Shown: one piece after another, positions 1 to 64,000 of the stretch
Layout: each line of letters starts with the position of its first letter
How positions within the stretch are numbered: position 1 is the stretch's first letter
Origin: Candidatus Daviesbacteria bacterium
Lineage (GTDB): Bacteria; Patescibacteriota; Microgenomatia; Daviesbacterales; UBA10151
Assembly (NCBI GenBank): GCA_016432425.1
Contig: CP066688.1
Location: 726,647 to 790,646, forward strand
Length of the DNA stretch: 64,000 bases
Reading direction: 5' to 3'
The notes under the pieces: generated by a model
What the model saw: only the letters and a program-made list of their open reading frames with translations
What the model was told of the DNA's origin: nothing
Databases searched by the model: none
Program-made: the position numbers and the translations under genes

Positions 1-794
1 AGGTTCAGTAAAGAAGCCACTGAAAAAGCAGCTAAGGCATTATAAACTTGATAAATCCCGGGAATCGGTAAGGTAATTGGTAATTGATAATTGGTAATTG
101 ACAGTTGGAAAGAAATTCCCGCCAGGCCTTTGGCTTTAATATTTTGAGCTTGTACATTAAGTTTAGTAGCAGATCCGGGATGTTCCCCGGCAATCTTGTG
201 CTCTTTGTCAGCTATGCCAAAAGTAATAATCTTACCCTTAAAAGAGTTAGTTAATTTAAGTAAGTTAGCATCATCCCCATTAATAATTAAAGTAGTAGAT
301 TTAGGTAGCTGCTGCAAAGAATTTTGCCAGCGTTTAACTACCGAATCTATCTCTCCATAGCGATCTAGCTGATCACGAAATACATTTAAAAAAACAATGA
401 TTTTGGGCTGTAATTTGGGAGCTAAATCATTAAAAGCAGCCTCATCCAGCTCCCAAATTCCCAAATCAAACGGCTTTAATTTACCGGTTAAAAGATTAGT
501 TTGCGAGAGAAGTGCTGAAGCTACTCCCCGCTCTAGATTGGATCCGGTGGCATTTCTGATTACTTTTAAATTCTGACTCTCTGCCAAATGGCTGAGTAAC
601 CTGGCAGTAGTAGTTTTACCATTTGTGCCGGTAATAATAATATTTTGAGGAATCTGTTTAGCTAATTTAGCCACTAAATCCCGCTCCAGTTTTAAAGCAT
701 ATAAACCGGGGGCAGCAGATCCTCCGCCTTTACCTAATTTTTTACTTAAAAAAGAAATGAGCTGTCCCGCAGCTACAGCAGCTGAAGTTTTCAT
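1..794 (-). CDS. Mur ligase family protein (MurT-like), N-terminal part; the gene continues past the window start
   Basis: Minus-strand ATG at 794 with an in-frame TAA 6 codons upstream. My translation begins MKTSAAVAAGQLISF and contains IIITGTNGKTTTARLL, a Mur-ligase ATP-binding P-loop. Not in the ORF track because there is no stop inside the window. Confidence 0.6.
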   Translation of the reverse strand, partial: MKTSAAVAAGQLISFLSKKLGKGGGSAAPGLYALKLERDLVAKLAKQIPQNIIITGTNGKTTTARLLSHLAESQNLKVIRNATGSNLERGVASALLSQTNLLTGKLKPFDLGIWELDEAAFNDLAPKLQPKIIVFLNVFRDQLDRYGEIDSVVKRWQNSLQQLPKSTTLIINGDDANLLKLTNSFKGKIITFGIADKEHKIAGEHPGSATKLNVQAQNIKAKGLAGISFQLSITNYQLPITLPIPGIYQVYNALAAFSVASLLN

Positions 795-814
795 ATTGCC
801 TATTATAGCTTAAA

Positions 815-1381
815 TTAGTTCAATTTAGCAGAATTTCCTGCCTCCCAAAAGGAGCTGTCAGTATTTTTATAGTGATATCTATCAGAAAATTTTTCTAAAT
901 CAGCTAAGAAATAAGCCACATGGGCACCCCAAGTAGGAGAAGCAGCATAAACCTTATTCATGGCATAAGGGTTAGTTAAACCTTTATTAATATAATTTTG
1001 TTTAAGTCCCTCGGTGACAGTATAAATACCGTCTCTCCAGGAATTAAAATCCAAAGTTTGATCGCCATAAATTCCCCAGCCCCAGGCATTAAACCCGTAA
1101 GACTGTTTACCAAAAGTACTTTCCACTCCGGAAATAGCCGGAACTAATTTCCAATCTACCCCATATGTATCAGCCGCCTCAATAAAATCTTGAGCTTGAT
1201 ATTGCAGGGGTGAATTATATTTAGCCAGGTAGGCTGCTAAAATTTGGGCGCGTTGATCCAATTGTTTAGCTTGGACCTGAGTTGGAGAGGAAACAATTTG
1301 GATAGAAGAAATCTGTTTATCAAAAGATAAACCAGAAAGGGGTAAAAGTAAAATTGTAATTAGTAATATTTTTATATTCAT
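815..1381 (-). CDS. secreted glucosaminidase/lysozyme-like domain protein (paralog 1)
   Basis: Signal peptide MNIKILLITILLLPLSG (the internal Met is the likely start). Motif PAISGVESTFGK...NAWGWGIYG resembles the glucosaminidase ES..GK plus N.FG.GI motifs. Paralogous to the next gene. Confidence 0.45.
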   Translation of the reverse strand: MNIKILLITILLLPLSGLSFDKQISSIQIVSSPTQVQAKQLDQRAQILAAYLAKYNSPLQYQAQDFIEAADTYGVDWKLVPAISGVESTFGKQSYGFNAWGWGIYGDQTLDFNSWRDGIYTVTEGLKQNYINKGLTNPYAMNKVYAASPTWGAHVAYFLADLEKFSDRYHYKNTDSSFWEAGNSAKLN

Positions 1382-1495
1382 ATTCGCGACCATAAAAAAA
1401 TCCTGATATTTGAGGGGACAAATATCAGGATTAGGACTAATTATAGCTAAAATTGCTCAAAAAGTCAAGTACTATGGGTTAAAATAAGAGCAAAA

Positions 1496-2071
1496 TTACT
1501 GCAGTTCCAACATGAAGGAACGTACACCTTTGGCCCAAGCGCCATCCTTACCCAGAGAAGGCGGGGTATATTTAGTCATGATCTCTTCCGGAGTTTTTAA
1601 ACCAAGGTTTACATAATCTTCCCGCAGAGCTTGCCCAACTCGCTGGATTGCCTCTTCCCAGGAAGGGAATTTGCGAACATTGTTGCCATAAATTCCGTAA
1701 CCAAAAGGATTATAGGAGTTAGCAATCACTCTTTTGCCCCCATTCGACTCTTGCATGGCAATGGCTGGTAGTAGCCGCCAATCGAGTTGGTATTTATCAG
1801 CTACCTTAATAAATTCATTGGCATAATCAGTCAAAACTGATTTATAACCTAAGAAAAAATCTTCAATAATTTTGGCCCGGGCGTCAGTATGAACAATGGC
1901 ATCAGAAACGACAGTATTCTGGGCTGGTAAAGCGCTGTAAAGCTTAAAATCGTGGCTAACTACCGGGGTGTACTTAGCAGTAGATAGATGCATCAGTAAT
2001 ATTAGGGAGAATATTAAGCTGGTAAAGGAGGTCCCAAACCAAGAGGCCACCAAGGTAGTTTGTTTGTCCAT
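1496..2071 (-). CDS. secreted glucosaminidase/lysozyme-like domain protein (paralog 2)
   Basis: N-terminal TM/signal. Motif LLPAIAMQESNGGKRVIANSYNPFGYGIYG matches the FlgJ/LytD-type AQAALESGWGKS...NNLFGIK pattern. Shares the DW(K/R)L.PAI..ES..GK...GIYG...SW core with 815-1381. Confidence 0.45.
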   Translation of the reverse strand: MDKQTTLVASWFGTSFTSLIFSLILLMHLSTAKYTPVVSHDFKLYSALPAQNTVVSDAIVHTDARAKIIEDFFLGYKSVLTDYANEFIKVADKYQLDWRLLPAIAMQESNGGKRVIANSYNPFGYGIYGNNVRKFPSWEEAIQRVGQALREDYVNLGLKTPEEIMTKYTPPSLGKDGAWAKGVRSFMLELQ

Positions 2072-2116
2072 CTGCTAATGATCTAAGTTAGACAAATTTT
2101 TTGCTTTTGTCAAGTT

Positions 2117-3127
2117 TTAGGAGGCAAATACTTTGGGGGTTAGAACATCCAAAATAGCTTGGGCGCAAACTTCTGAATTATGCCTTACCACTTTCAGTTG
2201 ATGTGCTTGCCCTTGTTCTATTTCTATCCTAGTAAAATTACCACGATGAATTTTGTTGGCTAGCGAACAACCAGCTAAATCATTTATCACTGGATACGAA
2301 CCAATGCGAGCGTAAGTAGGAGGAAAATCATGATCTGGTTCATTAACAAAGGCGTGGTCAATAGGTCTACCTAAAATTCCTACTATAACATGAGCAAATT
2401 TTCTAGCAGTATAGCCGTTGGTTTCAGCAAATTTAGTACTGGCGTTACAAAACCAAAGCAGTGGAGACCTACTTTGTCTAATAGCTTCGGCTAGTCCAGG
2501 TGTTTTTAAAATAGGCACTAATGAGGTCCAAAGATCGCTAGGTGGTATTAAAATAGCATCTTTTGGGGTTAAACCATTGATAATCTCCAAAACCTCAGGA
2601 TTAGCTCTGGGAGGCTGAGGAATAAATTCAATATCTGTAATTGCTGGAGTATTAATTTCTCGGGTATCAATATTAGTTTCACCTTCTAAGTATGACCCAT
2701 CCTCCATTCTAGCCCTGATATGGACATTATCATCGCTTATAGGAATAACTCTACCAACATAATGGGCAGCAAAGGCTTTCTCTAAGAGTTTTACTCCTCC
2801 GGAATGGCTACCTGTTATTATTTCGGCCGCTGCTAGTAGCTCGGTAAGAGGGCGATGTCCTTTTAGACTACTGTTACCATTCCACCTGAAACCAGCTAGC
2901 TTACCCACATCCCCCTCTTTGTCTCTAATATGAATTCCAATTCTATGAGTAGCGTCTCCTGGCGGTAAAACTCCTTCTTCTATCCGTAGTAAGCCAGAGT
3001 GGCCACCACTATCATGAACACCGGTAACGCTGATTACATTGGGGGTTAAATTTAAGAGGCCATCTTCAATACTAATACAACCTTTTCCTCCAGCGGGTAT
3101 GACAATTCTAGGCTCATAATCCTTCAT
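2117..3127 (-). CDS. YvcK/CofD-family (UPF0052, gluconeogenesis factor-like) protein
   Basis: 336 aa. Motif VTGVHDSGGHSGLLR resembles the DDGGSSGRLR signature of YvcK/CofD. Size fits the family. Confidence 0.5.
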   Translation of the reverse strand: MKDYEPRIVIPAGGKGCISIEDGLLNLTPNVISVTGVHDSGGHSGLLRIEEGVLPPGDATHRIGIHIRDKEGDVGKLAGFRWNGNSSLKGHRPLTELLAAAEIITGSHSGGVKLLEKAFAAHYVGRVIPISDDNVHIRARMEDGSYLEGETNIDTREINTPAITDIEFIPQPPRANPEVLEIINGLTPKDAILIPPSDLWTSLVPILKTPGLAEAIRQSRSPLLWFCNASTKFAETNGYTARKFAHVIVGILGRPIDHAFVNEPDHDFPPTYARIGSYPVINDLAGCSLANKIHRGNFTRIEIEQGQAHQLKVVRHNSEVCAQAILDVLTPKVFAS

Positions 3128-3203
3128 ACAAAACTTCCGAAAATTATCATATCACAATAGATCAATATGCAAAAGATCCTTATTTAAGGTAAAATATACC
3201 TAC

Positions 3204-3288
3204 GCCCCGATGCTGGAATTGGTAGACAGGCTAGTTTCAGGAACTAGTGCCCGAAAGGGCGTGGGAGTTCGAGTCTCCCTTGGGGCAC
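3204..3288 (+). tRNA. tRNA-Leu (anticodon CAG), type II
   Basis: Hand fold: acceptor GCCCCGA/TTGGGGC; anticodon stem CTAGT/ACTAG with loop TTCAGGA; long variable arm TGCCCGAAAGGGCGT; T-arm GGGAG-TTCGAGT-CTCCC. No encoded CCA. Confidence 0.8.
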
Positions 3289-3292
3289 TTAA

Positions 3293-3377
3293 GCCGAGGT
3301 GGCGGAATTGGTATACGCGTACGCTTGAGGTGCGTATCCCGCAAGGGGTGCAGGTTCAAGTCCTGTCCTCGGCACCA
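3293..3377 (+). tRNA. tRNA-Leu (anticodon GAG), type II, CCA encoded
   Basis: Acceptor GCCGAGG/CCTCGGC; anticodon stem TACGC/GCGTA with loop TTGAGGT; long variable arm; T-arm CAGG-TTCAAGT-CCTG; ends ACCA. Confidence 0.8.
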
Positions 3378-3388
3378 AAATAATTTAT

Positions 3389-3461
3389 GGACGGTTAGCT
3401 CAGTTGGTAGAGCGCTTCATTTACACTGAAGATGTCGGGGGTTCAAGTCCCTCACCGTCCA
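3389..3461 (+). tRNA. tRNA-Val (anticodon TAC)
   Basis: Acceptor GGACGGT/ACCGTCC; D-arm GCTC-AGTTGGT-AGAGC; anticodon stem CTTCA/TGAAG with loop TTTACAC; T-arm GGGGG-TTCAAGT-CCCTC. Confidence 0.85.
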
Positions 3462-3462
3462 C

Positions 3463-3975
3463 TTACTTTCCTATTCCCAAAACTTGGGATCCTAGCCAGG
3501 GTTGGTAATTGACCAGATGTAAAGAAAATTCTTGGTATATCTTAAAAAGAAAAAGTAAAATTAAAACTGCTGTAGATAATTTTCTGGACCAAAGTAATTT
3601 TTCTCCCCAGAATTTTTGATAAATTAAATAAAACAAAAAGAAGAATTCAAATAAATTGGGAAAGAAAAATAATAATTGCTTTGCTTGAGTAATCTCAAAA
3701 AGAATAACACCAACTATTCTATAAAAAAATAAACTGCTGGCAATTTTTTTAACTAATTTGTCTCTCCAGGTTAAAGCTACTATAAATTCCAAAGTCAAAT
3801 AATGAAGATCTAATACTTTATCTAGGTTTTGGTAAAGTATTAATTTCCCTGGGTCAAAAGCCTGTAGGATATTAAAATCAATATAATCCAGGAAAATACT
3901 TAAGAGCCCGCCAATGAGGGGCCATCTTAGAATTAGCAGTGGCAAAGTGATTCTTAAAAGAATTACTAATATCAA
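3463..3975 (-). CDS. hypothetical polytopic membrane protein
   Basis: 170-aa ORF, strongly hydrophobic with several predicted TM segments. No recognisable motif. Confidence 0.4.
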   Translation of the reverse strand: MILVILLRITLPLLILRWPLIGGLLSIFLDYIDFNILQAFDPGKLILYQNLDKVLDLHYLTLEFIVALTWRDKLVKKIASSLFFYRIVGVILFEITQAKQLLFFFPNLFEFFFLFYLIYQKFWGEKLLWSRKLSTAVLILLFLFKIYQEFSLHLVNYQPWLGSQVLGIGK

Positions 3976-4061
3976 GTTATTAATATATTTTTATCCAAGC
4001 TTTAGAGAATCAGATAAACTTAAAGTAAGAAAAAGATAGGAAAATTTGTTATGATTTTAAT

Positions 4062-4268
4062 ATGGTAGATCCGGGAAAGATTTTTGCCCTGCTGGGAATT
4101 CTTTTTTTAATGATTTCTTTATTATGGAATGTAATTGCCCCTAATTTGCCCAAAATTCCCGGGGATATTTATATAAATAGAGGTGGAATTAAGATTTATA
4201 TCCCCTGGTTATCTTCCTTAATCCTTTCCGCCATCTTAACTTTACTCTTCAATTTTTTTAGAAAATAG
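4062..4268 (+). CDS. DUF2905-family small membrane protein
   Basis: 68 aa. LPKIPGDIYINRGGIKIYIPWLSSLILSAILTLLFNFFRK matches the DUF2905 pattern (PGDI..R.G.....P), two TM helices. Confidence 0.7.
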   Translation: MVDPGKIFALLGILFLMISLLWNVIAPNLPKIPGDIYINRGGIKIYIPWLSSLILSAILTLLFNFFRK

Positions 4269-4433
4269 GGTAAAATCTACAGTGATTTGCCGGAATTGCC
4301 AACGTGGTCAAGGCGGGCGCTTGAAGAGCGTTTTATCTCAGTCCGATTCTGGGTTCCGGCACCGAAAGTTTCTGTGGGAATAACAACCTCCGCCAAAGGC
4401 GGAGAACGTTGTTCCCTGGAAATCGGCATTTCT

Positions 4434-4508
4434 GCGGGAATAGCTCAGCGGTAGAGCGTCTCATTGCCAATGAGAAGGTCACGGGTTCAAATCCCGCTTC
4501 CCGCTCCA
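4434..4508 (+). tRNA. tRNA-Gly (anticodon GCC), CCA encoded
   Basis: Acceptor GCGGGAA/TTCCCGC; D-arm GCTC-AGCGGTA-GAGC; anticodon stem TCTCA/TGAGA with loop TTGCCAA; T-arm ACGGG-TTCAAAT-CCCGC; ends TCCA. Confidence 0.85.
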
Positions 4509-4880
4509 TAGGAATTTTATCGAACTCGTGGATTTTAGCTTCAGAAAGTTGCTGAAATTCTGTAAAATCTAAACCTATAACCTTATACCCTAACAGGAAT
4601 CGAACTAGCCTCAAGCTCGTTATTTCCCCTCTTGATCAGATTTTTCAAAACTACCCATCCACTTTGACCCGTTCAATGAGCGAGGCTCGCCAAAGGCGGC
4701 CCATAAAATTCTTGCATAACTGCACAAGCCAGTAAATACACAACTTCTTGTATGTCCTTTAGCTCTTCTTCTGATGAATTAGGATAATATCTCTTGATTA
4801 TTTCCAGCGGTAACATTTGCAATTATCACCCCCTTAATCTAAAATTAGAAAGATTTTACGGTTTGTGATCAAGGTATAAT

Positions 4881-6596
4881 ATGATTGAGGCAGAAATGTA
4901 CAAGAAAATAGAAATAAATAGGAAAAATATATTTATTGGAGTTGCATGGCCCTATGTTAATGGAGACATACATATTGGTCATATGGCAGGATATCTTCTT
5001 CCTGCTGATATAATTGCTAGATATTATCGAGCAGATAATTATAAGGTCTTAATGGTATCAGGATCAGATTGTTTTGGAACTCCAATTACCATTGAAGCCG
5101 ATAAAAGAGATTTACCCCCTCAAACTATTGCTGATATCTATCATAAACAAGATGAAAGACTCTTTAAAGAAGTTCTAGGTTTAACATATGATATTTACAC
5201 AAGGACTGATACTGAAAATCATATAAAAACAGTACAAGATGTTTTTATGGGACTTCTTGACAGAGGGTATATTTTTATTGACACCACCAAACAATTCTAT
5301 TCACCTCAAGAAAAAAAATTCCTGCCTGATAGGTATGTTGAAGGCGAGTGTAAAAATTGTGGATATGATGGTGCGAGGGCAGATCAGTGCGAAAACTGTG
5401 GTAAATTATTAGAACAAGATGAATTGATTAATCCAAAGAGTAAACTAACAGAACAAGAAGTTATACTTAAAGATACAGAACATTACTTTTTAGATTGGTC
5501 TCTGTTACAACCACAAATTAATGATTATGTAGCAGGCTCTGGATCGCATTGGAAAAATTGGGTTTTTCAAGAAACACAAGGCTGGCTTAGGAAAGGATTA
5601 AAACCCAGAGCAATCACCAGGGATATTAATTGGGGAGTTCCTTTACCTACGGATAGAATACCTAGTGATAAATTAATAGATAACCATCAAGAAAAACGTC
5701 TTTATGTATGGTTTGATGCCGTGATAGGGTATCTATCTGCTTCAAAACTTTGGGCTCAAGAAAACTCTGAAAACTGGGAAAATTTTTGGTACAATCAAGA
5801 TTCCAAACATTACTATTTTATGGGGAAAGACAATTTGATATTTCACACTATCCTATGGCCAGGACAGTTAATCGGATATGATCCAAAATTACACCTCCCT
5901 GATATGCCTAGTGTAAATATGTTTTACAATTTAGAAGGTCAAAAATTCTCTAAAAGTAAAAATATTACTATTGGCATAGAAGAATTAGTTAATCAATTTG
6001 GTAATGATGCTGTAAGATTTTATACTACCTTAACTATGCCCGAGACAAAAGACGCTAGTTTTAAATTCGATGATTTCATAGAAAAAAATAACCAGTTATT
6101 AGTTGGAAATCTAGGAAATTACATTCATAGAATTTTATCTATTGCGAGTACAGAAGATATCGGAAAAATTGCAGCATACCCTTTGTCTAGTGAGGTAAGT
6201 AAAGCTATAGATACATCCTTTGAAAAGGCTAGGTCTCATATTCAAAATTGTGAATTCAGGAATTATTTAGATGATTTATTAAATCTTTCGGATTTTGGGA
6301 ATAAGTTTTTTAGTTACCAAGAAGTGTGGAAATTAAAAAAAACAGATCGTGAGCAATACTGCAGTGCTTTAAAGCAATTGTATTCAATGATATTAGCGTT
6401 AGGTTATTTAATGGTACCAGTTTTACCGGAAACGTCTACTAGATTAGCACAGATGCTAGAAATTGAAACCTTCGATAAATGGCCTCAGGTAAATGAAGAA
6501 ATAAATAGGATTGAAGATCAACTAAAACAAGTCAAACAACCCATTAAGCCGACACCTTTATTTAGAAAGATTGATCCAAAAGAAACCCTAAAATAA
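4881..6596 (+). CDS. metG: methionine--tRNA ligase (class I aaRS)
   Basis: HIGH motif in PYVNGDIHIGHMAGY; KMSKS-type KFSKSK; zinc knuckle CKNCGY...CENCG; DCFGTPI resembles MetRS DAHGTPI. 571 aa. Confidence 0.9.
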   Translation: MIEAEMYKKIEINRKNIFIGVAWPYVNGDIHIGHMAGYLLPADIIARYYRADNYKVLMVSGSDCFGTPITIEADKRDLPPQTIADIYHKQDERLFKEVLGLTYDIYTRTDTENHIKTVQDVFMGLLDRGYIFIDTTKQFYSPQEKKFLPDRYVEGECKNCGYDGARADQCENCGKLLEQDELINPKSKLTEQEVILKDTEHYFLDWSLLQPQINDYVAGSGSHWKNWVFQETQGWLRKGLKPRAITRDINWGVPLPTDRIPSDKLIDNHQEKRLYVWFDAVIGYLSASKLWAQENSENWENFWYNQDSKHYYFMGKDNLIFHTILWPGQLIGYDPKLHLPDMPSVNMFYNLEGQKFSKSKNITIGIEELVNQFGNDAVRFYTTLTMPETKDASFKFDDFIEKNNQLLVGNLGNYIHRILSIASTEDIGKIAAYPLSSEVSKAIDTSFEKARSHIQNCEFRNYLDDLLNLSDFGNKFFSYQEVWKLKKTDREQYCSALKQLYSMILALGYLMVPVLPETSTRLAQMLEIETFDKWPQVNEEINRIEDQLKQVKQPIKPTPLFRKIDPKETLK

Positions 6597-6664
6597 GTTT
6601 CTACTAAAACCAAAGAAAAAACTGAGTTTCTAAATGTTGTCGAATTTCTTTTTGGCGATTAATA

Positions 6665-7585
6665 CTACCTTTTTTCAAATTCATATATAAAGCATCCAGG
6701 TTTTATGTATATTCCGTTTTCTTTTTGATAGGTGTTAAAATCTTGTTTCAACTCATCAATTATCTCTTCAACATCATTTGATTTGTTAAAATATGTTTCC
6801 ATATGGAAATTCATGAATGTTTCTAGTGCCTCATTCATGGATTCATATCGTATCGGGTCGCCTACTAAATGAGTTGTAGACATTTTTCCGATTCCCTCCC
6901 GTAAACATATATTGGAAACCTCGTCGATTAATAATTTGGATGGAGATTGGATATTGATATCTGAAAATATTGGGAAAACCTTTTTCCATTGTTTAAAAAG
7001 AATAGTTTGCTCTTCACTCTGACTATCAAAGTGAATAATATATAATTTTCCATTTGATTCTAAATTATTTTTTATAAACCTGAGGATGTTATTTTTTACA
7101 TATTCAGATTTTGATGGGTCATGAATCAAATGCTGATGTACTGAATGTGAGAAGCTCCACAAGCTATACACAAAATCATATTTATTTTTGGCGCTAGAGA
7201 AATAGTTAATGGTATCACTGCGGATAAAAGAAATACCTCTTTGATTCCGATATTTTTTTTGGGAATAATCGATCATTTGAGGACTAAGATCAACCATGTC
7301 CAGGGATGTATATCTAGGTATGTGTTCCAGAAAAATATCAGTGGCTCTACCTGAACCAAAGCCCAGTTCAAGCGCTCGTATGATCGGAAGAGGTCTTATT
7401 TTACTGTCCAAATAATTTGAAAAAAGTTTAAGGTCAGTGACGGAGTTAAATACATACTCCTTAAGTATGCTATTATAGTAATCTGGAGGTATATATTCTG
7501 AAATTTTGTCTGCATGTAGCTTGAGCCAAGGATATTTCTGTTGCAAATAGCTTAATTGCATATCCCACTTATGATAAATCATCAT
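6665..7585 (-). CDS. class I SAM-dependent methyltransferase
   Basis: Motif I LELGFGSGRATD (E/DxGxGxG) followed by acidic motif II (DMVDLS). 306 aa with a ~90-aa N-terminal extension. Confidence 0.65.
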   Translation of the reverse strand: MMIYHKWDMQLSYLQQKYPWLKLHADKISEYIPPDYYNSILKEYVFNSVTDLKLFSNYLDSKIRPLPIIRALELGFGSGRATDIFLEHIPRYTSLDMVDLSPQMIDYSQKKYRNQRGISFIRSDTINYFSSAKNKYDFVYSLWSFSHSVHQHLIHDPSKSEYVKNNILRFIKNNLESNGKLYIIHFDSQSEEQTILFKQWKKVFPIFSDINIQSPSKLLIDEVSNICLREGIGKMSTTHLVGDPIRYESMNEALETFMNFHMETYFNKSNDVEEIIDELKQDFNTYQKENGIYIKPGCFIYEFEKR

Positions 7586-7616
7586 TCCAACTTAGTCAAA
7601 ATAAAAAAACATTTGA

Positions 7617-8639
7617 TTAATCAGTAAGTATTTTATAAAGAGTAGAGGAAAGTTTAGTCATTTGTGAATGAGATTGGATACAAATACGTAACCAACAATC
7701 ACCAGTGAACCCCAGCTCGGCTCCATCTCTAACCAGAAAACCTTGTTCTTTAAGTTTGCTCGCCACTTTAGTACTGGTCTTATTAACCAATATTTTTAAT
7801 AGAATAAAATTAGCTTCAGGCACGAATGGTTGCAACAAACCATAGAATTTGTCTTGGAACAATTTGTAAGTGTCAGGTCTAGCTTGAAGAAAAAATTTTC
7901 GTGTTTTAGTAAGGTGAGTAGTCTGTTTAACCAGCCAAGAGGTGACTTTTTCACTAAAAGCGTTGGTGGAGTATGGTATGTGAAATTCTTTGTATTTAGC
8001 AATATTTAAGGGAGATGAAACCAAAAATGCTGACCTAATACCCGGTACAGCAAATACCTTAGAAAATGAAGTAACAACAAAAAGGTTATCTAAATTTTGA
8101 GCCAGAGATGTAAGAGTTAATTGCGAATAATCCTGGCGAAAAATGAGATAAGTCTCATCAACAACAAAACAAGTGTTGGGATGATCTTTTATTATAGTAA
8201 GAATTTTTTCTCGTTCTATAAGTGTAGAAGTGGGGTTGTTAGGGTTACAAAGATAAACAACTGTGTTTGGAGTAAGTTGACTTTCAAGGATAGGTAAGTT
8301 CAAAACAAAATTTTCAGCCTCTACCAAAGAGAGGATATTGATTTTATGACCTGCTTTTTGACTGGCTAAAGAATATTCCCAAAAAGTAGGATACGGAATC
8401 AAGGAAATTTTCTTATTGAGAAATCTAGGTAAAATGAAAAGAGCCTCAGTGGAGCCATTACAAAAGATAACCCCATCGGGAGCAAGATCGAAAGCAACAG
8501 CAATATCTCTACTGACAGATTCACTGTGAGCATCTGGGTAATGTAAAGCAGAATTAATCAAATCCTGAGCCTGCACGAAAAATGCAGGAGGACAGCCGAG
8601 CACATTAATATTTTGAGCAAAGTCTAGGACTGTTTTCAT
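7617..8639 (-). CDS. class I/II PLP aminotransferase (HisC/CobD-like)
   Basis: CNPNNPTS (NPNNPTG box) and the PLP-lysine motif SFSKVFAVPGIRSAF typical of histidinol-phosphate aminotransferase / threonine-phosphate decarboxylase. Confidence 0.7.
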   Translation of the reverse strand: MKTVLDFAQNINVLGCPPAFFVQAQDLINSALHYPDAHSESVSRDIAVAFDLAPDGVIFCNGSTEALFILPRFLNKKISLIPYPTFWEYSLASQKAGHKINILSLVEAENFVLNLPILESQLTPNTVVYLCNPNNPTSTLIEREKILTIIKDHPNTCFVVDETYLIFRQDYSQLTLTSLAQNLDNLFVVTSFSKVFAVPGIRSAFLVSSPLNIAKYKEFHIPYSTNAFSEKVTSWLVKQTTHLTKTRKFFLQARPDTYKLFQDKFYGLLQPFVPEANFILLKILVNKTSTKVASKLKEQGFLVRDGAELGFTGDCWLRICIQSHSQMTKLSSTLYKILTD

Positions 8640-8671
8640 TTTATGCTATAATTAAGCTAATTATACTAAAT

Positions 8672-10144
8672 TTGAATATGATTCTAAATAGTAAAAATAG
8701 GAGTGAGGCAAAAAAGTATTTTGAACAGGTAATAGATATGGGTTTGGACTTCAAACTTCAGGATAAGGTGACACCAAAACATTTATCCATTAAGGAAGGG
8801 AAAAAACTCCTGATAGACTTTCCAGAGAATGGAGTTTCCATAGATGATATCTTGAAGGAATTTTCAGAGAAGGTTCTTCCTTATTGTACAAACTTCAGTA
8901 GCCCAAATTTTATGGGTTTTCCGGATGCAGGAAATTCAGTGGCAGCTATATCCGCAGGCTTGCTATATAACATGTTGCAACAAAACCTTATCAATCAAAG
9001 TTTTTGTGGTCCTTCTGCAACCTTTGTGGAGATAGCAGTGATCAAATGGCTCAGAGAAGTAGTGGGTTACAAAAATGGGGAAATAAACGATATTTGGGAT
9101 GTGGGTGGAATAATCACTCCTGGAGGAACGTCTAGTAATACTATAGGTATAATATTAGCTAGAGAAAACAGGTTCCCTGATGCAATGAATAAAGGTGTGG
9201 AAGATTTGGACAAGGCATGGTTGGTAGTACCGAAAGGGATAGGTCATTACAGCGTAAAGAGTGGACAAATGTGGGCTGGATGTGGGAACAGGTTAATTGA
9301 GGTAGAAACCAAAGATTTCCGTTATGATCTAGACGAGCTTAAAAAGACACTTGAGATAAATAAAGGGAAGGTGATGTGTGTAGTGGCATACGCTGGGGAT
9401 AGTAGGACGATGACCGTAGATAATTTTACCAAGGTGGTTAAGATTGTCAAAGCCGTTGATCCAACTATTTGGTTACATGCAGATGCATGCCATGGGTTTT
9501 CTTTGGGATTTAGTCCTAAATTGAAGCATAAAATCAAAGGAATTGAACTATTTGATAGTATAACCATGGATCCACATAAGGTGATGATGACTCCGTATGT
9601 AATAAGTGTCCTTTTAGTCAAAAACCCTCAGAAATTCAAAACTATTACAAGCATGTCCGATTTGATAATGCAAGAACAATTTGCCTTCGGACAAATTACA
9701 CCTTTTTTGGGTAGTCGGCCTTGGTTATCGTTAAAACTGTGGTTTGTGATGAAAAATCTGGGCAAAAAAGGGTTCGCTCAATTAATAGAAAGACGTCATA
9801 AATTAGCCCAATATTTAGCCAGTAAACTTGAGAGGGATTCAGATTTTATACTGCTTAATAAGGTGGAGATAAATTCAGTGGCATTTATGTACCGCAAAGG
9901 TATTGATTTACAAGACATTGAGAGATTGAACAAAGTAAACAAGAAAATACACAATGATATCATCGAAGAGGGTTTGTACCATTTACATCAATTCAGCGTC
10001 CCGGATTCAGGGAAGCTTAAAAAGGGCGAGATAGTATACCCACAAAGGTATATGGCAGGAAATCCGAACATTTCGGAAGTAGATATCGATAAAATGCTGG
10101 AATATGTTAGAAGAATAGGAGAAAATGCAGTAAAAGAGCCATAA
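8672..10144 (+). CDS. group II PLP-dependent decarboxylase (aromatic-L-amino-acid / DABA decarboxylase family)
   Basis: 490 aa. DPHKVMMTPYVISVLLVK resembles the NPHKWLLV PLP-lysine region of DDC-type decarboxylases. N-terminal SPNFMGFPDAG resembles HPNFFAYFPS. Confidence 0.7.
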   Translation: MNMILNSKNRSEAKKYFEQVIDMGLDFKLQDKVTPKHLSIKEGKKLLIDFPENGVSIDDILKEFSEKVLPYCTNFSSPNFMGFPDAGNSVAAISAGLLYNMLQQNLINQSFCGPSATFVEIAVIKWLREVVGYKNGEINDIWDVGGIITPGGTSSNTIGIILARENRFPDAMNKGVEDLDKAWLVVPKGIGHYSVKSGQMWAGCGNRLIEVETKDFRYDLDELKKTLEINKGKVMCVVAYAGDSRTMTVDNFTKVVKIVKAVDPTIWLHADACHGFSLGFSPKLKHKIKGIELFDSITMDPHKVMMTPYVISVLLVKNPQKFKTITSMSDLIMQEQFAFGQITPFLGSRPWLSLKLWFVMKNLGKKGFAQLIERRHKLAQYLASKLERDSDFILLNKVEINSVAFMYRKGIDLQDIERLNKVNKKIHNDIIEEGLYHLHQFSVPDSGKLKKGEIVYPQRYMAGNPNISEVDIDKMLEYVRRIGENAVKEP

Positions 10145-10875
10145 TGGGTAATGATGAACTGGTTGGGCAAATAAAAGCACATTTAGAAAAAGTGTTTGGT
10201 CAAAGAAAATATTTCGCTCTAATATATGGATCTTTCGCCAATGGTATGCGTAATGTCGGTTCAGATGTGGATTTGTGTGTGATAACAGAGGAATTCTCAA
10301 TGAAGGAATTAGCGGCTTTAATACGATTTATTTTAGACTTACATAGCAGAAATAAGCTGAAAGTGGATAACGAAGTACCTTTCGAGAACAAATTGATGGC
10401 CAGTTACCAAGATGCAGAAGACGCCTCATATATGACTGGTTTTGAAGTAAGGCATGAACAGATAATAATTCCCCCGGTAGAAAAAAGTAAAAATTTTTTG
10501 GAATCCAGAGCTGTAAAATTAAGATTAATCTTGAATGCTTTAACTTCACCCCACATAAAGATGGGTAATGACTTGGAAACTTATAAGAAATTTAAAGCTT
10601 TAGCAGAGAAGAATACATTACTTTTGGCGATATCTTTGAGCTTCTCAGACAGTTTTGAGTTAGACAAACTACTACAAAGTTTAATGATCGGCAGGAGAGG
10701 AGAAGAGGGAGAAATGTACCTGGGGTATAAACAATATCCATCGGTGCAAGTATATATGAAAACATGGTTACAAAAACAGGGTGGTAAGTTAGCAAAAATT
10801 AACAAAAAAAACGAGTGGAAGAAGTTAGTTAAAGAGGCTAAAAGAAGATCAGTTATAGTTCAATCTATGAACTAA
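10144..10875 (+). CDS. nucleotidyltransferase-domain protein (Pol-beta superfamily; ANT/Lnu-like size)
   Basis: GSFANGMRNVGSDVDLCVI is the GS...G......D.DL nucleotidyltransferase signature. ATG overlaps the upstream stop (ATAATG), suggesting translational coupling. 243 aa. Confidence 0.6.
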   Translation: MGNDELVGQIKAHLEKVFGQRKYFALIYGSFANGMRNVGSDVDLCVITEEFSMKELAALIRFILDLHSRNKLKVDNEVPFENKLMASYQDAEDASYMTGFEVRHEQIIIPPVEKSKNFLESRAVKLRLILNALTSPHIKMGNDLETYKKFKALAEKNTLLLAISLSFSDSFELDKLLQSLMIGRRGEEGEMYLGYKQYPSVQVYMKTWLQKQGGKLAKINKKNEWKKLVKEAKRRSVIVQSMN

Positions 10876-10945
10876 TTTTTAAAAAAGCTGCTACAAGAAT
10901 TAAGTTTCTAAATACATACTTATACATTTTTTAGTCCTAAAGCAT

Positions 10946-11064
10946 AAGCAGAGCTTGATACTTCGTATTAAGCAGAGCTTGATTTCTAGCAAGCTCGAAA
11001 TTAGACTAAATCAGGTAATAGACCGTCAGATAAGCAGAGCTTGTCTTCGAATAAGCAAAGCTTT
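10946..11064. repeat. cluster of four copies of 12-mer AAGCAGAGCTTG (iteron-like)
   Basis: Exact copies at 10946-10957, 10970-10981, 11032-11043; variant AAGCAAAGCTTT at 11053-11064. Each is a mini-hairpin AAGC-AGA-GCTT. The same 12-mer recurs in tandem 27-nt repeats at 30613-30684. Confidence 0.7.
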
Positions 11065-11270
11065 CCTTTTTCTGATGAAAAACGTAGGAACAATCTGATA
11101 AACTCTGGCAGTCTGGCTAAGACCTCGTCAGAAGCTCCAGACCGGATACCCTCGTCCGAAAAGTGACGAATAGCTTGATACAGCGGGCTAATCTTAGGGT
11201 TTAAGTTTAACATCTTTGTTCCAAATCTTCGAGCCTAAATCTTTAACTAAGAGATCGGATTCACACCCTT

Positions 11271-11711
11271 TTATCTTAAACTAATTGAAAGACTACCTAA
11301 AGATATAATTACCTGTGTTGCGACCCCCCAGAAGGATGAAGTTTCTCTCTGGATGGCACAGTGCCAATCATAATACCCCTTGAATAGTTTATTCTTTAAA
11401 GAAGGTTTCCAAATCATACCAATACTATCAAAGTCAGGTATATTTGCTGCAAAAGCTGTAAGCCAAACAGTATTAGCTGTAATTTGACTATGAGTACTAA
11501 TGATATTTACTAAGAAAACTGCTAGCGTTATATCTATGGGAAGTCTTATCCACGTTTTGTATGTGATTTTATAAGGATAAAGGATCTCTTGCCAATGAGG
11601 AATAGAGTCTAAAATGAAGTGACTACCAATCGCCAGAGGAATTGAAAGAGCAGGGTTTGGCACCAAGACTGCTATTGTGGCCCCAACTAAAGAATGTGGT
11701 GTTGTTAGCAT
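11271..11711 (-). CDS. membrane-bound metal-dependent hydrolase, YdjM/DUF457-like
   Basis: N-terminal HSLVGATIA and LDSIPHW motifs resemble the DUF457 H...(F/A)S and DxxH patterns. Several TM segments. Confidence 0.4.
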   Translation of the reverse strand: MLTTPHSLVGATIAVLVPNPALSIPLAIGSHFILDSIPHWQEILYPYKITYKTWIRLPIDITLAVFLVNIISTHSQITANTVWLTAFAANIPDFDSIGMIWKPSLKNKLFKGYYDWHCAIQRETSSFWGVATQVIISLGSLSISLR

Positions 11712-11825
11712 GTGATCAATTATCTCACTTTTCCCCTTCCATAGCGCGATAATCTTTCATCAGCTTGTTAAAATGGATGAGGACCTGATCCAAAACGGGC
11801 GCTAAATAAGAATCGTCCCCCGTTC

Positions 11826-13139
11826 TTAAAAACCATTAATTAAAACCACCGGCTCCGGGTGTTTATTGGAAGGGTCGCTGTGGCCACTACCTAAAATTTC
11901 TGCTAAAGCCTTCAGGCTGTCCCTGACCTGGGTCCAAGTAGCTCCCGGGTTTGATTTTAAATACAGGGCTGCAGTTCCAGCTACATGAGGTGAGGCCATG
12001 CTGGTTCCGCTGATGGATTTATATCTACCTCCTACCCAGGTGGAATTAATGCTCACTCCCGGCGCTGCCAAATCTACCACAGATCCAAAGTTAGAAAAGC
12101 TGGCAAAAGTATCATCTGCCCCGTAAGTGGTGGCAGAGCCCAAACCTCCAGCCAAACCATCTGAATCACTCAAAGCAGAAACTGTGATGAGAGCATCATC
12201 ATAAGCAGCAGGCACCATCAAACCGGCATCCTGGTTGCTGTTGCCTGCAGCTGCCACATAGGTTATCCCTGCCGAGGCAGACCTGCAGATAGCCTGATGT
12301 AGAGCATCCTGATTTGAGCTGCCGCAGTTATTATCACTTTGTCCGCCTCCTCCCAGGCTCATATTGGCAACTTTAATATTAAACTTAGAGGCATTTTGGG
12401 TCACCCAGTCAATGCCGCAAATTACCGAAGACCAGGTTCCACTGCCACGGGAGTCTAAAACTTTAACTGCCATCAGTTTGGCCTGAGGGGCTACCCCTAC
12501 CACTCCCAGATTATTTTGCAGGGCAGCAATTGTCCCGGCCACATGGGTGCCGTGGCCGTTATCGTCATCACCTTTTCTTAATGGTCTGATGCAGTTCACA
12601 TTGGCCAAAATATTGCCTGCCAAATCCGGATGGTCCAGGTCAATACCGGTATCAATGACTGCCACCCCGATACCATCACCATAATTATTAAGCTGGATGC
12701 CGTTAATTCTTCTGATGCCGGTAGGAGTGGATTGGACAGCAGTTGTGCGGTGACTTAAGGCAAAAACTTTTTTATCCTGGGAGATAAATTTTACCCTGGA
12801 ATCCTGTCTGATCTGCTCAATTTTTTGATCAGTAATATTGGCTGAGAAACCTTTAAGGGGCTTTGAGTATTTATGTTTAATGCTGATTTGGTGCTGGCCT
12901 TGAAGCTGATCAGCCACCTCAGCAGGATTTTGTACCTCATCTTTGAACACCACAATATACTCGCCCGGGATATTCACAGAAATATTTCCTTCTTGAATTT
13001 TTGATTCTCCCAAGTTCCCCTCAGCGCTGTTGTTTGAGGTATTAAGGTTAAGATTAATATTGGTCTCAGTAGCTAAAATTGGCGCAGCAAGGAAAAGATA
13101 GAGGAAGGAAGCAAAAAGCAGCAGAGCAGTCTTAAACAT
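11826..13139 (-). CDS. secreted subtilisin-like serine protease (peptidase S8) with I9 propeptide
   Basis: Catalytic triad motifs VAVIDTGID (Asp), HGTHVAGTIAA (His), GTSMASPHVAG (Ser). N-terminal signal peptide plus inhibitor-I9-like prodomain. Confidence 0.9.
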   Translation of the reverse strand: MFKTALLLFASFLYLFLAAPILATETNINLNLNTSNNSAEGNLGESKIQEGNISVNIPGEYIVVFKDEVQNPAEVADQLQGQHQISIKHKYSKPLKGFSANITDQKIEQIRQDSRVKFISQDKKVFALSHRTTAVQSTPTGIRRINGIQLNNYGDGIGVAVIDTGIDLDHPDLAGNILANVNCIRPLRKGDDDNGHGTHVAGTIAALQNNLGVVGVAPQAKLMAVKVLDSRGSGTWSSVICGIDWVTQNASKFNIKVANMSLGGGGQSDNNCGSSNQDALHQAICRSASAGITYVAAAGNSNQDAGLMVPAAYDDALITVSALSDSDGLAGGLGSATTYGADDTFASFSNFGSVVDLAAPGVSINSTWVGGRYKSISGTSMASPHVAGTAALYLKSNPGATWTQVRDSLKALAEILGSGHSDPSNKHPEPVVLINGF

Positions 13140-13225
13140 GTTGATTTCTGTATTATACCATTTATTACAAATCCCTTACTTGATTTAAATATGTTCTTTT
13201 ACTCATTCAAGGTAATGTTAAATAA

Positions 13226-13831
13226 ATGTTTATTTCCAAGTTAAACTTAAAAGAGCCGGGAGCAACTTACCTGCCGATTTTTAATGCAAATGCATTATTT
13301 AAAAAAATCTTAATTGCGGCACTAATTATTGCAATTTTGGGGGGAGCAGGTTATCTGGTTAGTAGATTTTACGACACAGGATCTCAAAACGCTTCTCCAT
13401 CTTCATCCTCAGTCAAATCCCAGAGGATTTCTTTGTCCGAGAGTTTCGAAATCCCAACCGGGCTGGAGGGGAAAGATGCAGGAGCCCCTCTTAAGGTTAG
13501 TTTTCAGCGGGCCCAACTTGCCAACCGCATCTTCATCTCCGGTAAACCGGTGATGGCCAAAGATGGCACCAAATTCTTAATGCTAAACTTCCTTTTGGAA
13601 AACAGTAACAGCAAGGCTTTAAATGTTAAAACTACTGATTTGATCAGACTGATTGACCAAAACGGCAAGAAGTTTGCCCCCAGCTATTTTAATAAAGGAA
13701 AACCTTTGGCTGCTGACTCAACCAAAAAAGATACCTTAGGGTTTTTGGTACCTGACAATATTAAGGAGTTTAAGATTCAATATGGCACTATTGACGGCCC
13801 CAAAAAACTACTGGAGCTAAAATTTAACTGA
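13226..13831 (+). CDS. hypothetical membrane-anchored secreted protein
   Basis: N-terminal TM (ILIAALIIAILGGAGYLV) then a Ser-rich linker and a beta-rich domain. No recognisable motif. Confidence 0.4.
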   Translation: MFISKLNLKEPGATYLPIFNANALFKKILIAALIIAILGGAGYLVSRFYDTGSQNASPSSSSVKSQRISLSESFEIPTGLEGKDAGAPLKVSFQRAQLANRIFISGKPVMAKDGTKFLMLNFLLENSNSKALNVKTTDLIRLIDQNGKKFAPSYFNKGKPLAADSTKKDTLGFLVPDNIKEFKIQYGTIDGPKKLLELKFN

Positions 13832-13842
13832 CACTTCAATTT

Positions 13843-14001
13843 CACTTAAGTGCTATAGAAAATTATTACCGAACTCTTACTACAACATTATTACTTTTTA
13901 AACAGCAGACTTTAATATAGTAAAAGCTATGAGTTATACGGTTATCTGTTCGTCATAGCTTAAGTTGCCAGCGGAGGCTGTCCTATTTAATCAAAGTAGG
14001 G
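13843..14001 (+). promoter_or_regulatory. structured leader/regulatory region upstream of the repeat-protein operon
   Basis: Perfect 10-bp palindrome CACTTAAGTG (13843-13852). Hairpin AAGCTATGA...TCATAGCTT (13914-13952). Long imperfect hairpin GCGGAGGCTGTCCTA...TAGGGCAACCTCCGC (13961-14001). Strong SD GGAGGTGA 8 nt before the ATG at 14112. Confidence 0.35.
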
Positions 14002-14111
14002 CAACCTCCGCTTCAAAATCACCAAACTACAGGTGATGGCGGACTTGGGTCTTAAAACGCTTCCCTCTTTAAAAGACTTGAGATTTTTAAGTGGAAGGAG
14101 GTGATTTATAG

Positions 14112-15752
14112 ATGTTAAAAAAATGGCAAAAGATTCCAGCAGCTATAGCTATGGGAGCAGCCACTCTGGCATTTGCTTTAACCCCAGTTTTAGCTGTTGA
14201 TGTAACTAGCACTAATGAGATGACTGGCTCAGGATCTACCAATACTACCACGACCGATGTCACCAATACCCAGACTGTGACTAATGATAATACCTCAGTA
14301 GTCACCAATACCTTTACTATCACTGCCACAACCGGCGGTAATAGCGCCTCGGACAATACCGGGGATGGGGAGGTTGGCAGCGGTGATGCAGCAAGTAGTG
14401 TCACTTCTGATACAACCAGTAATGTAAACACTACTGATTTGTCAACAGCAGGTACTATGTCGGTAGATTCCGCCAATTCAGTGACCGGTTCTTCCTCCAC
14501 TAATACAACTGACGTAACAGTGACCAACGATGCAACGGTGGTTAACACCAATGATCTGGAAGTCACTAATACGCTGGATTTGTTATCAGACACCGGAGGA
14601 AATACTGCAGATAGCAACACTGGTAATGGCACTGCCTCCAGCGGCGACGCATCTGCAAATGGGGATGTTTCTACAACCGGCAATATCAATGATACCACCG
14701 TATCAATGGCAGCTGATCCGATTGATGTCTCAAACGACACCACCGGATTTGACTCCTTAAATACTGTCTTGGTTGATGTCAGCAATACTGTGACTGTCAT
14801 TAATGATAATGCACCAATAGTGCCTACTACGATCACCAATGATATGAGTTTAACCTCACTCAGCGGTGGCAACAGCGCTGATGGCAATACCGGAGACGGT
14901 AGCGTTGATGGCGGTGGTGCGGATACAACAGTCAGCCTGGCAACAGATGTTAATTCCAACATGGTAGATATTGGGGCAGGAGGAGATTTGGATATTAATA
15001 TGTCCAATGACACTACCGGCTCAAGCTCAACCAACAGCATGGATGCATCTGTGACCAATGATCTGACTGTGGTTAACACCAATGATGCAGATATCCTAAA
15101 TGATATCAGTATGCTCTCTGATACGGGCGGAAATTCCGCATCAGGTAATACCGAGGATGGGTCTGTAGACAGTGGTAATGCCGGGTTAATGGCAGATGTG
15201 GCAACCACAGCCAATTCCAATGACGTGGATACCGGCGGAGCCTTTGGCGATATAGACGCCATGCTATCCAATAGCGTAACGGGCTCTTCATCAGACAACA
15301 CCATCGATTTGAGCGTTGACAACACCAATACTGTCTTAAATGACAATGTGGTGGATGTTGACAATTTGCTGGATATTATCGGATTGACCGGTGATAACAG
15401 CGCCGATGCCAACACCGGCGACGGTTCTGCCTCCAGCGGTGATGTGGATGTGGAAGCTGAGGTCACAACAGATGTCAACTTCAATACCACAGATGATATG
15501 GCAGCTGGGGACGTGGACGTGGATGAAGAAAATACCATGACCGGTTCCGGCTCAACCAATGACATCACGGATACGATTACCAATACCTTAACTCTGGTAA
15601 ATGACAATGATTCCGACGTCTTAAATGACGCCACCGGAACATTGGACACCGGCGGAAATAGCGCCGATGGCAACACTGGGGACGGTGAGGTGGCAACCGG
15701 GGATGTTGATTTGGAGTTAGACTTCACTACTAATGAAAACATGAACATGTAG
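14112..15752 (+). CDS. secreted Thr/Asn/Ser/Asp-rich tandem-repeat protein (about six ~88-aa repeats), no anchor
   Basis: Sec signal peptide MLKKWQKIPAAIAMGAATLAFALTPVLA preceded by SD GGAGGTGA. Recurrent core TGGNSA(S/D)(D/G)NTG(D/N)G within a longer repeat N..TGS.STN...D..VTN..TVVNTND. The antisense 559-aa ORF is a compositional shadow. Confidence 0.75.
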   Translation: MLKKWQKIPAAIAMGAATLAFALTPVLAVDVTSTNEMTGSGSTNTTTTDVTNTQTVTNDNTSVVTNTFTITATTGGNSASDNTGDGEVGSGDAASSVTSDTTSNVNTTDLSTAGTMSVDSANSVTGSSSTNTTDVTVTNDATVVNTNDLEVTNTLDLLSDTGGNTADSNTGNGTASSGDASANGDVSTTGNINDTTVSMAADPIDVSNDTTGFDSLNTVLVDVSNTVTVINDNAPIVPTTITNDMSLTSLSGGNSADGNTGDGSVDGGGADTTVSLATDVNSNMVDIGAGGDLDINMSNDTTGSSSTNSMDASVTNDLTVVNTNDADILNDISMLSDTGGNSASGNTEDGSVDSGNAGLMADVATTANSNDVDTGGAFGDIDAMLSNSVTGSSSDNTIDLSVDNTNTVLNDNVVDVDNLLDIIGLTGDNSADANTGDGSASSGDVDVEAEVTTDVNFNTTDDMAAGDVDVDEENTMTGSGSTNDITDTITNTLTLVNDNDSDVLNDATGTLDTGGNSADGNTGDGEVATGDVDLELDFTTNENMNM

Positions 15753-15762
15753 TGAAGATTTC

Positions 15763-15794
15763 CCAAGGGGGTTTGTGGAAGCCAAACCCCCAGG
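15763..15794 (+). terminator. intra-operon hairpin (attenuator/partial terminator) between repeat genes 1 and 2
   Basis: CCAAGGGGGTTTG-tggaagc-CAAACCCCCAGG, a 9-12 bp GC-rich stem 10 nt after the stop of gene 1. The downstream tract is only moderately U-rich. Confidence 0.4.
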
Positions 15795-15836
15795 GAATAA
15801 ATATTCTTCGAGCGAAGCGGGAAGTTACTTAAAATT

Positions 15837-18290
15837 ATGAATAAATTAGCTGTAAACTTTACTGCCTTAATATTAATAATTAGTCTAGGTTTAAATGGGC
15901 CTGTCGGGTTAGTATTGGCTCAAGAAGCTACTCCTAGTGCGGAAAGTTCCACTACCGAAAATTCCACCACCGGCGCTAATTCCACCAACACTGCCACTGC
16001 AACTGTAGACCAAACTTCTACCACCACTAACACCAATGATGCCATTGCCGTTAACACTACTGATGCACTTTCTGCCTCCGGGGATAATGCAGCTTTAGAT
16101 AACACGGGTGATGCTTCAATCACCACCAACACTGCTGCAACCTCTGCTACTACCTCAACTGAAACTAACCAAACTATTTGGGAACCAATGCCCTGGACTA
16201 CTTGGACAGGTGAGGGTGACTGGCAGACCAGAGCAGAAAACTCCACCACCGGTGCTGACTCTACCAACACCGCCACAACTAGTGTTTCACAAACAGATAC
16301 CCTAACCAACACCAACACTGCTGATGTGACAAACAGCGCTACTACTACTTCTTTAACAGGCGCAAATGTTGCCTCGGATAATACCGGCTCAGCCACTATC
16401 AGCACCGGGAATGCCTCCACCACCACCGCTACTCAAACTACTGCTAATACTAACATTGTTTCCTGGACAGGTGAGGGTGACTGGAGCAATCTGTGGAACG
16501 GTGAGGCAGTTAATTTTCTGACCGGTGCTAACTCCACCAATACTTCAAGTGTAGATTTTACTAAAGTGCTGGATGTTTTAAATGAAAACGGGGTGAATGT
16601 GGATAATTTGATTGCCTCCTTTGCCACCAGTGGAGATAATATTGCCTCGGATAATACCGGAAATGCCACTATTACTACCGGTAGCGCCTTAGTCCTTTCC
16701 ACTTTATTTAATCTGGTTAATACTAATATTTTTGGTACTGATATTATGGAGATTCTATACCAGGATATCTTCGGCACCTTTTCCGGAAATATTGACCTAT
16801 CTTTCGGCAACTTATTTTCTTTGCCCAACTTAATCTCCCAGCCTTTAACCCTAAATTCCAGCAACGATACCACTGGTTTTAACTCGGATAATACAGCCAC
16901 TACTGTAGGCAGTTTCACTGTGGATATCACTAATGATAATAGCGGTGTATTAAATAATGCCCTAGATTTATTTGCCATAACCGGCTCCAACACTGCCTCG
17001 GATAATACCGGAAACGTGCTAGTGGAGACAGGAAATGCGGAGGTTATGGTTAACTTAGTCAATTTCCTAAATACTAATATCTCCACCAATGAGCTTTACC
17101 TGGGGGTAATTAATGTCTTTGGGGACTGGACCGGGAATTTGATACTGCCTGAATATAATGGGGTAACCAGTAGTTCCCCGCTACCGCTACTTTCATCAAC
17201 AAAAAATATCCAAACAGGTGCTACTTCAGATAATACTGCTACTATGACCACAGATAACATTTTGACTGTAGATAATACTAACAATGCTACTGTTGATAAC
17301 GTATTCAACTTATTTGCTGAAACAGGAGGTAATAGCGCCTCTGATAATACTTTATCAGCCAGTGTTACCACCGGTTTGTCCCAAGTGGAAGCCAACCAGG
17401 CTACCTTTGCCAATACTAACGTGGTAAGTAATGCTCCCTGGTGGTTAGTTATAATTAACAATTTAGGCACTTGGGTACCGGTACTACTGCCTCCTTTAAA
17501 CATCGGGACACAGCTGGTTTTGGATTTAGATGATTTGGGAATGAATATTCCCAGCAGCAGTGAAACTTTAGATTTAACTGCCGCTAATAATCTTACCGGT
17601 AGTTTATCCAGCAATGAGGCAAGTGTCACTTTGAATTCTGAGACTAATATTACCAATACTAATGTGGGAACAATTATTAATGATGTTAGCGCTTTAGCTT
17701 CAACAGGAGGCAATGAGGCTAGTAGAAATACCGGATCGGCCACAATTGCCAGTGGTAATGCTTCTATCTTGGTTAATACTTTAAACTTTCTCAATACTAA
17801 TGTAATAGCACCCTCGATACTAATATCAATAGTTAATGTTTTCGGCAGCTGGATGGGAGATGTTTTAAGCTTTGGAACACAAGCACCTCTTCCGGCCGTT
17901 TCTGCCCCCGACCAGCCTATTGCCCAGGCAGAAAACTCGGGAAATATCACCAATGCTCCAGCCAGTCCTTCCAACCCCACCACATCTTCCGAGACAAATT
18001 CATCCCAGAGTTCACCAAGTGTAAATTTTAGTTCTGCCGCACCCCTTTCATCCGTGTCTAATAACCAAAGTACCACCCCTCCCAACTTTAATACCCAAAG
18101 CAATATTCAAAACCAAGAAGGCGAAGTTTTGGCATTTTATGAGGAAAAAGGTGGTGGGGACGGAGGATTCCCCTCTCAAGTAAATGAGGAAACACCGGAT
18201 ACAAAAGGAACTCTTATCCTGATGCTAATTGCCCTGACAGCTGTTTTGTTCATCTTAACAAGAGTTAGCAGAATAATTTCACGAAAATGA
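15837..18290 (+). CDS. secreted Thr/Asn/Ser-rich tandem-repeat protein with C-terminal TM anchor
   Basis: Signal peptide MNKLAVNFTALILIISLGLNGPVGLVLA. Repeats SGDNAALDNTGDASITTNTA, TGANVASDNTGSATISTGNAS, SGDNIASDNTGNATITTGSA, TGSNTASDNTGNVLVETGNAE, TGGNEASRNTGSATIASGNAS. C-terminal GTLILMLIALTAVLFILTRVSRIISRK. TGA stop overlaps the next ATG (ATGA). Confidence 0.75.
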   Translation: MNKLAVNFTALILIISLGLNGPVGLVLAQEATPSAESSTTENSTTGANSTNTATATVDQTSTTTNTNDAIAVNTTDALSASGDNAALDNTGDASITTNTAATSATTSTETNQTIWEPMPWTTWTGEGDWQTRAENSTTGADSTNTATTSVSQTDTLTNTNTADVTNSATTTSLTGANVASDNTGSATISTGNASTTTATQTTANTNIVSWTGEGDWSNLWNGEAVNFLTGANSTNTSSVDFTKVLDVLNENGVNVDNLIASFATSGDNIASDNTGNATITTGSALVLSTLFNLVNTNIFGTDIMEILYQDIFGTFSGNIDLSFGNLFSLPNLISQPLTLNSSNDTTGFNSDNTATTVGSFTVDITNDNSGVLNNALDLFAITGSNTASDNTGNVLVETGNAEVMVNLVNFLNTNISTNELYLGVINVFGDWTGNLILPEYNGVTSSSPLPLLSSTKNIQTGATSDNTATMTTDNILTVDNTNNATVDNVFNLFAETGGNSASDNTLSASVTTGLSQVEANQATFANTNVVSNAPWWLVIINNLGTWVPVLLPPLNIGTQLVLDLDDLGMNIPSSSETLDLTAANNLTGSLSSNEASVTLNSETNITNTNVGTIINDVSALASTGGNEASRNTGSATIASGNASILVNTLNFLNTNVIAPSILISIVNVFGSWMGDVLSFGTQAPLPAVSAPDQPIAQAENSGNITNAPASPSNPTTSSETNSSQSSPSVNFSSAAPLSSVSNNQSTTPPNFNTQSNIQNQEGEVLAFYEEKGGGDGGFPSQVNEETPDTKGTLILMLIALTAVLFILTRVSRIISRK

Positions 18291-19201
18291 GAAATAAGTT
18301 AATTAGTTTAATTATCTTGATCGGATTGACATTTGCTATACCCGGATCCGCGATGGCAGATACCGAAGTGACATCGTCTAATTCCTCCACCGGTGCTGAC
18401 TCTACCAATACCACCAGCTCAACTGTCACCAATGATAACTCTGTTGTCAATAATAATACGTCAGTAGTTACCAATACCATTGATATTACGGGCTCAACAG
18501 GAGCCAACAGCGCCTCAGCTAACACCGGTGACGGTACAGTTGGTAGCGGCTCAATAGACGGCAATGTGGAGGTAAGCAGTACCGATAATCAAAATACTAC
18601 CCTTTTGACAGATAGCGGCAGCATCAATATTACCCAACAAAATACAGAGACCGGCAGTAATTCAACAAATTCCTCCAGCATTAATGTCAGCAATATCAAC
18701 ACCGTTACCAACACTAATGATTCTGTCAAAGAAAATAACTTAATTGTCGATCTTTCCACCGGAGGCAATATAGCAGATGGAAATAGCGGTGGAAGCAGTA
18801 TCACCAGCGGAGATATCACATTTAATGTCGGAGTCACTAATGTGGATAATATCAATGAAACAAATATTGGCCCACCGGCTCCGGGAGGAGTTTCTCAGCC
18901 ACCTGAGGGCCAGGGAGGACAACAGCCGCCACCCCAAGTAGGTGGCGGAGGAGCAGCCATAGCACAAGCCCTGGGAGGGCCAACAGAGGTTACTTCTGCC
19001 CAACCTGCAGGTGAAATATTGGGAATTTCCTCCTTGCCAATTACCGGCCCCACAATAAATCTTTGGATTTTAGCGCTGCTGGCTGCCTCTGTGGCATTGT
19101 TAGGTTGGTTTATGATTAACCGCTCCTACGCTTGGGAAAAAGCCTTAATTAGAAAAAGACTCTCCTTTTCAATTAAAACCCCGCCGAGAAGGCGGGGTTA
19201 A
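18287..19201 (+). CDS. secreted repeat protein with LPXTG (LPITG) sortase cell-wall anchor
   Basis: Signal peptide with AMA-DT cleavage region. Repeats TGANSASANTGDGTVGSGS and TGGNIADGNSGGSSITSGD. Pro/Gly-rich stalk. C-terminal LPITG + hydrophobic segment + RKRL tail is a canonical sortase sorting signal. Confidence 0.75.
   Translation: MRNKLISLIILIGLTFAIPGSAMADTEVTSSNSSTGADSTNTTSSTVTNDNSVVNNNTSVVTNTIDITGSTGANSASANTGDGTVGSGSIDGNVEVSSTDNQNTTLLTDSGSINITQQNTETGSNSTNSSSINVSNINTVTNTNDSVKENNLIVDLSTGGNIADGNSGGSSITSGDITFNVGVTNVDNINETNIGPPAPGGVSQPPEGQGGQQPPPQVGGGGAAIAQALGGPTEVTSAQPAGEILGISSLPITGPTINLWILALLAASVALLGWFMINRSYAWEKALIRKRLSFSIKTPPRRRG
19179..19197. terminator. GC-rich hairpin overlapping the operon stop codon (possible bidirectional terminator)
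   Basis: CCCCGCC-gagaa-GGCGGGG at the end of 18287-19201. It sits between convergent genes (DUF378 on the minus strand). No clean T-run on the plus side. Confidence 0.35.
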
Positions 19202-19230
19202 TAATACCTTAACTATAACTCTTCCCTAAA

Positions 19231-19428
19231 TTATTTCTTTCCACCATCCATTAACAACATGTAAACTTTATACACTCCTACCACACCGATGACAATATAA
19301 ACTACTTTAGTTAAAGTAGTACCCGTACCCAAGATTGCTTCAACTAAATTCAGGTTGAGCAAACCAACTAGTCCCCAGTTAACAGCTGCTATAGCTACTA
19401 CCCAACCGACTAAAGCTTTGGTACCCAT
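19231..19428 (-). CDS. DUF378-family small membrane protein
   Basis: MGTKALVGWVVAIAAVNWGLVGLLNLNLVEAILG matches the DUF378 signature (..ALNWGLVG..). 65 aa, two TM helices. Confidence 0.7.
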   Translation of the reverse strand: MGTKALVGWVVAIAAVNWGLVGLLNLNLVEAILGTGTTLTKVVYIVIGVVGVYKVYMLLMDGGKK

Positions 19429-19499
19429 TTATATCACCTCCCCTCTATACTCCATTTTAGACACAAAAATATGGATGGTGTCAAATGGTAAAATTACTT

Positions 19500-22400
19500 T
19501 TAACGAAGAGAACGTGGAGTTGGCACTGAAGGTCTAACCGCTCCGATAATCTTTTCTAGACTTAAAAGATGTTGTTGTGGCGTATCGAATACCCGCAGTA
19601 TTCCCCATAAACCATCATTTAAATGATTGAAAAAGACGTTACATTTGAATAAAAAGTCCCCCGCAACACTCCCCGCACCTCCACCTCCCAAAAGCGTCAA
19701 ATTAAAAGCCCTGCCGGTATTAATACCTCCTTGAGTGTTTAGTATCGTTGATTGCGGATCATTTTGCTCATGCATCCAACTGTGTCCATGAAGATTAAAA
19801 GCATGTCCCCGAGGTTTATCTTGCGGATTAAAAACCCTCAAGACAACCGGATCACCTTTGTAAGCTTGAAATACCGGCGTGGCCGGGTCATTGTGTCCCA
19901 CTTCCGGATTGGAACTGAAAATCCATGCCTCTTCGCCCTCATGGGCAAGCCGGTTGGCAAAACGCTCTGCCCGGTAATTAATACCTTTATGCCCTTGGTC
20001 TTCCGGATCTGTCTTTCTTGGGGTATTGGAATCCTCTATATCCTCATGGCCTTCTTTAAGATCAGGAATTGGCAGATTGTTTTTACTAAAGAGGTTTAGA
20101 CCATCCTGAAAGGCAATTACAAACTCCCGAAAAGCTTTATATTTTCTCTCCGCTTGATCAAAATACTTAATCACTGCCGACTCCCCGCTTTCTGTTGGAG
20201 TACCTTTTTGAGGATCTAGATAAGTGGCAAATTTATGTTCAACTATTAAGCCCCCAAAAAGTCCATGGTGGCGATGCCCGCGGATGTCCCCAAAATCCGC
20301 CAAATTTATAATCCCCAAATTTTTAGTATCAACGTACCATTTGTAGCTAATGGTTTCCCCTGGTGCTATTGTCTGATCAAAATTATATCCTACAGTTGCC
20401 CCATCTGAACCAACCACGTCATATTTTAAAAGATGGGGGTGTAGGGAAACTCTTTTGCTGGTATTCCACCGAGGATTACTATCCTCTTTCTTTTCTTCTT
20501 CCTCCACACCACAGGAGTCAGCGCCAAACGCCTGATTGCAAACCGTCCCATCAGCAAGTTTAGGAAAAATATCTTCCGGCGGATGGGTATCACCCACATG
20601 GGGTTTAATCCCTTCTGTCGGCAGTAAATTTTTCAGTGTGATATTAATACAATCTCCTTCATTAGCCCGGATAAATAAAGGTTTATCAGAAGGAATTGGT
20701 TTATTGGCTTTGTCCAATAAAGTATACATCAGGCCATTGGGATCATGGTCTCCCTCGCCGTTATAGACAATTTTTTTAGAGATAGCTCCTAATTTGTAGT
20801 TTCGTTGTGGCGCTCCCGGCAAACAAGGATTTCCCGGACTCTTAGCTTTTTTCAAAGGTTCTCCTGGTTTTAAAGCTGGCCACTGCGAAGTGGCAACCGG
20901 AGGCTTATTTTGGGGCAATGGTTTTAGATCAGGAGTTTGTGAGGCAAAAACCCTCATAATTCCCCACATTCCGTTCCATAAATCATCCATCGGTAAAGAT
21001 CCATACAAATAATCGCCAGAAGATCCGGCCCCACCCAACAAGATTTGAGTTGCTCCGTGTATCATCTCTCCAATTTCCCTGGCTCTTTCTGCACCCGATA
21101 ACCTTTTAACCAATTTTGTCCCCTGAAGCTCAAAATTAAAAAACTCCGCAATGTTCATTGATTGGGCATCATACAAATTAGACTGGGGATCATCGGGCTC
21201 ATGTAGCCAACGATGGCCATGAATATTAAAATTATGTTGTTCTTCGTGAGCGCCTTGCACGAGACGGACCACAATCGGATCCCCCCGGTAAGCTTTAAAA
21301 ATCGGCGTGGCCGGATCTCCAAAAACAGCGGAACTAAAAATGTAGGCAGGATCATTTTTATTGGCAATTGAAGAAGGCAGATGCGGGTTGATTCTGATTT
21401 GGAAAGGTTCGTTGCGGTAGTTAACAGTCATGGTCCCCTGGTCTGCGCCATAATCTCCAGCTCCATCCATACCTCTGGGGGAAATCGGCACTATATCTTT
21501 CTCTGCAGGCCCTTGGTTTCCGGGTAAATCCGGAGCAGGCCTAAAGCCAGGCACAAAATCAGCGTAAAAAATACTAAATTCCCTAAAACTGGTACCCTTA
21601 GGAACAATAATATTAGCCGTCGTTCCCACCCCATCGCTGGAAGAACCATCTGGTTTTTCCCAGGTAGAACCATCTGGCTCCACATTCCAGGCAGCATAAA
21701 GACCATGCTGCTGGCCGGTGTTGGGAAATTGATGATCGTGGAAAAATACTGTCCGAAGATTCATATCCACAAAAAGCCTGCTGCCAATTGTTTGACCGGC
21801 CAGCGCTGACTGATCATAATTCCAACCGACCGAAGTTCCGTCAGAACTTAATAAATCGTACATAAAAAGATGCGTATGAACACTTAATTCGCTCATTGGT
21901 CCTTGATGATGAAAAATCTGGTCTTCAAACAGATCTTTTTCCCCATCTCCATGGATATCTACCGGCACAGGTTGGCCTACATTTTCAGGATTATTTAAAT
22001 CATCCTCATGGGTAAGGTTGGTAAAACGGATATTGGCGCATTCACCAACCTGGTTACGGATGACATAAGGTTCAGGCTTTTCTTTGCCGGATAAAACATC
22101 TTGAAGATGTGATTTTTCCACGTATAGTTTTCCGTCGGGATCTTGCCACCCACCTGTCCCGTTACCGCTTTCATTCATCACTAACGCTTTAAATGTGGGA
22201 TGGTCCGGATCAGCATCAATCGCCACCGGGTGATAGGTTCTTTCTTTAGCACCTGTTGGGCAAGGGTCCTGATAAAAAACGCCAGGTGTGGTATCACTCC
22301 CGGGTCGGCCGTTATTGCCGGCCATATTGGTTTTTTCCAACTCGGTTGGTTTTCTGACGGTATCTCCAGGGCGCCTGAGCGGTTTGTTATTTGCATCAGT

Positions 22401-24017
22401 TTGATAAGGGTCTTCAACCACAAAATTTGGCGGACGGTAAGCTTTTTGTAGAAACTGGCCTTTGATAAACAAAGGGAAACCCGGTTGTACCTCGGTGGGA
22501 GCAACTGTCAGTCCTTTTCTGTCTGGTAGTTCCTGCAGGGTTTCGATTGGTGTTCCGTCAGGATAAACTTGGTTATATTCTGTATTGCGAAGTTTGTCAA
22601 AGGTCCGCAAGGTCCCCCAAAAACCTTGGGCAAAATGAGGGTAAAGATGGCAGTGAAAAATAGCATCACCTGGTGATCCGGGAGCGGCGCCAGCCCCCTT
22701 CTCATAGCGTAACTGAAAAGTTTGTCCCGGCCCAGTCAGTTGAACATCTAATCGAGTGGAGTTGGGATCATCCGGTTCATGAAACCAGCGATGTTGATGT
22801 TGATGAAAAGTATGATGTTCTTTTTCTCCGGGATGAATAATACGAAAGCGCAGCGGATCACCCACATAAGCCTTGGGTATTAGATTGTCACTATCAACAA
22901 CAATTTTCCCACCCTCTGTTTTAGAAACCAGCTTGCCATGGTCTCCAAACGGCCAGGATTGCAGATGTACTTCCTCACTAAAACATTTAGCTGATTGATC
23001 AGGAGCGATCTCCTTTAAGTCGGTATCAAAACCGTCACAGAAATTATCTGTTGGTAAAATAACTCTCCCGTTTGGCAAAGTCACAATTTTACCGGCTCGA
23101 TGATCTAAAATAGCCCGCAATCTATTACGGAGCGGTTCAGAACGGTAATTAAAACCGAAAGTGGAGTCTTCTAAATTAGTGGTAGGAAAAGTCGGATGCG
23201 ATCCTGAAGCATCAATAATTTCTTCATTTTCATCTAAAAATACCAAAGCGTAATCTCTAAAGTCATTGGGATTTTCTTTATCTCCTCCGGGTACTTCAAT
23301 ATCTGCAAAAACCGGCGTCTCGACACCGATTAGCTTCCCTGCAATATCTTTTAAAATTTCAGCTCCGGTAACAGGATTTCTCCAAACAGAACCTTTGGGT
23401 TCAACAATAAATCCCCCGTAAAGACCAATCTTCATGGTGTTTTTTTCACTGGCAGGATTAGTATTGGCCATATCATTAATGGGGAACTGGCCTTCGTTTT
23501 CGGCATACCAGACGTAGACTCTTTCCTCTCCTGTGGCAGCAGTGGTATCATTGTTGAGGCCGACGCGGCTGCCGTCAGAGGTCTTTGGGTCATAAGATAA
23601 ACCTGCTATTGTCATACCTACCCGCTTATCCGGAACCTCATTTTTAAAACGGACTACCACACAATCCCCCGCATTGGCCCGAAGCACCAAAGGAGAAGCC
23701 AAATTTTTATTGCCTAAAATGCTGTCTTTATTGGGGAAAGCCTGAGGGTTATTTAAAGCGTAGATGTTAGCTTTTGTAAAACGGTCACCCCAACCATTTA
23801 GAGGTAAGTCTGATACTTCAAAAGCGGCTACATCATAATAAATAGTCCGCTCTGATTTTTTATCCTGACAGATTTTAGTATTTCCAGTCTCTGGATGATC
23901 GGATGAGTAAAGTGCCAAAACATGATGTTGTTTGAAAAGAAGAAAAAATACAGTTATTAAAAAGCCCACAAAAAGTAGGCATATTCTAAGCTTAAAATAA
24001 TTAATATTTAAATGCAT
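19500..24017 (-). CDS. giant (1505 aa) membrane-anchored multicopper-oxidase-like protein, three fused laccase-like modules
   Basis: N-terminal TM (ICLLFVGFLITVFFLLF). Module A has degenerate L1/L2 (MTIAGL; IGLYGGFIVEP without His) but intact L3 HTFHQHQHRWFHEPDDP and T1/T3 motif FHCHLYPHFAQGFWG. Module B has HTHLFMYD, FFHDHQF...HGLY and FNIHGHRWLHEPDDP; its L4 is lost (YGSLPMDDLWNGMWG). Module C has LHPHLLKYD, GHRHHGLFGGLIV and FNLHGHSWMHEQNDP; its L4 is degenerate (FKCNVFFNHLNDGLWG). Confidence 0.75.
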   Translation of the reverse strand: MHLNINYFKLRICLLFVGFLITVFFLLFKQHHVLALYSSDHPETGNTKICQDKKSERTIYYDVAAFEVSDLPLNGWGDRFTKANIYALNNPQAFPNKDSILGNKNLASPLVLRANAGDCVVVRFKNEVPDKRVGMTIAGLSYDPKTSDGSRVGLNNDTTAATGEERVYVWYAENEGQFPINDMANTNPASEKNTMKIGLYGGFIVEPKGSVWRNPVTGAEILKDIAGKLIGVETPVFADIEVPGGDKENPNDFRDYALVFLDENEEIIDASGSHPTFPTTNLEDSTFGFNYRSEPLRNRLRAILDHRAGKIVTLPNGRVILPTDNFCDGFDTDLKEIAPDQSAKCFSEEVHLQSWPFGDHGKLVSKTEGGKIVVDSDNLIPKAYVGDPLRFRIIHPGEKEHHTFHQHQHRWFHEPDDPNSTRLDVQLTGPGQTFQLRYEKGAGAAPGSPGDAIFHCHLYPHFAQGFWGTLRTFDKLRNTEYNQVYPDGTPIETLQELPDRKGLTVAPTEVQPGFPLFIKGQFLQKAYRPPNFVVEDPYQTDANNKPLRRPGDTVRKPTELEKTNMAGNNGRPGSDTTPGVFYQDPCPTGAKERTYHPVAIDADPDHPTFKALVMNESGNGTGGWQDPDGKLYVEKSHLQDVLSGKEKPEPYVIRNQVGECANIRFTNLTHEDDLNNPENVGQPVPVDIHGDGEKDLFEDQIFHHQGPMSELSVHTHLFMYDLLSSDGTSVGWNYDQSALAGQTIGSRLFVDMNLRTVFFHDHQFPNTGQQHGLYAAWNVEPDGSTWEKPDGSSSDGVGTTANIIVPKGTSFREFSIFYADFVPGFRPAPDLPGNQGPAEKDIVPISPRGMDGAGDYGADQGTMTVNYRNEPFQIRINPHLPSSIANKNDPAYIFSSAVFGDPATPIFKAYRGDPIVVRLVQGAHEEQHNFNIHGHRWLHEPDDPQSNLYDAQSMNIAEFFNFELQGTKLVKRLSGAERAREIGEMIHGATQILLGGAGSSGDYLYGSLPMDDLWNGMWGIMRVFASQTPDLKPLPQNKPPVATSQWPALKPGEPLKKAKSPGNPCLPGAPQRNYKLGAISKKIVYNGEGDHDPNGLMYTLLDKANKPIPSDKPLFIRANEGDCINITLKNLLPTEGIKPHVGDTHPPEDIFPKLADGTVCNQAFGADSCGVEEEEKKEDSNPRWNTSKRVSLHPHLLKYDVVGSDGATVGYNFDQTIAPGETISYKWYVDTKNLGIINLADFGDIRGHRHHGLFGGLIVEHKFATYLDPQKGTPTESGESAVIKYFDQAERKYKAFREFVIAFQDGLNLFSKNNLPIPDLKEGHEDIEDSNTPRKTDPEDQGHKGINYRAERFANRLAHEGEEAWIFSSNPEVGHNDPATPVFQAYKGDPVVLRVFNPQDKPRGHAFNLHGHSWMHEQNDPQSTILNTQGGINTGRAFNLTLLGGGGAGSVAGDFLFKCNVFFNHLNDGLWGILRVFDTPQQHLLSLEKIIGAVRPSVPTPRSLR

Positions 24018-24141
24018 TAAAAAAGGGATTTTAGAAAAATAATTAAGATTTTAGATCTTATTAATTAATTTATCTGGCGCCGCTAATAAACAAATAAGAA
24101 AACTGTAGGAAATTAGTAAAAGTACATAAGGAACTTTTTGT

Positions 24142-24432
24142 TTATCTAGCTATAGTCAATTCCAGTGGGAGAACTATTCCTGCTTGATCTTCAAGATTAC
24201 CCACTCTTTTATTTAGTTTACTAATATTATCTTTATTATTTTCCGTATTTACTGCTATTTGATTCAAGGTTACTTTTTGTGCATCCAAATCTTCTTGTAC
24301 TTCAGTCATATTTTCAGTTAATTTAACAGTTTGCTCCCATAGAGTATCAAGTTTTTTTACAACTGGTTCCAAAGCAGTATTAACCTCTTCCTTAACTACT
24401 CCCCGGATTTGATTTAGATCATCATTAATCAT
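24142..24432 (-). CDS. hypothetical small coiled-coil protein
   Basis: 96-aa ORF with heptad-like charged/hydrophobic pattern (LEPVVKKLDTLWEQTVKLTENMTEVQEDLDAQKVTLNQ). Confidence 0.35.
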   Translation of the reverse strand: MINDDLNQIRGVVKEEVNTALEPVVKKLDTLWEQTVKLTENMTEVQEDLDAQKVTLNQIAVNTENNKDNISKLNKRVGNLEDQAGIVLPLELTIAR

Positions 24433-24548
24433 AGATTTATATTATAAAAAATAACCTTAAGATTCAAGATAGATCATTTCAAATGGTAAAATTGCCCAAG
24501 TTTAAGGTATAATGATTTTGAAATTATCTTGATGGGAGGTGAGGAATT

Positions 24549-24797
24549 TTGGATAAAGTAATAGGTAAAGTAGTCCATTACTATGATAAATTAGGAGTGG
24601 CCATTATTGATCTGGAAACAGGTGGGTTAAAGATGGGAGATCAAGTTAAATTCAAACATGGTGAGGAAGAATTTACTCAGAAAGTGGAATCCTTACAGGT
24701 TGATCATGAAAATGTGGAATCTGTTAAAAAAGGAGATTCGTTTGGAGTAAAGGTTGATAACCCCACAAAACCAGGTACTGAAGTTTATCTTGCTTAA
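24549..24797 (+). CDS. hypothetical small beta-barrel protein (EF-Tu domain-II-like)
   Basis: 82 aa. VIGKVVHYYDKLGVAIIDLETGGLKMGDQVKF...GDSFGVKVDNP resembles translation-factor domain-2 beta-barrels. SD GGGAGGTGAGG upstream. Confidence 0.4.
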   Translation: MDKVIGKVVHYYDKLGVAIIDLETGGLKMGDQVKFKHGEEEFTQKVESLQVDHENVESVKKGDSFGVKVDNPTKPGTEVYLA

Positions 24798-24841
24798 GAT
24801 ATTATATTCGAGAGTAAGTTCATAATCTGTCCAAAACACAT

Positions 24842-24912
24842 TGCGGGATCGTCTAACGGTAGGACAACAGACTTTGGATCTGTTTATCATGGTTCGAATC
24901 CATGTCCCGCAG
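24842..24912 (+). tRNA. tRNA-Gln (anticodon TTG)
   Basis: Acceptor TGCGGGA/TCCCGCA; D-arm GTC-TAACGGTAG-GAC; anticodon stem ACAGA/TCTGT with loop CTTTGGA; T-arm CATGG-TTCGAAT-CCATG; discriminator G. No CCA. Confidence 0.8.
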
Positions 24913-24999
24913 CCCATTCGACTCTGGTTCGACTACTTCGACTGTGCTCAGTACGAGTTCGCTCACCATCGCTCAGGGCTATAGCCGAATTATATAATT
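24910..24999 (+). repeat. 90-bp perfect direct repeat, copy A, starting in the last 3 nt of tRNA-Gln
   Basis: CAGCCCATTCGACTCTGGTTCGACTACTTCGACTGTGCTCAGTACGAGTTCGCTCACCATCGCTCAGGGCTATAGCCGAATTATATAATT is identical to 26110-26199, offset exactly 1200 bp. Confidence 0.9.
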
Positions 25000-25059
25000 G
25001 AATTAATTCAGGATTTAAGTCGAATGGTCCTGAGTGAGCGAAGCGAATCGAAGGATAAC

Positions 25060-25332
25060 ATGCCCTATTTTGTTTATATTCTTAGAACCTCCTCTCAGAC
25101 ACTTTATATTGGACAAACTAATAATCTAGAAAAAAGGTTAAAAGAACATCAAAATAAAACTAGTAAATCTGCTAAGTACATTAAATACTTTGATTCATGT
25201 CAACTGGTTTATACGGAAGAATACCCTACAAGAATTGAAGCCATGAGGAGAGAATTTCAGCTAAAAAAATGGACAAAAGCCAAAAAAGAGTCACTAATAA
25301 GTGGTAATATCAAGCTGTTAAAAAAACTATGA
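25060..25332 (+). CDS. GIY-YIG nuclease-superfamily protein (YhbQ/UPF0213-like)
   Basis: MPYFVYILRTSSQTLYIGQTNNLEKRLKEH is a canonical GIY-YIG core. The 12 codons the ORF track places upstream (MVLSERSESKDN) are encoded by a copy of the dispersed ~30-nt repeat, so the start is more likely Met-13. Confidence 0.7.
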   Translation: MPYFVYILRTSSQTLYIGQTNNLEKRLKEHQNKTSKSAKYIKYFDSCQLVYTEEYPTRIEAMRREFQLKKWTKAKKESLISGNIKLLKKL

Positions 25333-25380
25333 ACTTACTAATATTCGATTCTAGGTTGAAATGTTAGGAAAAATCCCGAG

Positions 25381-25409
25381 GTGTCAACCTAATCCACCCC
25401 CGGGGTGGA
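25381..25409. repeat. hairpin repeat GTG(T/C)CAACCTAATCCACCCC(C)GGGGTGGA, copy 1 (terminator-like)
   Basis: Stem TCCACCCC/GGGGTGGA, located just downstream of the convergent GIY-YIG and DedA-like genes. Second copy at 26282-26310. Confidence 0.6.
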
Positions 25410-25468
25410 AAATGGAATTACTTCACTATGTGGGTTTCTAGAAAATGAAGAATAAATAATAAGCACTT

Positions 25469-26044
25469 TTAAAAAGAATGGGCTGCAATTATTACAATAA
25501 ATATCCCTATCGTGTTCAAAAGAAAGGTAAGTAGTAAAAATTGCCAGTTTTTTAACTTGGATGCTCCCAATAATCCTATCCCAACCTCGTCGGGGAATGG
25601 CGAAGCAATTATAAATGCTCCAAAGAGTGGCAAAAACCAAGCAAAGTACGGAGTTTTGAATAACTTAACAAGTAAATTACCTCCATTACTAAGGAATAGC
25701 GGTTTTAGTTCGTCAAATACTCTATCCCTTAAAAACCTAAATATTAAATAATCACCAATAACTGCCCCAGCCCCTGCAAATATTGCTACTAATAGAGGAT
25801 TTAAAGTATCAGCTAGAAAGAACAATAATACTGCTGCAGGGGCGACTGTAAAAATAGAAACAAATAGAATACCCCCGATAAATGCCCCAATATAACCAAA
25901 ATTACCAACAGTAGAAATTATATTCTTTGCAAATGGGTGGTCAGCAAAGATAAAGAATATAACCAAGCTTAAAACTAGTAATGCAGTATTTTTATAGTTC
26001 CAGTTTGTCCATTTTGAAGTGACATGCAAAATTTTTTCTTCCAT
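25469..26044 (-). CDS. polytopic membrane protein with DedA/VTT-like motif
   Basis: 191 aa, 5-6 TM segments. GAFIIASPFPDEVGIGLLGASKL resembles the DedA (F/L)PxxPG(E/D) re-entrant loop motif. Confidence 0.35.
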   Translation of the reverse strand: MEEKILHVTSKWTNWNYKNTALLVLSLVIFFIFADHPFAKNIISTVGNFGYIGAFIGGILFVSIFTVAPAAVLLFFLADTLNPLLVAIFAGAGAVIGDYLIFRFLRDRVFDELKPLFLSNGGNLLVKLFKTPYFAWFLPLFGAFIIASPFPDEVGIGLLGASKLKNWQFLLLTFLLNTIGIFIVIIAAHSF

Positions 26045-26109
26045 AATTATACTCTAGCATAATTCCATAAGTAGTCTTTATAATAAGTTCCAACATAGTC
26101 AACCAGTGC

Positions 26110-26199
26110 CAGCCCATTCGACTCTGGTTCGACTACTTCGACTGTGCTCAGTACGAGTTCGCTCACCATCGCTCAGGGCTATAGCCGAATTATATAATT
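26110..26199 (+). repeat. 90-bp perfect direct repeat, copy B
   Basis: Identical to 24910-24999. Confidence 0.9.
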
Positions 26200-26281
26200 T
26201 CTCTATTTATAGAAGCTAACTTCACCATTTCTGTTACCAGAGATGAGGTTAGAAATTACTTATTATAGGTAAGTTCCTTTG

Positions 26282-26310
26282 GTGCCAACCTAATCCACCC
26301 CCCAGGTGGA
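26282..26310. repeat. hairpin repeat, copy 2
   Basis: GGTGCCAACCTAATCCACCCCCCAGGTGGA; paired with 25381-25409. Confidence 0.6.
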
Positions 26311-26363
26311 TTGAAATTACAATATACCTATCTGAGAATAGGTTGAAAACTTGACTAACTGCC

Positions 26364-27680
26364 ATGTTATATTTTACAAAGTATAGATATAGGATAAAAA
26401 ATTTCTTTTCCATGGGTTCTCACTCGAAACTGCGAAAAAGTATCTACCAAAATCTCTTGGATCTTTGTACCGAGGAAGGGATTACTGCTTCCTCCCGAGA
26501 GGAAATTTTTGGTTGTATTTTTGGTCGGGATACTGCTTTAACTGTGTTAAAAATCCTGCGGGTTCATAGCAAAAATCCCAGCTTGCAACTTTTAGAAACT
26601 GCCAGAAAAGCCCTGCTGACTATGGTGGCTCTGCAAGGGAATACTCACAACTTGGAAAGTGGTGAACAGCCAGGTAAATTTATTCATGAGTACAGAACTG
26701 AGCGTTTTGAGCATTTGCTCATTTTAGAAAAACCTTGGTTTGTTTATCCTGATGGAGCTCTTAAAAATTATGACTCCCTGGACTGTACCCCCTTAACTTT
26801 AATTGCTATTTATAAATATTGGCAAATTACGGAGGACAGTCAATTTTTGCTGAGTGTTTTACCAGCGGTGGAGGCAGGACTAAATTGGCTGCTTAGCTGT
26901 GGCGATTTGGACCAAGATGGTCTGGTGGAATATAATTTACCAAAAAGAGCGCATGGAGGTTTAGTAGTACAGTCTTGGACAGATTCTCATGAATCAATCC
27001 GCCAAGCTGATGGTTTCTTTCCCAAATACCCCATTGCTCCGGTGGAAGTACAGGCTTTTGCCTGGTTAGCTTTATGGTTGTGGGCACATTATTTTGAGCT
27101 TAAGAGTCCCAAATTTGCTAAATTACTGCAAAAATCTGCCCAAAAATTAAAAAAAGCTTTTAATAAAAAATTCATCATTAATGATAAGAAGTTATATTAC
27201 GGAGCCCAGGCTTTAGATGGAGATAAGAAACCAATTAAAACTATTACTGGCAATCCCTTACTTTGTCTCTGGGCCACTCTGGAGAAAAATGGCCGCAGAG
27301 AGTGTATTTTGGAAGGTAGCTATATTGGGGATTTTGTTGCTCGCGCTTTTAAAAAAGACCTTTTTGACCCCGAAGCAGGAATTAGAACTATGAGTACTAA
27401 ATCCCCCACTTTTAATCCCAACCAAGACTGCTACCATAACGGTAGTTTTTGGCCCATTTTAAACGGTTTAATCCATGAAGGTTTGGAGATTTGGGGATTT
27501 GCCAAAGAAGCTAAAAAATTAAAACAGGCCTCACTCAAAGCCATTCTTTATTTTGGAACTCCCCTTGAGCTTTATATTAAAAATGGCCAAGGTCTTCTGG
27601 AATACCAATCTCCTACTGGCCAGCAGGGTTGCAGAGTTCAAGCTTGGTCAGCAGCCGCCACCCTGGATTTAATAACTTGA
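26364..27680 (+). CDS. amylo-alpha-1,6-glucosidase / glycogen-debranching-enzyme-like (alpha/alpha)6-barrel protein
   Basis: CIFGRDTALTVL (FGRD motif of the GDE_C family) plus an (alpha/alpha)6 hallmark pattern (DQDGLVEY, WTDS, FWPILNGL). 438 aa. Confidence 0.55.
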   Translation: MLYFTKYRYRIKNFFSMGSHSKLRKSIYQNLLDLCTEEGITASSREEIFGCIFGRDTALTVLKILRVHSKNPSLQLLETARKALLTMVALQGNTHNLESGEQPGKFIHEYRTERFEHLLILEKPWFVYPDGALKNYDSLDCTPLTLIAIYKYWQITEDSQFLLSVLPAVEAGLNWLLSCGDLDQDGLVEYNLPKRAHGGLVVQSWTDSHESIRQADGFFPKYPIAPVEVQAFAWLALWLWAHYFELKSPKFAKLLQKSAQKLKKAFNKKFIINDKKLYYGAQALDGDKKPIKTITGNPLLCLWATLEKNGRRECILEGSYIGDFVARAFKKDLFDPEAGIRTMSTKSPTFNPNQDCYHNGSFWPILNGLIHEGLEIWGFAKEAKKLKQASLKAILYFGTPLELYIKNGQGLLEYQSPTGQQGCRVQAWSAAATLDLIT

Positions 27681-27712
27681 CTTTATCTTAATTTAAGAGG
27701 CACAATGAGGGT

Positions 27713-27910
27713 ATGGATATGAAGAGGTCATATCAATATTTTGCCAAACATCCTCACTTTAATGCCATAGCCCATACCCTGGCCGGTATCGGGATAGGCA
27801 TGCTTTTAGTTTATCCTATTTTTGAGGGTCACACCGTCCGTTATGGACTTATTTTCTTAAGCTTAGGTTTAGCCTTACATGCTTATCCCCTCTTTATCGG
27901 CAAAAAGTAA
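27713..27910 (+). CDS. hypothetical small membrane protein
   Basis: 65 aa, two hydrophobic helices. Confidence 0.3.
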   Translation: MDMKRSYQYFAKHPHFNAIAHTLAGIGIGMLLVYPIFEGHTVRYGLIFLSLGLALHAYPLFIGKK

Positions 27911-27954
27911 TTGCGCGATCCCTTGCGCGATTATTACGCGATTTATGGTATAAT
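27911..27954 (+). promoter_or_regulatory. TGCGCGAT repeat array plus extended -10 promoter for the Fic gene (apparently leaderless)
   Basis: TTGCGCGAT at 27911 and 27924, TACGCGAT at 27936 (13-nt phasing), then TGgTATAAT (27946-27954) only 7 nt before the ATG at 27962. Confidence 0.5.
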
Positions 27955-27961
27955 ATAGCTA

Positions 27962-29020
27962 ATGTTTGATCCTACCTACTCTATCACTACCACAATTTTA
28001 TCCAGAATTGCGGAAATTGCCGAGATTAAAGCAGCGATTGAACGTTCCCGGGTCCTGCCTTTAAACGAGGCCCAACTGCGCCGCCAGGCCATTTTGCGGA
28101 TGGCCCATACTTCTACTTCCATAGAAGGTAATAAATTGGCCCAATTTGAAGTAGGTAAGGTGTTGGAAGGTCAGGTAGTGAGAGCTCCCCAAAAAGATAT
28201 TCTGGAAGTAGAAAATTATTATCAGGCCTTAAAACTTTTAGATGAGCTGTCTAAAAAGAAAAATGATATTACCGAAGAAGAAATCTTGAATCTACATAAA
28301 ATAATTGTTAACGGTTTGGTGGAGCCGGAAAAGATAGGTAAACTTAGGCCCGGTGATGTTTATATTTTAGATGATTTAGGTGATGGCCGGGAGCAATTGC
28401 GTTTTAAAGCCCCACCCGCCAAAGAAGTAAAAAAATTAATTACTGAGCTGCTGGCTTGGTTAAAAGATTCCCGGGAAAAAGGAGTACATCCTATTATCAG
28501 AGCCGGAATCCTGCACTTGCAATTTGTGACTGTCCACCCTTTTACTGATGGTAATGGCCGTCTGGCTAGGCTGCTAACCCAACTGCTGCTTTATCGGGAT
28601 AACTGGGATTTTCGCCGGGTGATTGTTTTGGAAGATTATTATAACCGTGATCGGTTGAGCTATTATAGCGCGGAAAATTACAGCCAGGGCAAAAATTATC
28701 AAAAAGAAATGGATTTTACTCATTGGCTGGAGTATTTTACCACCGGATTTTTGGTGGAGGCAAGACGTGCTTTGGAACAAGTTCAGGCAATTGGTTTTGG
28801 TAAAAAGAGCCGCAAATCCGAACAGATTTTCTTAACTAATGATGAGCTGCAAATGATGGATTTTTTGACTACAGTGGGAAAAATTACTTCGGATGATGTG
28901 ACTGATATTCTAAAGGTGGGCAAAAGATCAGCCCAATTAAAACTAAAACGCCTCTTGGATTATAGATTGATCAAGCAAACCGGTAAGGGTCCGGCTACTT
29001 TCTACACCTTGGCCAAATGA
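27962..29020 (+). CDS. Fic/Doc-family protein (putative AMPylase) with N-terminal inhibitory motif and C-terminal winged-helix
   Basis: Fic motif HPFTDGNGRLARLL (HxFx(D/E)GNGRxxR). N-terminal inhibitory TSIEGN ((S/T)xxxE(G/N)). C-terminal HTH-like DFLTTVGKITSDDVTDILKVGKRSAQ. Confidence 0.85.
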   Translation: MFDPTYSITTTILSRIAEIAEIKAAIERSRVLPLNEAQLRRQAILRMAHTSTSIEGNKLAQFEVGKVLEGQVVRAPQKDILEVENYYQALKLLDELSKKKNDITEEEILNLHKIIVNGLVEPEKIGKLRPGDVYILDDLGDGREQLRFKAPPAKEVKKLITELLAWLKDSREKGVHPIIRAGILHLQFVTVHPFTDGNGRLARLLTQLLLYRDNWDFRRVIVLEDYYNRDRLSYYSAENYSQGKNYQKEMDFTHWLEYFTTGFLVEARRALEQVQAIGFGKKSRKSEQIFLTNDELQMMDFLTTVGKITSDDVTDILKVGKRSAQLKLKRLLDYRLIKQTGKGPATFYTLAK

Positions 29021-29080
29021 TTTATGGTGAGTGAACTTGTACTGAGTGTAACCGAAGTAGCTGAACTAGTGCGCTTTTTT

Positions 29081-29127
29081 CTGCGCGATAATTGCGCGAT
29101 TTGCTTTTTTTACTCCATTATGGGATA
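29081..29127 (+). promoter_or_regulatory. second TGCGCGAT repeat pair plus extended -10 upstream of the RRM gene
   Basis: CTGCGCGATAATTGCGCGAT (29081-29101) then a T-run and TGgGATAAT (29119-29127), about 75 nt upstream of 29200. Confidence 0.45.
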
Positions 29128-29199
29128 ATAATTTTAGTGTGATGAGTGCATTTAGTATTTTTATCTAATCACCTCGCATGAATTTAGAAAGAAAGAGAG

Positions 29200-29466
29200 G
29201 TGATTTTTTTGAACAATAAGAAATTATTCGTTGGTTCCCTACCATGGGAAGTTGATGATAACAAACTCGCGGAAATTTTTTCTCAAGCTGGAACAGTAGT
29301 TTCTGCTCAAGTAATTAAAGATCGTGATAGTGGTCGCAGTAAAGGATATGGTTTTGTGGAAATGTCTACAGAAGAAGAAGCCCAAAAAGCAGTTCAAACC
29401 TTAAACGGTTCTGATGTTTCTGGTCGTCAAATTGTAGTCAACATTGCCCGTCCTAGAGAAAATTAA
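29200..29466 (+). CDS. RRM-type RNA-binding protein
   Basis: RNP-2 LFVGSL and RNP-1 KGYGFVEM. 88 aa. The start is a GTG at 29200 or a TTG at 29209, after the RBS GAAAGAGAGG. Confidence 0.85.
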   Translation: MIFLNNKKLFVGSLPWEVDDNKLAEIFSQAGTVVSAQVIKDRDSGRSKGYGFVEMSTEEEAQKAVQTLNGSDVSGRQIVVNIARPREN

Positions 29467-29489
29467 TTTCCTAGGATTGATTTGTAATT

Positions 29490-29513
29490 AAACCCTCGGA
29501 AAACCGAGGGTTT
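29490..29513. terminator. bidirectional intrinsic terminator
   Basis: AAACCCTCGG-aaaa-CCGAGGGTTT with A-run upstream and T-run downstream, between convergent genes (RRM gene and deacetylase). Confidence 0.75.
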
Positions 29514-29516
29514 AAT

Positions 29517-30440
29517 TTAAGGGAACATAGAAGCAAATTTTTCTATAGGTAAACTTCCACCAATTTTTACTCTGGGCATATCATAGACAGTACCTTCTGT
29601 CTCAAGAGTCCCTGCCCACGTGCCTACAGACCCTAAATATCCGGCCGCTTTGGCAGTTGTCCAAACTCTCTCATCAGAGGTGCCGTAGGGATAAGCCATA
29701 AAATTAACTGGTTTACCTAATATATCTTCTAAAACTTTTTTACTCTGTATCAACTGATAAGTTAATTGATCATTGTCCATACTTGGTAAGTTTACATGGT
29801 TAACGCTGTGACCCTGAAAAGAGATTAATCCAGTTGAATTCATCTCTTTAATTTGATCCCAGGATAAATAATACCCCTGGTTCATTAAACCAGTGGGAAT
29901 AAAAGATACGGCATGAAAATTCAGACGGCGCAAAATAGGAAAAGCATTGACATAAAAATCAATATAACCATCATCAAAAGTAAGGACTATTGGTTTACCT
30001 GGTAGCTCAGCAGTCCCTTTTAACCTGGCATATAAAGTATCTAGGGTAATAGGAGTATAACCGCGAGTGGCCAGATGAGTCATTTGTTTTTCAAATAAAT
30101 CCGGAGCCACTGATAAATTGTCTCTGGCTTTATCATCTGGATTGGGGTTGTTGCCAATATAATGGTACATCAAGATTGGGACATTTACCGAGCGCCCATA
30201 ACTTACTGGTATAGAAATTTTAGGAGACGCTGTAGCATTGGGAGTACTTTGGGTAGAATTGGTAGCTTCAACTTTTAACTCTGAATTTAGGATAGGGGTA
30301 TTGACGGTTTTTGACTTGATTGTTTGATTTAGGCCTAGCAGATTTGTTTGGGTAGTGATAATTACTTCTAATAATATGAGTAATGCCAAGACCAAGACGG
30401 CATTTAAAACAGTAATTTTTTGATTTAAAAACTTAAGCAC
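29517..30440 (-). CDS. polysaccharide deacetylase (CE4 / NodB-homology) family protein
   Basis: VLTFDDGYIDFY (TFDDG motif), HSVNH, ILMYHY, with N-terminal TM/signal. 307 aa. Confidence 0.75.
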   Translation of the reverse strand: MLKFLNQKITVLNAVLVLALLILLEVIITTQTNLLGLNQTIKSKTVNTPILNSELKVEATNSTQSTPNATASPKISIPVSYGRSVNVPILMYHYIGNNPNPDDKARDNLSVAPDLFEKQMTHLATRGYTPITLDTLYARLKGTAELPGKPIVLTFDDGYIDFYVNAFPILRRLNFHAVSFIPTGLMNQGYYLSWDQIKEMNSTGLISFQGHSVNHVNLPSMDNDQLTYQLIQSKKVLEDILGKPVNFMAYPYGTSDERVWTTAKAAGYLGSVGTWAGTLETEGTVYDMPRVKIGGSLPIEKFASMFP

Positions 30441-30508
30441 AACTCAACTATTATAATTCTCCTTAAGGTTTTGGTACAATATAGGGCATGCCGGGGTGGC
30501 GGAAGAAA

Positions 30509-30590
30509 GGGCTAGTGGCGGAATTGGTATACGCGCGCGCCTTAAGAGCGTGTGGGGAAACCCTTGTGGGTTCGAGTCCCACCTAGCCTA
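30509..30590 (+). tRNA. tRNA-Leu (anticodon TAA), type II
   Basis: Acceptor GGGCTAG/CTAGCCT (G1-U72 wobble); anticodon stem CGCGC/GCGTG with loop CTTAAGA; long variable arm TGGGGAAACCCTT; T-arm GTGGG-TTCGAGT-CCCAC. Confidence 0.75.
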
Positions 30591-30596
30591 CATTCT

Positions 30597-30616
30597 CGGG
30601 GACTAGTTCATCGGTA
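30597..30616 (+). repeat. 20-nt duplicate of the tRNA-Pro 5' end (CGGGGACTAGTTCATCGGTA)
   Basis: Identical to 30706-30725, the first 20 nt of the intact tRNA-Pro 109 bp downstream. Confidence 0.85.
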
Positions 30617-30684
30617 AGCAGAGCTTGCCATCTGGTGATGGTAAGCAGAGCTTGCCATCTGGTGATGGTAAGCAGAGCTTGCCA
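30613..30684 (+). repeat. tandem 27-nt repeat GGTAAGCAGAGCTTGCCATCTGGTGAT, 2.7 copies
   Basis: Copies at 30613-30639, 30640-30666 and partial 30667-30684. Contains the 12-mer AAGCAGAGCTTG and the hairpin CCATC-tggt-GATGG. Flanked by inverted repeats GACTAGTTCATCGG / CCAATGAACTGTC. Confidence 0.85.
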
Positions 30685-30705
30685 ATGAACTGTCGGATTA
30701 TATTT

Positions 30706-30777
30706 CGGGGACTAGTTCATCGGTAGAACGCTCGGTTTGGGACCGAGAAGTACAGGGTTCAATTCCCTGGTCCCCGA
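30706..30777 (+). tRNA. tRNA-Pro (anticodon TGG)
   Basis: Acceptor CGGGGAC/GTCCCCG; D-arm GTTC-ATCGGTA-GAAC; anticodon stem CTCGG/CCGAG with loop TTTGGGA; T-arm CAGGG-TTCAATT-CCCTG; discriminator A. Confidence 0.85.
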
Positions 30778-30796
30778 CTCTAATAATTACTCTTCA

Positions 30797-31354
30797 ATGG
30801 ACGAGCCAAACTTAAAACTAGCTTTACTTCAGGGTAAAATTGTGGTTATGCCTACAGACACTATTTATGGGATAGTAGGCTCTGCCCTAACCCAGGAAAC
30901 TGTGGAGAAGATTTATGCTTTGCGCAAAAGAGCTCTTAGTAAACCAATGATTATTCTAATTTCCTCTCTGGAAGATTTAAAGAAATTTAAGGTAGAATTA
31001 GATAGTTTTACCCTGGATTTTTTAAATAAACATTGGCCAGCAGCTTTAAGTGTAGTACTCCCCTGCTTATCCCCTGAATTTGAGTATTTACACAGAGGTA
31101 CAAAGAGTTTGGCTTTTAGAATGCCGAAAAATATTAAGTTGCTGAACTTATTAAGGCAAGTGGGGCCATTGGTTGCTCCCAGTGCTAATTTTGAAGGGGA
31201 AAAACCGGCTGAAAATGTGGAGGAAGCCAGAAAGTATTTTGGGGATGAGGTAATTTATGTGGATGGAGGAAAATTATCAGGTCAAACTTCTACTTTAATA
31301 GAAATTAAAAACAGCCAGGTAAAAATCTTGCGTGAAGGTGCAGTTAAAGTTTAA
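30797..31354 (+). CDS. tsaC: L-threonylcarbamoyladenylate synthase (YrdC/TsaC family)
   Basis: VMPTDTIYGIVGSAL, KPMIILISSLEDLKKF, PSANFEGEKPA (SAN..G motif). The ORF-track start at 30737 overlaps tRNA-Pro; the internal Met at 30797 is the likely start. Confidence 0.8.
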   Translation: MDEPNLKLALLQGKIVVMPTDTIYGIVGSALTQETVEKIYALRKRALSKPMIILISSLEDLKKFKVELDSFTLDFLNKHWPAALSVVLPCLSPEFEYLHRGTKSLAFRMPKNIKLLNLLRQVGPLVAPSANFEGEKPAENVEEARKYFGDEVIYVDGGKLSGQTSTLIEIKNSQVKILREGAVKV

Positions 31355-31497
31355 GAGCGGGTGAGGGTACTTCGCTCGAACCTTTTTGATTATATCACTC
31401 CTGAATTAGAACTCGAGCTAATAACTCTTATGCATCACTTAAAAATTGATAGCTTTAAAGAACTAAATAGAGCCAACAGGTTTAAGTAATTATCACT

Positions 31498-31770
31498 TTA
31501 TTTTCTATACACTTCATCATGCGTACCTAGATCTACAAAATATGCGATATCTTTGTCTAGCAGTAAGTAAACCATTCTAAGTCCTTTACTTAGGGAGATA
31601 CTCCATCTATTCGTAAGGTTACCTGTTAATTTATGTGTTCTTAGCGATGGGTGTTTCGGATTTTCTTGAAATAATGCAAGCTGTTTTTCTATTTTTTTGC
31701 TTAGTTTCTTGTCTTTTCTTTTTAATTTAGCAAGTTCACTAATAACTTCAGAAGAAAATTTAACGCGCAT
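31498..31770 (-). CDS. type II toxin, RelE/YafQ-family mRNA interferase
   Basis: HKLTGNLTNRWSISLSKGLRMVYLLLDKDIAYFVDLGTHDEVY matches the YafQ/RelE pattern (H.L.G......R..Y......I....G.H). 90 aa, immediately downstream of the antitoxin. Confidence 0.7.
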   Translation of the reverse strand: MRVKFSSEVISELAKLKRKDKKLSKKIEKQLALFQENPKHPSLRTHKLTGNLTNRWSISLSKGLRMVYLLLDKDIAYFVDLGTHDEVYRK

Positions 31771-31773
31771 TTA

Positions 31774-32037
31774 TTATTTAAGATCTTCAAAAAATTTATG
31801 CATATCTTTAACTTCTACTGCTTTATCATACTCTTCTAGTGCTTTTTTTGTATTTCTTTCTACACGTTCTGAAGCTATAAAAGTTGGATATTCTTCGTTT
31901 TCCACCTCTTTAAGGATTAAATGTTTAACTAATTGAGTCACAGGAACTCCAAGCCTAGCAGCCTTTGACTCTAAGCGATCGTTTAATTGTTCAGAGAGAC
32001 TGATTTTTAGCTGAATTTGTGAAGATATGGTATTCAT
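31774..32037 (-). CDS. type II antitoxin, RelB/DinJ-like (ribbon-helix-helix)
   Basis: 87 aa. N-terminal RHH-like KISLSEQLNDRLESKAARLGVPVTQLVKHLI and an acidic C-terminal tail. 3-nt gap to the toxin gene. Confidence 0.65.
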   Translation of the reverse strand: MNTISSQIQLKISLSEQLNDRLESKAARLGVPVTQLVKHLILKEVENEEYPTFIASERVERNTKKALEEYDKAVEVKDMHKFFEDLK

Positions 32038-32212
32038 AGTACCTATATACTACCTAAAAAGTACCTAGTTGTCAAGATGAGATTGGGATGCTATACTTCT
32101 ACACCGAATGATCCTTTTGGTGAAAGCACTTTTTTAGGGAGCGAACGTTGGCGTGATGCACTTATGATCCATTTTGGGAAAGTTTTACTTTTCTGGCCAC
32201 AGGGACCGACTT

Positions 32213-32656
32213 TTATTCTGCAATTTCTAGTTTCTCAATATTGAGTACTGCCAATGGCCCATAAATCTCAATACATTTATTTTGAATGCATTGTTTTGAA
32301 GAACTGGTATATTTTCCTTCAATGTATTTTACTCTCTTTCCGTTAAATTGTTCTAAATCTATGTCGCTTTTTCCTACTGTTATCCTAAAAAAATTAGTAT
32401 TTCCGTTCTCATTGTTGATAAAAACATCAGGTCCTTTGTATTCGACACAATATGCGTTGCCCTGACCTTGGAATTGTTCCTGCCAACCTTGTCCATTAGG
32501 GCAATTTTTAGTAATTCTGTATTCGCCTTTAGAATTGTTCAGTGGAAAAAAGTGCGGAGGTTCATCAGTAAAGATTGCCCTTGCAAACCAACCTATAAAG
32601 GCAAAAATAGCTAGAGTTAGTATAAGTAAGACCTTCTTTGTAGTAAGCTTTTTCAT
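32213..32656 (-). CDS. hypothetical secreted protein
   Basis: Signal peptide MKKLTTKKVLLILTLAIFAFIGWFARA; Cys-containing mature part. No motif. Confidence 0.35.
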   Translation of the reverse strand: MKKLTTKKVLLILTLAIFAFIGWFARAIFTDEPPHFFPLNNSKGEYRITKNCPNGQGWQEQFQGQGNAYCVEYKGPDVFINNENGNTNFFRITVGKSDIDLEQFNGKRVKYIEGKYTSSSKQCIQNKCIEIYGPLAVLNIEKLEIAE

Positions 32657-32740
32657 ATACCTTATTAGAACTTTTCTATCAGTTTATGTACATTTATGTA
32701 GATAACTGTTGATTGGAGCTCTTTTACGAAAAAGTTCGCA

Positions 32741-32895
32741 CTCAGTTTCGCCAAAGGTAGGCGGCGCGGTCCTTTTCGCGCCGCCTCTTGTCCGCTCGGC
32801 CTTCGGCCTCGCTCTATGTATTTTTTGCTAAGACAGAAAGACGAATGCGCGCGATTTTTTTATTTATAGTCCGCCTATGGCGGACAGAAAAACAA
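32741..32895. other. GC-rich hairpin cluster in AT-rich intergenic DNA (candidate structured ncRNA or terminator stack)
   Basis: CGCCAAAGG family motif; AGGCGGCGCG-gtcctttt-CGCGCCGCCT; GGCC-ttc-GGCC; T-run; AATGCGCGCGAT (TGCGCGAT-like); GTCCGCC-tat-GGCGGAC. Confidence 0.4.
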
Positions 32896-33074
32896 AACCA
32901 ATTTAATGTTTTCTTGCCCCAACCCTACCCAGCGCGAAAACTTTTTAACTACCTATATTATACAGAAAATTATAAAGGTTGGAAGTAATTGGCCAATTTC
33001 GCCCATTTTGGCCATCCTCTCCCCGAAGTGCTACGGTGTAAACTTTAATGATTCAATTACTCTCAATTTTAAAA

Positions 33075-34127
33075 TTAAGAACTAGCGCTTACTTTAGGAC
33101 TATAGTTTTCTACTCTAATCATTTGATTATTCCGCCTATCTTTAAATACTAAGAAGTATCCGGTGTCATCTTTTGCTTCTTTGTATCTTTTGCTTGCCTG
33201 TTCCAGTGAACTAACCGCTGCCATATCCGCTTCCCACTCTGAACCTCCCAAGAAGTGACTAGTCTCATGTCTAAATAATTGGCTTAACCACTGACCATAA
33301 TTTTCATACTTCATAGGCACGTACTCACGTAAATGACCCTCAGTTGGTTGGTTTTTAAGTATGGCCGACGGTTCTGGTAAATCATCCCTACTTGTTAATA
33401 GTTCGGTTAAGGTACCCGTAGCCAAGATTAAAAAATATCTATCTTGCATTCTACGTCTCTGTTCTGTATCTTCCAAATCAATCTCATGTTTCATAAAGTG
33501 GCCCACGGCTTTAATATAAGGGCCTTGATAATTAATTCTACTAAAAAAATCTCTTAAATCATTATTGGGGACTTGTAATGCATCTTCACCAGTAATAATT
33601 TTGGATCCTAATAATACAATATCTAGTGTTGGTTTCTCAAATATAAACTCTCTACCGCTCAAGTTAGTTTTCTGTAATCCTTTAGCTCGAGTTTCCTTAA
33701 GATTTTTAAATAGAGGCATTTCTAGAATTCCCTTTCTCAAGAAAAGATCATACTCACTAGTACTTGTTATAGTAATACCATAATCTTTTAATTCTTGCTC
33801 GGTTAAAGTATCGGACGGCAGTTCTTTTAATTGTCCCCTTTCCGCCACATTTAATGTAGGTGTAGCTGTGGGTACAGACAGATGATAAGTAGATTCAACT
33901 TTGGGCACTTGAGTTCCTTCCGTAGCCTTAGTATTTCCACAACCAGCTGATAGCAATAGTTGAAGCATTATCAAACTTGCTAGGCTTCCGTGTAAAAATC
34001 TCTCACTTAATTCATGCAGTTTGTTTCTAATATTTACCGGTAGCTTAGCTTTTTCGTCTGAAATGATCTGCTCCGACCGCTCTAAAATGCTAATCTGTTT
34101 TTGTTCTGCTTCGGCTAGATTCTCCAT
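33075..34127 (-). CDS. hypothetical protein with internal lipobox-like segment and HExxH-like motif (possible Zn-metallopeptidase)
   Basis: LIMLQLLLSAGCGN (lipobox LSAGC) about 50 aa into the ORF, so the true start may be the internal Met. C-terminal FRHETSHFLGG (HExxH). Low-complexity otherwise. Confidence 0.35.
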   Translation of the reverse strand: MENLAEAEQKQISILERSEQIISDEKAKLPVNIRNKLHELSERFLHGSLASLIMLQLLLSAGCGNTKATEGTQVPKVESTYHLSVPTATPTLNVAERGQLKELPSDTLTEQELKDYGITITSTSEYDLFLRKGILEMPLFKNLKETRAKGLQKTNLSGREFIFEKPTLDIVLLGSKIITGEDALQVPNNDLRDFFSRINYQGPYIKAVGHFMKHEIDLEDTEQRRRMQDRYFLILATGTLTELLTSRDDLPEPSAILKNQPTEGHLREYVPMKYENYGQWLSQLFRHETSHFLGGSEWEADMAAVSSLEQASKRYKEAKDDTGYFLVFKDRRNNQMIRVENYSPKVSASS

Positions 34128-34129
34128 AT

Positions 34130-34417
34130 TTAACTCTTCATTTTATTTTTAAATTCTTCTAAGTAACTTTTTAAGACTACTCTGTCGATTTGAGGAAATA
34201 TATATTCAAATTTATCAGCAGATAAAACAATTTCTGGATTATCCTGAGAAAATCTCAGAACAATAAATTCAGTTATACGCTCCATTAAAATCGGCCTTAT
34301 TTTATCCATTTCTTCTGATGGTAAATTATCTAATTCTAAAAAAATGATGGGATCAAAATAATTCATTTGATTATTCACTTTTATTTTATCCTCTTTTAAT
34401 CTTTTTCCAAAACCCAT
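34130..34417 (-). CDS. hypothetical protein
   Basis: 95-aa ORF, no motif. Overlaps the ImmA-like ORF start by 32 nt. Confidence 0.3.
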   Translation of the reverse strand: MGFGKRLKEDKIKVNNQMNYFDPIIFLELDNLPSEEMDKIRPILMERITEFIVLRFSQDNPEIVLSADKFEYIFPQIDRVVLKSYLEEFKNKMKS

Positions 34418-35009
34418 CCGGAACGATTACTAATTTTAGAAAACTTAGCCTTACTAGAAGACTGTCTGCAGTAACTTCAAATTCTTGTGCTAATTCAGGA
34501 AAAGTATCGGGAAGATCAAAAACTGAACAAGGCGTTGGTATGCGATTTTGGATAACAAATTGATCCCATTTTTCTTTCAAAACTTTTTCCGGCATTAACA
34601 CCATACTTGCAAAAGTTCTTGCCTGTCTTTCAATATAATCAAATAATTTAGTATCCAGTTTTTCTTGCCAAGTAATATATTCCTCTAAACCTTTTGGCCC
34701 ATCTTTACTGTACCAATCTTTATGAAGAAATAAATGACCTATTTCCTCAGCAATAGTAAATCTTATTCTTTCAGGTTGTTTTGTGTACATACCTTCATCA
34801 ATTACAATAGAATCAAAATTCTGATTAATAAACGCATTGACTCCAAAATTTTTGATTAAACCACTGATTAGGATAATTTTAAGTTCCAATTTTAATTCTG
34901 CAATATCCTCAATTGGTACTGGAAGAGTTAAGGAAGAATGATAACTTTCTAAAAATAGATTCGCTTGGTTTTTAACGTCTTGTAAAGTTATGTTGCTGGG
35001 TGTTTTCAT
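34386..35009 (-). CDS. ImmA/IrrE-family (peptidase M78 / DUF955-like) protein with variant EExxH motif
   Basis: FTIAEEIGHLFLH aligns with the M78 (F/L)xxAHELGHxxLH motif, but the first His is replaced by Glu. Immediately downstream of an XRE regulator. Confidence 0.55.
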   Translation of the reverse strand: MKTPSNITLQDVKNQANLFLESYHSSLTLPVPIEDIAELKLELKIILISGLIKNFGVNAFINQNFDSIVIDEGMYTKQPERIRFTIAEEIGHLFLHKDWYSKDGPKGLEEYITWQEKLDTKLFDYIERQARTFASMVLMPEKVLKEKWDQFVIQNRIPTPCSVFDLPDTFPELAQEFEVTADSLLVRLSFLKLVIVPDGFWKKIKRG

Positions 35010-35396
35010 TCATTTTTCGAGGAGTTTTATTAGCTGCTCCAGTTTTTTCCTATCCAATTTTTTATTTCTCATAGTTCTAAAAAATGCGGGTAACAGATTA
35101 TTTATATTTTCTTGATTTTTTATATCAGTGGGAATTTGTCCTTTGGCTGTATGTGCTAAATCATGAAATTTAATCCAATCTTCTGTATCTCTTTTTATCT
35201 TTAGAGCAGCTGCATATCCTGCTAATTTCTCATCATCTAGCGTAGGCGGCAAGATATTCCTTTCAAGTCTACTTATATTTCCTGGATCATAACCGTATCT
35301 TTCGCAGAAGGCACGAAGGGAAAATCCAAGCTCTATTCTTCTTGATCTGAAGAAATCACCGAAATTTTGGTTTGAAGCATCTTGACTTTTATTCAT
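35010..35396 (-). CDS. XRE-family HTH transcriptional regulator (Cro/C1-type)
   Basis: FRSRRIELGFSLRAFCERYGYDPGNISRLERN is a Cro/C1 HTH. Adjacent to the ImmA-like gene, as in ImmR/ImmA pairs. Confidence 0.7.
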   Translation of the reverse strand: MNKSQDASNQNFGDFFRSRRIELGFSLRAFCERYGYDPGNISRLERNILPPTLDDEKLAGYAAALKIKRDTEDWIKFHDLAHTAKGQIPTDIKNQENINNLLPAFFRTMRNKKLDRKKLEQLIKLLEK

Positions 35397-35478
35397 AGGT
35401 GTTGTAATAATAATACAACACTATTCTAGTATAAACTTTGACTGGTTGTCAAGTTTTGAAGGGAGGTGGAAAAAATTT

Positions 35479-35703
35479 ATGACTTATAAATGCAAGTATT
35501 GCAAATGGGTTGGTTTTAGAAAGGATTTTGAGATCGATCATGTTATTCCAATTGCCAGATCGATTCTACAGAACATCTTACAACCGGCATTAGATTTAAT
35601 CTGTTCCGGTTGCAACAGACAAAAAGGCAAAATGACTGGGGCAGAATACAGATTATGGAGATTGTTAAATCCATACAGAGCAAATTCAGGACCGATTATC
35701 TAA
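35479..35703 (+). CDS. HNH endonuclease
   Basis: CKYC...DHVIPIARS...N...CSGCNRQKG is an HNH motif with two Cys pairs. SD GGGAGGTGG 9 nt before the ATG at 35479; the track's longer ORF includes the RBS. Confidence 0.7.
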   Translation: MTYKCKYCKWVGFRKDFEIDHVIPIARSILQNILQPALDLICSGCNRQKGKMTGAEYRLWRLLNPYRANSGPII

Positions 35704-35759
35704 AATGAAAAGATTAATATTTTGAAAAGTTCTTTAAAATTTTTGCGTTTTTTGTTCTT

Positions 35760-35865
35760 TTTAACCGGCGGCTGGTGCCAAGTTACAATTTGGGCTTTGC
35801 AGAGCTCTGCGGCCCCCCTCCCGCGCAGAGCCAACCCTCCGTCCGCTTTGCGGACTCCCTTTCGG
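35760..35865 (-). other. GC-rich structured tail following the tRNA-like element (candidate ncRNA)
   Basis: About 65% GC versus about 38% background. Hairpins GTCCGC-aaa-GCGGAC and CTCTGCG-cgggaggggggc-CGCAGAG on the minus strand. Confidence 0.35.
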
Positions 35866-35936
35866 AGCGGGTGAGGAGAATCGGACTCCCGTATCCAGTT
35901 TGGAAAACTGGTGTTCTACCATTGAACTACACCCGC
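35866..35936 (-). tRNA. tRNA-Gly (anticodon TCC)-like gene with noncanonical T-loop
   Basis: Minus-strand acceptor GCGGGTG/CACCCGC; D-arm GTTC-AATGGTA-GAAC; anticodon stem CCAGT/ACTGG with loop TTTCCAA; T-arm GGGAG-TCCGATT-CTCCT (position 55 is C, not U). Confidence 0.5.
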
Positions 35937-35982
35937 ACATCAAAATGAATTAAGAATTATTTTACCAGTCTTTGGGCTAGAT

Positions 35983-36291
35983 TTAAAGCGCTTGGAGGTC
36001 GCGGTCGAGTTGAGTTATATCCGAATTATCACTGGTAGTATCAGCAGAATTTAGTTCATTATTTAAGCTATTCAAACTGGATGGAGTTGAACCGGTTGTG
36101 GCAGGAGTATTGGTGGGTACTCCAAGACTACCTTGATTTCTTATATACAGATAAACTCCCGTTGCCAGCACTACCACTACTAAAATTATCATAATAACCC
36201 ATGTAATTGAATTACCCTTTTTATGACTGTCTGGAGTATCAGTTGGTATTTGTATATTGGGCATCGGTTGACTGCTAGTGTTATTGTCCAT
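35983..36291 (-). CDS. hypothetical membrane-anchored Ser/Thr-rich protein
   Basis: TM segment WVIMIILVVVVLATGVYLYI followed by an S/T/N-rich tail. Confidence 0.35.
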   Translation of the reverse strand: MDNNTSSQPMPNIQIPTDTPDSHKKGNSITWVIMIILVVVVLATGVYLYIRNQGSLGVPTNTPATTGSTPSSLNSLNNELNSADTTSDNSDITQLDRDLQAL

Positions 36292-36913
36292 TATTTTCTC
36301 CCAAAGTGCTGGCCGCAGTTTGAATGGCCTTGGCTACTGCCTGTTTAGTCTCAGTTAAAGTAGTTTTGGTAGCCTGTAAATCCTGGCGTAGGCTGTCAAA
36401 AGCAGCTTTGGCATTGGTCTTAACTTTGCCTTCAGTAGTGACATTAACATTATAATCTTTGGCAGATTGGTTTTCTACGGCAATTTTGGCCTCCGCAATC
36501 TTGGCTTTGGCATCAGCAATAGCAGCTTGGGCAGCGGTCGTATCACCGCTGGCATTTCCTACCCTGGTTTCCACCTTAGCCAAAATATCTGACATGGTAT
36601 TGATAAACCTTAGGAAGGCATTGGTTCTGTTTTCGTTAATTTTATTTAAGTTTTCATTAAATTTTTCTACCCGCTGGGCTCTTTTTTGGTCCTTGAATTT
36701 GGCCAGCCTGGATTTTAGCGCTGCTGTCCGGGAGGCAATATTTTCTTTTCTCTGGTCTAATCTTTCCTGGAGGGTAGCTTTCCTAGTTTCAAATCTTTCT
36801 TTAAGAGTTTCTTTTTTGGGAGTGGAGCTGGAGGTAGAAGTTTGAGCTAAAACAGTAGGGACTATAGTAAGAAGTAAAACTGCAGCGGACAAGGCTAACT
36901 TTAAATTTACCAT
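36281..36913 (-). CDS. hypothetical secreted coiled-coil protein
   Basis: Signal peptide MVNLKLALSAAVLLLTIVPTVLA, then a K/E/A-rich helical region. Its antisense ORF 36459-36845 is a shadow. Confidence 0.4.
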   Translation of the reverse strand: MVNLKLALSAAVLLLTIVPTVLAQTSTSSSTPKKETLKERFETRKATLQERLDQRKENIASRTAALKSRLAKFKDQKRAQRVEKFNENLNKINENRTNAFLRFINTMSDILAKVETRVGNASGDTTAAQAAIADAKAKIAEAKIAVENQSAKDYNVNVTTEGKVKTNAKAAFDSLRQDLQATKTTLTETKQAVAKAIQTAASTLGENNGQ

Positions 36914-36981
36914 TATAAATAGATTAACAAGCTCTTTCTAGTTTGTCAAATTGACCTTAAAATTGGTACAATACTTAGGCT

Positions 36982-37055
36982 GCCCCCATAGCTCAGTGGA
37001 TTAGAGCAGATCGGTTCTAACGATAAGGTCGGAGGTTCGAATCCTCCTGGGGGCG
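36982..37055 (+). tRNA. tRNA-Arg (anticodon TCT)
   Basis: Acceptor GCCCCCA/TGGGGGC; D-arm GCTC-AGTGGATTA-GAGC; anticodon stem GATCG/CGATA with loop GTTCTAA; T-arm GGAGG-TTCGAAT-CCTCC. Confidence 0.8.
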
Positions 37056-37059
37056 CAAT

Positions 37060-37530
37060 TTAAACACTCCAACCGCGGTTGGGAGTATTTCTTAATTCTT
37101 CTGTTTCAGTGGGTCTACTATAATCATCTTCTAGCCTATAAGTATCACCTGTTTCCGGAGTAGAAACCTCTAAGATATTGGCATCAGTAACGGCAATTAA
37201 TCTGTGCCTTTGGCCAGGTATATTGGTATAACCAACCCCTCTTTGCATAATAATAGACTCAATAATTTCCTGGCTATTTTCTAGAAGCAACACAACTTCT
37301 CCATCCAAAAGATATTGGGTTTCTATTTTTTCATCATGAAATTGAAAACTAATTTTGTTTCCTCCTCTAACATGAAGCCGTTTGCCTACATAAGGTAATC
37401 CCGGAGGAGTCCAAATTATTTCATAGCCCCATGGTTTTTCCACTCTACTACAATGAGGGGCGGTCACAAATTTTGACCTATCAACCCCAGTTAAAAACCT
37501 AACCATCTGCTCAGTTAGTCCTTCTATCAT
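37060..37530 (-). CDS. cupin-domain protein
   Basis: EKPWGYEIIW...HVRGGNKISFQFHDEKIETQYLLDGEVVL matches the cupin G(X)5HXH...G...Q.H..K.E pattern. Confidence 0.55.
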   Translation of the reverse strand: MIEGLTEQMVRFLTGVDRSKFVTAPHCSRVEKPWGYEIIWTPPGLPYVGKRLHVRGGNKISFQFHDEKIETQYLLDGEVVLLLENSQEIIESIIMQRGVGYTNIPGQRHRLIAVTDANILEVSTPETGDTYRLEDDYSRPTETEELRNTPNRGWSV

Positions 37531-37573
37531 ACTCTATATTATATATCACCTATAAAAATGTTAAAATACGCTT

Positions 37574-38710
37574 GTGAAGATTCTTTTTGCTTTAGCCCTT
37601 AGCCTACTTGTTTTGTTAACCATTCCCCTACTACTTTCTCCGGTTTTAGCAATTACTGATCCTCTTTCAGTTACTAATAATAAATTTGGTATCCATATTA
37701 TCTCTCCTACTTCTGACGAAGCCTCCCAGGCTGCCAGTTTAGTTAATTCTTCCGGTGGTGATTGGGGTTATGTCACTTTGGTCATTGAAGACAAGGATAA
37801 AGATGTAAATAAATGGCAGAATTTTTTTAACACCTTGACAGATAAGCATCTTATTCCTATTGTCAGAATTGCCACCCATCCGGCAGATGGAGCCTGGGTT
37901 TCCCCTACTGCCACCGCAGCGCTGGCTTGGGCAGATTTTTTGAACCAGTTAACTTGGCCGATTAAAAACCGCTATGTGCTAATTTATAACGAACCTAACC
38001 ACGGAGCCGAGTGGGGTGGAAATGTAAATCCCGACCAATATGCCACCATTTTATCTTTGACCATTGATGCTTTAAAAAGCAGAAGTAGTGATTTTTTTGT
38101 GCTAAATGGCAGCCTAGATGCTTCCAGTCCCCAGCAATTGCCAGAACTTGCTGATGAAATTTGGTTCCTGCAAAAAATGAATGAGGCAGTGCCGGGTATT
38201 TTTAATAAACTAGACGGTTGGAGCTCCCACAGTTACCCTAATCCTAACTTTGCAGGGTTGCCCACGGATAGTGGCCGGGGCAGCATCAAAACTTACCAAT
38301 GGGAACTGGAAACTTTAAAAAGTTTAGGATTGGCTAAAAACTTACCAGTATTTATTACTGAAACTGGCTGGAAACATCAAGGCGATCAATCTTTTTTTGA
38401 GGAGTTGAGTAATTATTATCAGGCAGCTTTTACGCAGAGTTGGACAGACCCAAATATTGTGGCTATTACTCCCTTTCTTTTAAATTATTTAGAGCCTCCT
38501 TTTAATAGTTTTTCTTTTCTGGGGCCTCAGGGACAAATTTATCCTTTTTATACTGCAGTCCAAAGTTTACCCAAGTTAACTGGTCAACCACAATTAAATT
38601 TGCTACCAGAGGTAAAAGGCATTGATTTAGACCTTCAATCAGTGGATTTAAAAACTAAAGAGCCAGAGTTTAATCTTTGGACCTTTTTAACTATGGTGGG
38701 CCCTTTTTAA
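37574..38710 (+). CDS. secreted glycoside hydrolase, clan GH-A (GH5-like)
   Basis: Signal peptide. LIYNEPNHGAEWGG (NEP acid/base motif) and LPVFITETGWK (TE.G nucleophile motif). Confidence 0.55.
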   Translation: MKILFALALSLLVLLTIPLLLSPVLAITDPLSVTNNKFGIHIISPTSDEASQAASLVNSSGGDWGYVTLVIEDKDKDVNKWQNFFNTLTDKHLIPIVRIATHPADGAWVSPTATAALAWADFLNQLTWPIKNRYVLIYNEPNHGAEWGGNVNPDQYATILSLTIDALKSRSSDFFVLNGSLDASSPQQLPELADEIWFLQKMNEAVPGIFNKLDGWSSHSYPNPNFAGLPTDSGRGSIKTYQWELETLKSLGLAKNLPVFITETGWKHQGDQSFFEELSNYYQAAFTQSWTDPNIVAITPFLLNYLEPPFNSFSFLGPQGQIYPFYTAVQSLPKLTGQPQLNLLPEVKGIDLDLQSVDLKTKEPEFNLWTFLTMVGPF

Positions 38711-38787
38711 ATTGGGGGGTTGACAGGCAGGCAGAAGTAGTGTAGTATAAGCTTACTTGTTAACCGTAAGGTTTACAAGTTCTCTAA

Positions 38788-38812
38788 AAGAGCCCCGCAA
38801 GGGGCTTTTTTA
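38788..38812 (+). terminator. intrinsic terminator
   Basis: AGCCCCGCAAGGGGCT followed by TTTTTT, downstream of the GH5-like gene. Confidence 0.8.
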
Positions 38813-38851
38813 GTGGAGAATTAGCCCACAAACTGATAAAATACAACATAT

Positions 38852-38924
38852 GGTGATTGTAGCTCAAAAGTAGAGCGTCCGCCTGTGGAGCGGAAGGAAG
38901 CGGGAGCGTTACCCGTCAGTCACC
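38852..38924 (+). tRNA. tRNA-His (anticodon GTG) with G-1 and unusual T-loop
   Basis: G-1 plus acceptor GTGATTG/CAGTCAC; D-arm GCTC-AAAAGT-AGAGC; anticodon stem TCCGC/GCGGA with loop CTGTGGA; T-arm GCGGG-AGCGTTA-CCCGT (no T54/psi55); discriminator C pairs with G-1. Confidence 0.5.
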
Positions 38925-38949
38925 CATAACCGTAAGAAGATTCTCTGGT

Positions 38950-39025
38950 GCCCTTGTAGCTCAATTGGATAGAGCGCTTCGCTTCGGACGAAGAGGTTTT
39001 GGGGGTTCGAGTCCCTCCAAGGGCG
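38950..39025 (+). tRNA. tRNA-Arg (anticodon TCG)
   Basis: Acceptor GCCCTTG/CAAGGGC; D-arm GCTC-AATTGGAT-AGAGC; anticodon stem CTTCG/CGAAG with loop CTTCGGA; T-arm GGGGG-TTCGAGT-CCCTC; 7-nt variable loop. Confidence 0.65.
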
Positions 39026-39047
39026 CACTTAGAAAAGGAGGTGGAAA

Positions 39048-39281
39048 ATGCCTAAAAGAAAAATTTTTGATGAGGAAAAACATCAACAAGTAGAAACTCC
39101 AGAAGAAGAAGGTGAGCAATCTATTTCTGGTGATACACCCGCTCCTGAATCTGATGATGATACATTAGAAAATGTGCATAAGGTCGGATTATATGAGGAT
39201 CAGGATGAGGAGCATCCAGGGGAATTGGGAATAGCAGAAGAGATAGAGGAAGATGAGGAAGAACGTAAAAGAGAGGATTAA
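39048..39281 (+). CDS. hypothetical small highly acidic protein
   Basis: 77 aa, rich in D/E. Strong SD AAAGGAGGTGG 5 nt upstream. Sits between tRNA genes. Confidence 0.45.
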   Translation: MPKRKIFDEEKHQQVETPEEEGEQSISGDTPAPESDDDTLENVHKVGLYEDQDEEHPGELGIAEEIEEDEEERKRED

Positions 39282-39294
39282 AGTGAAGTTTTAT

Positions 39295-39369
39295 GGCCCC
39301 ATAGCTCAGTGGTAGAGCAGTTGCCTCTTAAGCAATTGGTCGGAGGTTCGAATCCTCCTGGGGTCACCA
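39295..39369 (+). tRNA. tRNA-Lys (anticodon CTT), CCA encoded
   Basis: Acceptor GGCCCCA/TGGGGTC; D-arm GCTC-AGTGGT-AGAGC; anticodon stem GTTGC/GCAAT with loop CTCTTAA; T-arm GGAGG-TTCGAAT-CCTCC; ends ACCA. Confidence 0.8.
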
Positions 39370-39416
39370 AATGGTTGCAAAACAGACTGCGGATTAGTTT
39401 GATATAACGAGCTAAA

Positions 39417-40031
39417 ATGAAGGCAAAAAAACCTAACAAACGCTTATGGCTTACGCTTTTAATGATTGTTGCAATTCCTGTGTTGTTAGTAACTACATAC
39501 ATTATTTACCTTAATGCAATCGAAGCTAATCCTCATCCAATAGTCCCAAGTCAATCTTCTATTGTAGAAACAAATGGTGGTTACAAAAGATATACAAATA
39601 ACCATTTTAAATACTCTTTTGAATATCCCATTGATTACAAATTGGTTGAAAATATGGAATCTTATAAAGATGGTTTTTATAGACAAACTGTACTTGGTAA
39701 AGATGAGAATTATGACACACCTAATACAAAATTCATTTCAGGATCAGTTATCTCTTTTTACTTTTACACAGATCGAACGATGACTCAAGAAATTGATAAA
39801 ATAAAAAAAGACAATGAGGGATCACAATTTAATGATGTACAATTTAAAGGAACAAATGTAGTTGAATTAAAATTTCAGAGGTATCCTCAATCCAGGACTT
39901 TATTTATCCCAAGACCAGATGGATTCCTGGTAATAAGATTTGGCCCTGGTGAACAAACAAGTTTGGATTCACTGGTCCAATACACAAAAGACTTTAATAA
40001 TATTTTAGATTCTTTTGACCTTCTAAATTAA
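39417..40031 (+). CDS. hypothetical membrane-anchored protein
   Basis: N-terminal signal-anchor LWLTLLMIVAIPVLLVTTYIIYL, then a globular domain. No motif. Confidence 0.4.
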   Translation: MKAKKPNKRLWLTLLMIVAIPVLLVTTYIIYLNAIEANPHPIVPSQSSIVETNGGYKRYTNNHFKYSFEYPIDYKLVENMESYKDGFYRQTVLGKDENYDTPNTKFISGSVISFYFYTDRTMTQEIDKIKKDNEGSQFNDVQFKGTNVVELKFQRYPQSRTLFIPRPDGFLVIRFGPGEQTSLDSLVQYTKDFNNILDSFDLLN

Positions 40032-40090
40032 TAGTTAGTATCTTAGTCGAGGATATAATTAATTTTACCTAATGACCTCTTGGCGAAAGT

Positions 40091-40161
40091 ATCCTTCGAC
40101 TCACTTCACTCGCTCAGGACTTAGCTTTACTGTTAGGGAGCCCTTCGACTTCGCTCAGGAT
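40091..40161 (+). repeat. two tandem copies of the dispersed ~30-nt repeat ATCCTTCGAYTC...CTCAGGAC
   Basis: ATCCTTCGACTCACTTCACTCGCTCAGGAC (40091-40120) and CCTTCGACTTCGCTCAGGAT (40142-40161). Related copies at 25027-25056 (reverse orientation), inside the 90-bp direct repeats, and a 20-nt exact match inside uvrA (48576-48595). Confidence 0.75.
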
Positions 40162-40414
40162 AAACGATTCTGATGATTCATTTTGGCCCGCTTCGCCAGC
40201 GAGGCGAGCTACAGGGATCGAAACCTTATTGCATAGCAAGAGCTTGTTCAGTCTCTCTTCTTAAGTGCTACAATTAATTCATGTCCGCCAAAAATAAAAT
40301 CAACATAGGTTCTCTTTGGAAATGGCATATAAAGCAGATCAAGCATTTGTACTTAATTTCTCAAATAGATTTAAATCAGACAGAAAATTGCCGAGACAGT
40401 TGAAAATTGTGAGT

Positions 40415-40448
40415 GTAAAAAAGCCCCGTATGGTAAACATACGGGGTA
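40415..40448 (-). terminator. intrinsic terminator for the minus-strand substrate-binding-protein gene
   Basis: Minus-strand reading: CCCCGTATG-tttac-CATACGGGG followed by CTTTTTT. Confidence 0.7.
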
Positions 40449-40577
40449 AGTGAGTATATTAAATCAAAAATAAGCTCATTTGTCAATGTCTTATAGTTAA
40501 AATTAGTTAAGAAAAGTTAACGTACTTAACTATGTATTTTTTAGCCCAAATAAATAGGCATATCAAGACATGAATTT

Positions 40578-41915
40578 TCAGTTAGACTTAGCAAATTGGG
40601 GCAGTTGCAGGGGTAAAACTTGGTTTAAATTAGTTTCTGCTTTTTTAAGATAAACTACGCTGTATTTGGGGAAATAAAGAAAAGTAGCAGGGGAATCCTC
40701 CAAGAGCACTTTTTGAAAATCAATATATGCATTTTTGCGTTCTCCTGCATTACTTAACTTCCTCCCATCCTCTAAATCCTTATCAGCCCTGGCTTGAGAA
40801 TATTTAGTGGGATTAGTTTTATCCTGGGTAGAATGCCAGAGAAAATATTGATCCGGGTCAGTGGGAATATTTTGTACAACTAACAAGGCTTGAAAATTTT
40901 GGGCAATCCCCGACTCCGCCCTCATTACCACATTCAACCCTAAACTTTTCCAAGCTGAAACTACTCTTTCCCCCACTATCTCCAGTTGAGGAGTGACTGT
41001 CAAAATAATTTGTTTATCCAAAGAGCTGATCCCGGAGTTTTTGGCTCTATTTAAGGCTTCTTTGGCCTGATCAGCATCATTTAAATAATCTTTTAAATCA
41101 GTTCCGTAGGCCCAGGAGAAAGGAGGGATGGGTGATTTGGCAACTGTTTCTCCGCTTATTTCCGGGGCAGAGAAACTCAAAGCCTGACGCAGCGATCGGT
41201 TTCCCAAAAACGGGTCTTTGGTGTTATACAAAATGGTCACTATTTTGGAATAATCAGTAGCTTGCTTGGTAGAAATAAACGGACCGGATAAATTTTGATT
41301 AGAGCTAACACCGAACAAACTTTGAACTTCCCCCAATGAAAAACCTGTCAGGGCAGTTTTTTCATTGGGATAAAAACGGATGATTAACTCCGGCAATTTA
41401 GCATCAAGCGGAGACAGTGTTACCTTGGTCAGAAAAATACGGCTTTTTTCTACTGCAGTTAAGCGATAAGGCCCGGTTCCTAAACGGGTGCCCTTTTTAA
41501 AAATGGGACTAACTAGCAGTGAAGGAAAAGGTGAATAGGGCTCTTTTAATTTAAACTCCACGGTTTTTTCATCAGGAAAACTCACCTCTACATTGGGAAT
41601 ATTAATGTCCAAATCCCCGGATTTTAAATTTAAGTTGTCAGCCCACCTAAGGTTATCTTTTAACTTAAATTTAAAGGTAGTAGCATCATTATTGACCTCC
41701 CACCCGGCAGCTAAATCTCCCACTGTCCGGCCTGTTTGGTCAGTTTTGGTCAGCCCTTGTGAGAGCAGTTTAGTTACCTCCAGGGGTAAATCTGCCTCTT
41801 GATAAGTGCCGACTAAACCTTCAGAGAGGATCTTTTTACCCCATAAAATATTAAATTGAATTTGGAAAATTGTTAGTAAAACCAAGGCTGTTACCACCCC
41901 TAAAAAAATCCACAT
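40578..41915 (-). CDS. ABC transporter substrate-binding protein, family 5 (peptide/nickel type), membrane-anchored
   Basis: SBP_bac_5-like N-terminal region (GTYQEADLPLEVTKLLSQGLTKTDQTGRTVGDLAAGWEV..) after a TM helix. Start set at the internal Met (MWIFLGVV) because the longer ORF overlaps secG. Confidence 0.6.
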   Translation of the reverse strand: MWIFLGVVTALVLLTIFQIQFNILWGKKILSEGLVGTYQEADLPLEVTKLLSQGLTKTDQTGRTVGDLAAGWEVNNDATTFKFKLKDNLRWADNLNLKSGDLDINIPNVEVSFPDEKTVEFKLKEPYSPFPSLLVSPIFKKGTRLGTGPYRLTAVEKSRIFLTKVTLSPLDAKLPELIIRFYPNEKTALTGFSLGEVQSLFGVSSNQNLSGPFISTKQATDYSKIVTILYNTKDPFLGNRSLRQALSFSAPEISGETVAKSPIPPFSWAYGTDLKDYLNDADQAKEALNRAKNSGISSLDKQIILTVTPQLEIVGERVVSAWKSLGLNVVMRAESGIAQNFQALLVVQNIPTDPDQYFLWHSTQDKTNPTKYSQARADKDLEDGRKLSNAGERKNAYIDFQKVLLEDSPATFLYFPKYSVVYLKKAETNLNQVLPLQLPQFAKSN

Positions 41916-41980
41916 CTTACGCTTGATCAAATTAATTACAATCAAGCTGAAAATTCTAAATTGAGAGTTAAATTCAAACA

Positions 41981-42196
41981 TTAGATGACTAGACCTAAAA
42001 CAGAGATAGCAATGAAAGCGACTGCTAAAAACCAAGTGAACCGATAGAGCAGTTTTTCTGCCCCCCGGCGGGTCCGATAAAAGGAAAGTTCTCCTCCAAA
42101 AGTACTACCTAACCCTGCCCCTTTTTGTTGGATAATAATAACTAAAATTAGTAGAATTGCCAAAATAATTTGAATTAAAAATAAAACCGGCTTCAT
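41981..42196 (-). CDS. secG: preprotein translocase subunit SecG
   Basis: 71 aa, two TM helices. QQKGAGLGSTFGGELSFYRTRRGAEKLL matches the SecG G-rich loop. Confidence 0.75.
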   Translation of the reverse strand: MKPVLFLIQIILAILLILVIIIQQKGAGLGSTFGGELSFYRTRRGAEKLLYRFTWFLAVAFIAISVLGLVI

Positions 42197-42222
42197 GGTT
42201 TTGTATTATAACATCTAATCAT

Positions 42223-42624
42223 CTAATCAACTAACCAGTGGAAAAAGTGAGTAAAAAGACCGATTAAGAAAGAAGCACTCACTGCCACCCATAGAGTAGA
42301 TAAATAAATTGCAGGGATGGTAAACCCATTTACCGAGGCCCCGGGAAAATCATAAGGTAGGAGTTTAAATTGGGGTAAAATAGTCATTAGAGCATAAAGG
42401 GCGACTACATTAGCAATCCAGGAAAACATGCCCAAGGTTAATAAATTTAAAGGCAAAAGCAAAACTTTCAAAACTGGCACCAGAATTAAATTAATCACGG
42501 TAAAAATTAACCCCCCCAACAACAGAGTTTGATAACCGCCTTCATAAGAGACTCCTTTGATAATTTGGGTAGTAAAATATAATGCCACTAAATTAATTAG
42601 GTAATAGCGTAAAATTCTCTTCAC
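42223..42624 (-). CDS. DUF360 / YvlD-like (phage-holin-4-2 superfamily) membrane protein
   Basis: Four TM segments. LINLVALYFTTQII...LLLGGLIFTVINLILVPVLKVLLLPLNLLTLGMFSWIANVVALYAL matches the DUF360 pattern. Confidence 0.6.
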   Translation of the reverse strand: MKRILRYYLINLVALYFTTQIIKGVSYEGGYQTLLLGGLIFTVINLILVPVLKVLLLPLNLLTLGMFSWIANVVALYALMTILPQFKLLPYDFPGASVNGFTIPAIYLSTLWVAVSASFLIGLFTHFFHWLVD

Positions 42625-42645
42625 CTTTTTAAATTAACAGAAAAA

Positions 42646-43962
42646 TTAATTCTCGTCAAAAGTAGCTTTACGGTGGAGGGAACGATAAAAAGTAATAGCA
42701 AAACGGTGGGATTCATCACGCAGCCGTTGCAGTAGCTTTAAAGCCGGGGAAGATTTAGGTAATTTGGTGACTGTCCCGTCTGGTTGGTAGAGCCACTCCA
42801 TTCTTTTAGCTAAACCATAAGTAGGTATCTGGAGGTGGGCGGCCAGTAACTGCTCATGAATAGCCCGGACTTGGGCTATTCCCCCATCAATAATTATCAA
42901 ATTAGGCAAGGGCCAATTATTTTTTAATCTTCTTCTCATCATTTCTGCGTGCATCCCCACGTCATTGGGTTTACTCGGTCCGCCAGCTGGCGGACTGATT
43001 TTAAATTTACGGTACTGACTTTTATCTATTTCCCCGTTAGTTAATACCACCATGGAGCCGGTGGCAAAACGGCCCTGGATATTGGAAACATCATAACCTT
43101 CAATCCGCTCGGGCAGTTGCTTTAAATTTAAAGCTTGCTGCAAATTCTCCAGGGCTTTTTGCCTTTGTTCTTCTAAAAAATTGGGATTTTCTAAATAAGA
43201 CTGGACACGATTGGCTTGGAGCAAATAGTTGATACCATCAATCATTTTTTTGGCTTTCTGTGCAGCTTCAAAATTCTCTGCTTTGGCAAAAGAGGTCATT
43301 TGCTTATTTAAGTCCCTGATTAAACTAAAATGTTTACCCTCCATGAATTTAATAAAGTTAGCAATGTTCTTTTTATAATTTTTAGGGGAAATTTCTCCAG
43401 TACAAACTCCCGGACAAAGACCTAAATGGTAATAAAAACAGGCTTTGCCTGTTTTTGAGATAACTTCGTTATCATAAAAACCCGATGAACGTTTGGTTAT
43501 TTTTGGAGGATTACTGCACCAGGGGAAAACCCGTCTTAGCGATTTTAAAGTAGCTTTAACAGTGGTACTAGAGGGAAAGGGGCCGAAATATTTTAAAGAG
43601 CCTGCCAAGTCTTTTTTTCTGGCAGTTAAAATTTTAGGATAATCTTCCTTGGTCACTCTGATATATAAATAATCTTTATCATCGACTAGCCTAATATTAA
43701 ACTTAGGCAAATATTTTTTAATTAAGTTTGCTTCTAAAATTAGGGCTTCCAATTCTGACTCTACCAAGATAGTTTCCACCCCGGCAATTTCCCCTACCAG
43801 AGTAGCGGTTTTAAGATCATGGGAGGAGTTAAAATAACTAGCCACCCGAGCTCTTAGATCAATTGCTTTCCCCACATAAATTACACCACCGCTTTTATCT
43901 TTAAATTGATAAACTCCGGGACGGCGTGGAATCTGGCTAGAGGTAATAAAAGCAGGAATCAC
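42646..43962 (-). CDS. uvrC: excinuclease ABC subunit C, short form lacking the C-terminal (HhH)2
   Basis: N-terminal GIY-YIG (PRRPGVYQFKDKSGGVIYVGKAIDLRARVASYF), a UVR-like region, and a C-terminal RNase-H-like endonuclease region (IEGYDVSNIQG...IIDGG). 438 aa versus about 600 for canonical UvrC. Confidence 0.8.
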   Translation of the reverse strand: MIPAFITSSQIPRRPGVYQFKDKSGGVIYVGKAIDLRARVASYFNSSHDLKTATLVGEIAGVETILVESELEALILEANLIKKYLPKFNIRLVDDKDYLYIRVTKEDYPKILTARKKDLAGSLKYFGPFPSSTTVKATLKSLRRVFPWCSNPPKITKRSSGFYDNEVISKTGKACFYYHLGLCPGVCTGEISPKNYKKNIANFIKFMEGKHFSLIRDLNKQMTSFAKAENFEAAQKAKKMIDGINYLLQANRVQSYLENPNFLEEQRQKALENLQQALNLKQLPERIEGYDVSNIQGRFATGSMVVLTNGEIDKSQYRKFKISPPAGGPSKPNDVGMHAEMMRRRLKNNWPLPNLIIIDGGIAQVRAIHEQLLAAHLQIPTYGLAKRMEWLYQPDGTVTKLPKSSPALKLLQRLRDESHRFAITFYRSLHRKATFDEN

Positions 43963-43989
43963 ACTGCATATTCTACAGAAATTTAAGTT

Positions 43990-45915
43990 TTACTTCAAAT
44001 TATTCTTCCCCACTTTTTTGGTGCTGGCGGGTAGTGATTCCTGTAGCGGAAGAGCTCTTCGTTTGTAAATGTATCGACTTAAAATTACCAGATAAATAAT
44101 TAAAATCGCTCCCACTAAAACAAAAACAGCAATGGGGGCAAATTGAGATTGTAAAAAAGGTTTAACCAAAACTTCTTTATTATATTTTTGGCCGGTAATA
44201 TTTACAGTCACAGTATCAGCATAATTGTCAAACAAAGATTTGGTTCTCACGTTATAAATAAATTCAGCTGAACCAAAGGCAGGAATGGGTCCTAAATTTT
44301 GATTTGTAGCTTCCAAAATATTTAAATTATTGGCAAAAACACTAAAGGGACTGGATTGTTTTAAACCATTGCCATTGTTGGAGATAATTACTTTAATTTG
44401 TCCGGGGAATCCTGCCAAAATGGGGTTACCAGCTTGAATATCTACTGATAAATTAGGTTTGGCAATAAAATCTATCTCGGAGAGGGTGACTTTGACATCA
44501 TGGGACTCTACCCCGTCATATTTATATGATCCCGCCGCGGCGGGACTCTGGGAAGATAACCCCTTCACCGCAAAAGCAAAATGATTTAAATCAAATTGGG
44601 AAAAATAATCCACTCCTCCGGTAGTAGATTCCCAGGTAGGGTCGATCATCACCCAACCGCGACTGTCATCCCAAAACTCAGGCCAGGCATGTAAAATATC
44701 TTTACTTAAAGAAAGAGGCCGCAAAGCCGGATTGGAAGTATAGGCAAAACCATTAATTTCTCGGGCCGGTACCCCGGCAGCCCGGGAGAGGGCAATAAAT
44801 AAATCAGTATATTCCATGCAAACTGCCGAGTTAGGATTATTTAAGGCAGTGACTGCCCCCAAACGTTCGATAATATTGGAACTTAAGCGCGAGGGGTCAT
44901 ATTTTAAGTAAGAGGCCACCCAGCGATGAACTGCGCGGGCCTTTTCTAAATTAGTAGCTGGACTCTCTCCTAAAATCTCCGTTAATTTAAGTTTAATGGC
45001 CGGGTTATCAACCTCCCAATACTTATCCGCTAGCAGGTATTTAGATTTTAGACTTGAATCTAATTTGGGGTTTTTAACTTTAGAGCGGATATAAAGTTTG
45101 GTTGAACCGATTATTTTAACTTGGAGTTGTTGGCTTCTGCTGAGGCGGTACCAGGCCAGGTAATTTCCGTCACTGTCAACTGTCACATTAAGAGGTTGGG
45201 GTTCCATCCTGGTAAAAATTACATCCTGGTAGGCAGTATCCGGAGGTAGGGCAATGTTGGTGACAACCGGGACCAGATTTTTATTTTCTAGATTGTAAGT
45301 TAGATCAAAATCGAATAATTGGAAGGAGCCAAAATTAGCCAATACGCCACTATTTTCCAGCTGGGATTTATCAAAAGTTAAAAATCTTTTGCCTCCCACT
45401 AAAGTTTGGCTTTTAGGAGTGGGGGTAATGGCGGTGGGGTCACCAAACTCCACCGGTACAGACAAAGTTAAGTTATAAGATTTAAGGTTAGAGGTAGAAG
45501 TGACCTTGGGGACAGAAACTTCCCATACTTTACCTTGTTTCTGGGCAAAATCAGTGGATTTAAAAGACAGAGTCCAGGGCAATTCTTTGCCAAGTCCGGC
45601 CACTTGTTGGTTAAATTTTACTGCAATGGTGGTATTAGTTCCGGATTGGTTAGCAGTAGTTTTTAAGGGGCCGGAAGGGTCAGAAGCGGCAATATCAGTA
45701 ATTTTGGTAGCCCCAATGGTTAATTTAAATTCAGAAGCATAATATTGAGTGGTTAAATTTTTGAGGTTAATTTTTTCGGTAACAGTAGTTACCCCATCTG
45801 TACCCACGTCATAAGTGACATCGTAAGTAGTAGCAAACTCTTCTGCAGCAAAAGCTTTTGGGACAATTAAAACAGTAAGGGTCAAAAAAATAGCTACAAA
45901 AAACTTTTTTAACAT
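43990..45915 (-). CDS. secreted transglutaminase-like cysteine-protease-domain protein with C-terminal TM
   Basis: Signal peptide. Core AVCMEYTDLFIALSRAAGVPAREINGF...HAWPEFWDDSRGWVMIDPT (Cys-His-Asp transglutaminase-like). C-terminal TM FAPIAVFVLVGAILIIYLVILS. Co-directional and closely spaced with uvrC. Confidence 0.7.
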   Translation of the reverse strand: MLKKFFVAIFLTLTVLIVPKAFAAEEFATTYDVTYDVGTDGVTTVTEKINLKNLTTQYYASEFKLTIGATKITDIAASDPSGPLKTTANQSGTNTTIAVKFNQQVAGLGKELPWTLSFKSTDFAQKQGKVWEVSVPKVTSTSNLKSYNLTLSVPVEFGDPTAITPTPKSQTLVGGKRFLTFDKSQLENSGVLANFGSFQLFDFDLTYNLENKNLVPVVTNIALPPDTAYQDVIFTRMEPQPLNVTVDSDGNYLAWYRLSRSQQLQVKIIGSTKLYIRSKVKNPKLDSSLKSKYLLADKYWEVDNPAIKLKLTEILGESPATNLEKARAVHRWVASYLKYDPSRLSSNIIERLGAVTALNNPNSAVCMEYTDLFIALSRAAGVPAREINGFAYTSNPALRPLSLSKDILHAWPEFWDDSRGWVMIDPTWESTTGGVDYFSQFDLNHFAFAVKGLSSQSPAAAGSYKYDGVESHDVKVTLSEIDFIAKPNLSVDIQAGNPILAGFPGQIKVIISNNGNGLKQSSPFSVFANNLNILEATNQNLGPIPAFGSAEFIYNVRTKSLFDNYADTVTVNITGQKYNKEVLVKPFLQSQFAPIAVFVLVGAILIIYLVILSRYIYKRRALPLQESLPASTKKVGKNNLK

Positions 45916-46030
45916 CTTAATTATTGTAGCAAAATAACCTGAACTAAACCATTTTAAATAGGATTTATTTCAAACTACATACGGCCGTGGGTAGTTTGAA
46001 ACATTTTGGATAACTAAGCTATCTTTACAA

Positions 46031-49000
46031 TCAAATTAAAATCTTAGCTAAATACTGTCCAGTGTAAGAAGATTTTATTTTGGCAATTTGGGCAGGAGTT
46101 CCCTCTGCTATCACTCTCCCTCCTTTATCTCCACCCTCTGGGCCCAAATCTATTACCCAATCAGTGTTTTTAATGACATCTAAATTATGCTCAATCACGA
46201 TGACCGTATTACCAAAATTAACTAATTTTCGCAGTATCGTCAGCAGCCTTTCAATGTCAGCAAAATGCAGCCCGGTAGTAGGCTCATCCAAAATATAAAC
46301 TGTCCGGCCGGTTTGCCGCTTAGACAGCTCGGAGGAAAGTTTAATCCTTTGGGCCTCACCCCCTGATAAAGTAGGGGCTGGTTGGCCCAAACGGATATAA
46401 CCCAGTCCTACATCAAAAAGAACTTGCAGTTTAGTTTTAATTACCGGAATATTTTCAAAAAACTTTAAGGCTTCCTCGACAGTCATATCCAAAACTTGAG
46501 CAATATTTTTTTCTTTAAATTCTATCTCCAAAGCTTCCCGGTTGTATCTTTGCCCGCTACAAGTTTCACAAGTAACGTAAATATCCGGCAAAAACTGCAT
46601 TTCAATTTTAATCTGGCCTTCTCCCTCACAAACCTCGCACCTGCCCCCTTTGACATTAAAAGAAAATCTGCCCGGTCTATAACCCCTAACTTTAGCCTCC
46701 GGACTATTGGCAAATAAATCCCTGATGGCAGTAAAAGCTCCGGTATAAGTAGCTGGATTAGACCGGGGGGTCCGCCCAATAGGACTTTGGTCCACTAAAA
46801 CTACTTTGTCCACATATTCAATGCCTTCGAGAGCTTTAAATTGGCCGGGTTTTTCCCTAGACCGATAAATTTTTTGAGCTAGGGCCCGATATAAAACATC
46901 ATGGATTAAAGTGGACTTACCGGATCCAGACACCCCAGTAATACAAACAAATTGGCCTAAAGGGAAATCTACATTAACATTTTTTAGATTATGTTCACAT
47001 GCACCTTTAAGTGATAATTTTCCTAAATTCACCCGTTCTCTTTTTAAATTATCGTCTACTTTAACCTGTTTGGCTCCGGATAAATACAGGCCAGTTAAAG
47101 AATTTTTATTCTTTTTAATTTCCATTGGAGTTCCCTGGGCGACAATTTTTCCTCCATGTTCCCCGGCTCCTGGCCCAATTTCGATCATTAAATCAGCATT
47201 TTCCATGGTTTCAGCGTCATGTTCGTTAACGATGACAGTGTTGCCTAGATCCCGAAGCTTTTTTAGTGTTTCAATCAACCGGGTATTATCACGTTGATGC
47301 AAGCCAATGGAAGGTTCATCTAAAACATATAACACCCCTGATAAACCTGAACCTATTTGGGAAGCCAGCCTGATTCTTTGGGATTCCCCTCCGGCCAAAG
47401 TCATGGCCGGCCGATCCAAAGTTAAATAATCCAACCCCACATCCATTAAAAACTGCAGGCGGGCTTTGATCTCTTTGAGTATGGGGGTAGCAATTTGGTT
47501 TTCTCGAACCGACAAAATCATCCCGTCATTGTTTTCAACAGATTGTTTCGCTTCGCTCGCAATGACATGGGGGGTAAGTTTCTTAATCCATGCTAAAGCC
47601 TGTTCAATTGACTGACTGGTCACCTCAGCAATATTTAATCCATTTATTGTCACAGATAAAGCTTCTTCTTTTAACCTGCCCCCGTGACATTTAGGGCAAA
47701 TTTCTTTGACCATATACTTTTCAATTTCTGCTTTGACAAAATCTGATTCCGATTCCTGGTATCTTTCTTTTAGATAATTAACTAAACCCTGGAAACTGGA
47801 ATAAAAATGGGTCCAGCGGCCCTGCCTGTTTCTACCTTCTACTTTAAACTGGTCCCCTCCGGCCCCAAAAAGTAATATTTTGCGGGCCTTCGGGTTCAAT
47901 TGCCCTAATCTGGTATTTAAATCAAACCCGTGCTCCTTGCCCACAGCTTCTATTAACCTGGTAAACCAAGTTTCATGGGTAGATAACTTAGACCAGGGTA
48001 AAATTCCTCCCTCGTTAATAGATAAAATGGGATTCAAAATTGCCTCCGGGTCTATTTCCAAGAGAGATCCTAACCCGGTACAGGTAGGACAAGCTCCATG
48101 GGGTGAGTTAAAAGAAAATAGCCTGGGTTCAATCTCCGAGAGAGCAATATTATCCACCGGACAGGCAAACCTCTCGGAATAAAGATGGTCAGTCATTTTC
48201 TTGGGTTCGGCTGGAAACTCTAAGGAGGCATCCAAAACATCAGCCACAATTACTGCGCCTTCTCCTAGTTTTAAAGCAGTTTCAATACTTTGGGAAAGTC
48301 GGGATAAAAAGGCTGGATCACTGGTAGATTTTTTTTCTATGACCAAACGGTCTACTGCCACATCAATAGAGTGTTTATTAGTTTTAATTAAAACCAAATC
48401 ACCCGCTCCGCGGGCGGAGCGAGGCGAGTCTGTTAAATCTCGGACCTGGCCATCAACCCTTACTTTAGAAAAACCCTTTTTTAAAAGATCATTAAATAGT
48501 TGTGAATACTCCCCTTTACGGTCTTTGACTATGGGAGCTAAAATCATTACTCTGCGACCCTTTTTAGAATGAGATCCTTCGACTTCGCTCAGGATGACAT
48601 TCGTCATTTGCTCAACGCTCATGCGGGAAATTTCCCGTCCGCAAATAGGACAATGAGGATGGCCAATCCGGGCAAAAAGTAACCTAAAATAGTCATAAAT
48701 CTCCGTGGTAGTGCCAACAGTGGAACGGGGGTTATGAGAGACTCCTTTTTGGTCAATGGAAATAGCCGGAGAAAGCCCTTCAATATAGTCCACATCCGGC
48801 TTGTCCATCACTCCCAAAAACTGGCGGGCATAGGCAGACAGTGATTCTACATAACGCCGCTGGCCCTCTGCATAAAGGGTATCAAAAGCTAAAGAAGATT
48901 TACCTGAACCGGATAGCCCGGTAAAAACAATCAATTTGTTTTTAGGTAGCTCTAAATCAATATTTTTAAGATTGTGTTCCCGGGCACCTTTAATGATTAT

Positions 49001-49048
49001 TTTGTCAGTAGTAGCCATGGTGAATGGATATTTTAGACTATTTGGCAA
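46031..49048 (-). CDS. uvrA: excinuclease ABC subunit A
   Basis: Two ABC modules: Walker [11 protein letters not shown] and [10 protein letters not shown]; signatures [12 protein letters not shown] and [11 protein letters not shown]; Zn-finger Cys clusters. 1005 aa. Confidence 0.95.
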
Positions 49049-49068
49049 GATTTTTCTAGGGGTAAAGC

Positions 49069-50706
49069 TTACTTTTGGTTAATAATTCTCACAATAGTAA
49101 AAGCCAGTTCACCGCTGGGATATTTAATTTCTTTTAAAAGTTTTACTTTAGGGTCACCAGTAAATTTATCCCTTTGCAGCCGATCTGCTGACATCACAAA
49201 AATAGTCCCCACGTCTCCCCGTTCACTGGCCCAGTCAACATGGCGAAAATAAATATTCCCTACTTGAACTGGTCTAATTTTGTTAGGATTACTATAATAA
49301 TAACTTTCTACCGGAGGTAATTTAGCAACTGTTTGTTGATATAAAGCAGGATTAACTTTAGCAAAAAATAAATATTGAATGTAGCTTTCAGTGTTGGGAT
49401 CATCAAAAACTACTTTAGTATAATTAGTTTGTGTTTGAATAAAATTTACCACTTCTTTGTAACCAAAATCCCAATCCCTAGCTCTGGTGGCACTGTTAAC
49501 CACACTATAGTTAAACAAAAATAAATTTAAATCTACCAGAAGAATTAAAATTACGCCGGTAAAAATTAACCGCCTGTATTTGGAAAAATTAATGATTTGA
49601 TTTAAACCAACCGCTATCAAAACAGTTAACGGGAAGTACAGTAATAGCGAGCGATAAGTGTGAAATGGGTCTGAAGTAACTGATGCGGGAATGGGGGCAA
49701 TGATAGCCCAACCCAAAAGTAGCTTAACCTTAAGATCTAATTTTTTTAACGCCAAAACTAAACCTAAAATTAAACAAGGCAATAAAATTGCATAAAAAAC
49801 ACTATAGTTTTCGACTGCTCTCTGGCGTAAATAATCCCCGGCAAAAAATAAATTTTGAGGAGAAAAATAAGATAAATAAAGTGCTAAGAGCTGGCGAGAA
49901 AGGAGGTATGGTCGATTGTTAACCAAAAATCTTGCCGGTTGACCCTCTTCCCAACCCGGTGGCTGTCGATCTTGAGAAAAAATTGTCACCCCTAAAGCCC
50001 GATGATAACCACCTGCCCGAAAGGTTAAATTTAAAAGCGGTAACATTAAGACTGCACTAAAAATTATCAGGGGGATTAATTTAAATTTAATAGCCCACAG
50101 TTTTTTCCAATAGAAAATTAGCAGCGATAAGATAAAAAACGGAACTACAAATCTTTCTGCTTGATAAGAGTACATAGCTAGAATAAAAAATAAAACAGTA
50201 AAAAATAACCAACGGATTTGTTGATGATTGATAAACTTCAGGATAAACAAAAACCCGGCGCTAAACATAGTTAAAGCTAAATTGCCTTCAAAAGCTCCCC
50301 GCGAATAAAAAATATGCCAGGGAGAGATTGCCAAAACAAAAGTAGCCAGCAGCGAAATGTTTTTATTTCCCCACAACTGCTGACAGATTAAATAAATTAA
50401 AATCAAAGCTCCTACTCCAGCAAAAGCCGACAAAAGCCTGGTGGAAAATTCATGCAAATCAAGCAAACCAATAATGGGAGCAGATAAATATTCATAAAGC
50501 GGTAAAAAGAAAACTTCAAAAGAGCGGAAAACAATCGGGAATTTCATCCCAAACTCATCCTGACCGGTTTGCCAAATTGAATAAGAGTTATAACCGAGTG
50601 CCGCTTCATCCCGGAAAAATCCTGAAGGAATGTTGCCTAAAGCTGTCAAACGCAATCCGATTCCTAAAATTAGTATTAAAAACAAGAGTTTTAATTGGTT
50701 AGACAT
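49069..50706 (-). CDS. polytopic glycosyltransferase, family 39/83-like (PMT_2 / ArnT-type)
   Basis: 545 aa, more than 10 TM segments. N-terminal loop [14 protein letters not shown] (DE motif region of the GT-C fold). Adjacent to a GT2 Dpm1-like gene. Confidence 0.55.
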
Positions 50707-51454
50707 AGAATGAGATTAATTGCAAAAGATAAATTATTGTTGATAAAATCAGTAGAAGATGGCTAAACAGATCTTTGCGTTTGAGAAAGGTCATTAAACC
50801 TCCCGTGACCAAACAAGTTAATGGAAAAATAACTAAAAACCCAGCTAGTGTAGTTTGGTCTGCCAGCAATACTGGGATCATCAGGGAAAAAATTATCCAG
50901 CCTAGATAGAACCAAACTAAGTCTGGCTTGGTTTTTAAAAAGCCAATGATTAAAAATGGGATAGTTATCCAAAATAACTTCAGGTTTTCTCTAACCCCAG
51001 CCCGCTCGCGGGGATGATTACTAAAAAATAAATTACCAATATCAAAATTCTGGAAAAATAACTTTTCGCGATACCTAAATGATTCAACTAGTTTATTTTC
51101 TGCTAAATTAGTTAATATTTTTTCTGGAGTTCCTTGGCCTGTGACTGTGGAAATTAAAGTCCGCTTCTGATCAACATTTTGGCTGATTTGTTCCGGAATA
51201 ATTAGTACAGAAGTCAGAAAAATTAAGCCAGCAGCTAACAGTAACACTGAACCAGCCCGGTAAAAATTTGAAGTGATAATTTTTGTGGAAATTAAGCCAA
51301 TTACCAGGGGTATGAGGTAAAAATAATTATTTAAATAAAATAGCCAAGGTGAACTAGCTAAAAGCAAACCAAACAAACCAATAAGACTTAAATTATATTT
51401 AAATCTTTTGAGCAGCAACAGACATAGTATAATAAAAGCAATTTTAACGAACAT
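50699..51454 (-). CDS. hypothetical polytopic membrane protein (possibly a GT-C accessory)
   Basis: 251 aa, multiple TM helices. Overlaps the downstream GT39-like gene by 8 nt. Confidence 0.35.
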   Translation of the reverse strand: MFVKIAFIILCLLLLKRFKYNLSLIGLFGLLLASSPWLFYLNNYFYLIPLVIGLISTKIITSNFYRAGSVLLLAAGLIFLTSVLIIPEQISQNVDQKRTLISTVTGQGTPEKILTNLAENKLVESFRYREKLFFQNFDIGNLFFSNHPRERAGVRENLKLFWITIPFLIIGFLKTKPDLVWFYLGWIIFSLMIPVLLADQTTLAGFLVIFPLTCLVTGGLMTFLKRKDLFSHLLLILSTIIYLLQLISFYV

Positions 51455-51465
51455 AAAATTATTAT

Positions 51466-52134
51466 ATGCACTTATCAGTCATCATTCCAGTTTATAACGA
51501 GGAAAAAACTGTCGAAGCGCTCCTAAAAAAAGTCTTGAGTTTAAAAAATATTTTTGAAGTAATTGTGGTTAATGATGGCTCTGAGGATCAAACAAAAGGA
51601 CAATTAGATAAAATCAAAAATCCTAAACTAAAAGTATTTCATCACCCTGTTAATCAAGGTAAGGGAGCGGCTGTTAGAGATGGAATTAAGAAGGCCAAAG
51701 GAGATTTTTTAATTATCCAAGATGCAGATTTAGAATATGATCCCCATCAGTTTGGTAAGCTAATGGACCAAGCTACCATGAACTTAGTAGTTTATGGTTC
51801 CCGAATTTTGGGTCATAACAGACACAGTTATATCAGAACTTATTTAGGAAATGTGTTGGTGACTAATTTTTATAATTTGTTATATTTTAAACATTTAACT
51901 GATACCTATACCTGCTACAAATTAATCCCCACTAAAATTGCCCAAAAATTAAAATTAGCATCCAATGGTTTTGAAATTGAAGCAGAGATTACTGCCAAAT
52001 TAACCAAAATGGGAGTTAGAATTATTGAAGTTCCAATTAAATTTAAACCAAGAAGTTATGAACAGGGTAAAAAAATTAAGGCTAAGGATGCCCTTCTAGG
52101 CTTGTGGACATATCTAAAAATTAAGTGGATGTAA
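51466..52134 (+). CDS. family 2 glycosyltransferase, dolichyl/polyprenyl-phosphate sugar synthase-like (Dpm1/GtrB type)
   Basis: LSVIIPVYNEE, VIVVNDGSEDQT, GKGAAVRDG, IIQDADLEYDP (DxD), a canonical GT2 core. 222 aa. Confidence 0.8.
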   Translation: MHLSVIIPVYNEEKTVEALLKKVLSLKNIFEVIVVNDGSEDQTKGQLDKIKNPKLKVFHHPVNQGKGAAVRDGIKKAKGDFLIIQDADLEYDPHQFGKLMDQATMNLVVYGSRILGHNRHSYIRTYLGNVLVTNFYNLLYFKHLTDTYTCYKLIPTKIAQKLKLASNGFEIEAEITAKLTKMGVRIIEVPIKFKPRSYEQGKKIKAKDALLGLWTYLKIKWM

Positions 52135-52156
52135 TTGTTGTGGTAGAATTTGGTTT

Positions 52157-52558
52157 ATGGAAGAAAGGTTTGAACCAATTGGACAACAGGATGATTTAGA
52201 TGATGTCTTTGACCGGGTACGAGAAAGAATTATTGCTAAGTATGGTTCACCTGAAGGCCCACCAACAACAGAAGCCAGAGTAGATGCTCTCCTTTTAGTG
52301 CTTACTTTGAGTGGCAAAGCTAAGATGGATTCACTGTCTGATACCGACACCGCGAGAGAGCGTGATCTGCAAGAGGCAGATAGCTGGGATAGCGCTATCA
52401 GAGCTGCTACTCATGAAGATAATTGGGTACCTTTGAAAAAAGAAATTCTGTCTCTGGCTAGGTTAGTCAAAGAAGAAAGCACTACTGATAAGAATCCGGG
52501 ATTATTGCAACAAGAAGCAGATGCTTATACTAAGCTGGCCAACTCCTTAGGTGTTTAA
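52157..52558 (+). CDS. hypothetical protein
   Basis: 133-aa ORF, acidic, no motif. Its 3' end overlaps the convergent uvrB by 12 nt. Confidence 0.3.
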   Translation: MEERFEPIGQQDDLDDVFDRVRERIIAKYGSPEGPPTTEARVDALLLVLTLSGKAKMDSLSDTDTARERDLQEADSWDSAIRAATHEDNWVPLKKEILSLARLVKEESTTDKNPGLLQQEADAYTKLANSLGV

Positions 52559-54511
52559 TTCTTTGATTTGATCCCGCAGTCTGGCTGCGGTTTCAAAGTC
52601 TAAAATTTCTGCTGCTTGTTTCATTTGTGCTTCCAAAGTTTTAACCATTTTCTCTCTTTCTTTAATGGGAATATCCTCTACTGTTAAAACTTCCTCTCCG
52701 GTTTCCGCCTCTACTTTTTCAATTAACCGATCCCTCATTGGTTTAACAATAGCTTTAGGGGTAATGTTGTGTTTTTGGTTGTAATCTTGTTGGTATTTAC
52801 GCCGGCGTTCCACCTCATCAATGGCCGCTTTCATGGATCCAGTGATCACATCGCCGTACATGATGACCTTGCCATCAATATGTCGGGCTGCCCTACCCAT
52901 GGTTTGGATTAAAGAAGTTTTAGACCTTAAAAACCCTTCTTTGTCCGCATCTAAAATAGCTACCAGGGATACTTCCGGTAAATCCAAACCTTCCCGCAGC
53001 AGGTTAATTCCCACGATCACATCATATTCCCCTAGTCTTAAAGCCTGCAAAATATCAGTTCGCTCTAACGTTTTAACATCAGAATGCAGATAATGCACCT
53101 TGATACCTTTTTCGGCTAAAAATTCCGCCAAATCTTCAGCCATTCTTTTAGTTAAAGTAGTTACCAAAGTCCGCTCACCTAGTTTAACCCGTTGTTTAAT
53201 TTCTTCCATTAGATCATTAATTTGGCCTTTAATAGGGCGCACTTCCACTGCCGGATCCAAAATTCCGGTTGGCCTAATCAGTTGCTCTACCACCCCCTCT
53301 TTCCCAGCTAAACTTAGTTCATATTCATCAGGAGTAGCAGAAGTAAAAATAACTTTATTCATAAAACGGGCAAACTCATCAAATTTTAAAGGGCGATTAT
53401 CCAAAGCTGAAGGCAACCTAAAGCCAAAATCAATCAAAGTTTCTTTTCTGGAGTGGTCGCCATGATACATGCCTCTGATTTGGGGAATGGTCATGTGTGA
53501 TTCATCAATCACCATTAAAAAGTCTTTGGGGAAATAATGCAGCAAGGTATAAGGAGGTTCCCCGGGTTCTCTACCATCAAAATAGCGGGAGTAATTTTCA
53601 ATACCGTTGCAAAATCCATATTGGCGGATCATTTCCAAATCATAATTAGTCCGCTGTTCCAGCCTTTGAACTTCCACCAACTTGCCTCTAGTTTTCAAAT
53701 CTTTAACCCGCTTTTTTAAATCATGTTCAATTTGTATCAGAGCCGGTTTTAACCGTTGCTCAGGAGTAATGTAGTGTTTGGCCGGATAAATAATTTGAGT
53801 TTCCTCCACCGGAGTCAGATCTGCTGTCAAAGGATCTAAAATAGCCACCCTTTCTACCTCGTTACCTAAAAATTGTACCCTTAAAGCACTGTCTTTATAG
53901 GCAGGGAAAACATCTACAGTATCCCCTTTCACCCGAAATGTGCCTCTTTTAAAATCTACGTCATTTCTTTCATAATAAATTTTGCTTAAAAATTTAATAA
54001 TCTGGTCGAAAGTGGCCTTCATCCCCCGTTTTAACTCTAAAATAGACTGGCCGTATTCTACCGGAGAACCTAAGTTGTAAATGGCAGAAACGGAAGCAAC
54101 CACTATTACATCAGATCTGGTCATTAAAGAGGCAGTGGTAGATAGCCTGAGCTTTTCAATTTCTTCATTAATGGAAGCATCTTTTTCTATATAAGTATCA
54201 GATTGGGGAATATAAGCTTCCGGCTGGTAATAATCATAATAAGAGACAAAATATTCGACAGCATTTTGAGGGAATAATGATCTAAACTCCTGGGTCAACT
54301 GGGCGGCTAAAGTTTTATTATGGGAAATCACCAGAGTTGGTTTTTGGATCCGCTCAATAACTTGAGCTGCAGTAAAAGTTTTCCCGGAACCGGTTACCCC
54401 TAAAAGAACTTGGTGTTCTCTACCGGCATTGATGCCTTTAACCAGTTGCTCAATTGCTTGAGGCTGATCTCCGGTAGGTTTAAAATCGGAAGAAATTTGA
54501 AATTTAGCCAT
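52547..54511 (-). CDS. uvrB: excinuclease ABC subunit B
   Basis: Helicase motif I GVTGSGKTFT; beta-hairpin region YYDYYQPEAY; motifs II-VI; C-terminal UVR domain. 654 aa. Confidence 0.95.
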   Translation of the reverse strand: MAKFQISSDFKPTGDQPQAIEQLVKGINAGREHQVLLGVTGSGKTFTAAQVIERIQKPTLVISHNKTLAAQLTQEFRSLFPQNAVEYFVSYYDYYQPEAYIPQSDTYIEKDASINEEIEKLRLSTTASLMTRSDVIVVASVSAIYNLGSPVEYGQSILELKRGMKATFDQIIKFLSKIYYERNDVDFKRGTFRVKGDTVDVFPAYKDSALRVQFLGNEVERVAILDPLTADLTPVEETQIIYPAKHYITPEQRLKPALIQIEHDLKKRVKDLKTRGKLVEVQRLEQRTNYDLEMIRQYGFCNGIENYSRYFDGREPGEPPYTLLHYFPKDFLMVIDESHMTIPQIRGMYHGDHSRKETLIDFGFRLPSALDNRPLKFDEFARFMNKVIFTSATPDEYELSLAGKEGVVEQLIRPTGILDPAVEVRPIKGQINDLMEEIKQRVKLGERTLVTTLTKRMAEDLAEFLAEKGIKVHYLHSDVKTLERTDILQALRLGEYDVIVGINLLREGLDLPEVSLVAILDADKEGFLRSKTSLIQTMGRAARHIDGKVIMYGDVITGSMKAAIDEVERRRKYQQDYNQKHNITPKAIVKPMRDRLIEKVEAETGEEVLTVEDIPIKEREKMVKTLEAQMKQAAEILDFETAARLRDQIKELNT

Positions 54512-54613
54512 AATAGCTAATTATACAACGAAGGGGACCTGAAGACTAACCTCTTGCTATTTTCTTACCTGATCTTAGGGTTTTCTTTAAGTGTAAGTGC
54601 TTAAATTAAAGTT

Positions 54614-55123
54614 ATGGCTGATCAAACATTGCAGAAAACTGAAGGTCAACTGCCCAGTTATTTATCAGAGGCCCAGTTAAGTTTTATCACTCAAAAAACA
54701 CCTAAACAATATATTAAAACCCGGCCAGGCCCTGGAGGGATCCCTTTATCTTATGTTGAAGTTGGATATGTCATCAATATGTTAAACCAGGTGTTTGGCT
54801 GGGACTGGGATTTTAGGATCTTAGAGGAGCAGATTGGTAAAAAGCAGGTTTGGGTCAGGGGTGAGCTGACTGTCAGAGCCAGGGGCCACTCTATCACTAA
54901 GGGTCAGTTTGGAGGGGCAGATATTAAATTTAATAGAATTAGTGGGGAACCCATTTCCATTGCCGATGATTTAAAAGCTGCCGGCTCGGATTGTTTAAAA
55001 AAATGTGCCTCCATGTTGGGAATTGCCGGGGATGTCTATTGGAAAGAGCTGGAATTTCAAGCATCAGAGGAAGAAACCACTTCCACACAACAACCAGCAT
55101 ATTCTCATAAAGTTTCATATTGA
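54614..55123 (+). CDS. Rad52/Rad22-family single-strand annealing protein (Sak-like)
   Basis: [36 protein letters not shown] aligns with the Rad52 core ISKR.GFG....[28 protein letters not shown]...[21 protein letters not shown] aligns with GYGVSEG...[20 protein letters not shown]. Confidence 0.75.
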   Translation: [169 protein letters not shown]

Positions 55124-55183
55124 TTCCCACTTGTATTTTTAATCATTATAGGGTAGAGTCAAGTTGTTAGACTGATTTTTACC

Positions 55184-58100
55184 TTGAAAATATTTAAAAA
55201 AGTATTTGCTATATTTTCTGTCCTGGCTCTGATTTGGAGCCAAATACTTGCCCCTTCTTTAATCTTGGCCCAGGAGGTTACCTCATCCTCTAGCGCAGAG
55301 TTAAGTGTTTCCCAAGAACCATCCCCCACCCCCTCACCTACTCTCATCCTGGATGAAAATTTACAAGCTCCACCGGCCACCGAGTCAGCAGTGATCATTG
55401 ATACTACCCCCGCTGAAAACGAGCCAAGTGCCACTGTCACACCGGAGGTTTGGCAAGGCAATGAGGATGGATCATCCACTACTACTGCTAATGTAGTTTT
55501 AAACCAAATATACAAAGCCCCTCAAAATGATAAAGTAACAGTTACTTTTACTAAGTTACCGGAACCCCCGGGAACATTAACCATTAAGCAGATCATTTTA
55601 TCCCAGGAAGATAAGGAAGATTTGGGAGCTTTCTCGGATACAGCTTATGAAATTACCTCCACTATGCAGAATGAAACATTTGAGTATGATCTCACCCTTC
55701 CATTGCCCAGTGAGGCAAAAGATAAAGATATAGAAATAAAAGTAGCAGAAAATGTTGACGGATTAGATTCCGGAGAAACAGTTGAACCCAAAGAAAAGAC
55801 AGCAGAGTTTGTTAAAATTACAGGCTTAAACCATTTTACAGTCTTTGTATTAGTCCCACCCGCTACAACAGGGGTAACTAATCAGGCAATTGCAGTTGTT
55901 GCAGATGCATATATCAAACAAGATGCCACCACAACTAATTTCGGTAACACTGGTGGAGACATTATTAGTGTCTATTCTAGAACCACTAATATGAATCGGA
56001 GAGCTGTAGTTAAGTTTGATATATCCTCAATTCCTACAGGATCAACTGTATCCAACGCTACATTAAAACTTAAAATTACTAACCCTCCAGATGTATCAAG
56101 ACAGCATGATGTATACAAAATTACTGCTGATTGGGTAGAGGGGGATGGGGGAACAAACAATTCTCCTGTAGGTGAGGTTGCCTGGGATAGTCTTAATGGT
56201 ACCCGTACACCTACTTTAACTTTTTCAGGATCACCTACATCATCTGTCACTACTGGAACTACAGATAATACAGTGATCAGTTGGAATGTAACTGCAGATG
56301 TAAATGCTTATCTTGCAGGAAGTACTACGAATTATGGGTGGATTATTAGGGATAGCGTAGAAGATGGAACAAGTACTGATGATTATTCTGTAGATTATGC
56401 AGCTTCTACAGCTACTAGTGCCAATAGACCACAGCTTTCTATCACCTTTGACCAGTCAAATGTTTCAGGCTACCATCACGCCACATCACAGGCTGCAGTT
56501 ACTAGTTCTGCAGGTGACAACACAGGTTATCAGACAAACCCAACCTCTGTTTTTGCACCGGATAATATCTATGCAGTTGATACTGACTCAGGTACCGCTA
56601 CTAATGATACCTGTACAGGAACAGGCAACGACAAACACATCTTTTCTAATTTTGACTTAGATACTCAAATCCCTGACGGGGATGTAATAGATGGTATTGA
56701 GGTTAGACAGGATTTAAAGGTTGACTCCCTTACAAGTTCACCATTTAGCTGTGTAGAAATTTCCTGGGATGGTGGAGCTAACTGGACTTCTGTTGAACAC
56801 AAACAAACATTATCAACAACCACTGAAACTTCCTATACTTTTGGAAGCAGCATTGATACTTGGGGTAGAACCTGGAGTAAAAATGGCACTGCCAACGATT
56901 TTTCGAACCCTAATTTCAGGGTTAGAGTGATAAATGGAGATACAAACAGCGGTGGTTCTGGTAGGGATTTCTCGCTCGACTGGATTGGAGCAAAGATTAC
57001 CCATTATACGCCAGGTACTATTGTGATTATTAAAAATAGTGTCCCTAATGATGAGCAGGATTTTTCTTTTACCACCTCAGGTGATGGTTTATCTGATTTT
57101 AGCTTGGATGATGATACTGACAATACTTTGTCAAACCAGCAAACTTTTACCAATCTTACCCCGGGTTCATACGATGTTGTGGAAGATGGAGTTGACGGCT
57201 GGCAATTAACAGATCTTTCCTGTGATGATGACAATTCAGAAACTGATTTAGATAACGGAGCAACCATCAATGTAGAGGCCGGAGAAACTGTAACTTGTAC
57301 CTTTGAAAATACAAAAAGAGCAAGGATTATGGTGGATAAAGTTACTGACCCCTCAGGAAACCCTCAAAGTTTTGATTTTAATCTTACCGGAGGGATATCC
57401 GAGATTGTTGATGAGAGTTTTTCTTTAACGGACGGGTCGGAAGAGTTCTCAACCGGTTTCTCGCTGGAACCAGGTGATGGTTATAGTATTTCTGAAGATC
57501 TGCCGGAAGGCTGGGATCTAACATCAGCTACGTGTAGTGACGACAGTTCAGTTGATAATATTTCTTTAGATGCGGGAGAATCAGTTACATGTACATTTAT
57601 CAATACTAAGCTAGGTTCTATTAGTGGGTATAAATTCTATGATTGGGACGGAGACGGCATTTGGGATGATACTGAAGATCCGATTGAGGAATGGCTAATC
57701 AACTTAAGTGGTGCTGCGGAAGAAGAAACTACTACAGAGTCTGGGGAATGGGGTGACTGGGGCTATTACTTCTTTGGCAATCTTCTACCAGGCATTTATA
57801 ATGTCTGCGAAGGTACAGAAAATAATTGGATACAAACCTTCCCTACCAGTGGTTTTGGCTGTGATAATGGTACAGTAGGATATGAAATTCCGTTATCTGC
57901 TGGGCAAGAAAGTACGGGTAACAATTTTGGTAATACCCAACCAGGTAGCATTTCCGGGCAAAAATTTGAAGATTTAGATGGCGATGGGATAAAAGATGAA
58001 GACGAGATCGGAATTGAGGGGTGGACTATCTTTTTAGATACAGATAGTGATGGTGTTTTGGATGAGGATGAAGTATCAACAGACACTGATGGGGACGGAA

Positions 58101-59764
58101 ATTATGGGTTCGCAAATCTTGAGCCTGGAACATATAAGGTAAGAGAAGTCTCACAAGATGGTTGGGTACAGAAAACTGAAAACCCCGAAGATATCACCAT
58201 TAATTCCGGAGAAGAAAAAACAGGCATTGATTTTGGTAATTTTAAGAAGGTGATTATTACCGGACTGAAATGGGAGGATCTGAATGCTAATGGAGTAAAA
58301 GAGGATGCTGAACCGGTCTTAGGTGGGTGGAACATTGATGTTAGCAGAGTTACTACCTCGTCTAAACTCTCCGAAGATGGCCTTAGTACCATTCCAATAG
58401 AATTAGTTCAATTACAGCTTACTTCCCAAACAGCTACTAGCAGTGGGGAATTTACTGCTATAGTAGACAGACCAGGAACATATAGAATTACAGAGCAACC
58501 TCAAACTGGTTTCCAACCAACTTCTCCTGGTAAATCTTACACTGATTCATTCTTCGATATTTTTGTAGATTTTAGCGGACAGGTTACTCCTGGCCAGAAA
58601 ACATCAATCACCAAGGATAAAAATGGTAAACTCTTATGGTTTGGCAATGCTCCATACCAGCAAATAGGTGGAACCGGCACCAAATTTGTGCCCACCAGCG
58701 GGAACAGCAGTTTAACTATCTCTTTGATTGTGGTCGATCCCGCCCCCATCTGTCCGGGCGGGGCCTGTGTGACGGTGGAGGGTCAGACAGTGGGCAGTAA
58801 TGTAGTTTTGCAAAGTGGTACCATAATTACTAAAAGCGGTGGAGGAAACTTTGACGCCTCACAGTTGGGCGCCAGCTCTCCTACTTTATCTTCCATGACC
58901 GGATTAGACAGTAATGTGGTAGTTGATGGGGCCCTGCAATGGGGAATTCCTGATTTTGGTTTGGAGTTTAAAGACTCAAATGGAGATCCAAAGCCGATTA
59001 CTTTGAACATTTTTGTTGGCACCAGCCTTAACGGGCAAGTACTAAATGTTGTTCGATCAGCAGGCCTAACCGGACCTTGGGTGAGTGAGGGAATTGAGGA
59101 TCCTAAAACTTGTACAGTTGCTGCAGGAATTTGTACCTTCCAGGCTACTAAAGCCTCATTTTATGCCACCACCCATACTGCTACCACCAGTTCATCTTCC
59201 ACTTCCGGTGGTGGGGTAAGTTTGAGTGCTGCTGGTGCCCCGTCATGCGGTGATACCAAACCAGGCAGCGCTCCAACATTATTATCAGCAACTCCCGGTG
59301 CCAATAGTGTTAACCTGGCATGGTCAAAAGCTGTTAATCCTGTTACTTACTATTTGGTGAATTATTCCACCACTCCCGGAACATTCCAGTTTGGTAACCC
59401 CAATGTGGGCGGATCTGACACTACCAGTTACATAGTTTCCGGATTGTCCGGTGGCGTTACTTATTATTTTAAAGTTAGGGCTGGTAATGGTTGTGCTCCG
59501 GGTTCGTATTCTAATGAACTGGCAGCCACACCAGGTGGGGAAACTATTTCAGGACCTGCTGCCGGATTTGCCCCAGGAATTTTAGGTGTATCTACTGACA
59601 GTCAAGAAAATATTGAAGTTGATACTCAAACAGGTGCAGTTAAGGGTGAGACTACCGGGGAAACTACATCTCCATCAGTTGCTTCTACTTCTATTAATCC
59701 AGTTCAGGCAATTTTTAATTTTCTAGGTACCATATTGGGATGGATAGGATCCTGGTTTAAATGA
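55184..59764 (+). CDS. giant (1526 aa) secreted multidomain surface protein: DNRLRE-like domain, SdrD-B/CnaB-type repeats, FN3 domain, C-terminal TM
   Basis: Signal peptide. DNRLRE-like RTTNMNRRAVVKFDISSIPTGSTVSNATLKLKI...VYKITADWVEGDG. Repeats GSISGYKFYDWDGDGIWDDTEDPIEEW and GSISGQKFEDLDGDGIKDEDE...TDTDGDGNYGFANLEPGTYKVREV (SdrD B-like). FN3-like LAWSKAVNPVTYYLVNYSTTPG...YYFKVRAGNG. C-terminal hydrophobic IFNFLGTILGWIGSWF. Confidence 0.75.
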   Translation: MKIFKKVFAIFSVLALIWSQILAPSLILAQEVTSSSSAELSVSQEPSPTPSPTLILDENLQAPPATESAVIIDTTPAENEPSATVTPEVWQGNEDGSSTTTANVVLNQIYKAPQNDKVTVTFTKLPEPPGTLTIKQIILSQEDKEDLGAFSDTAYEITSTMQNETFEYDLTLPLPSEAKDKDIEIKVAENVDGLDSGETVEPKEKTAEFVKITGLNHFTVFVLVPPATTGVTNQAIAVVADAYIKQDATTTNFGNTGGDIISVYSRTTNMNRRAVVKFDISSIPTGSTVSNATLKLKITNPPDVSRQHDVYKITADWVEGDGGTNNSPVGEVAWDSLNGTRTPTLTFSGSPTSSVTTGTTDNTVISWNVTADVNAYLAGSTTNYGWIIRDSVEDGTSTDDYSVDYAASTATSANRPQLSITFDQSNVSGYHHATSQAAVTSSAGDNTGYQTNPTSVFAPDNIYAVDTDSGTATNDTCTGTGNDKHIFSNFDLDTQIPDGDVIDGIEVRQDLKVDSLTSSPFSCVEISWDGGANWTSVEHKQTLSTTTETSYTFGSSIDTWGRTWSKNGTANDFSNPNFRVRVINGDTNSGGSGRDFSLDWIGAKITHYTPGTIVIIKNSVPNDEQDFSFTTSGDGLSDFSLDDDTDNTLSNQQTFTNLTPGSYDVVEDGVDGWQLTDLSCDDDNSETDLDNGATINVEAGETVTCTFENTKRARIMVDKVTDPSGNPQSFDFNLTGGISEIVDESFSLTDGSEEFSTGFSLEPGDGYSISEDLPEGWDLTSATCSDDSSVDNISLDAGESVTCTFINTKLGSISGYKFYDWDGDGIWDDTEDPIEEWLINLSGAAEEETTTESGEWGDWGYYFFGNLLPGIYNVCEGTENNWIQTFPTSGFGCDNGTVGYEIPLSAGQESTGNNFGNTQPGSISGQKFEDLDGDGIKDEDEIGIEGWTIFLDTDSDGVLDEDEVSTDTDGDGNYGFANLEPGTYKVREVSQDGWVQKTENPEDITINSGEEKTGIDFGNFKKVIITGLKWEDLNANGVKEDAEPVLGGWNIDVSRVTTSSKLSEDGLSTIPIELVQLQLTSQTATSSGEFTAIVDRPGTYRITEQPQTGFQPTSPGKSYTDSFFDIFVDFSGQVTPGQKTSITKDKNGKLLWFGNAPYQQIGGTGTKFVPTSGNSSLTISLIVVDPAPICPGGACVTVEGQTVGSNVVLQSGTIITKSGGGNFDASQLGASSPTLSSMTGLDSNVVVDGALQWGIPDFGLEFKDSNGDPKPITLNIFVGTSLNGQVLNVVRSAGLTGPWVSEGIEDPKTCTVAAGICTFQATKASFYATTHTATTSSSSTSGGGVSLSAAGAPSCGDTKPGSAPTLLSATPGANSVNLAWSKAVNPVTYYLVNYSTTPGTFQFGNPNVGGSDTTSYIVSGLSGGVTYYFKVRAGNGCAPGSYSNELAATPGGETISGPAAGFAPGILGVSTDSQENIEVDTQTGAVKGETTGETTSPSVASTSINPVQAIFNFLGTILGWIGSWFK

Positions 59765-59789
59765 TCCAGTTTGTCCTAGTTGACAAGTT

Positions 59790-59841
59790 TGGTTTAACTT
59801 TGGTATTGTTTTGGTGATGATTCGATTTTACTCATCATAAT
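59790..59841 (+). promoter_or_regulatory. putative lexA promoter/operator region
   Basis: TTGACA (59790-59795) with a downstream AT-rich -10-like segment, and the imperfect palindrome TTGTC-ctagt-TGACAA. No canonical GAAC-N4-GTTC box seen. Confidence 0.25.
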
Positions 59842-60459
59842 ATGCCGGTTACTTTATACAAGAGACAAAAACAGATTTTAGACTTCATTAAACAGTATAT
59901 CGGTAAATATGGTTATTCCCCCACCCTGTCTGAAATTGCTGACAGCATCGGGGTCTCCTCCTTAGCTACTGTCCATGAGCATTTACAAATTCTGGTCTCC
60001 AAAGGTGTGGTCAAAAAATTTGAAGGAGCTGTCAGAGGTTTGGAAGTTATTGACCAAGAAATTTCTCATGCTACTCAAGGGGTAGAACTGCCGATTTTAG
60101 GTTATATTGCGGCCGGACAACCAATTCAAACTTTCACTGACCCTGATGCCACAGTTAAAGTGGCCCCGGCCATGATTTCCGGCAAAAAAAGGTCTTATGT
60201 GCTCCAAGTTAAGGGAGATTCCATGATTGAAGATGGAATTTTAGATGGGGATTACGTCATTATTGAAGAACAAACTATTGCCGCAGACGGAGATATAGTG
60301 GTGGCCTTGCTGGAAAACGGCTTGGCCACACTAAAGCGGTTTTTCCGGGAACCAAATAGGATTAGGTTAGAGCCGGCTAATGCTAGTATGGAGCCAATTT
60401 ATGCCACAGATGTCAAAATTCAAGGGAAATGTGTGGGGGTAATACGAAGATTTCAGTAA
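59842..60459 (+). CDS. lexA: LexA repressor (S24 peptidase)
   Basis: N-terminal LexA winged-helix (SPTLSEIADSIGVSSLATVHEHLQILVSKGVV). Cleavage-site region and Ser/Lys dyad (KGDSMIEDGILDGD...; ...KRF). 205 aa. Confidence 0.85.
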   Translation: MPVTLYKRQKQILDFIKQYIGKYGYSPTLSEIADSIGVSSLATVHEHLQILVSKGVVKKFEGAVRGLEVIDQEISHATQGVELPILGYIAAGQPIQTFTDPDATVKVAPAMISGKKRSYVLQVKGDSMIEDGILDGDYVIIEEQTIAADGDIVVALLENGLATLKRFFREPNRIRLEPANASMEPIYATDVKIQGKCVGVIRRFQ

Positions 60460-60592
60460 TTACCTAAAAACAACTCCAAAGTTAAAACTCACCTTACAGA
60501 AAAATATCCTATATCTTTAGCAAGGTACGTTTACAGGTTACCATTGTTTAAAACGGTTGTCAAGGCATCCATTTTTAGAGTAATCTGAACAA

Positions 60593-61726
60593 GTGAAAAC
60601 AAGGGTTAGAGACGGAAACCCTTCTAAAGATTTTTCAAGTCTAGACTGCCCGGAAAGGAATTTGTCTAGACTCGTGGAAGAATTTAAGGTTTACCTGCTC
60701 AATAATGATAGAAAAATACGAACAGTTTATAGGCATCTTAAAAACCTCGAAAGAGTTCTTGCCTACTGCCCCAATTTTTCAAAGGAGGAAATTGAAGCGT
60801 ACTTTACGAGCCTTAAAGAACAAGGTTGCAAGAATACTTACTTAAACTCTTTAACTTCTACCATCCGCCAGTATGGTCATTTTAAAAATGACCAAGACTT
60901 AAAGGTATGGAAATTTAGAAAAAAGGAGCAATTCTCCAAAGCTACCATGTCTGATGAAGAAATTGAATCATTCCTCAACTTACAGTTTCAAAAATCAACA
61001 AAACCCTATTACGATAGAAGAACCAATGCCTATCACGAACCATTTTTATTTAAGAGATGGAGGATTTGGAATGCATTTTTTTCAATCATGGCTTTCTCCG
61101 GTATGCGCCCGGGAGAAGTTGCTGCACTGCGGGTTGGTGATATTGATTTTGGGAGGCAGGTATTTGTAATCCGTGATTCAAAGACTAATACTCCGGGGAT
61201 AGCCCCAATTGCTCCCAATGTTATTGAACTAGTCAAAAAACACATTGAGGGATTAACCGGTGAATATCTATTCCCCTCTCCTGAAGGTGGTAAGTCTTGG
61301 AAAGGTAAAGATATGGATGGTGGAGAGCCTATCTTAAACAGTAATGCCTGGCACGACCATTTCCATAAAAGATTAAAAATCTTAGGAATCAAAAGAACAA
61401 ACCTTACTGTCTATAGCTTCCGCCATTCATACGCCACCAGGCTATTAGAATCCAATGTAAGTCTATTCCATGTTAAAAAACTCCTCCGCCACAATGACCT
61501 TAGGAGCACACTGGTATATGAACATCTAACCACAAAAGACTTGATAGACGCTGTTCAAAAATTACCCCTTGTAAGGCGCGGAACCCATCCAAAAACGATT
61601 CTACAGGCAATAGTAGAGCTCATTAAGTCGTTCAAAATTGAAGAGGATGTTCGTTTTAATTATAAAATAGAAGAAAACGAAAACTCAGTTCGCTTTGAGG
61701 TTCATATAAAAGAGGTACACACTTAG
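60593..61726 (+). CDS. tyrosine-type site-specific recombinase/integrase
   Basis: RPGEVAALRVGDIDF (box I Arg), YSFRHSYATRLL (HxxR), LLRHNDLRSTLVYEHL (catalytic Tyr). GTG start. Confidence 0.8.
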   Translation: MKTRVRDGNPSKDFSSLDCPERNLSRLVEEFKVYLLNNDRKIRTVYRHLKNLERVLAYCPNFSKEEIEAYFTSLKEQGCKNTYLNSLTSTIRQYGHFKNDQDLKVWKFRKKEQFSKATMSDEEIESFLNLQFQKSTKPYYDRRTNAYHEPFLFKRWRIWNAFFSIMAFSGMRPGEVAALRVGDIDFGRQVFVIRDSKTNTPGIAPIAPNVIELVKKHIEGLTGEYLFPSPEGGKSWKGKDMDGGEPILNSNAWHDHFHKRLKILGIKRTNLTVYSFRHSYATRLLESNVSLFHVKKLLRHNDLRSTLVYEHLTTKDLIDAVQKLPLVRRGTHPKTILQAIVELIKSFKIEEDVRFNYKIEENENSVRFEVHIKEVHT

Positions 61727-61727
61727 A

Positions 61728-61955
61728 TTAGAAAGGAAAGATATCCTTAACTTTAGCATCTAAAGCTCTGGCTATCTTATAAATCATTTTTAGATTGGGT
61801 CTTCTATAACCTGTTTCAACATACCCGATAAATGTTGTAGAGACCTTAACCTTTTCAGCTAATTGTTCTTGGGTCATTCCTTTTACCTTTCTAATCTTTT
61901 GGATTTTGCGACCGAGCCTGTAATCCTGCTCGGTTATTTTTTTAACCTTAGACAT
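61728..61955 (-). CDS. XRE-family HTH regulator (Cro-like)
   Basis: GRKIQKIRKVKGMTQEQLAEKVKVSTTFIGYVETGYRRPNL is a Cro/C1 HTH. Convergent and abutting the integrase gene. Confidence 0.7.
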   Translation of the reverse strand: MSKVKKITEQDYRLGRKIQKIRKVKGMTQEQLAEKVKVSTTFIGYVETGYRRPNLKMIYKIARALDAKVKDIFPF

Positions 61956-62199
61956 ATGCTAAGGCTACCAATTTATATTGTTAGAGTTTACTAACCCATA
62001 TGTTTATGATTGTGTTCAAAATACCTTGTTTCTTATAAACACATAGGTTAGGATAAAAATTATAAAAGAAAGGAGGATAAATCAACTTACTATATTAGCA
62101 GCTTTAGATAGGCGCACATCTCCCTATTGATTTTAAAATTAAAAAAAGATTAAAATGCTCGGATTGACACGTAAGATTAGAACAGAGTAATCTAACGGC

Positions 62200-62610
62200 G
62201 TGTTCTACTACCTCAAGGATAAATTACTCGCCCTACTTGCTGCCGTGATAGCAGGCCTATCCATAGCTTCTATCATATATATTTATAGAATTCCTGGAAT
62301 CGGCCAAAATTATCATAACCAATTTTTAGGAATCAATTTTAAGTTTTGGATTTTATTAAGACTAATGGAATATATCGTTGTTAGTATTATTGCCGTTTTC
62401 ATTTACCACCTCTTTGCAGAAAGAAGGATTAAGAAGCTGGAAGATAAGTTTAGTAATTACCTAAAGGATTTGGATGAACTAAATGAGGAATGGGCAGATG
62501 AAAATCATGAGCTTTGGGAATTTATAGAGTCTATTTTAAAAGAGAAGGATATTAAAAAGATTAAAAGAAAAGCCAAAAGCCTGCTTAAATCCAGAACTAA
62601 GAGTAAATAA
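62200..62610 (+). CDS. hypothetical membrane protein with C-terminal K/E-rich coiled tail
   Basis: Two or three TM helices, then KKLEDKFSNYLKDLDELNEEWADEN. Confidence 0.35.
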   Translation: MFYYLKDKLLALLAAVIAGLSIASIIYIYRIPGIGQNYHNQFLGINFKFWILLRLMEYIVVSIIAVFIYHLFAERRIKKLEDKFSNYLKDLDELNEEWADENHELWEFIESILKEKDIKKIKRKAKSLLKSRTKSK

Positions 62611-62613
62611 GAA

Positions 62614-62748
62614 TTATATCTTCAGTTTTATCCCCGTTTGCATGTAAACTTCCTTCAGAACATATTCCTTAGAAAAACCTTTTTTTATAAGCATTTCAAA
62701 AAGTATCTTTGCCTCTTTTTCCAACTGCTCTTTAGACTTAGTCTGCAT
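62614..62748 (-). CDS. possible small protein (44 aa)
   Basis: My minus-strand reading from the ATG at 62748 gives MQTKSKEQLEKEAKILFEMLIKKGFSKEYVLKEVYMQTGIKLKI and ends at a TAA. Below the ORF-track size cutoff; no RBS found. Confidence 0.2.
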   Translation of the reverse strand: MQTKSKEQLEKEAKILFEMLIKKGFSKEYVLKEVYMQTGIKLKI

Positions 62749-62840
62749 CACGATTCGAGTATATCATTATTTTAATTATCTGATTAAAGAAAAGTACCCC
62801 GTGTGCATTGGGCACGTATAAGTTTTCATAGTTTTTATAA

Positions 62841-63890
62841 TTATTTTTCCTCCCCATGTTTAAAACCCAGGTGATGTTTGAACTTGAATATAACCAGGAT
62901 CTTAAAAATAATAATAACAAGGATTATTCCTATCGTAAAATACGAGAGATTTTTAAGAGAGAACGCATTGAACAGTAAAACAGCAAGACTGGAATGGACA
63001 ATAACTCCTAAGATTATCATCAATCCGATTCCACCGAACAGAAAGTAGTTCTTAATACGTTTTGAATTGTCAGTCATATTCATCATACTCATTTTAAAGT
63101 TAGAAAAATCTTCGGAATGGATGCTCTCTTCGTTTATTCCTATTTCTTTAAGTAATGCTTTCATTGCATTAACCATTTCAGATAGTCCAGCAGTGTAATA
63201 AATAGGTGATTTCAAATCACCCAGATATTTTTTGAGCATTACCTGATCTATAAATCCAGTTTCTCCTTGCCATGATTTTTTCGACTTTTCCATCTGAGTC
63301 ATGGTTGCAATCAATGTAAATTTGGGGTTTTGCTTTGCTAAATTCTGAAGCTCGTCTAAATATGGTGCATCTTCTGGTCTGCGGTTGGAATAGAACAGAA
63401 AGATTTTGTGCGGCAATTTTCTCTCTATAGCATCTTTGATCATAGAATAAGCAGGAACTATGCCAATTCCACCAATCAGAAATACAGCAGGAATTGAAGG
63501 GTCATCATGGATGACAAATGATCCATGCGGACTATGCAGTAATATCTGAATAAGTACCTTTTCTCCAATCTGCATTTTTCCTAAAACTCTTTTAAACGCA
63601 GAATCCGTCATTCTCATAGCAACAATTAAATCTTTATCTTTTGGGGTATTTGCCAGAGTCAGAAATCTGCTATTTCCCTTACTATCAGTTTCCGGAGGAT
63701 TAAGAAGCGTCATCCGAACATGCTGACCGGCATTAAAATGAAACTCCTGAGGTTTTTCAAAAATAAATTCGTACGTTCTTTCTGCTATCAGTTTTTTACC
63801 CTTCAAAGCGATTTCAAATGACGCTTTCTCCATTGAATTCATAGACTTGTCCAACCCCAGATGACCAAGAAGCATGTTGTAGTGTTTCAT
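62841..63890 (-). CDS. ferredoxin-NADP-reductase-type FAD/NAD(P)-binding oxidoreductase with C-terminal membrane anchor
   Basis: FAD-binding RFLTLAN (RxYS-type). NAD-binding VFLIGGIGIVP (GGxGxxP). C-terminal hydrophobic helices LFGGIGLMIILGVIVHSSLAVLLF...IGIILVIIIFKILVIF. Confidence 0.6.
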   Translation of the reverse strand: MKHYNMLLGHLGLDKSMNSMEKASFEIALKGKKLIAERTYEFIFEKPQEFHFNAGQHVRMTLLNPPETDSKGNSRFLTLANTPKDKDLIVAMRMTDSAFKRVLGKMQIGEKVLIQILLHSPHGSFVIHDDPSIPAVFLIGGIGIVPAYSMIKDAIERKLPHKIFLFYSNRRPEDAPYLDELQNLAKQNPKFTLIATMTQMEKSKKSWQGETGFIDQVMLKKYLGDLKSPIYYTAGLSEMVNAMKALLKEIGINEESIHSEDFSNFKMSMMNMTDNSKRIKNYFLFGGIGLMIILGVIVHSSLAVLLFNAFSLKNLSYFTIGIILVIIIFKILVIFKFKHHLGFKHGEEK

Positions 63891-63904
63891 ATATTCTTTA
63901 TTAA

Positions 63905-64000
63905 CTAAGACTTTGACGTGATTTTCTTGTGTAATCGCACGAACTCCTCCAGCTCACCATCAGTCAACCCGTCAAACATATCTCCCATTTCATTTATGCG
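63905..64000 (-). CDS. C-terminal fragment of a gene starting beyond the window end
   Basis: Minus-strand in-frame reading ...MGDMFDGLTDGELEEFVRLHKKITSKS ending in TAG, 14 nt before the next minus-strand start. Confidence 0.3.
   Translation of the reverse strand, partial: RINEMGDMFDGLTDGELEEFVRLHKKITSKS

Follow-up and report, generated by a model that had tools for sequence, protein, structure and literature searches.

Very small dispersed repeats are known, to our knowledge, from few lineages, and we know of no account of how they move. Those of the Nostocaceae named SDR1-8 are said to have been reported by Elhai et al. in 2008 to lie within genes, to be nested, and to be present or absent between orthologous loci. 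We know of no mobilising enzyme for SDRs, nor of any conserved partner gene described for them. The GC clusters, or double-hairpin elements, of fungal mitochondria are short and GC-rich in an AT-rich genome, and they occur between genes as well as in frame within them. Passages in three papers describe SDRs as units of ~20-27 nt that are suspected of being mobile (PMC3116915, PMC2884548, PMC5861425), and the passage in the last of these restricts them to the Nostocaceae, with none outside. A passage in PMC10969869 presents the Rickettsia palindromic elements (RPE) of Ogata et al. (2000) as selfish elements of ~150 bp found in frame in unrelated housekeeping genes and also in intergenic DNA, while part of PMC3733652 ascribes GTAG/CGTC tags to REP sequences.

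Here, we analysed a window, by which we mean the whole 64-kb stretch of DNA taken from an 820-kb Daviesbacteria genome, and describe in it a repeat family, fam1. Its core consists of TCCTTCGAYT, 0-10 nt and CGCTCAGGA, in total 20-30 nt. The ends, TCCT and AGGA, are mutually complementary and, on inspection of the sequence, stop codons are absent from all but one of the six frames in which the core can be read. fam1 resembles the SDRs in consisting of small dispersed units, in its presence or absence among orthologs, in its nested or tandem arrangement and in having copies inside genes; it differs from them in spanning phyla and in being linked to a GIY-YIG gene, the two being set apart here by description and not by their consensus sequences. 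As with RPE, three segments of uvrA and one of uvrC lie in frame and are compatible with the protein fold, the uvrA ones in loops of low pLDDT. However, RPE are ~100-150 bp long, palindromic and confined to Rickettsia, whereas the elements described here measure 20-57 nt and come from Daviesbacteria. Moreover, fam1 is weakly self-complementary, crosses phyla and, in loop 1 of uvrA, replaces sequence, unlike the additions made by RPE.

With REP and REPIN sequences fam1 shares the form of a short, GC-rich dispersed repeat with solo and paired copies, the occurrence of inverted pairs (~25-50 nt apart in high-GC genomes) and a single-copy enzyme gene flanked by the repeat. The partner of REP, however, is a HUH Y1 (RAYT) transposase, and that of fam1 is a GIY-YIG nuclease gene; REP is a stable imperfect palindrome, whereas the fam1 unit is not a strong palindrome (a second family, fam2, does form a strong hairpin); REP is extragenic, whereas fam1 is mostly intergenic but is also found in frame within genes; and the GTAG/CGTC tags are absent from fam1. 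Features of MITEs, which exceed 50 bp, derive from an IS element and combine terminal inverted repeats with a target-site duplication, are lacking too, as fam1 has complementary ends of 4-5 nt, no target-site duplication and a length of 20-39 nt, and a parent IS element for it was not found. The free-standing GIY-YIG homing endonucleases (phage Seg, I-TevI relatives) are similar in that a gene for a catalytic domain adjoins a conserved DNA site, but the protein found here has no DNA-binding domain, and it is the 20-30-nt site, not the gene, that spreads most. The fungal GC clusters are organellar and unrelated to fam1 in sequence. fam1 is, then, an element with the behaviour of SDRs and RPE and the repeat-plus-enzyme architecture of REP/RAYT, and it lacks the features that define REP, RPE and MITEs. 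The preliminary description of this DNA had held that REP/MITE-like small repeats were undescribed for this kind of genome. In the literature on CPR/Patescibacteria repeats and on YhbQ/COG2827/UPF0213 we found neither the motif nor such repeats of Patescibacteria described, and to this extent the claim stands, but analogues are known in REP/REPIN, RPE and SDRs.

Copies of fam1 in the window

REP sequences number hundreds per genome; of fam1 we counted 6-7 copies in the window, which covers 64 kb of the 820-kb genome, located as follows.

40091-40120, + strand: long variant of fam1, solo and intergenic, ATCCTTCGACTCACTTCACTCGCTCAGGAC, 60 nt past the stop of ORF 39417-40031
40141-40166, + strand: short variant of fam1, solo and intergenic, CCCTTCGACTTCGCTCAGGATAAAC, of the 'taaac' sub-type
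24917-24980, + strand: tRNA-proximal copies and partial copies of fam1, TTCGACTCTGG TTCGACTAC TTCGACTGTGCTCAG .. TTCGCTCACCATCGCTCAGGGC, in direct repeat 1
26117-26180, + strand: identical fam1 copies in direct repeat 2 (26110-26199)
25027-25056, - strand: long variant of fam1, gene-proximal, the + strand reading GTCCTGAGTGAGCGAAGCGAATCGAAGGAT, with AGGA 5 nt before the ATG of the GIY-YIG gene

All repeat members named in the preliminary description, including the 90-nt direct repeats and the inverted copy at 25027-25056, were recovered where it had placed them. The inverted relative of the 30-mer at 40091-40120 (at ~25027-25057) is 87% complementary to it, and TTCGACTGTGCTCAG and TTCGCTCACCATCGCTCAGG both lie inside the perfect 90-nt direct repeats at 24910-24999 and 26110-26199. 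The two solo copies are found in the spacer 40032-40577, which follows the SBP gene and separates convergent genes. Since the GC content of the window is ~39%, the repeats stand out from it as GC-rich islands.

The 20-mer CCTTCGACTTCGCTCAGGAT occurs at exactly two sites of the window, one intergenic (40142-40161) and one in uvrA (48576-48595), and no third site appeared in the window even when up to 3 mismatches were allowed. The match had been judged unlikely to arise by chance, and indeed 100 dinucleotide-preserving shuffles of the window yielded 0 matches; chance is excluded as the source of this match between uvrA and the intergenic copy. The two copies belong to different sub-types, the intergenic one reading ...AGGAtaaac and the one in uvrA ...AGGAtgac, so that they have a conserved core in common and neither was copied from the other. 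The 'taaac' sub-type is also present in the metagenome loci L095, L119, L147, L159, L162 and L184.

We also assessed the structural properties of the repeat. Rfam returned no family at gathering thresholds over the whole window and covered no fam1 copy; its sub-threshold matches in 39900-40700 and 24700-26450 were attributable to chance only. When intrinsic terminators were searched for, no T-run was found after the fam1 copies at 40091-40166. A classical hairpin with a T-run was noticed on inspection of the sequence at a separate place, 40416-40446, on the minus strand. Single units of fam1 have a weak predicted fold (-3.5 to -8.3 kcal/mol, z +0.9 to -1.2), just the 4-5-nt ends being paired; a single unit is thus not a significant hairpin, and structure-specific recognition is not obvious. 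A mini-hairpin of the GCGAAGC type with tandem G·A pairs was considered for fam1 and is retained as no more than a lead, as standard energy models do not support it. An origin of fam1 from tRNA was likewise considered, the TTCGA/GCTCAG halves being similar to the T-loop/D-arm consensus, and was set aside, adjacency to tRNA being its sole support.

Repeat-derived segments in uvrA and its neighbours

The copy of fam1 inside uvrA lies in a gene that holds segments of other repeat families as well.

46031-49048, - strand: uvrA (Pfam UvrA_inter and UvrA_DNA-bind), host gene of three repeat-derived segments
48569-48607, - strand: 39-nt nucleotide-conserved block ATGACGAATGTCATCCTGAGCGAAGTCGAAGGATCTCAT, 13 residues, with the fam1 core at ~48575-48595 (loop 1)
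48401-48427, - strand: 27-nt in-frame fam2 insert in uvrA, TCGCCTCGCTCCGCCCGCGGAGCGGGT, encoding SPRSARGAG (loop 2)
47519-47575, - strand: in-frame insert in uvrA containing fam3, 19-aa peptide, core GTCATTGCGAGCGAAGCGAAACAATC at 47541-47566 (loop 3)
42975-42992, - strand: 18-nt perfect palindrome GTCCGCCAGCTGGCGGAC, a 4-aa in-frame insert (PAGG) in uvrC, of a family distinct from fam1-3
40187-40207, - strand: solo intergenic copy of fam2, TCGCCTCGCTGGCGAAGCGGG, a hairpin with a folding energy of -14.2 kcal/mol

As previously proposed, the fam1 copy keeps the reading frame of uvrA and specifies ILSEVEG, amino acids 152-158 of the minus-strand ORF 46031-49048; it is located at the start of the UvrB-interaction domain. 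The UvrA of the window is 100% identical to a protein of a Candidatus Daviesbacteria MAG (Patescibacteria/CPR). The gene order uvrA, transglutaminase-like, uvrC, holin, SecG, SBP is kept in relatives. Solved UvrA proteins have alignment gaps opposite three GC-rich segments of the window protein, and in distant UvrA proteins all three repeat-derived segments are absent. In the AlphaFold model of UvrA (mean pLDDT 76.6) eight segments have a pLDDT below 50, and residues 148-150, 198-207 and 484-500 among these are the three repeat-derived stretches.

We compared 120 uvrA orthologs of 74-88% identity. Loop 1 is hypervariable in this set, and (I)LSEVEGS or close variants of it occur in 22 of the 120 proteins, scattered over a star-like NJ tree. 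Loop 1 is free of fam1 in the two closest orthologs (87-88% identity), and ~80% of Daviesbacteria UvrA proteins are devoid of the block, the loop there being unrelated or derived from another repeat. Where the block is present, it is conserved at the level of nucleotides. The window, L201 and L202 share the stretch GTC ATC CTG AGC GAA GTC GAA GGA TCT without a difference; L208 matches it as far as present (the final TCT is missing), and L203, L205 and L207 deviate from it by one base. For the seven orthologs, codon identity at identical amino acids amounts to 96.5% in the block (165/171) and to 47.5% over the gene (7559/15927), so that the loop-1 block ranks first among 902 sliding windows. 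The frozen sequence, ATGACGCAAGTCATCCTGAGCGAAGTCGAAGGATCTCAT, extends over 39 nt and has abrupt borders, while the overall nucleotide identity of the seven carriers is just ~70-74%. A block that is frozen, sharply bordered and missing from the two closest orthologs points to the gain or replacement of a short patch, and not to conserved codons.

The preliminary description had itself named a 20-mer kept by codon conservation in distant orthologs, together with a lack of intergenic copies in other genome regions, as the finding that would speak against a repeat; what we found is a frozen block between flanks that have diverged at synonymous sites. Coincidence, codon-level conservation of UvrA and an assembly or binning artefact, to which taken together we allow next to no probability, are already refuted. 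E. coli-type UvrA presumably has a loosely similar peptide at the position of the block, which would count for coincidence or conservation; however, the shuffles gave no match, the solved UvrA proteins are gapped at the block, and silent sites have diverged in the flanks but not within it. The window does come from a metagenome-assembled genome, but the block is present in independent ENA, NCBI and Logan assemblies and the motif in finished replicons of cultured bacteria.

Recombination over a large tract was also rejected as the source of the block. The window uvrA is nearest to that of L204, with 80% nucleotide identity against 69-74% for the others, nearly throughout the first 300 codons scanned. 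Only around codons ~135-165 do other carriers come closer than this sister: identity to L204 drops there to 0.53, while it is 0.78-0.80 for the carriers of the short block and 0.64 for L206, which has the long variant of fam1, ATCCTGAGCGAACGAAGTGAGTCGAAGTAT, in loop 1. The motif in this loop substitutes sequence of equal length and adds none. Decayed versions of it are also found in loop 1 (SGVEG, SKVEG, SEVKG and SAVEG, and QSVVEG in L005). A fourth loop of uvrA, in the linker at ~aa 635, contains fam1 in a different frame, as HPERAKRVEGS and variants, in at least 10 orthologs.

One could also regard the uvrA block as a selected functional cis-element (an SD-like GAAGGAU pause site, an mRNA structure or a protein-binding site) which is inherited vertically and often lost. 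We consider this quite improbable. The near invariance of 39 nt at such low overall identity argues for it, as do the SD-like AGGA with the complementary UCCU end and the position of the block at the beginning of the UvrB-interaction domain, but against it the block is missing from the two closest orthologs and most Daviesbacteria UvrA proteins, exists in decayed versions and gives way to the long variant in L206; furthermore, the core is mostly intergenic elsewhere and its predicted fold is weak. The suggestion that the uvrA copy is an insertion fits our results if it is understood as the acquisition of a patch within a loop, one that neither the distant UvrA proteins nor the two closest orthologs possess. 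We thus conclude, from the comparison of sequences, that the uvrA block is most probably a nucleotide-level element which arrived by a short-patch event and has been decaying afterwards.

The remaining loops tell of further families. At loop 2, 109 of the 120 orthologs read DL(T/S)(D/E)|D(L/F)VLIKTNK without an insert, and inserts of the fam2 type (6-23 aa) are found at exactly one point in the other 11. L205 and L208 have at this point a 21-nt form of fam2, TCGCCTCGCGGCGAAGCGGGC, which is 1 nt from the intergenic copy at 40187-40207. The fam2 insert of the window uvrA is a strong hairpin (-23.2 kcal/mol, z -3.6), and a target-site duplication, looked for at the insertion point D|insert|D, was not seen. 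Given the matches of fam1 and fam2, the spacer at 40.1 kb holds two families that are also present in uvrA. Loop 3 carries repeat-like inserts that differ by lineage among the 120 orthologs, and copies related to the fam3 core GTCATTGCGAGCGAAGCGAAACAATC were found in L002 and L201. The PAGG insert of uvrC is absent in 11 of 12 orthologs, and a fam2 copy lies at 7978-7997 of L201 within a called uvrB gene. A palindrome at 44525-44557, in the transglutaminase-like gene, was rejected as an insert, the ortholog lengths being equal. Three observations go beyond the preliminary description: two additional repeat inserts in uvrA, a second family shared with the spacer (40187-40207) and the link to the GIY-YIG gene.

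The GIY-YIG gene and fam1 in other lineages

Two further features of the window are relevant to the inverted fam1 copy.

24841-24916, + strand: tRNA-Gln, whose 3' trailer is a (+) fam1 copy
25060-25332, + strand: gene of a YhbQ-like GIY-YIG nuclease, 90 aa, candidate partner enzyme of fam1

In the window tRNA-Gln is followed by the (+) copies (24917-24980), an AT-rich spacer, the (-) copy (25027-25056) and the GIY-YIG gene, and this module is common to the Daviesbacteria L210, L211 and L214. In L209 and L215 a restriction-modification island replaces the upstream DNA from the last tRNA bases onward. The (+) and (-) copies are predicted to form a long hairpin with each other (z -2.2). The (-) copy has its AGGA at Shine-Dalgarno distance (5 nt) from the GIY-YIG ATG. 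The encoded 90-aa protein consists of the catalytic domain alone, has no DNA-binding domain and shares 34% identity with E. coli YhbQ; a homolog of it in Sphingomonas is WP_347092679.1.

The repeat had been thought to form an artefactual N-terminus of the GIY-YIG ORF, and for the window this agrees with the annotation: ORF 25024-25332 begins with MVLSERSESKDN, and NCBI calls the 90-aa form (P0121). Nevertheless, this N-terminus may be more than an artefact, as an internal Met is missing from certain close homologs, in which the repeat-encoded peptide must be translated. We examined 110 GIY-YIG homologs or 50%-identity representatives whose N-terminus is extended by 12 aa or more; 64 of them contain the peptide of the (-) copy (shuffles gave a mean of 1.8 and a maximum of 6), in translations such as LSERSESK, PERSRR and VLSVVEG. 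Some GIY-YIG ORFs even read through the tRNA and the (+) copy (..LVRIQARQ PFDSLRSL .. ANVLSVVEGQ MPYF..).

A similar arrangement is present in distant bacteria. Upstream of the annotated GIY-YIG gene of Sphingomonas parapaucimobilis we found GGGCTTCGACTTCGCTCAGCCTGAACGG, ~30 nt, and CCGTTCAGGCTGAGCGAAGTCGAAGCCC, the end of which is 49 nt from the ATG. A third fam1 copy overlaps the 3' end of this gene. An array of fam1 variants in both orientations precedes the GIY-YIG gene of Planktothrix agardhii, and a related element lies upstream of the gene in Methylobacterium, while the one GIY-YIG gene checked in S. paeninsulae had no motif upstream. GIY-YIG genes with an upstream motif thus span Patescibacteria, Alphaproteobacteria and Cyanobacteria, the (-) copy being located ~3-50 nt before the ATG in Patescibacteria, Sphingomonas and Planktothrix. 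As far as can be judged from sequences, fam1 has its regular home directly upstream of small YhbQ-like GIY-YIG genes.

The core is not confined to this lineage. The 19-mer CCTTCGACTTCGCTCAGGA has exact matches in at least 120 metagenome contigs, with a GC content of 0.31-0.70 among the matches listed, and was found in Alphaproteobacteria, Cyanobacteria and Bacteroidota; an origin of the repeat from uvrA, which had been put forward earlier, is not compatible with this distribution. A GIY-YIG ORF was nearby in just 2 of the 120 listed 19-mer metagenome loci, which are short. The motif is found at 7-22 places in each of the finished replicons of Sphingomonas parapaucimobilis, and also in finished replicons of Sinorhizobium meliloti, Phocaeicola and Planktothrix agardhii; 46 viral contigs carry the 19-mer. 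Its conserved part is approximately RTCCTTCGACTTCGCTCAGGAY, to which 4-5 sub-family bases are added (tgac, caggc, cgaacgg or taaac). In 118 metagenome copies conservation reaches beyond the core by ~2 nt on the 5' side and 5 nt on the 3' side, and no covariation was detected beyond the T/A end pair, which indicates that fam1 is not a piece of a larger conserved RNA.

The metagenome copies stand alone, form inverted pairs with 25-50 nt between them, or make up tandem arrays (L083, L144). Nested variants such as LSERVVREIEPRSESK occur as well. Of the 12 tRNAs in the 120 listed loci, 10 lie within 400 nt of the motif. On low-GC contigs the copies are mostly outside long ORFs; an exception is L087, where a P-type ATPase contains LVLSEVEGF in a segment of native length, that is, as a replacement and not an addition. 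In Planktothrix tandem in-frame copies (VILSETKDLS, DSSQAQNDN) were found inside an MmeI-type restriction-modification gene.

Possible spread of fam1 and its meaning

We lean, without great assurance, towards the view that fam1 is a very small dispersed repeat, similar to REP, RPE and SDRs, which is linked to a GIY-YIG nuclease that spreads its copies, and that the copy in uvrA is a solo element. What leads us to infer mobilisation by the nuclease is the analogy to REP/RAYT systems and free-standing homing endonucleases: the adjacent enzyme would nick at or near the fam1 element, and repair after the nick would copy the element to new sites. Solo copies would then settle in intergenic DNA, as at 40091-40166, and more rarely inside genes, where they would survive only in frame and in disordered, tolerant loops. 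Such in-gene copies would be selfish passengers filtered by selection and not functional parts of UvrA. In this lineage the 39-nt patch probably replaced the original loop sequence of uvrA, and fam2 and fam3 probably did likewise in two further loops. Replacement at equal length is not explained by simple transposition, and conversion fits it better. Further points against spread by the nuclease are the small number of listed 19-mer loci with a GIY-YIG ORF nearby (2 of 120, on short contigs), the weak fold of a single fam1 unit, the lack of a visible target-site duplication and the S. paeninsulae gene with no motif upstream.

The same observations could, however, be produced if fam1 were passive. 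Its copies would then be landing pads or recombination hot spots for the GIY-YIG cassette and for other DNA, adjacency to the gene would reflect a choice of target and not mobilisation, and the spread would be due to another agent, such as a Y1/RAYT-type transposase, gene conversion over short patches or a switch of template at replication forks. We regard this as unlikely, though deserving serious consideration. The length-neutral replacement in loop 1 and in the L087 ATPase points to conversion, and the junction of the restriction-modification island in L209 and L215 lies at the tRNA 3' end, beside the (+) copy. In addition, the strong hairpin of fam2 without target duplication is as in IS200/IS605-type chemistry, and near the uvrA of L206 there is a Y1_Tnp gene with ACACCT..AGGTGT hairpins on its flanks; doublets of this hairpin match the in-frame HLRGV..HLGGV inserts in loop 3 of other orthologs. 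This transposase is another mobiliser available in the clade, and as such it counts against the GIY-YIG proposal. Yet the family which flanks it is not fam1, and no Y1 gene was present among the eight window ORFs scanned. Moreover, the (-) copy keeps its place and direction with respect to the GIY-YIG start in three phyla, with AGGA 5-50 nt before the ATG, and it is often translated; this conserved placement indicates functional coupling and not random insertion into a repeat.

A bolder form of the view that the nuclease spreads fam1, drawn from the same analogy, is doubtful in our judgement and is offered tentatively. It holds that fam1 and the ~90-aa YhbQ-like nuclease make up a pan-bacterial system of the REP/RAYT type, in which the nuclease would copy a 20-30-nt unit and overwrite stretches of essential genes in frame. 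If this were true, the nuclease gene would invariably move together with two of its own sites ahead of it, fam1 would be among the smallest mobile elements known, and the widespread and poorly understood YhbQ/COG2827 family would gain a function.

The uvrA locus provides a natural experiment, since more than 100 orthologs can be compared at the very points of this gene where a 39-nt block and a 21-27-nt hairpin are either found or missing. In the streamlined CPR genomes such small elements reshape the surface loops of core repair proteins. Such loop inserts affect alignments, phylogenies and annotation, the latter through false N-termini and spurious ORFs. The tiny GIY-YIG gene behind the motif in three phyla, including the culturable Sphingomonas and Planktothrix, is a candidate enzyme that can be tested. 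If its link to fam1 is causal, it would define a new class of nuclease-driven mini-element and a role for the YhbQ family.

fam1 units and hairpins within genes

Units resembling fam1, the 20-30-nt dispersed repeat whose core 19-mer also lies in frame in uvrA, occur inside other genes as well. In Planktothrix agardhii they stand in tandem and in frame within an MmeI-type restriction-modification gene. Approximately 320 nt beyond this gene lies a small GIY-YIG gene, and next to come is the DISARM gene drmA.

Plasmid NZ_LR882964.1, 13848-19131 (L264/L265): MmeI-type restriction-modification gene region

The exact fam1 19-mer was also found in a P-type ATPase of a metagenome contig (Ga0265292_1027544, L087), where it is read as LVLSEVEGF. 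Homologs presumably have a stretch about as long in the corresponding place, which suggests overwriting and not insertion.

A hairpin of another sequence, ACACCTnnnnAGGTGT, flanks a transposase gene in the related Daviesbacteria locus L206, and its doublets form in-frame inserts (HLRGV..HLGGV) in loop 3 of uvrA in other Daviesbacteria. The transposase locus itself is interrupted by an assembly gap (Ns).

L206, 4787-5490: Y1 (IS200/RAYT-like) transposase gene, with ACACCTnnnnAGGTGT hairpins on its flanks

One further candidate was rejected, as the transglutaminase-like orthologs are identical in length and the palindrome is thus not an insert.

Window 44525-44557: 16-nt palindrome TCCCGCCGCGGCGGGA within the transglutaminase-like gene

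Other repeats in the window

Window 30613-30693: three tandem copies of the 27-nt unit GGTAAGCAGAGCTTGCCATCTGGTGAT, in the trailer of tRNA-Leu(taa)
Window 35792-35873, 32748-32816, 4677-4704 and 4385-4415: intergenic GC-rich hairpin clusters
Window 14087-19201: ORFs 14112..15752, 15837..18290 and 18287..19201, all very long and with internal repetition

Diverged copies of the 27-nt unit were also observed at 11.0 kb (11029-11076). The GC-rich clusters (e.g., GTCCGCAAAGCGGAC, CTCTGCG..CGCAGAG and CTCCGCCAAAGGCGGAG), several of which are held in tRNA trailers (Gly-tcc, Phe), appear to be further small repeat families. The long ORFs contain numerous diverged direct repeats and are overlapped by long antisense ORFs; the region is probably a surface protein locus rich in repeats.

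Direct repeats at tRNA-Gln

Window 24910-24999 and 26110-26199: the two copies of a perfect 90-nt direct repeat

Immediately 5' of tRNA-Gln there is an 82-aa ORF (24549-24797) that matches EF-Tu domain 2 weakly (E 5e-5) and may be a gene fragment.

The 90-nt repeat starts with the final 7 nt of the tRNA. The 1.2-kb unit between the copies comprises the GIY-YIG gene and ORF 25469..26044 (191 aa), the latter without a family match. While the window has two copies, the relatives L210 and L211 have a single one, and in two others (L209, L215) a restriction-modification island is attached at the same tRNA 3' end. The 90-nt repeat at the tRNA-Gln 3' end looks like an att-type recombination site.
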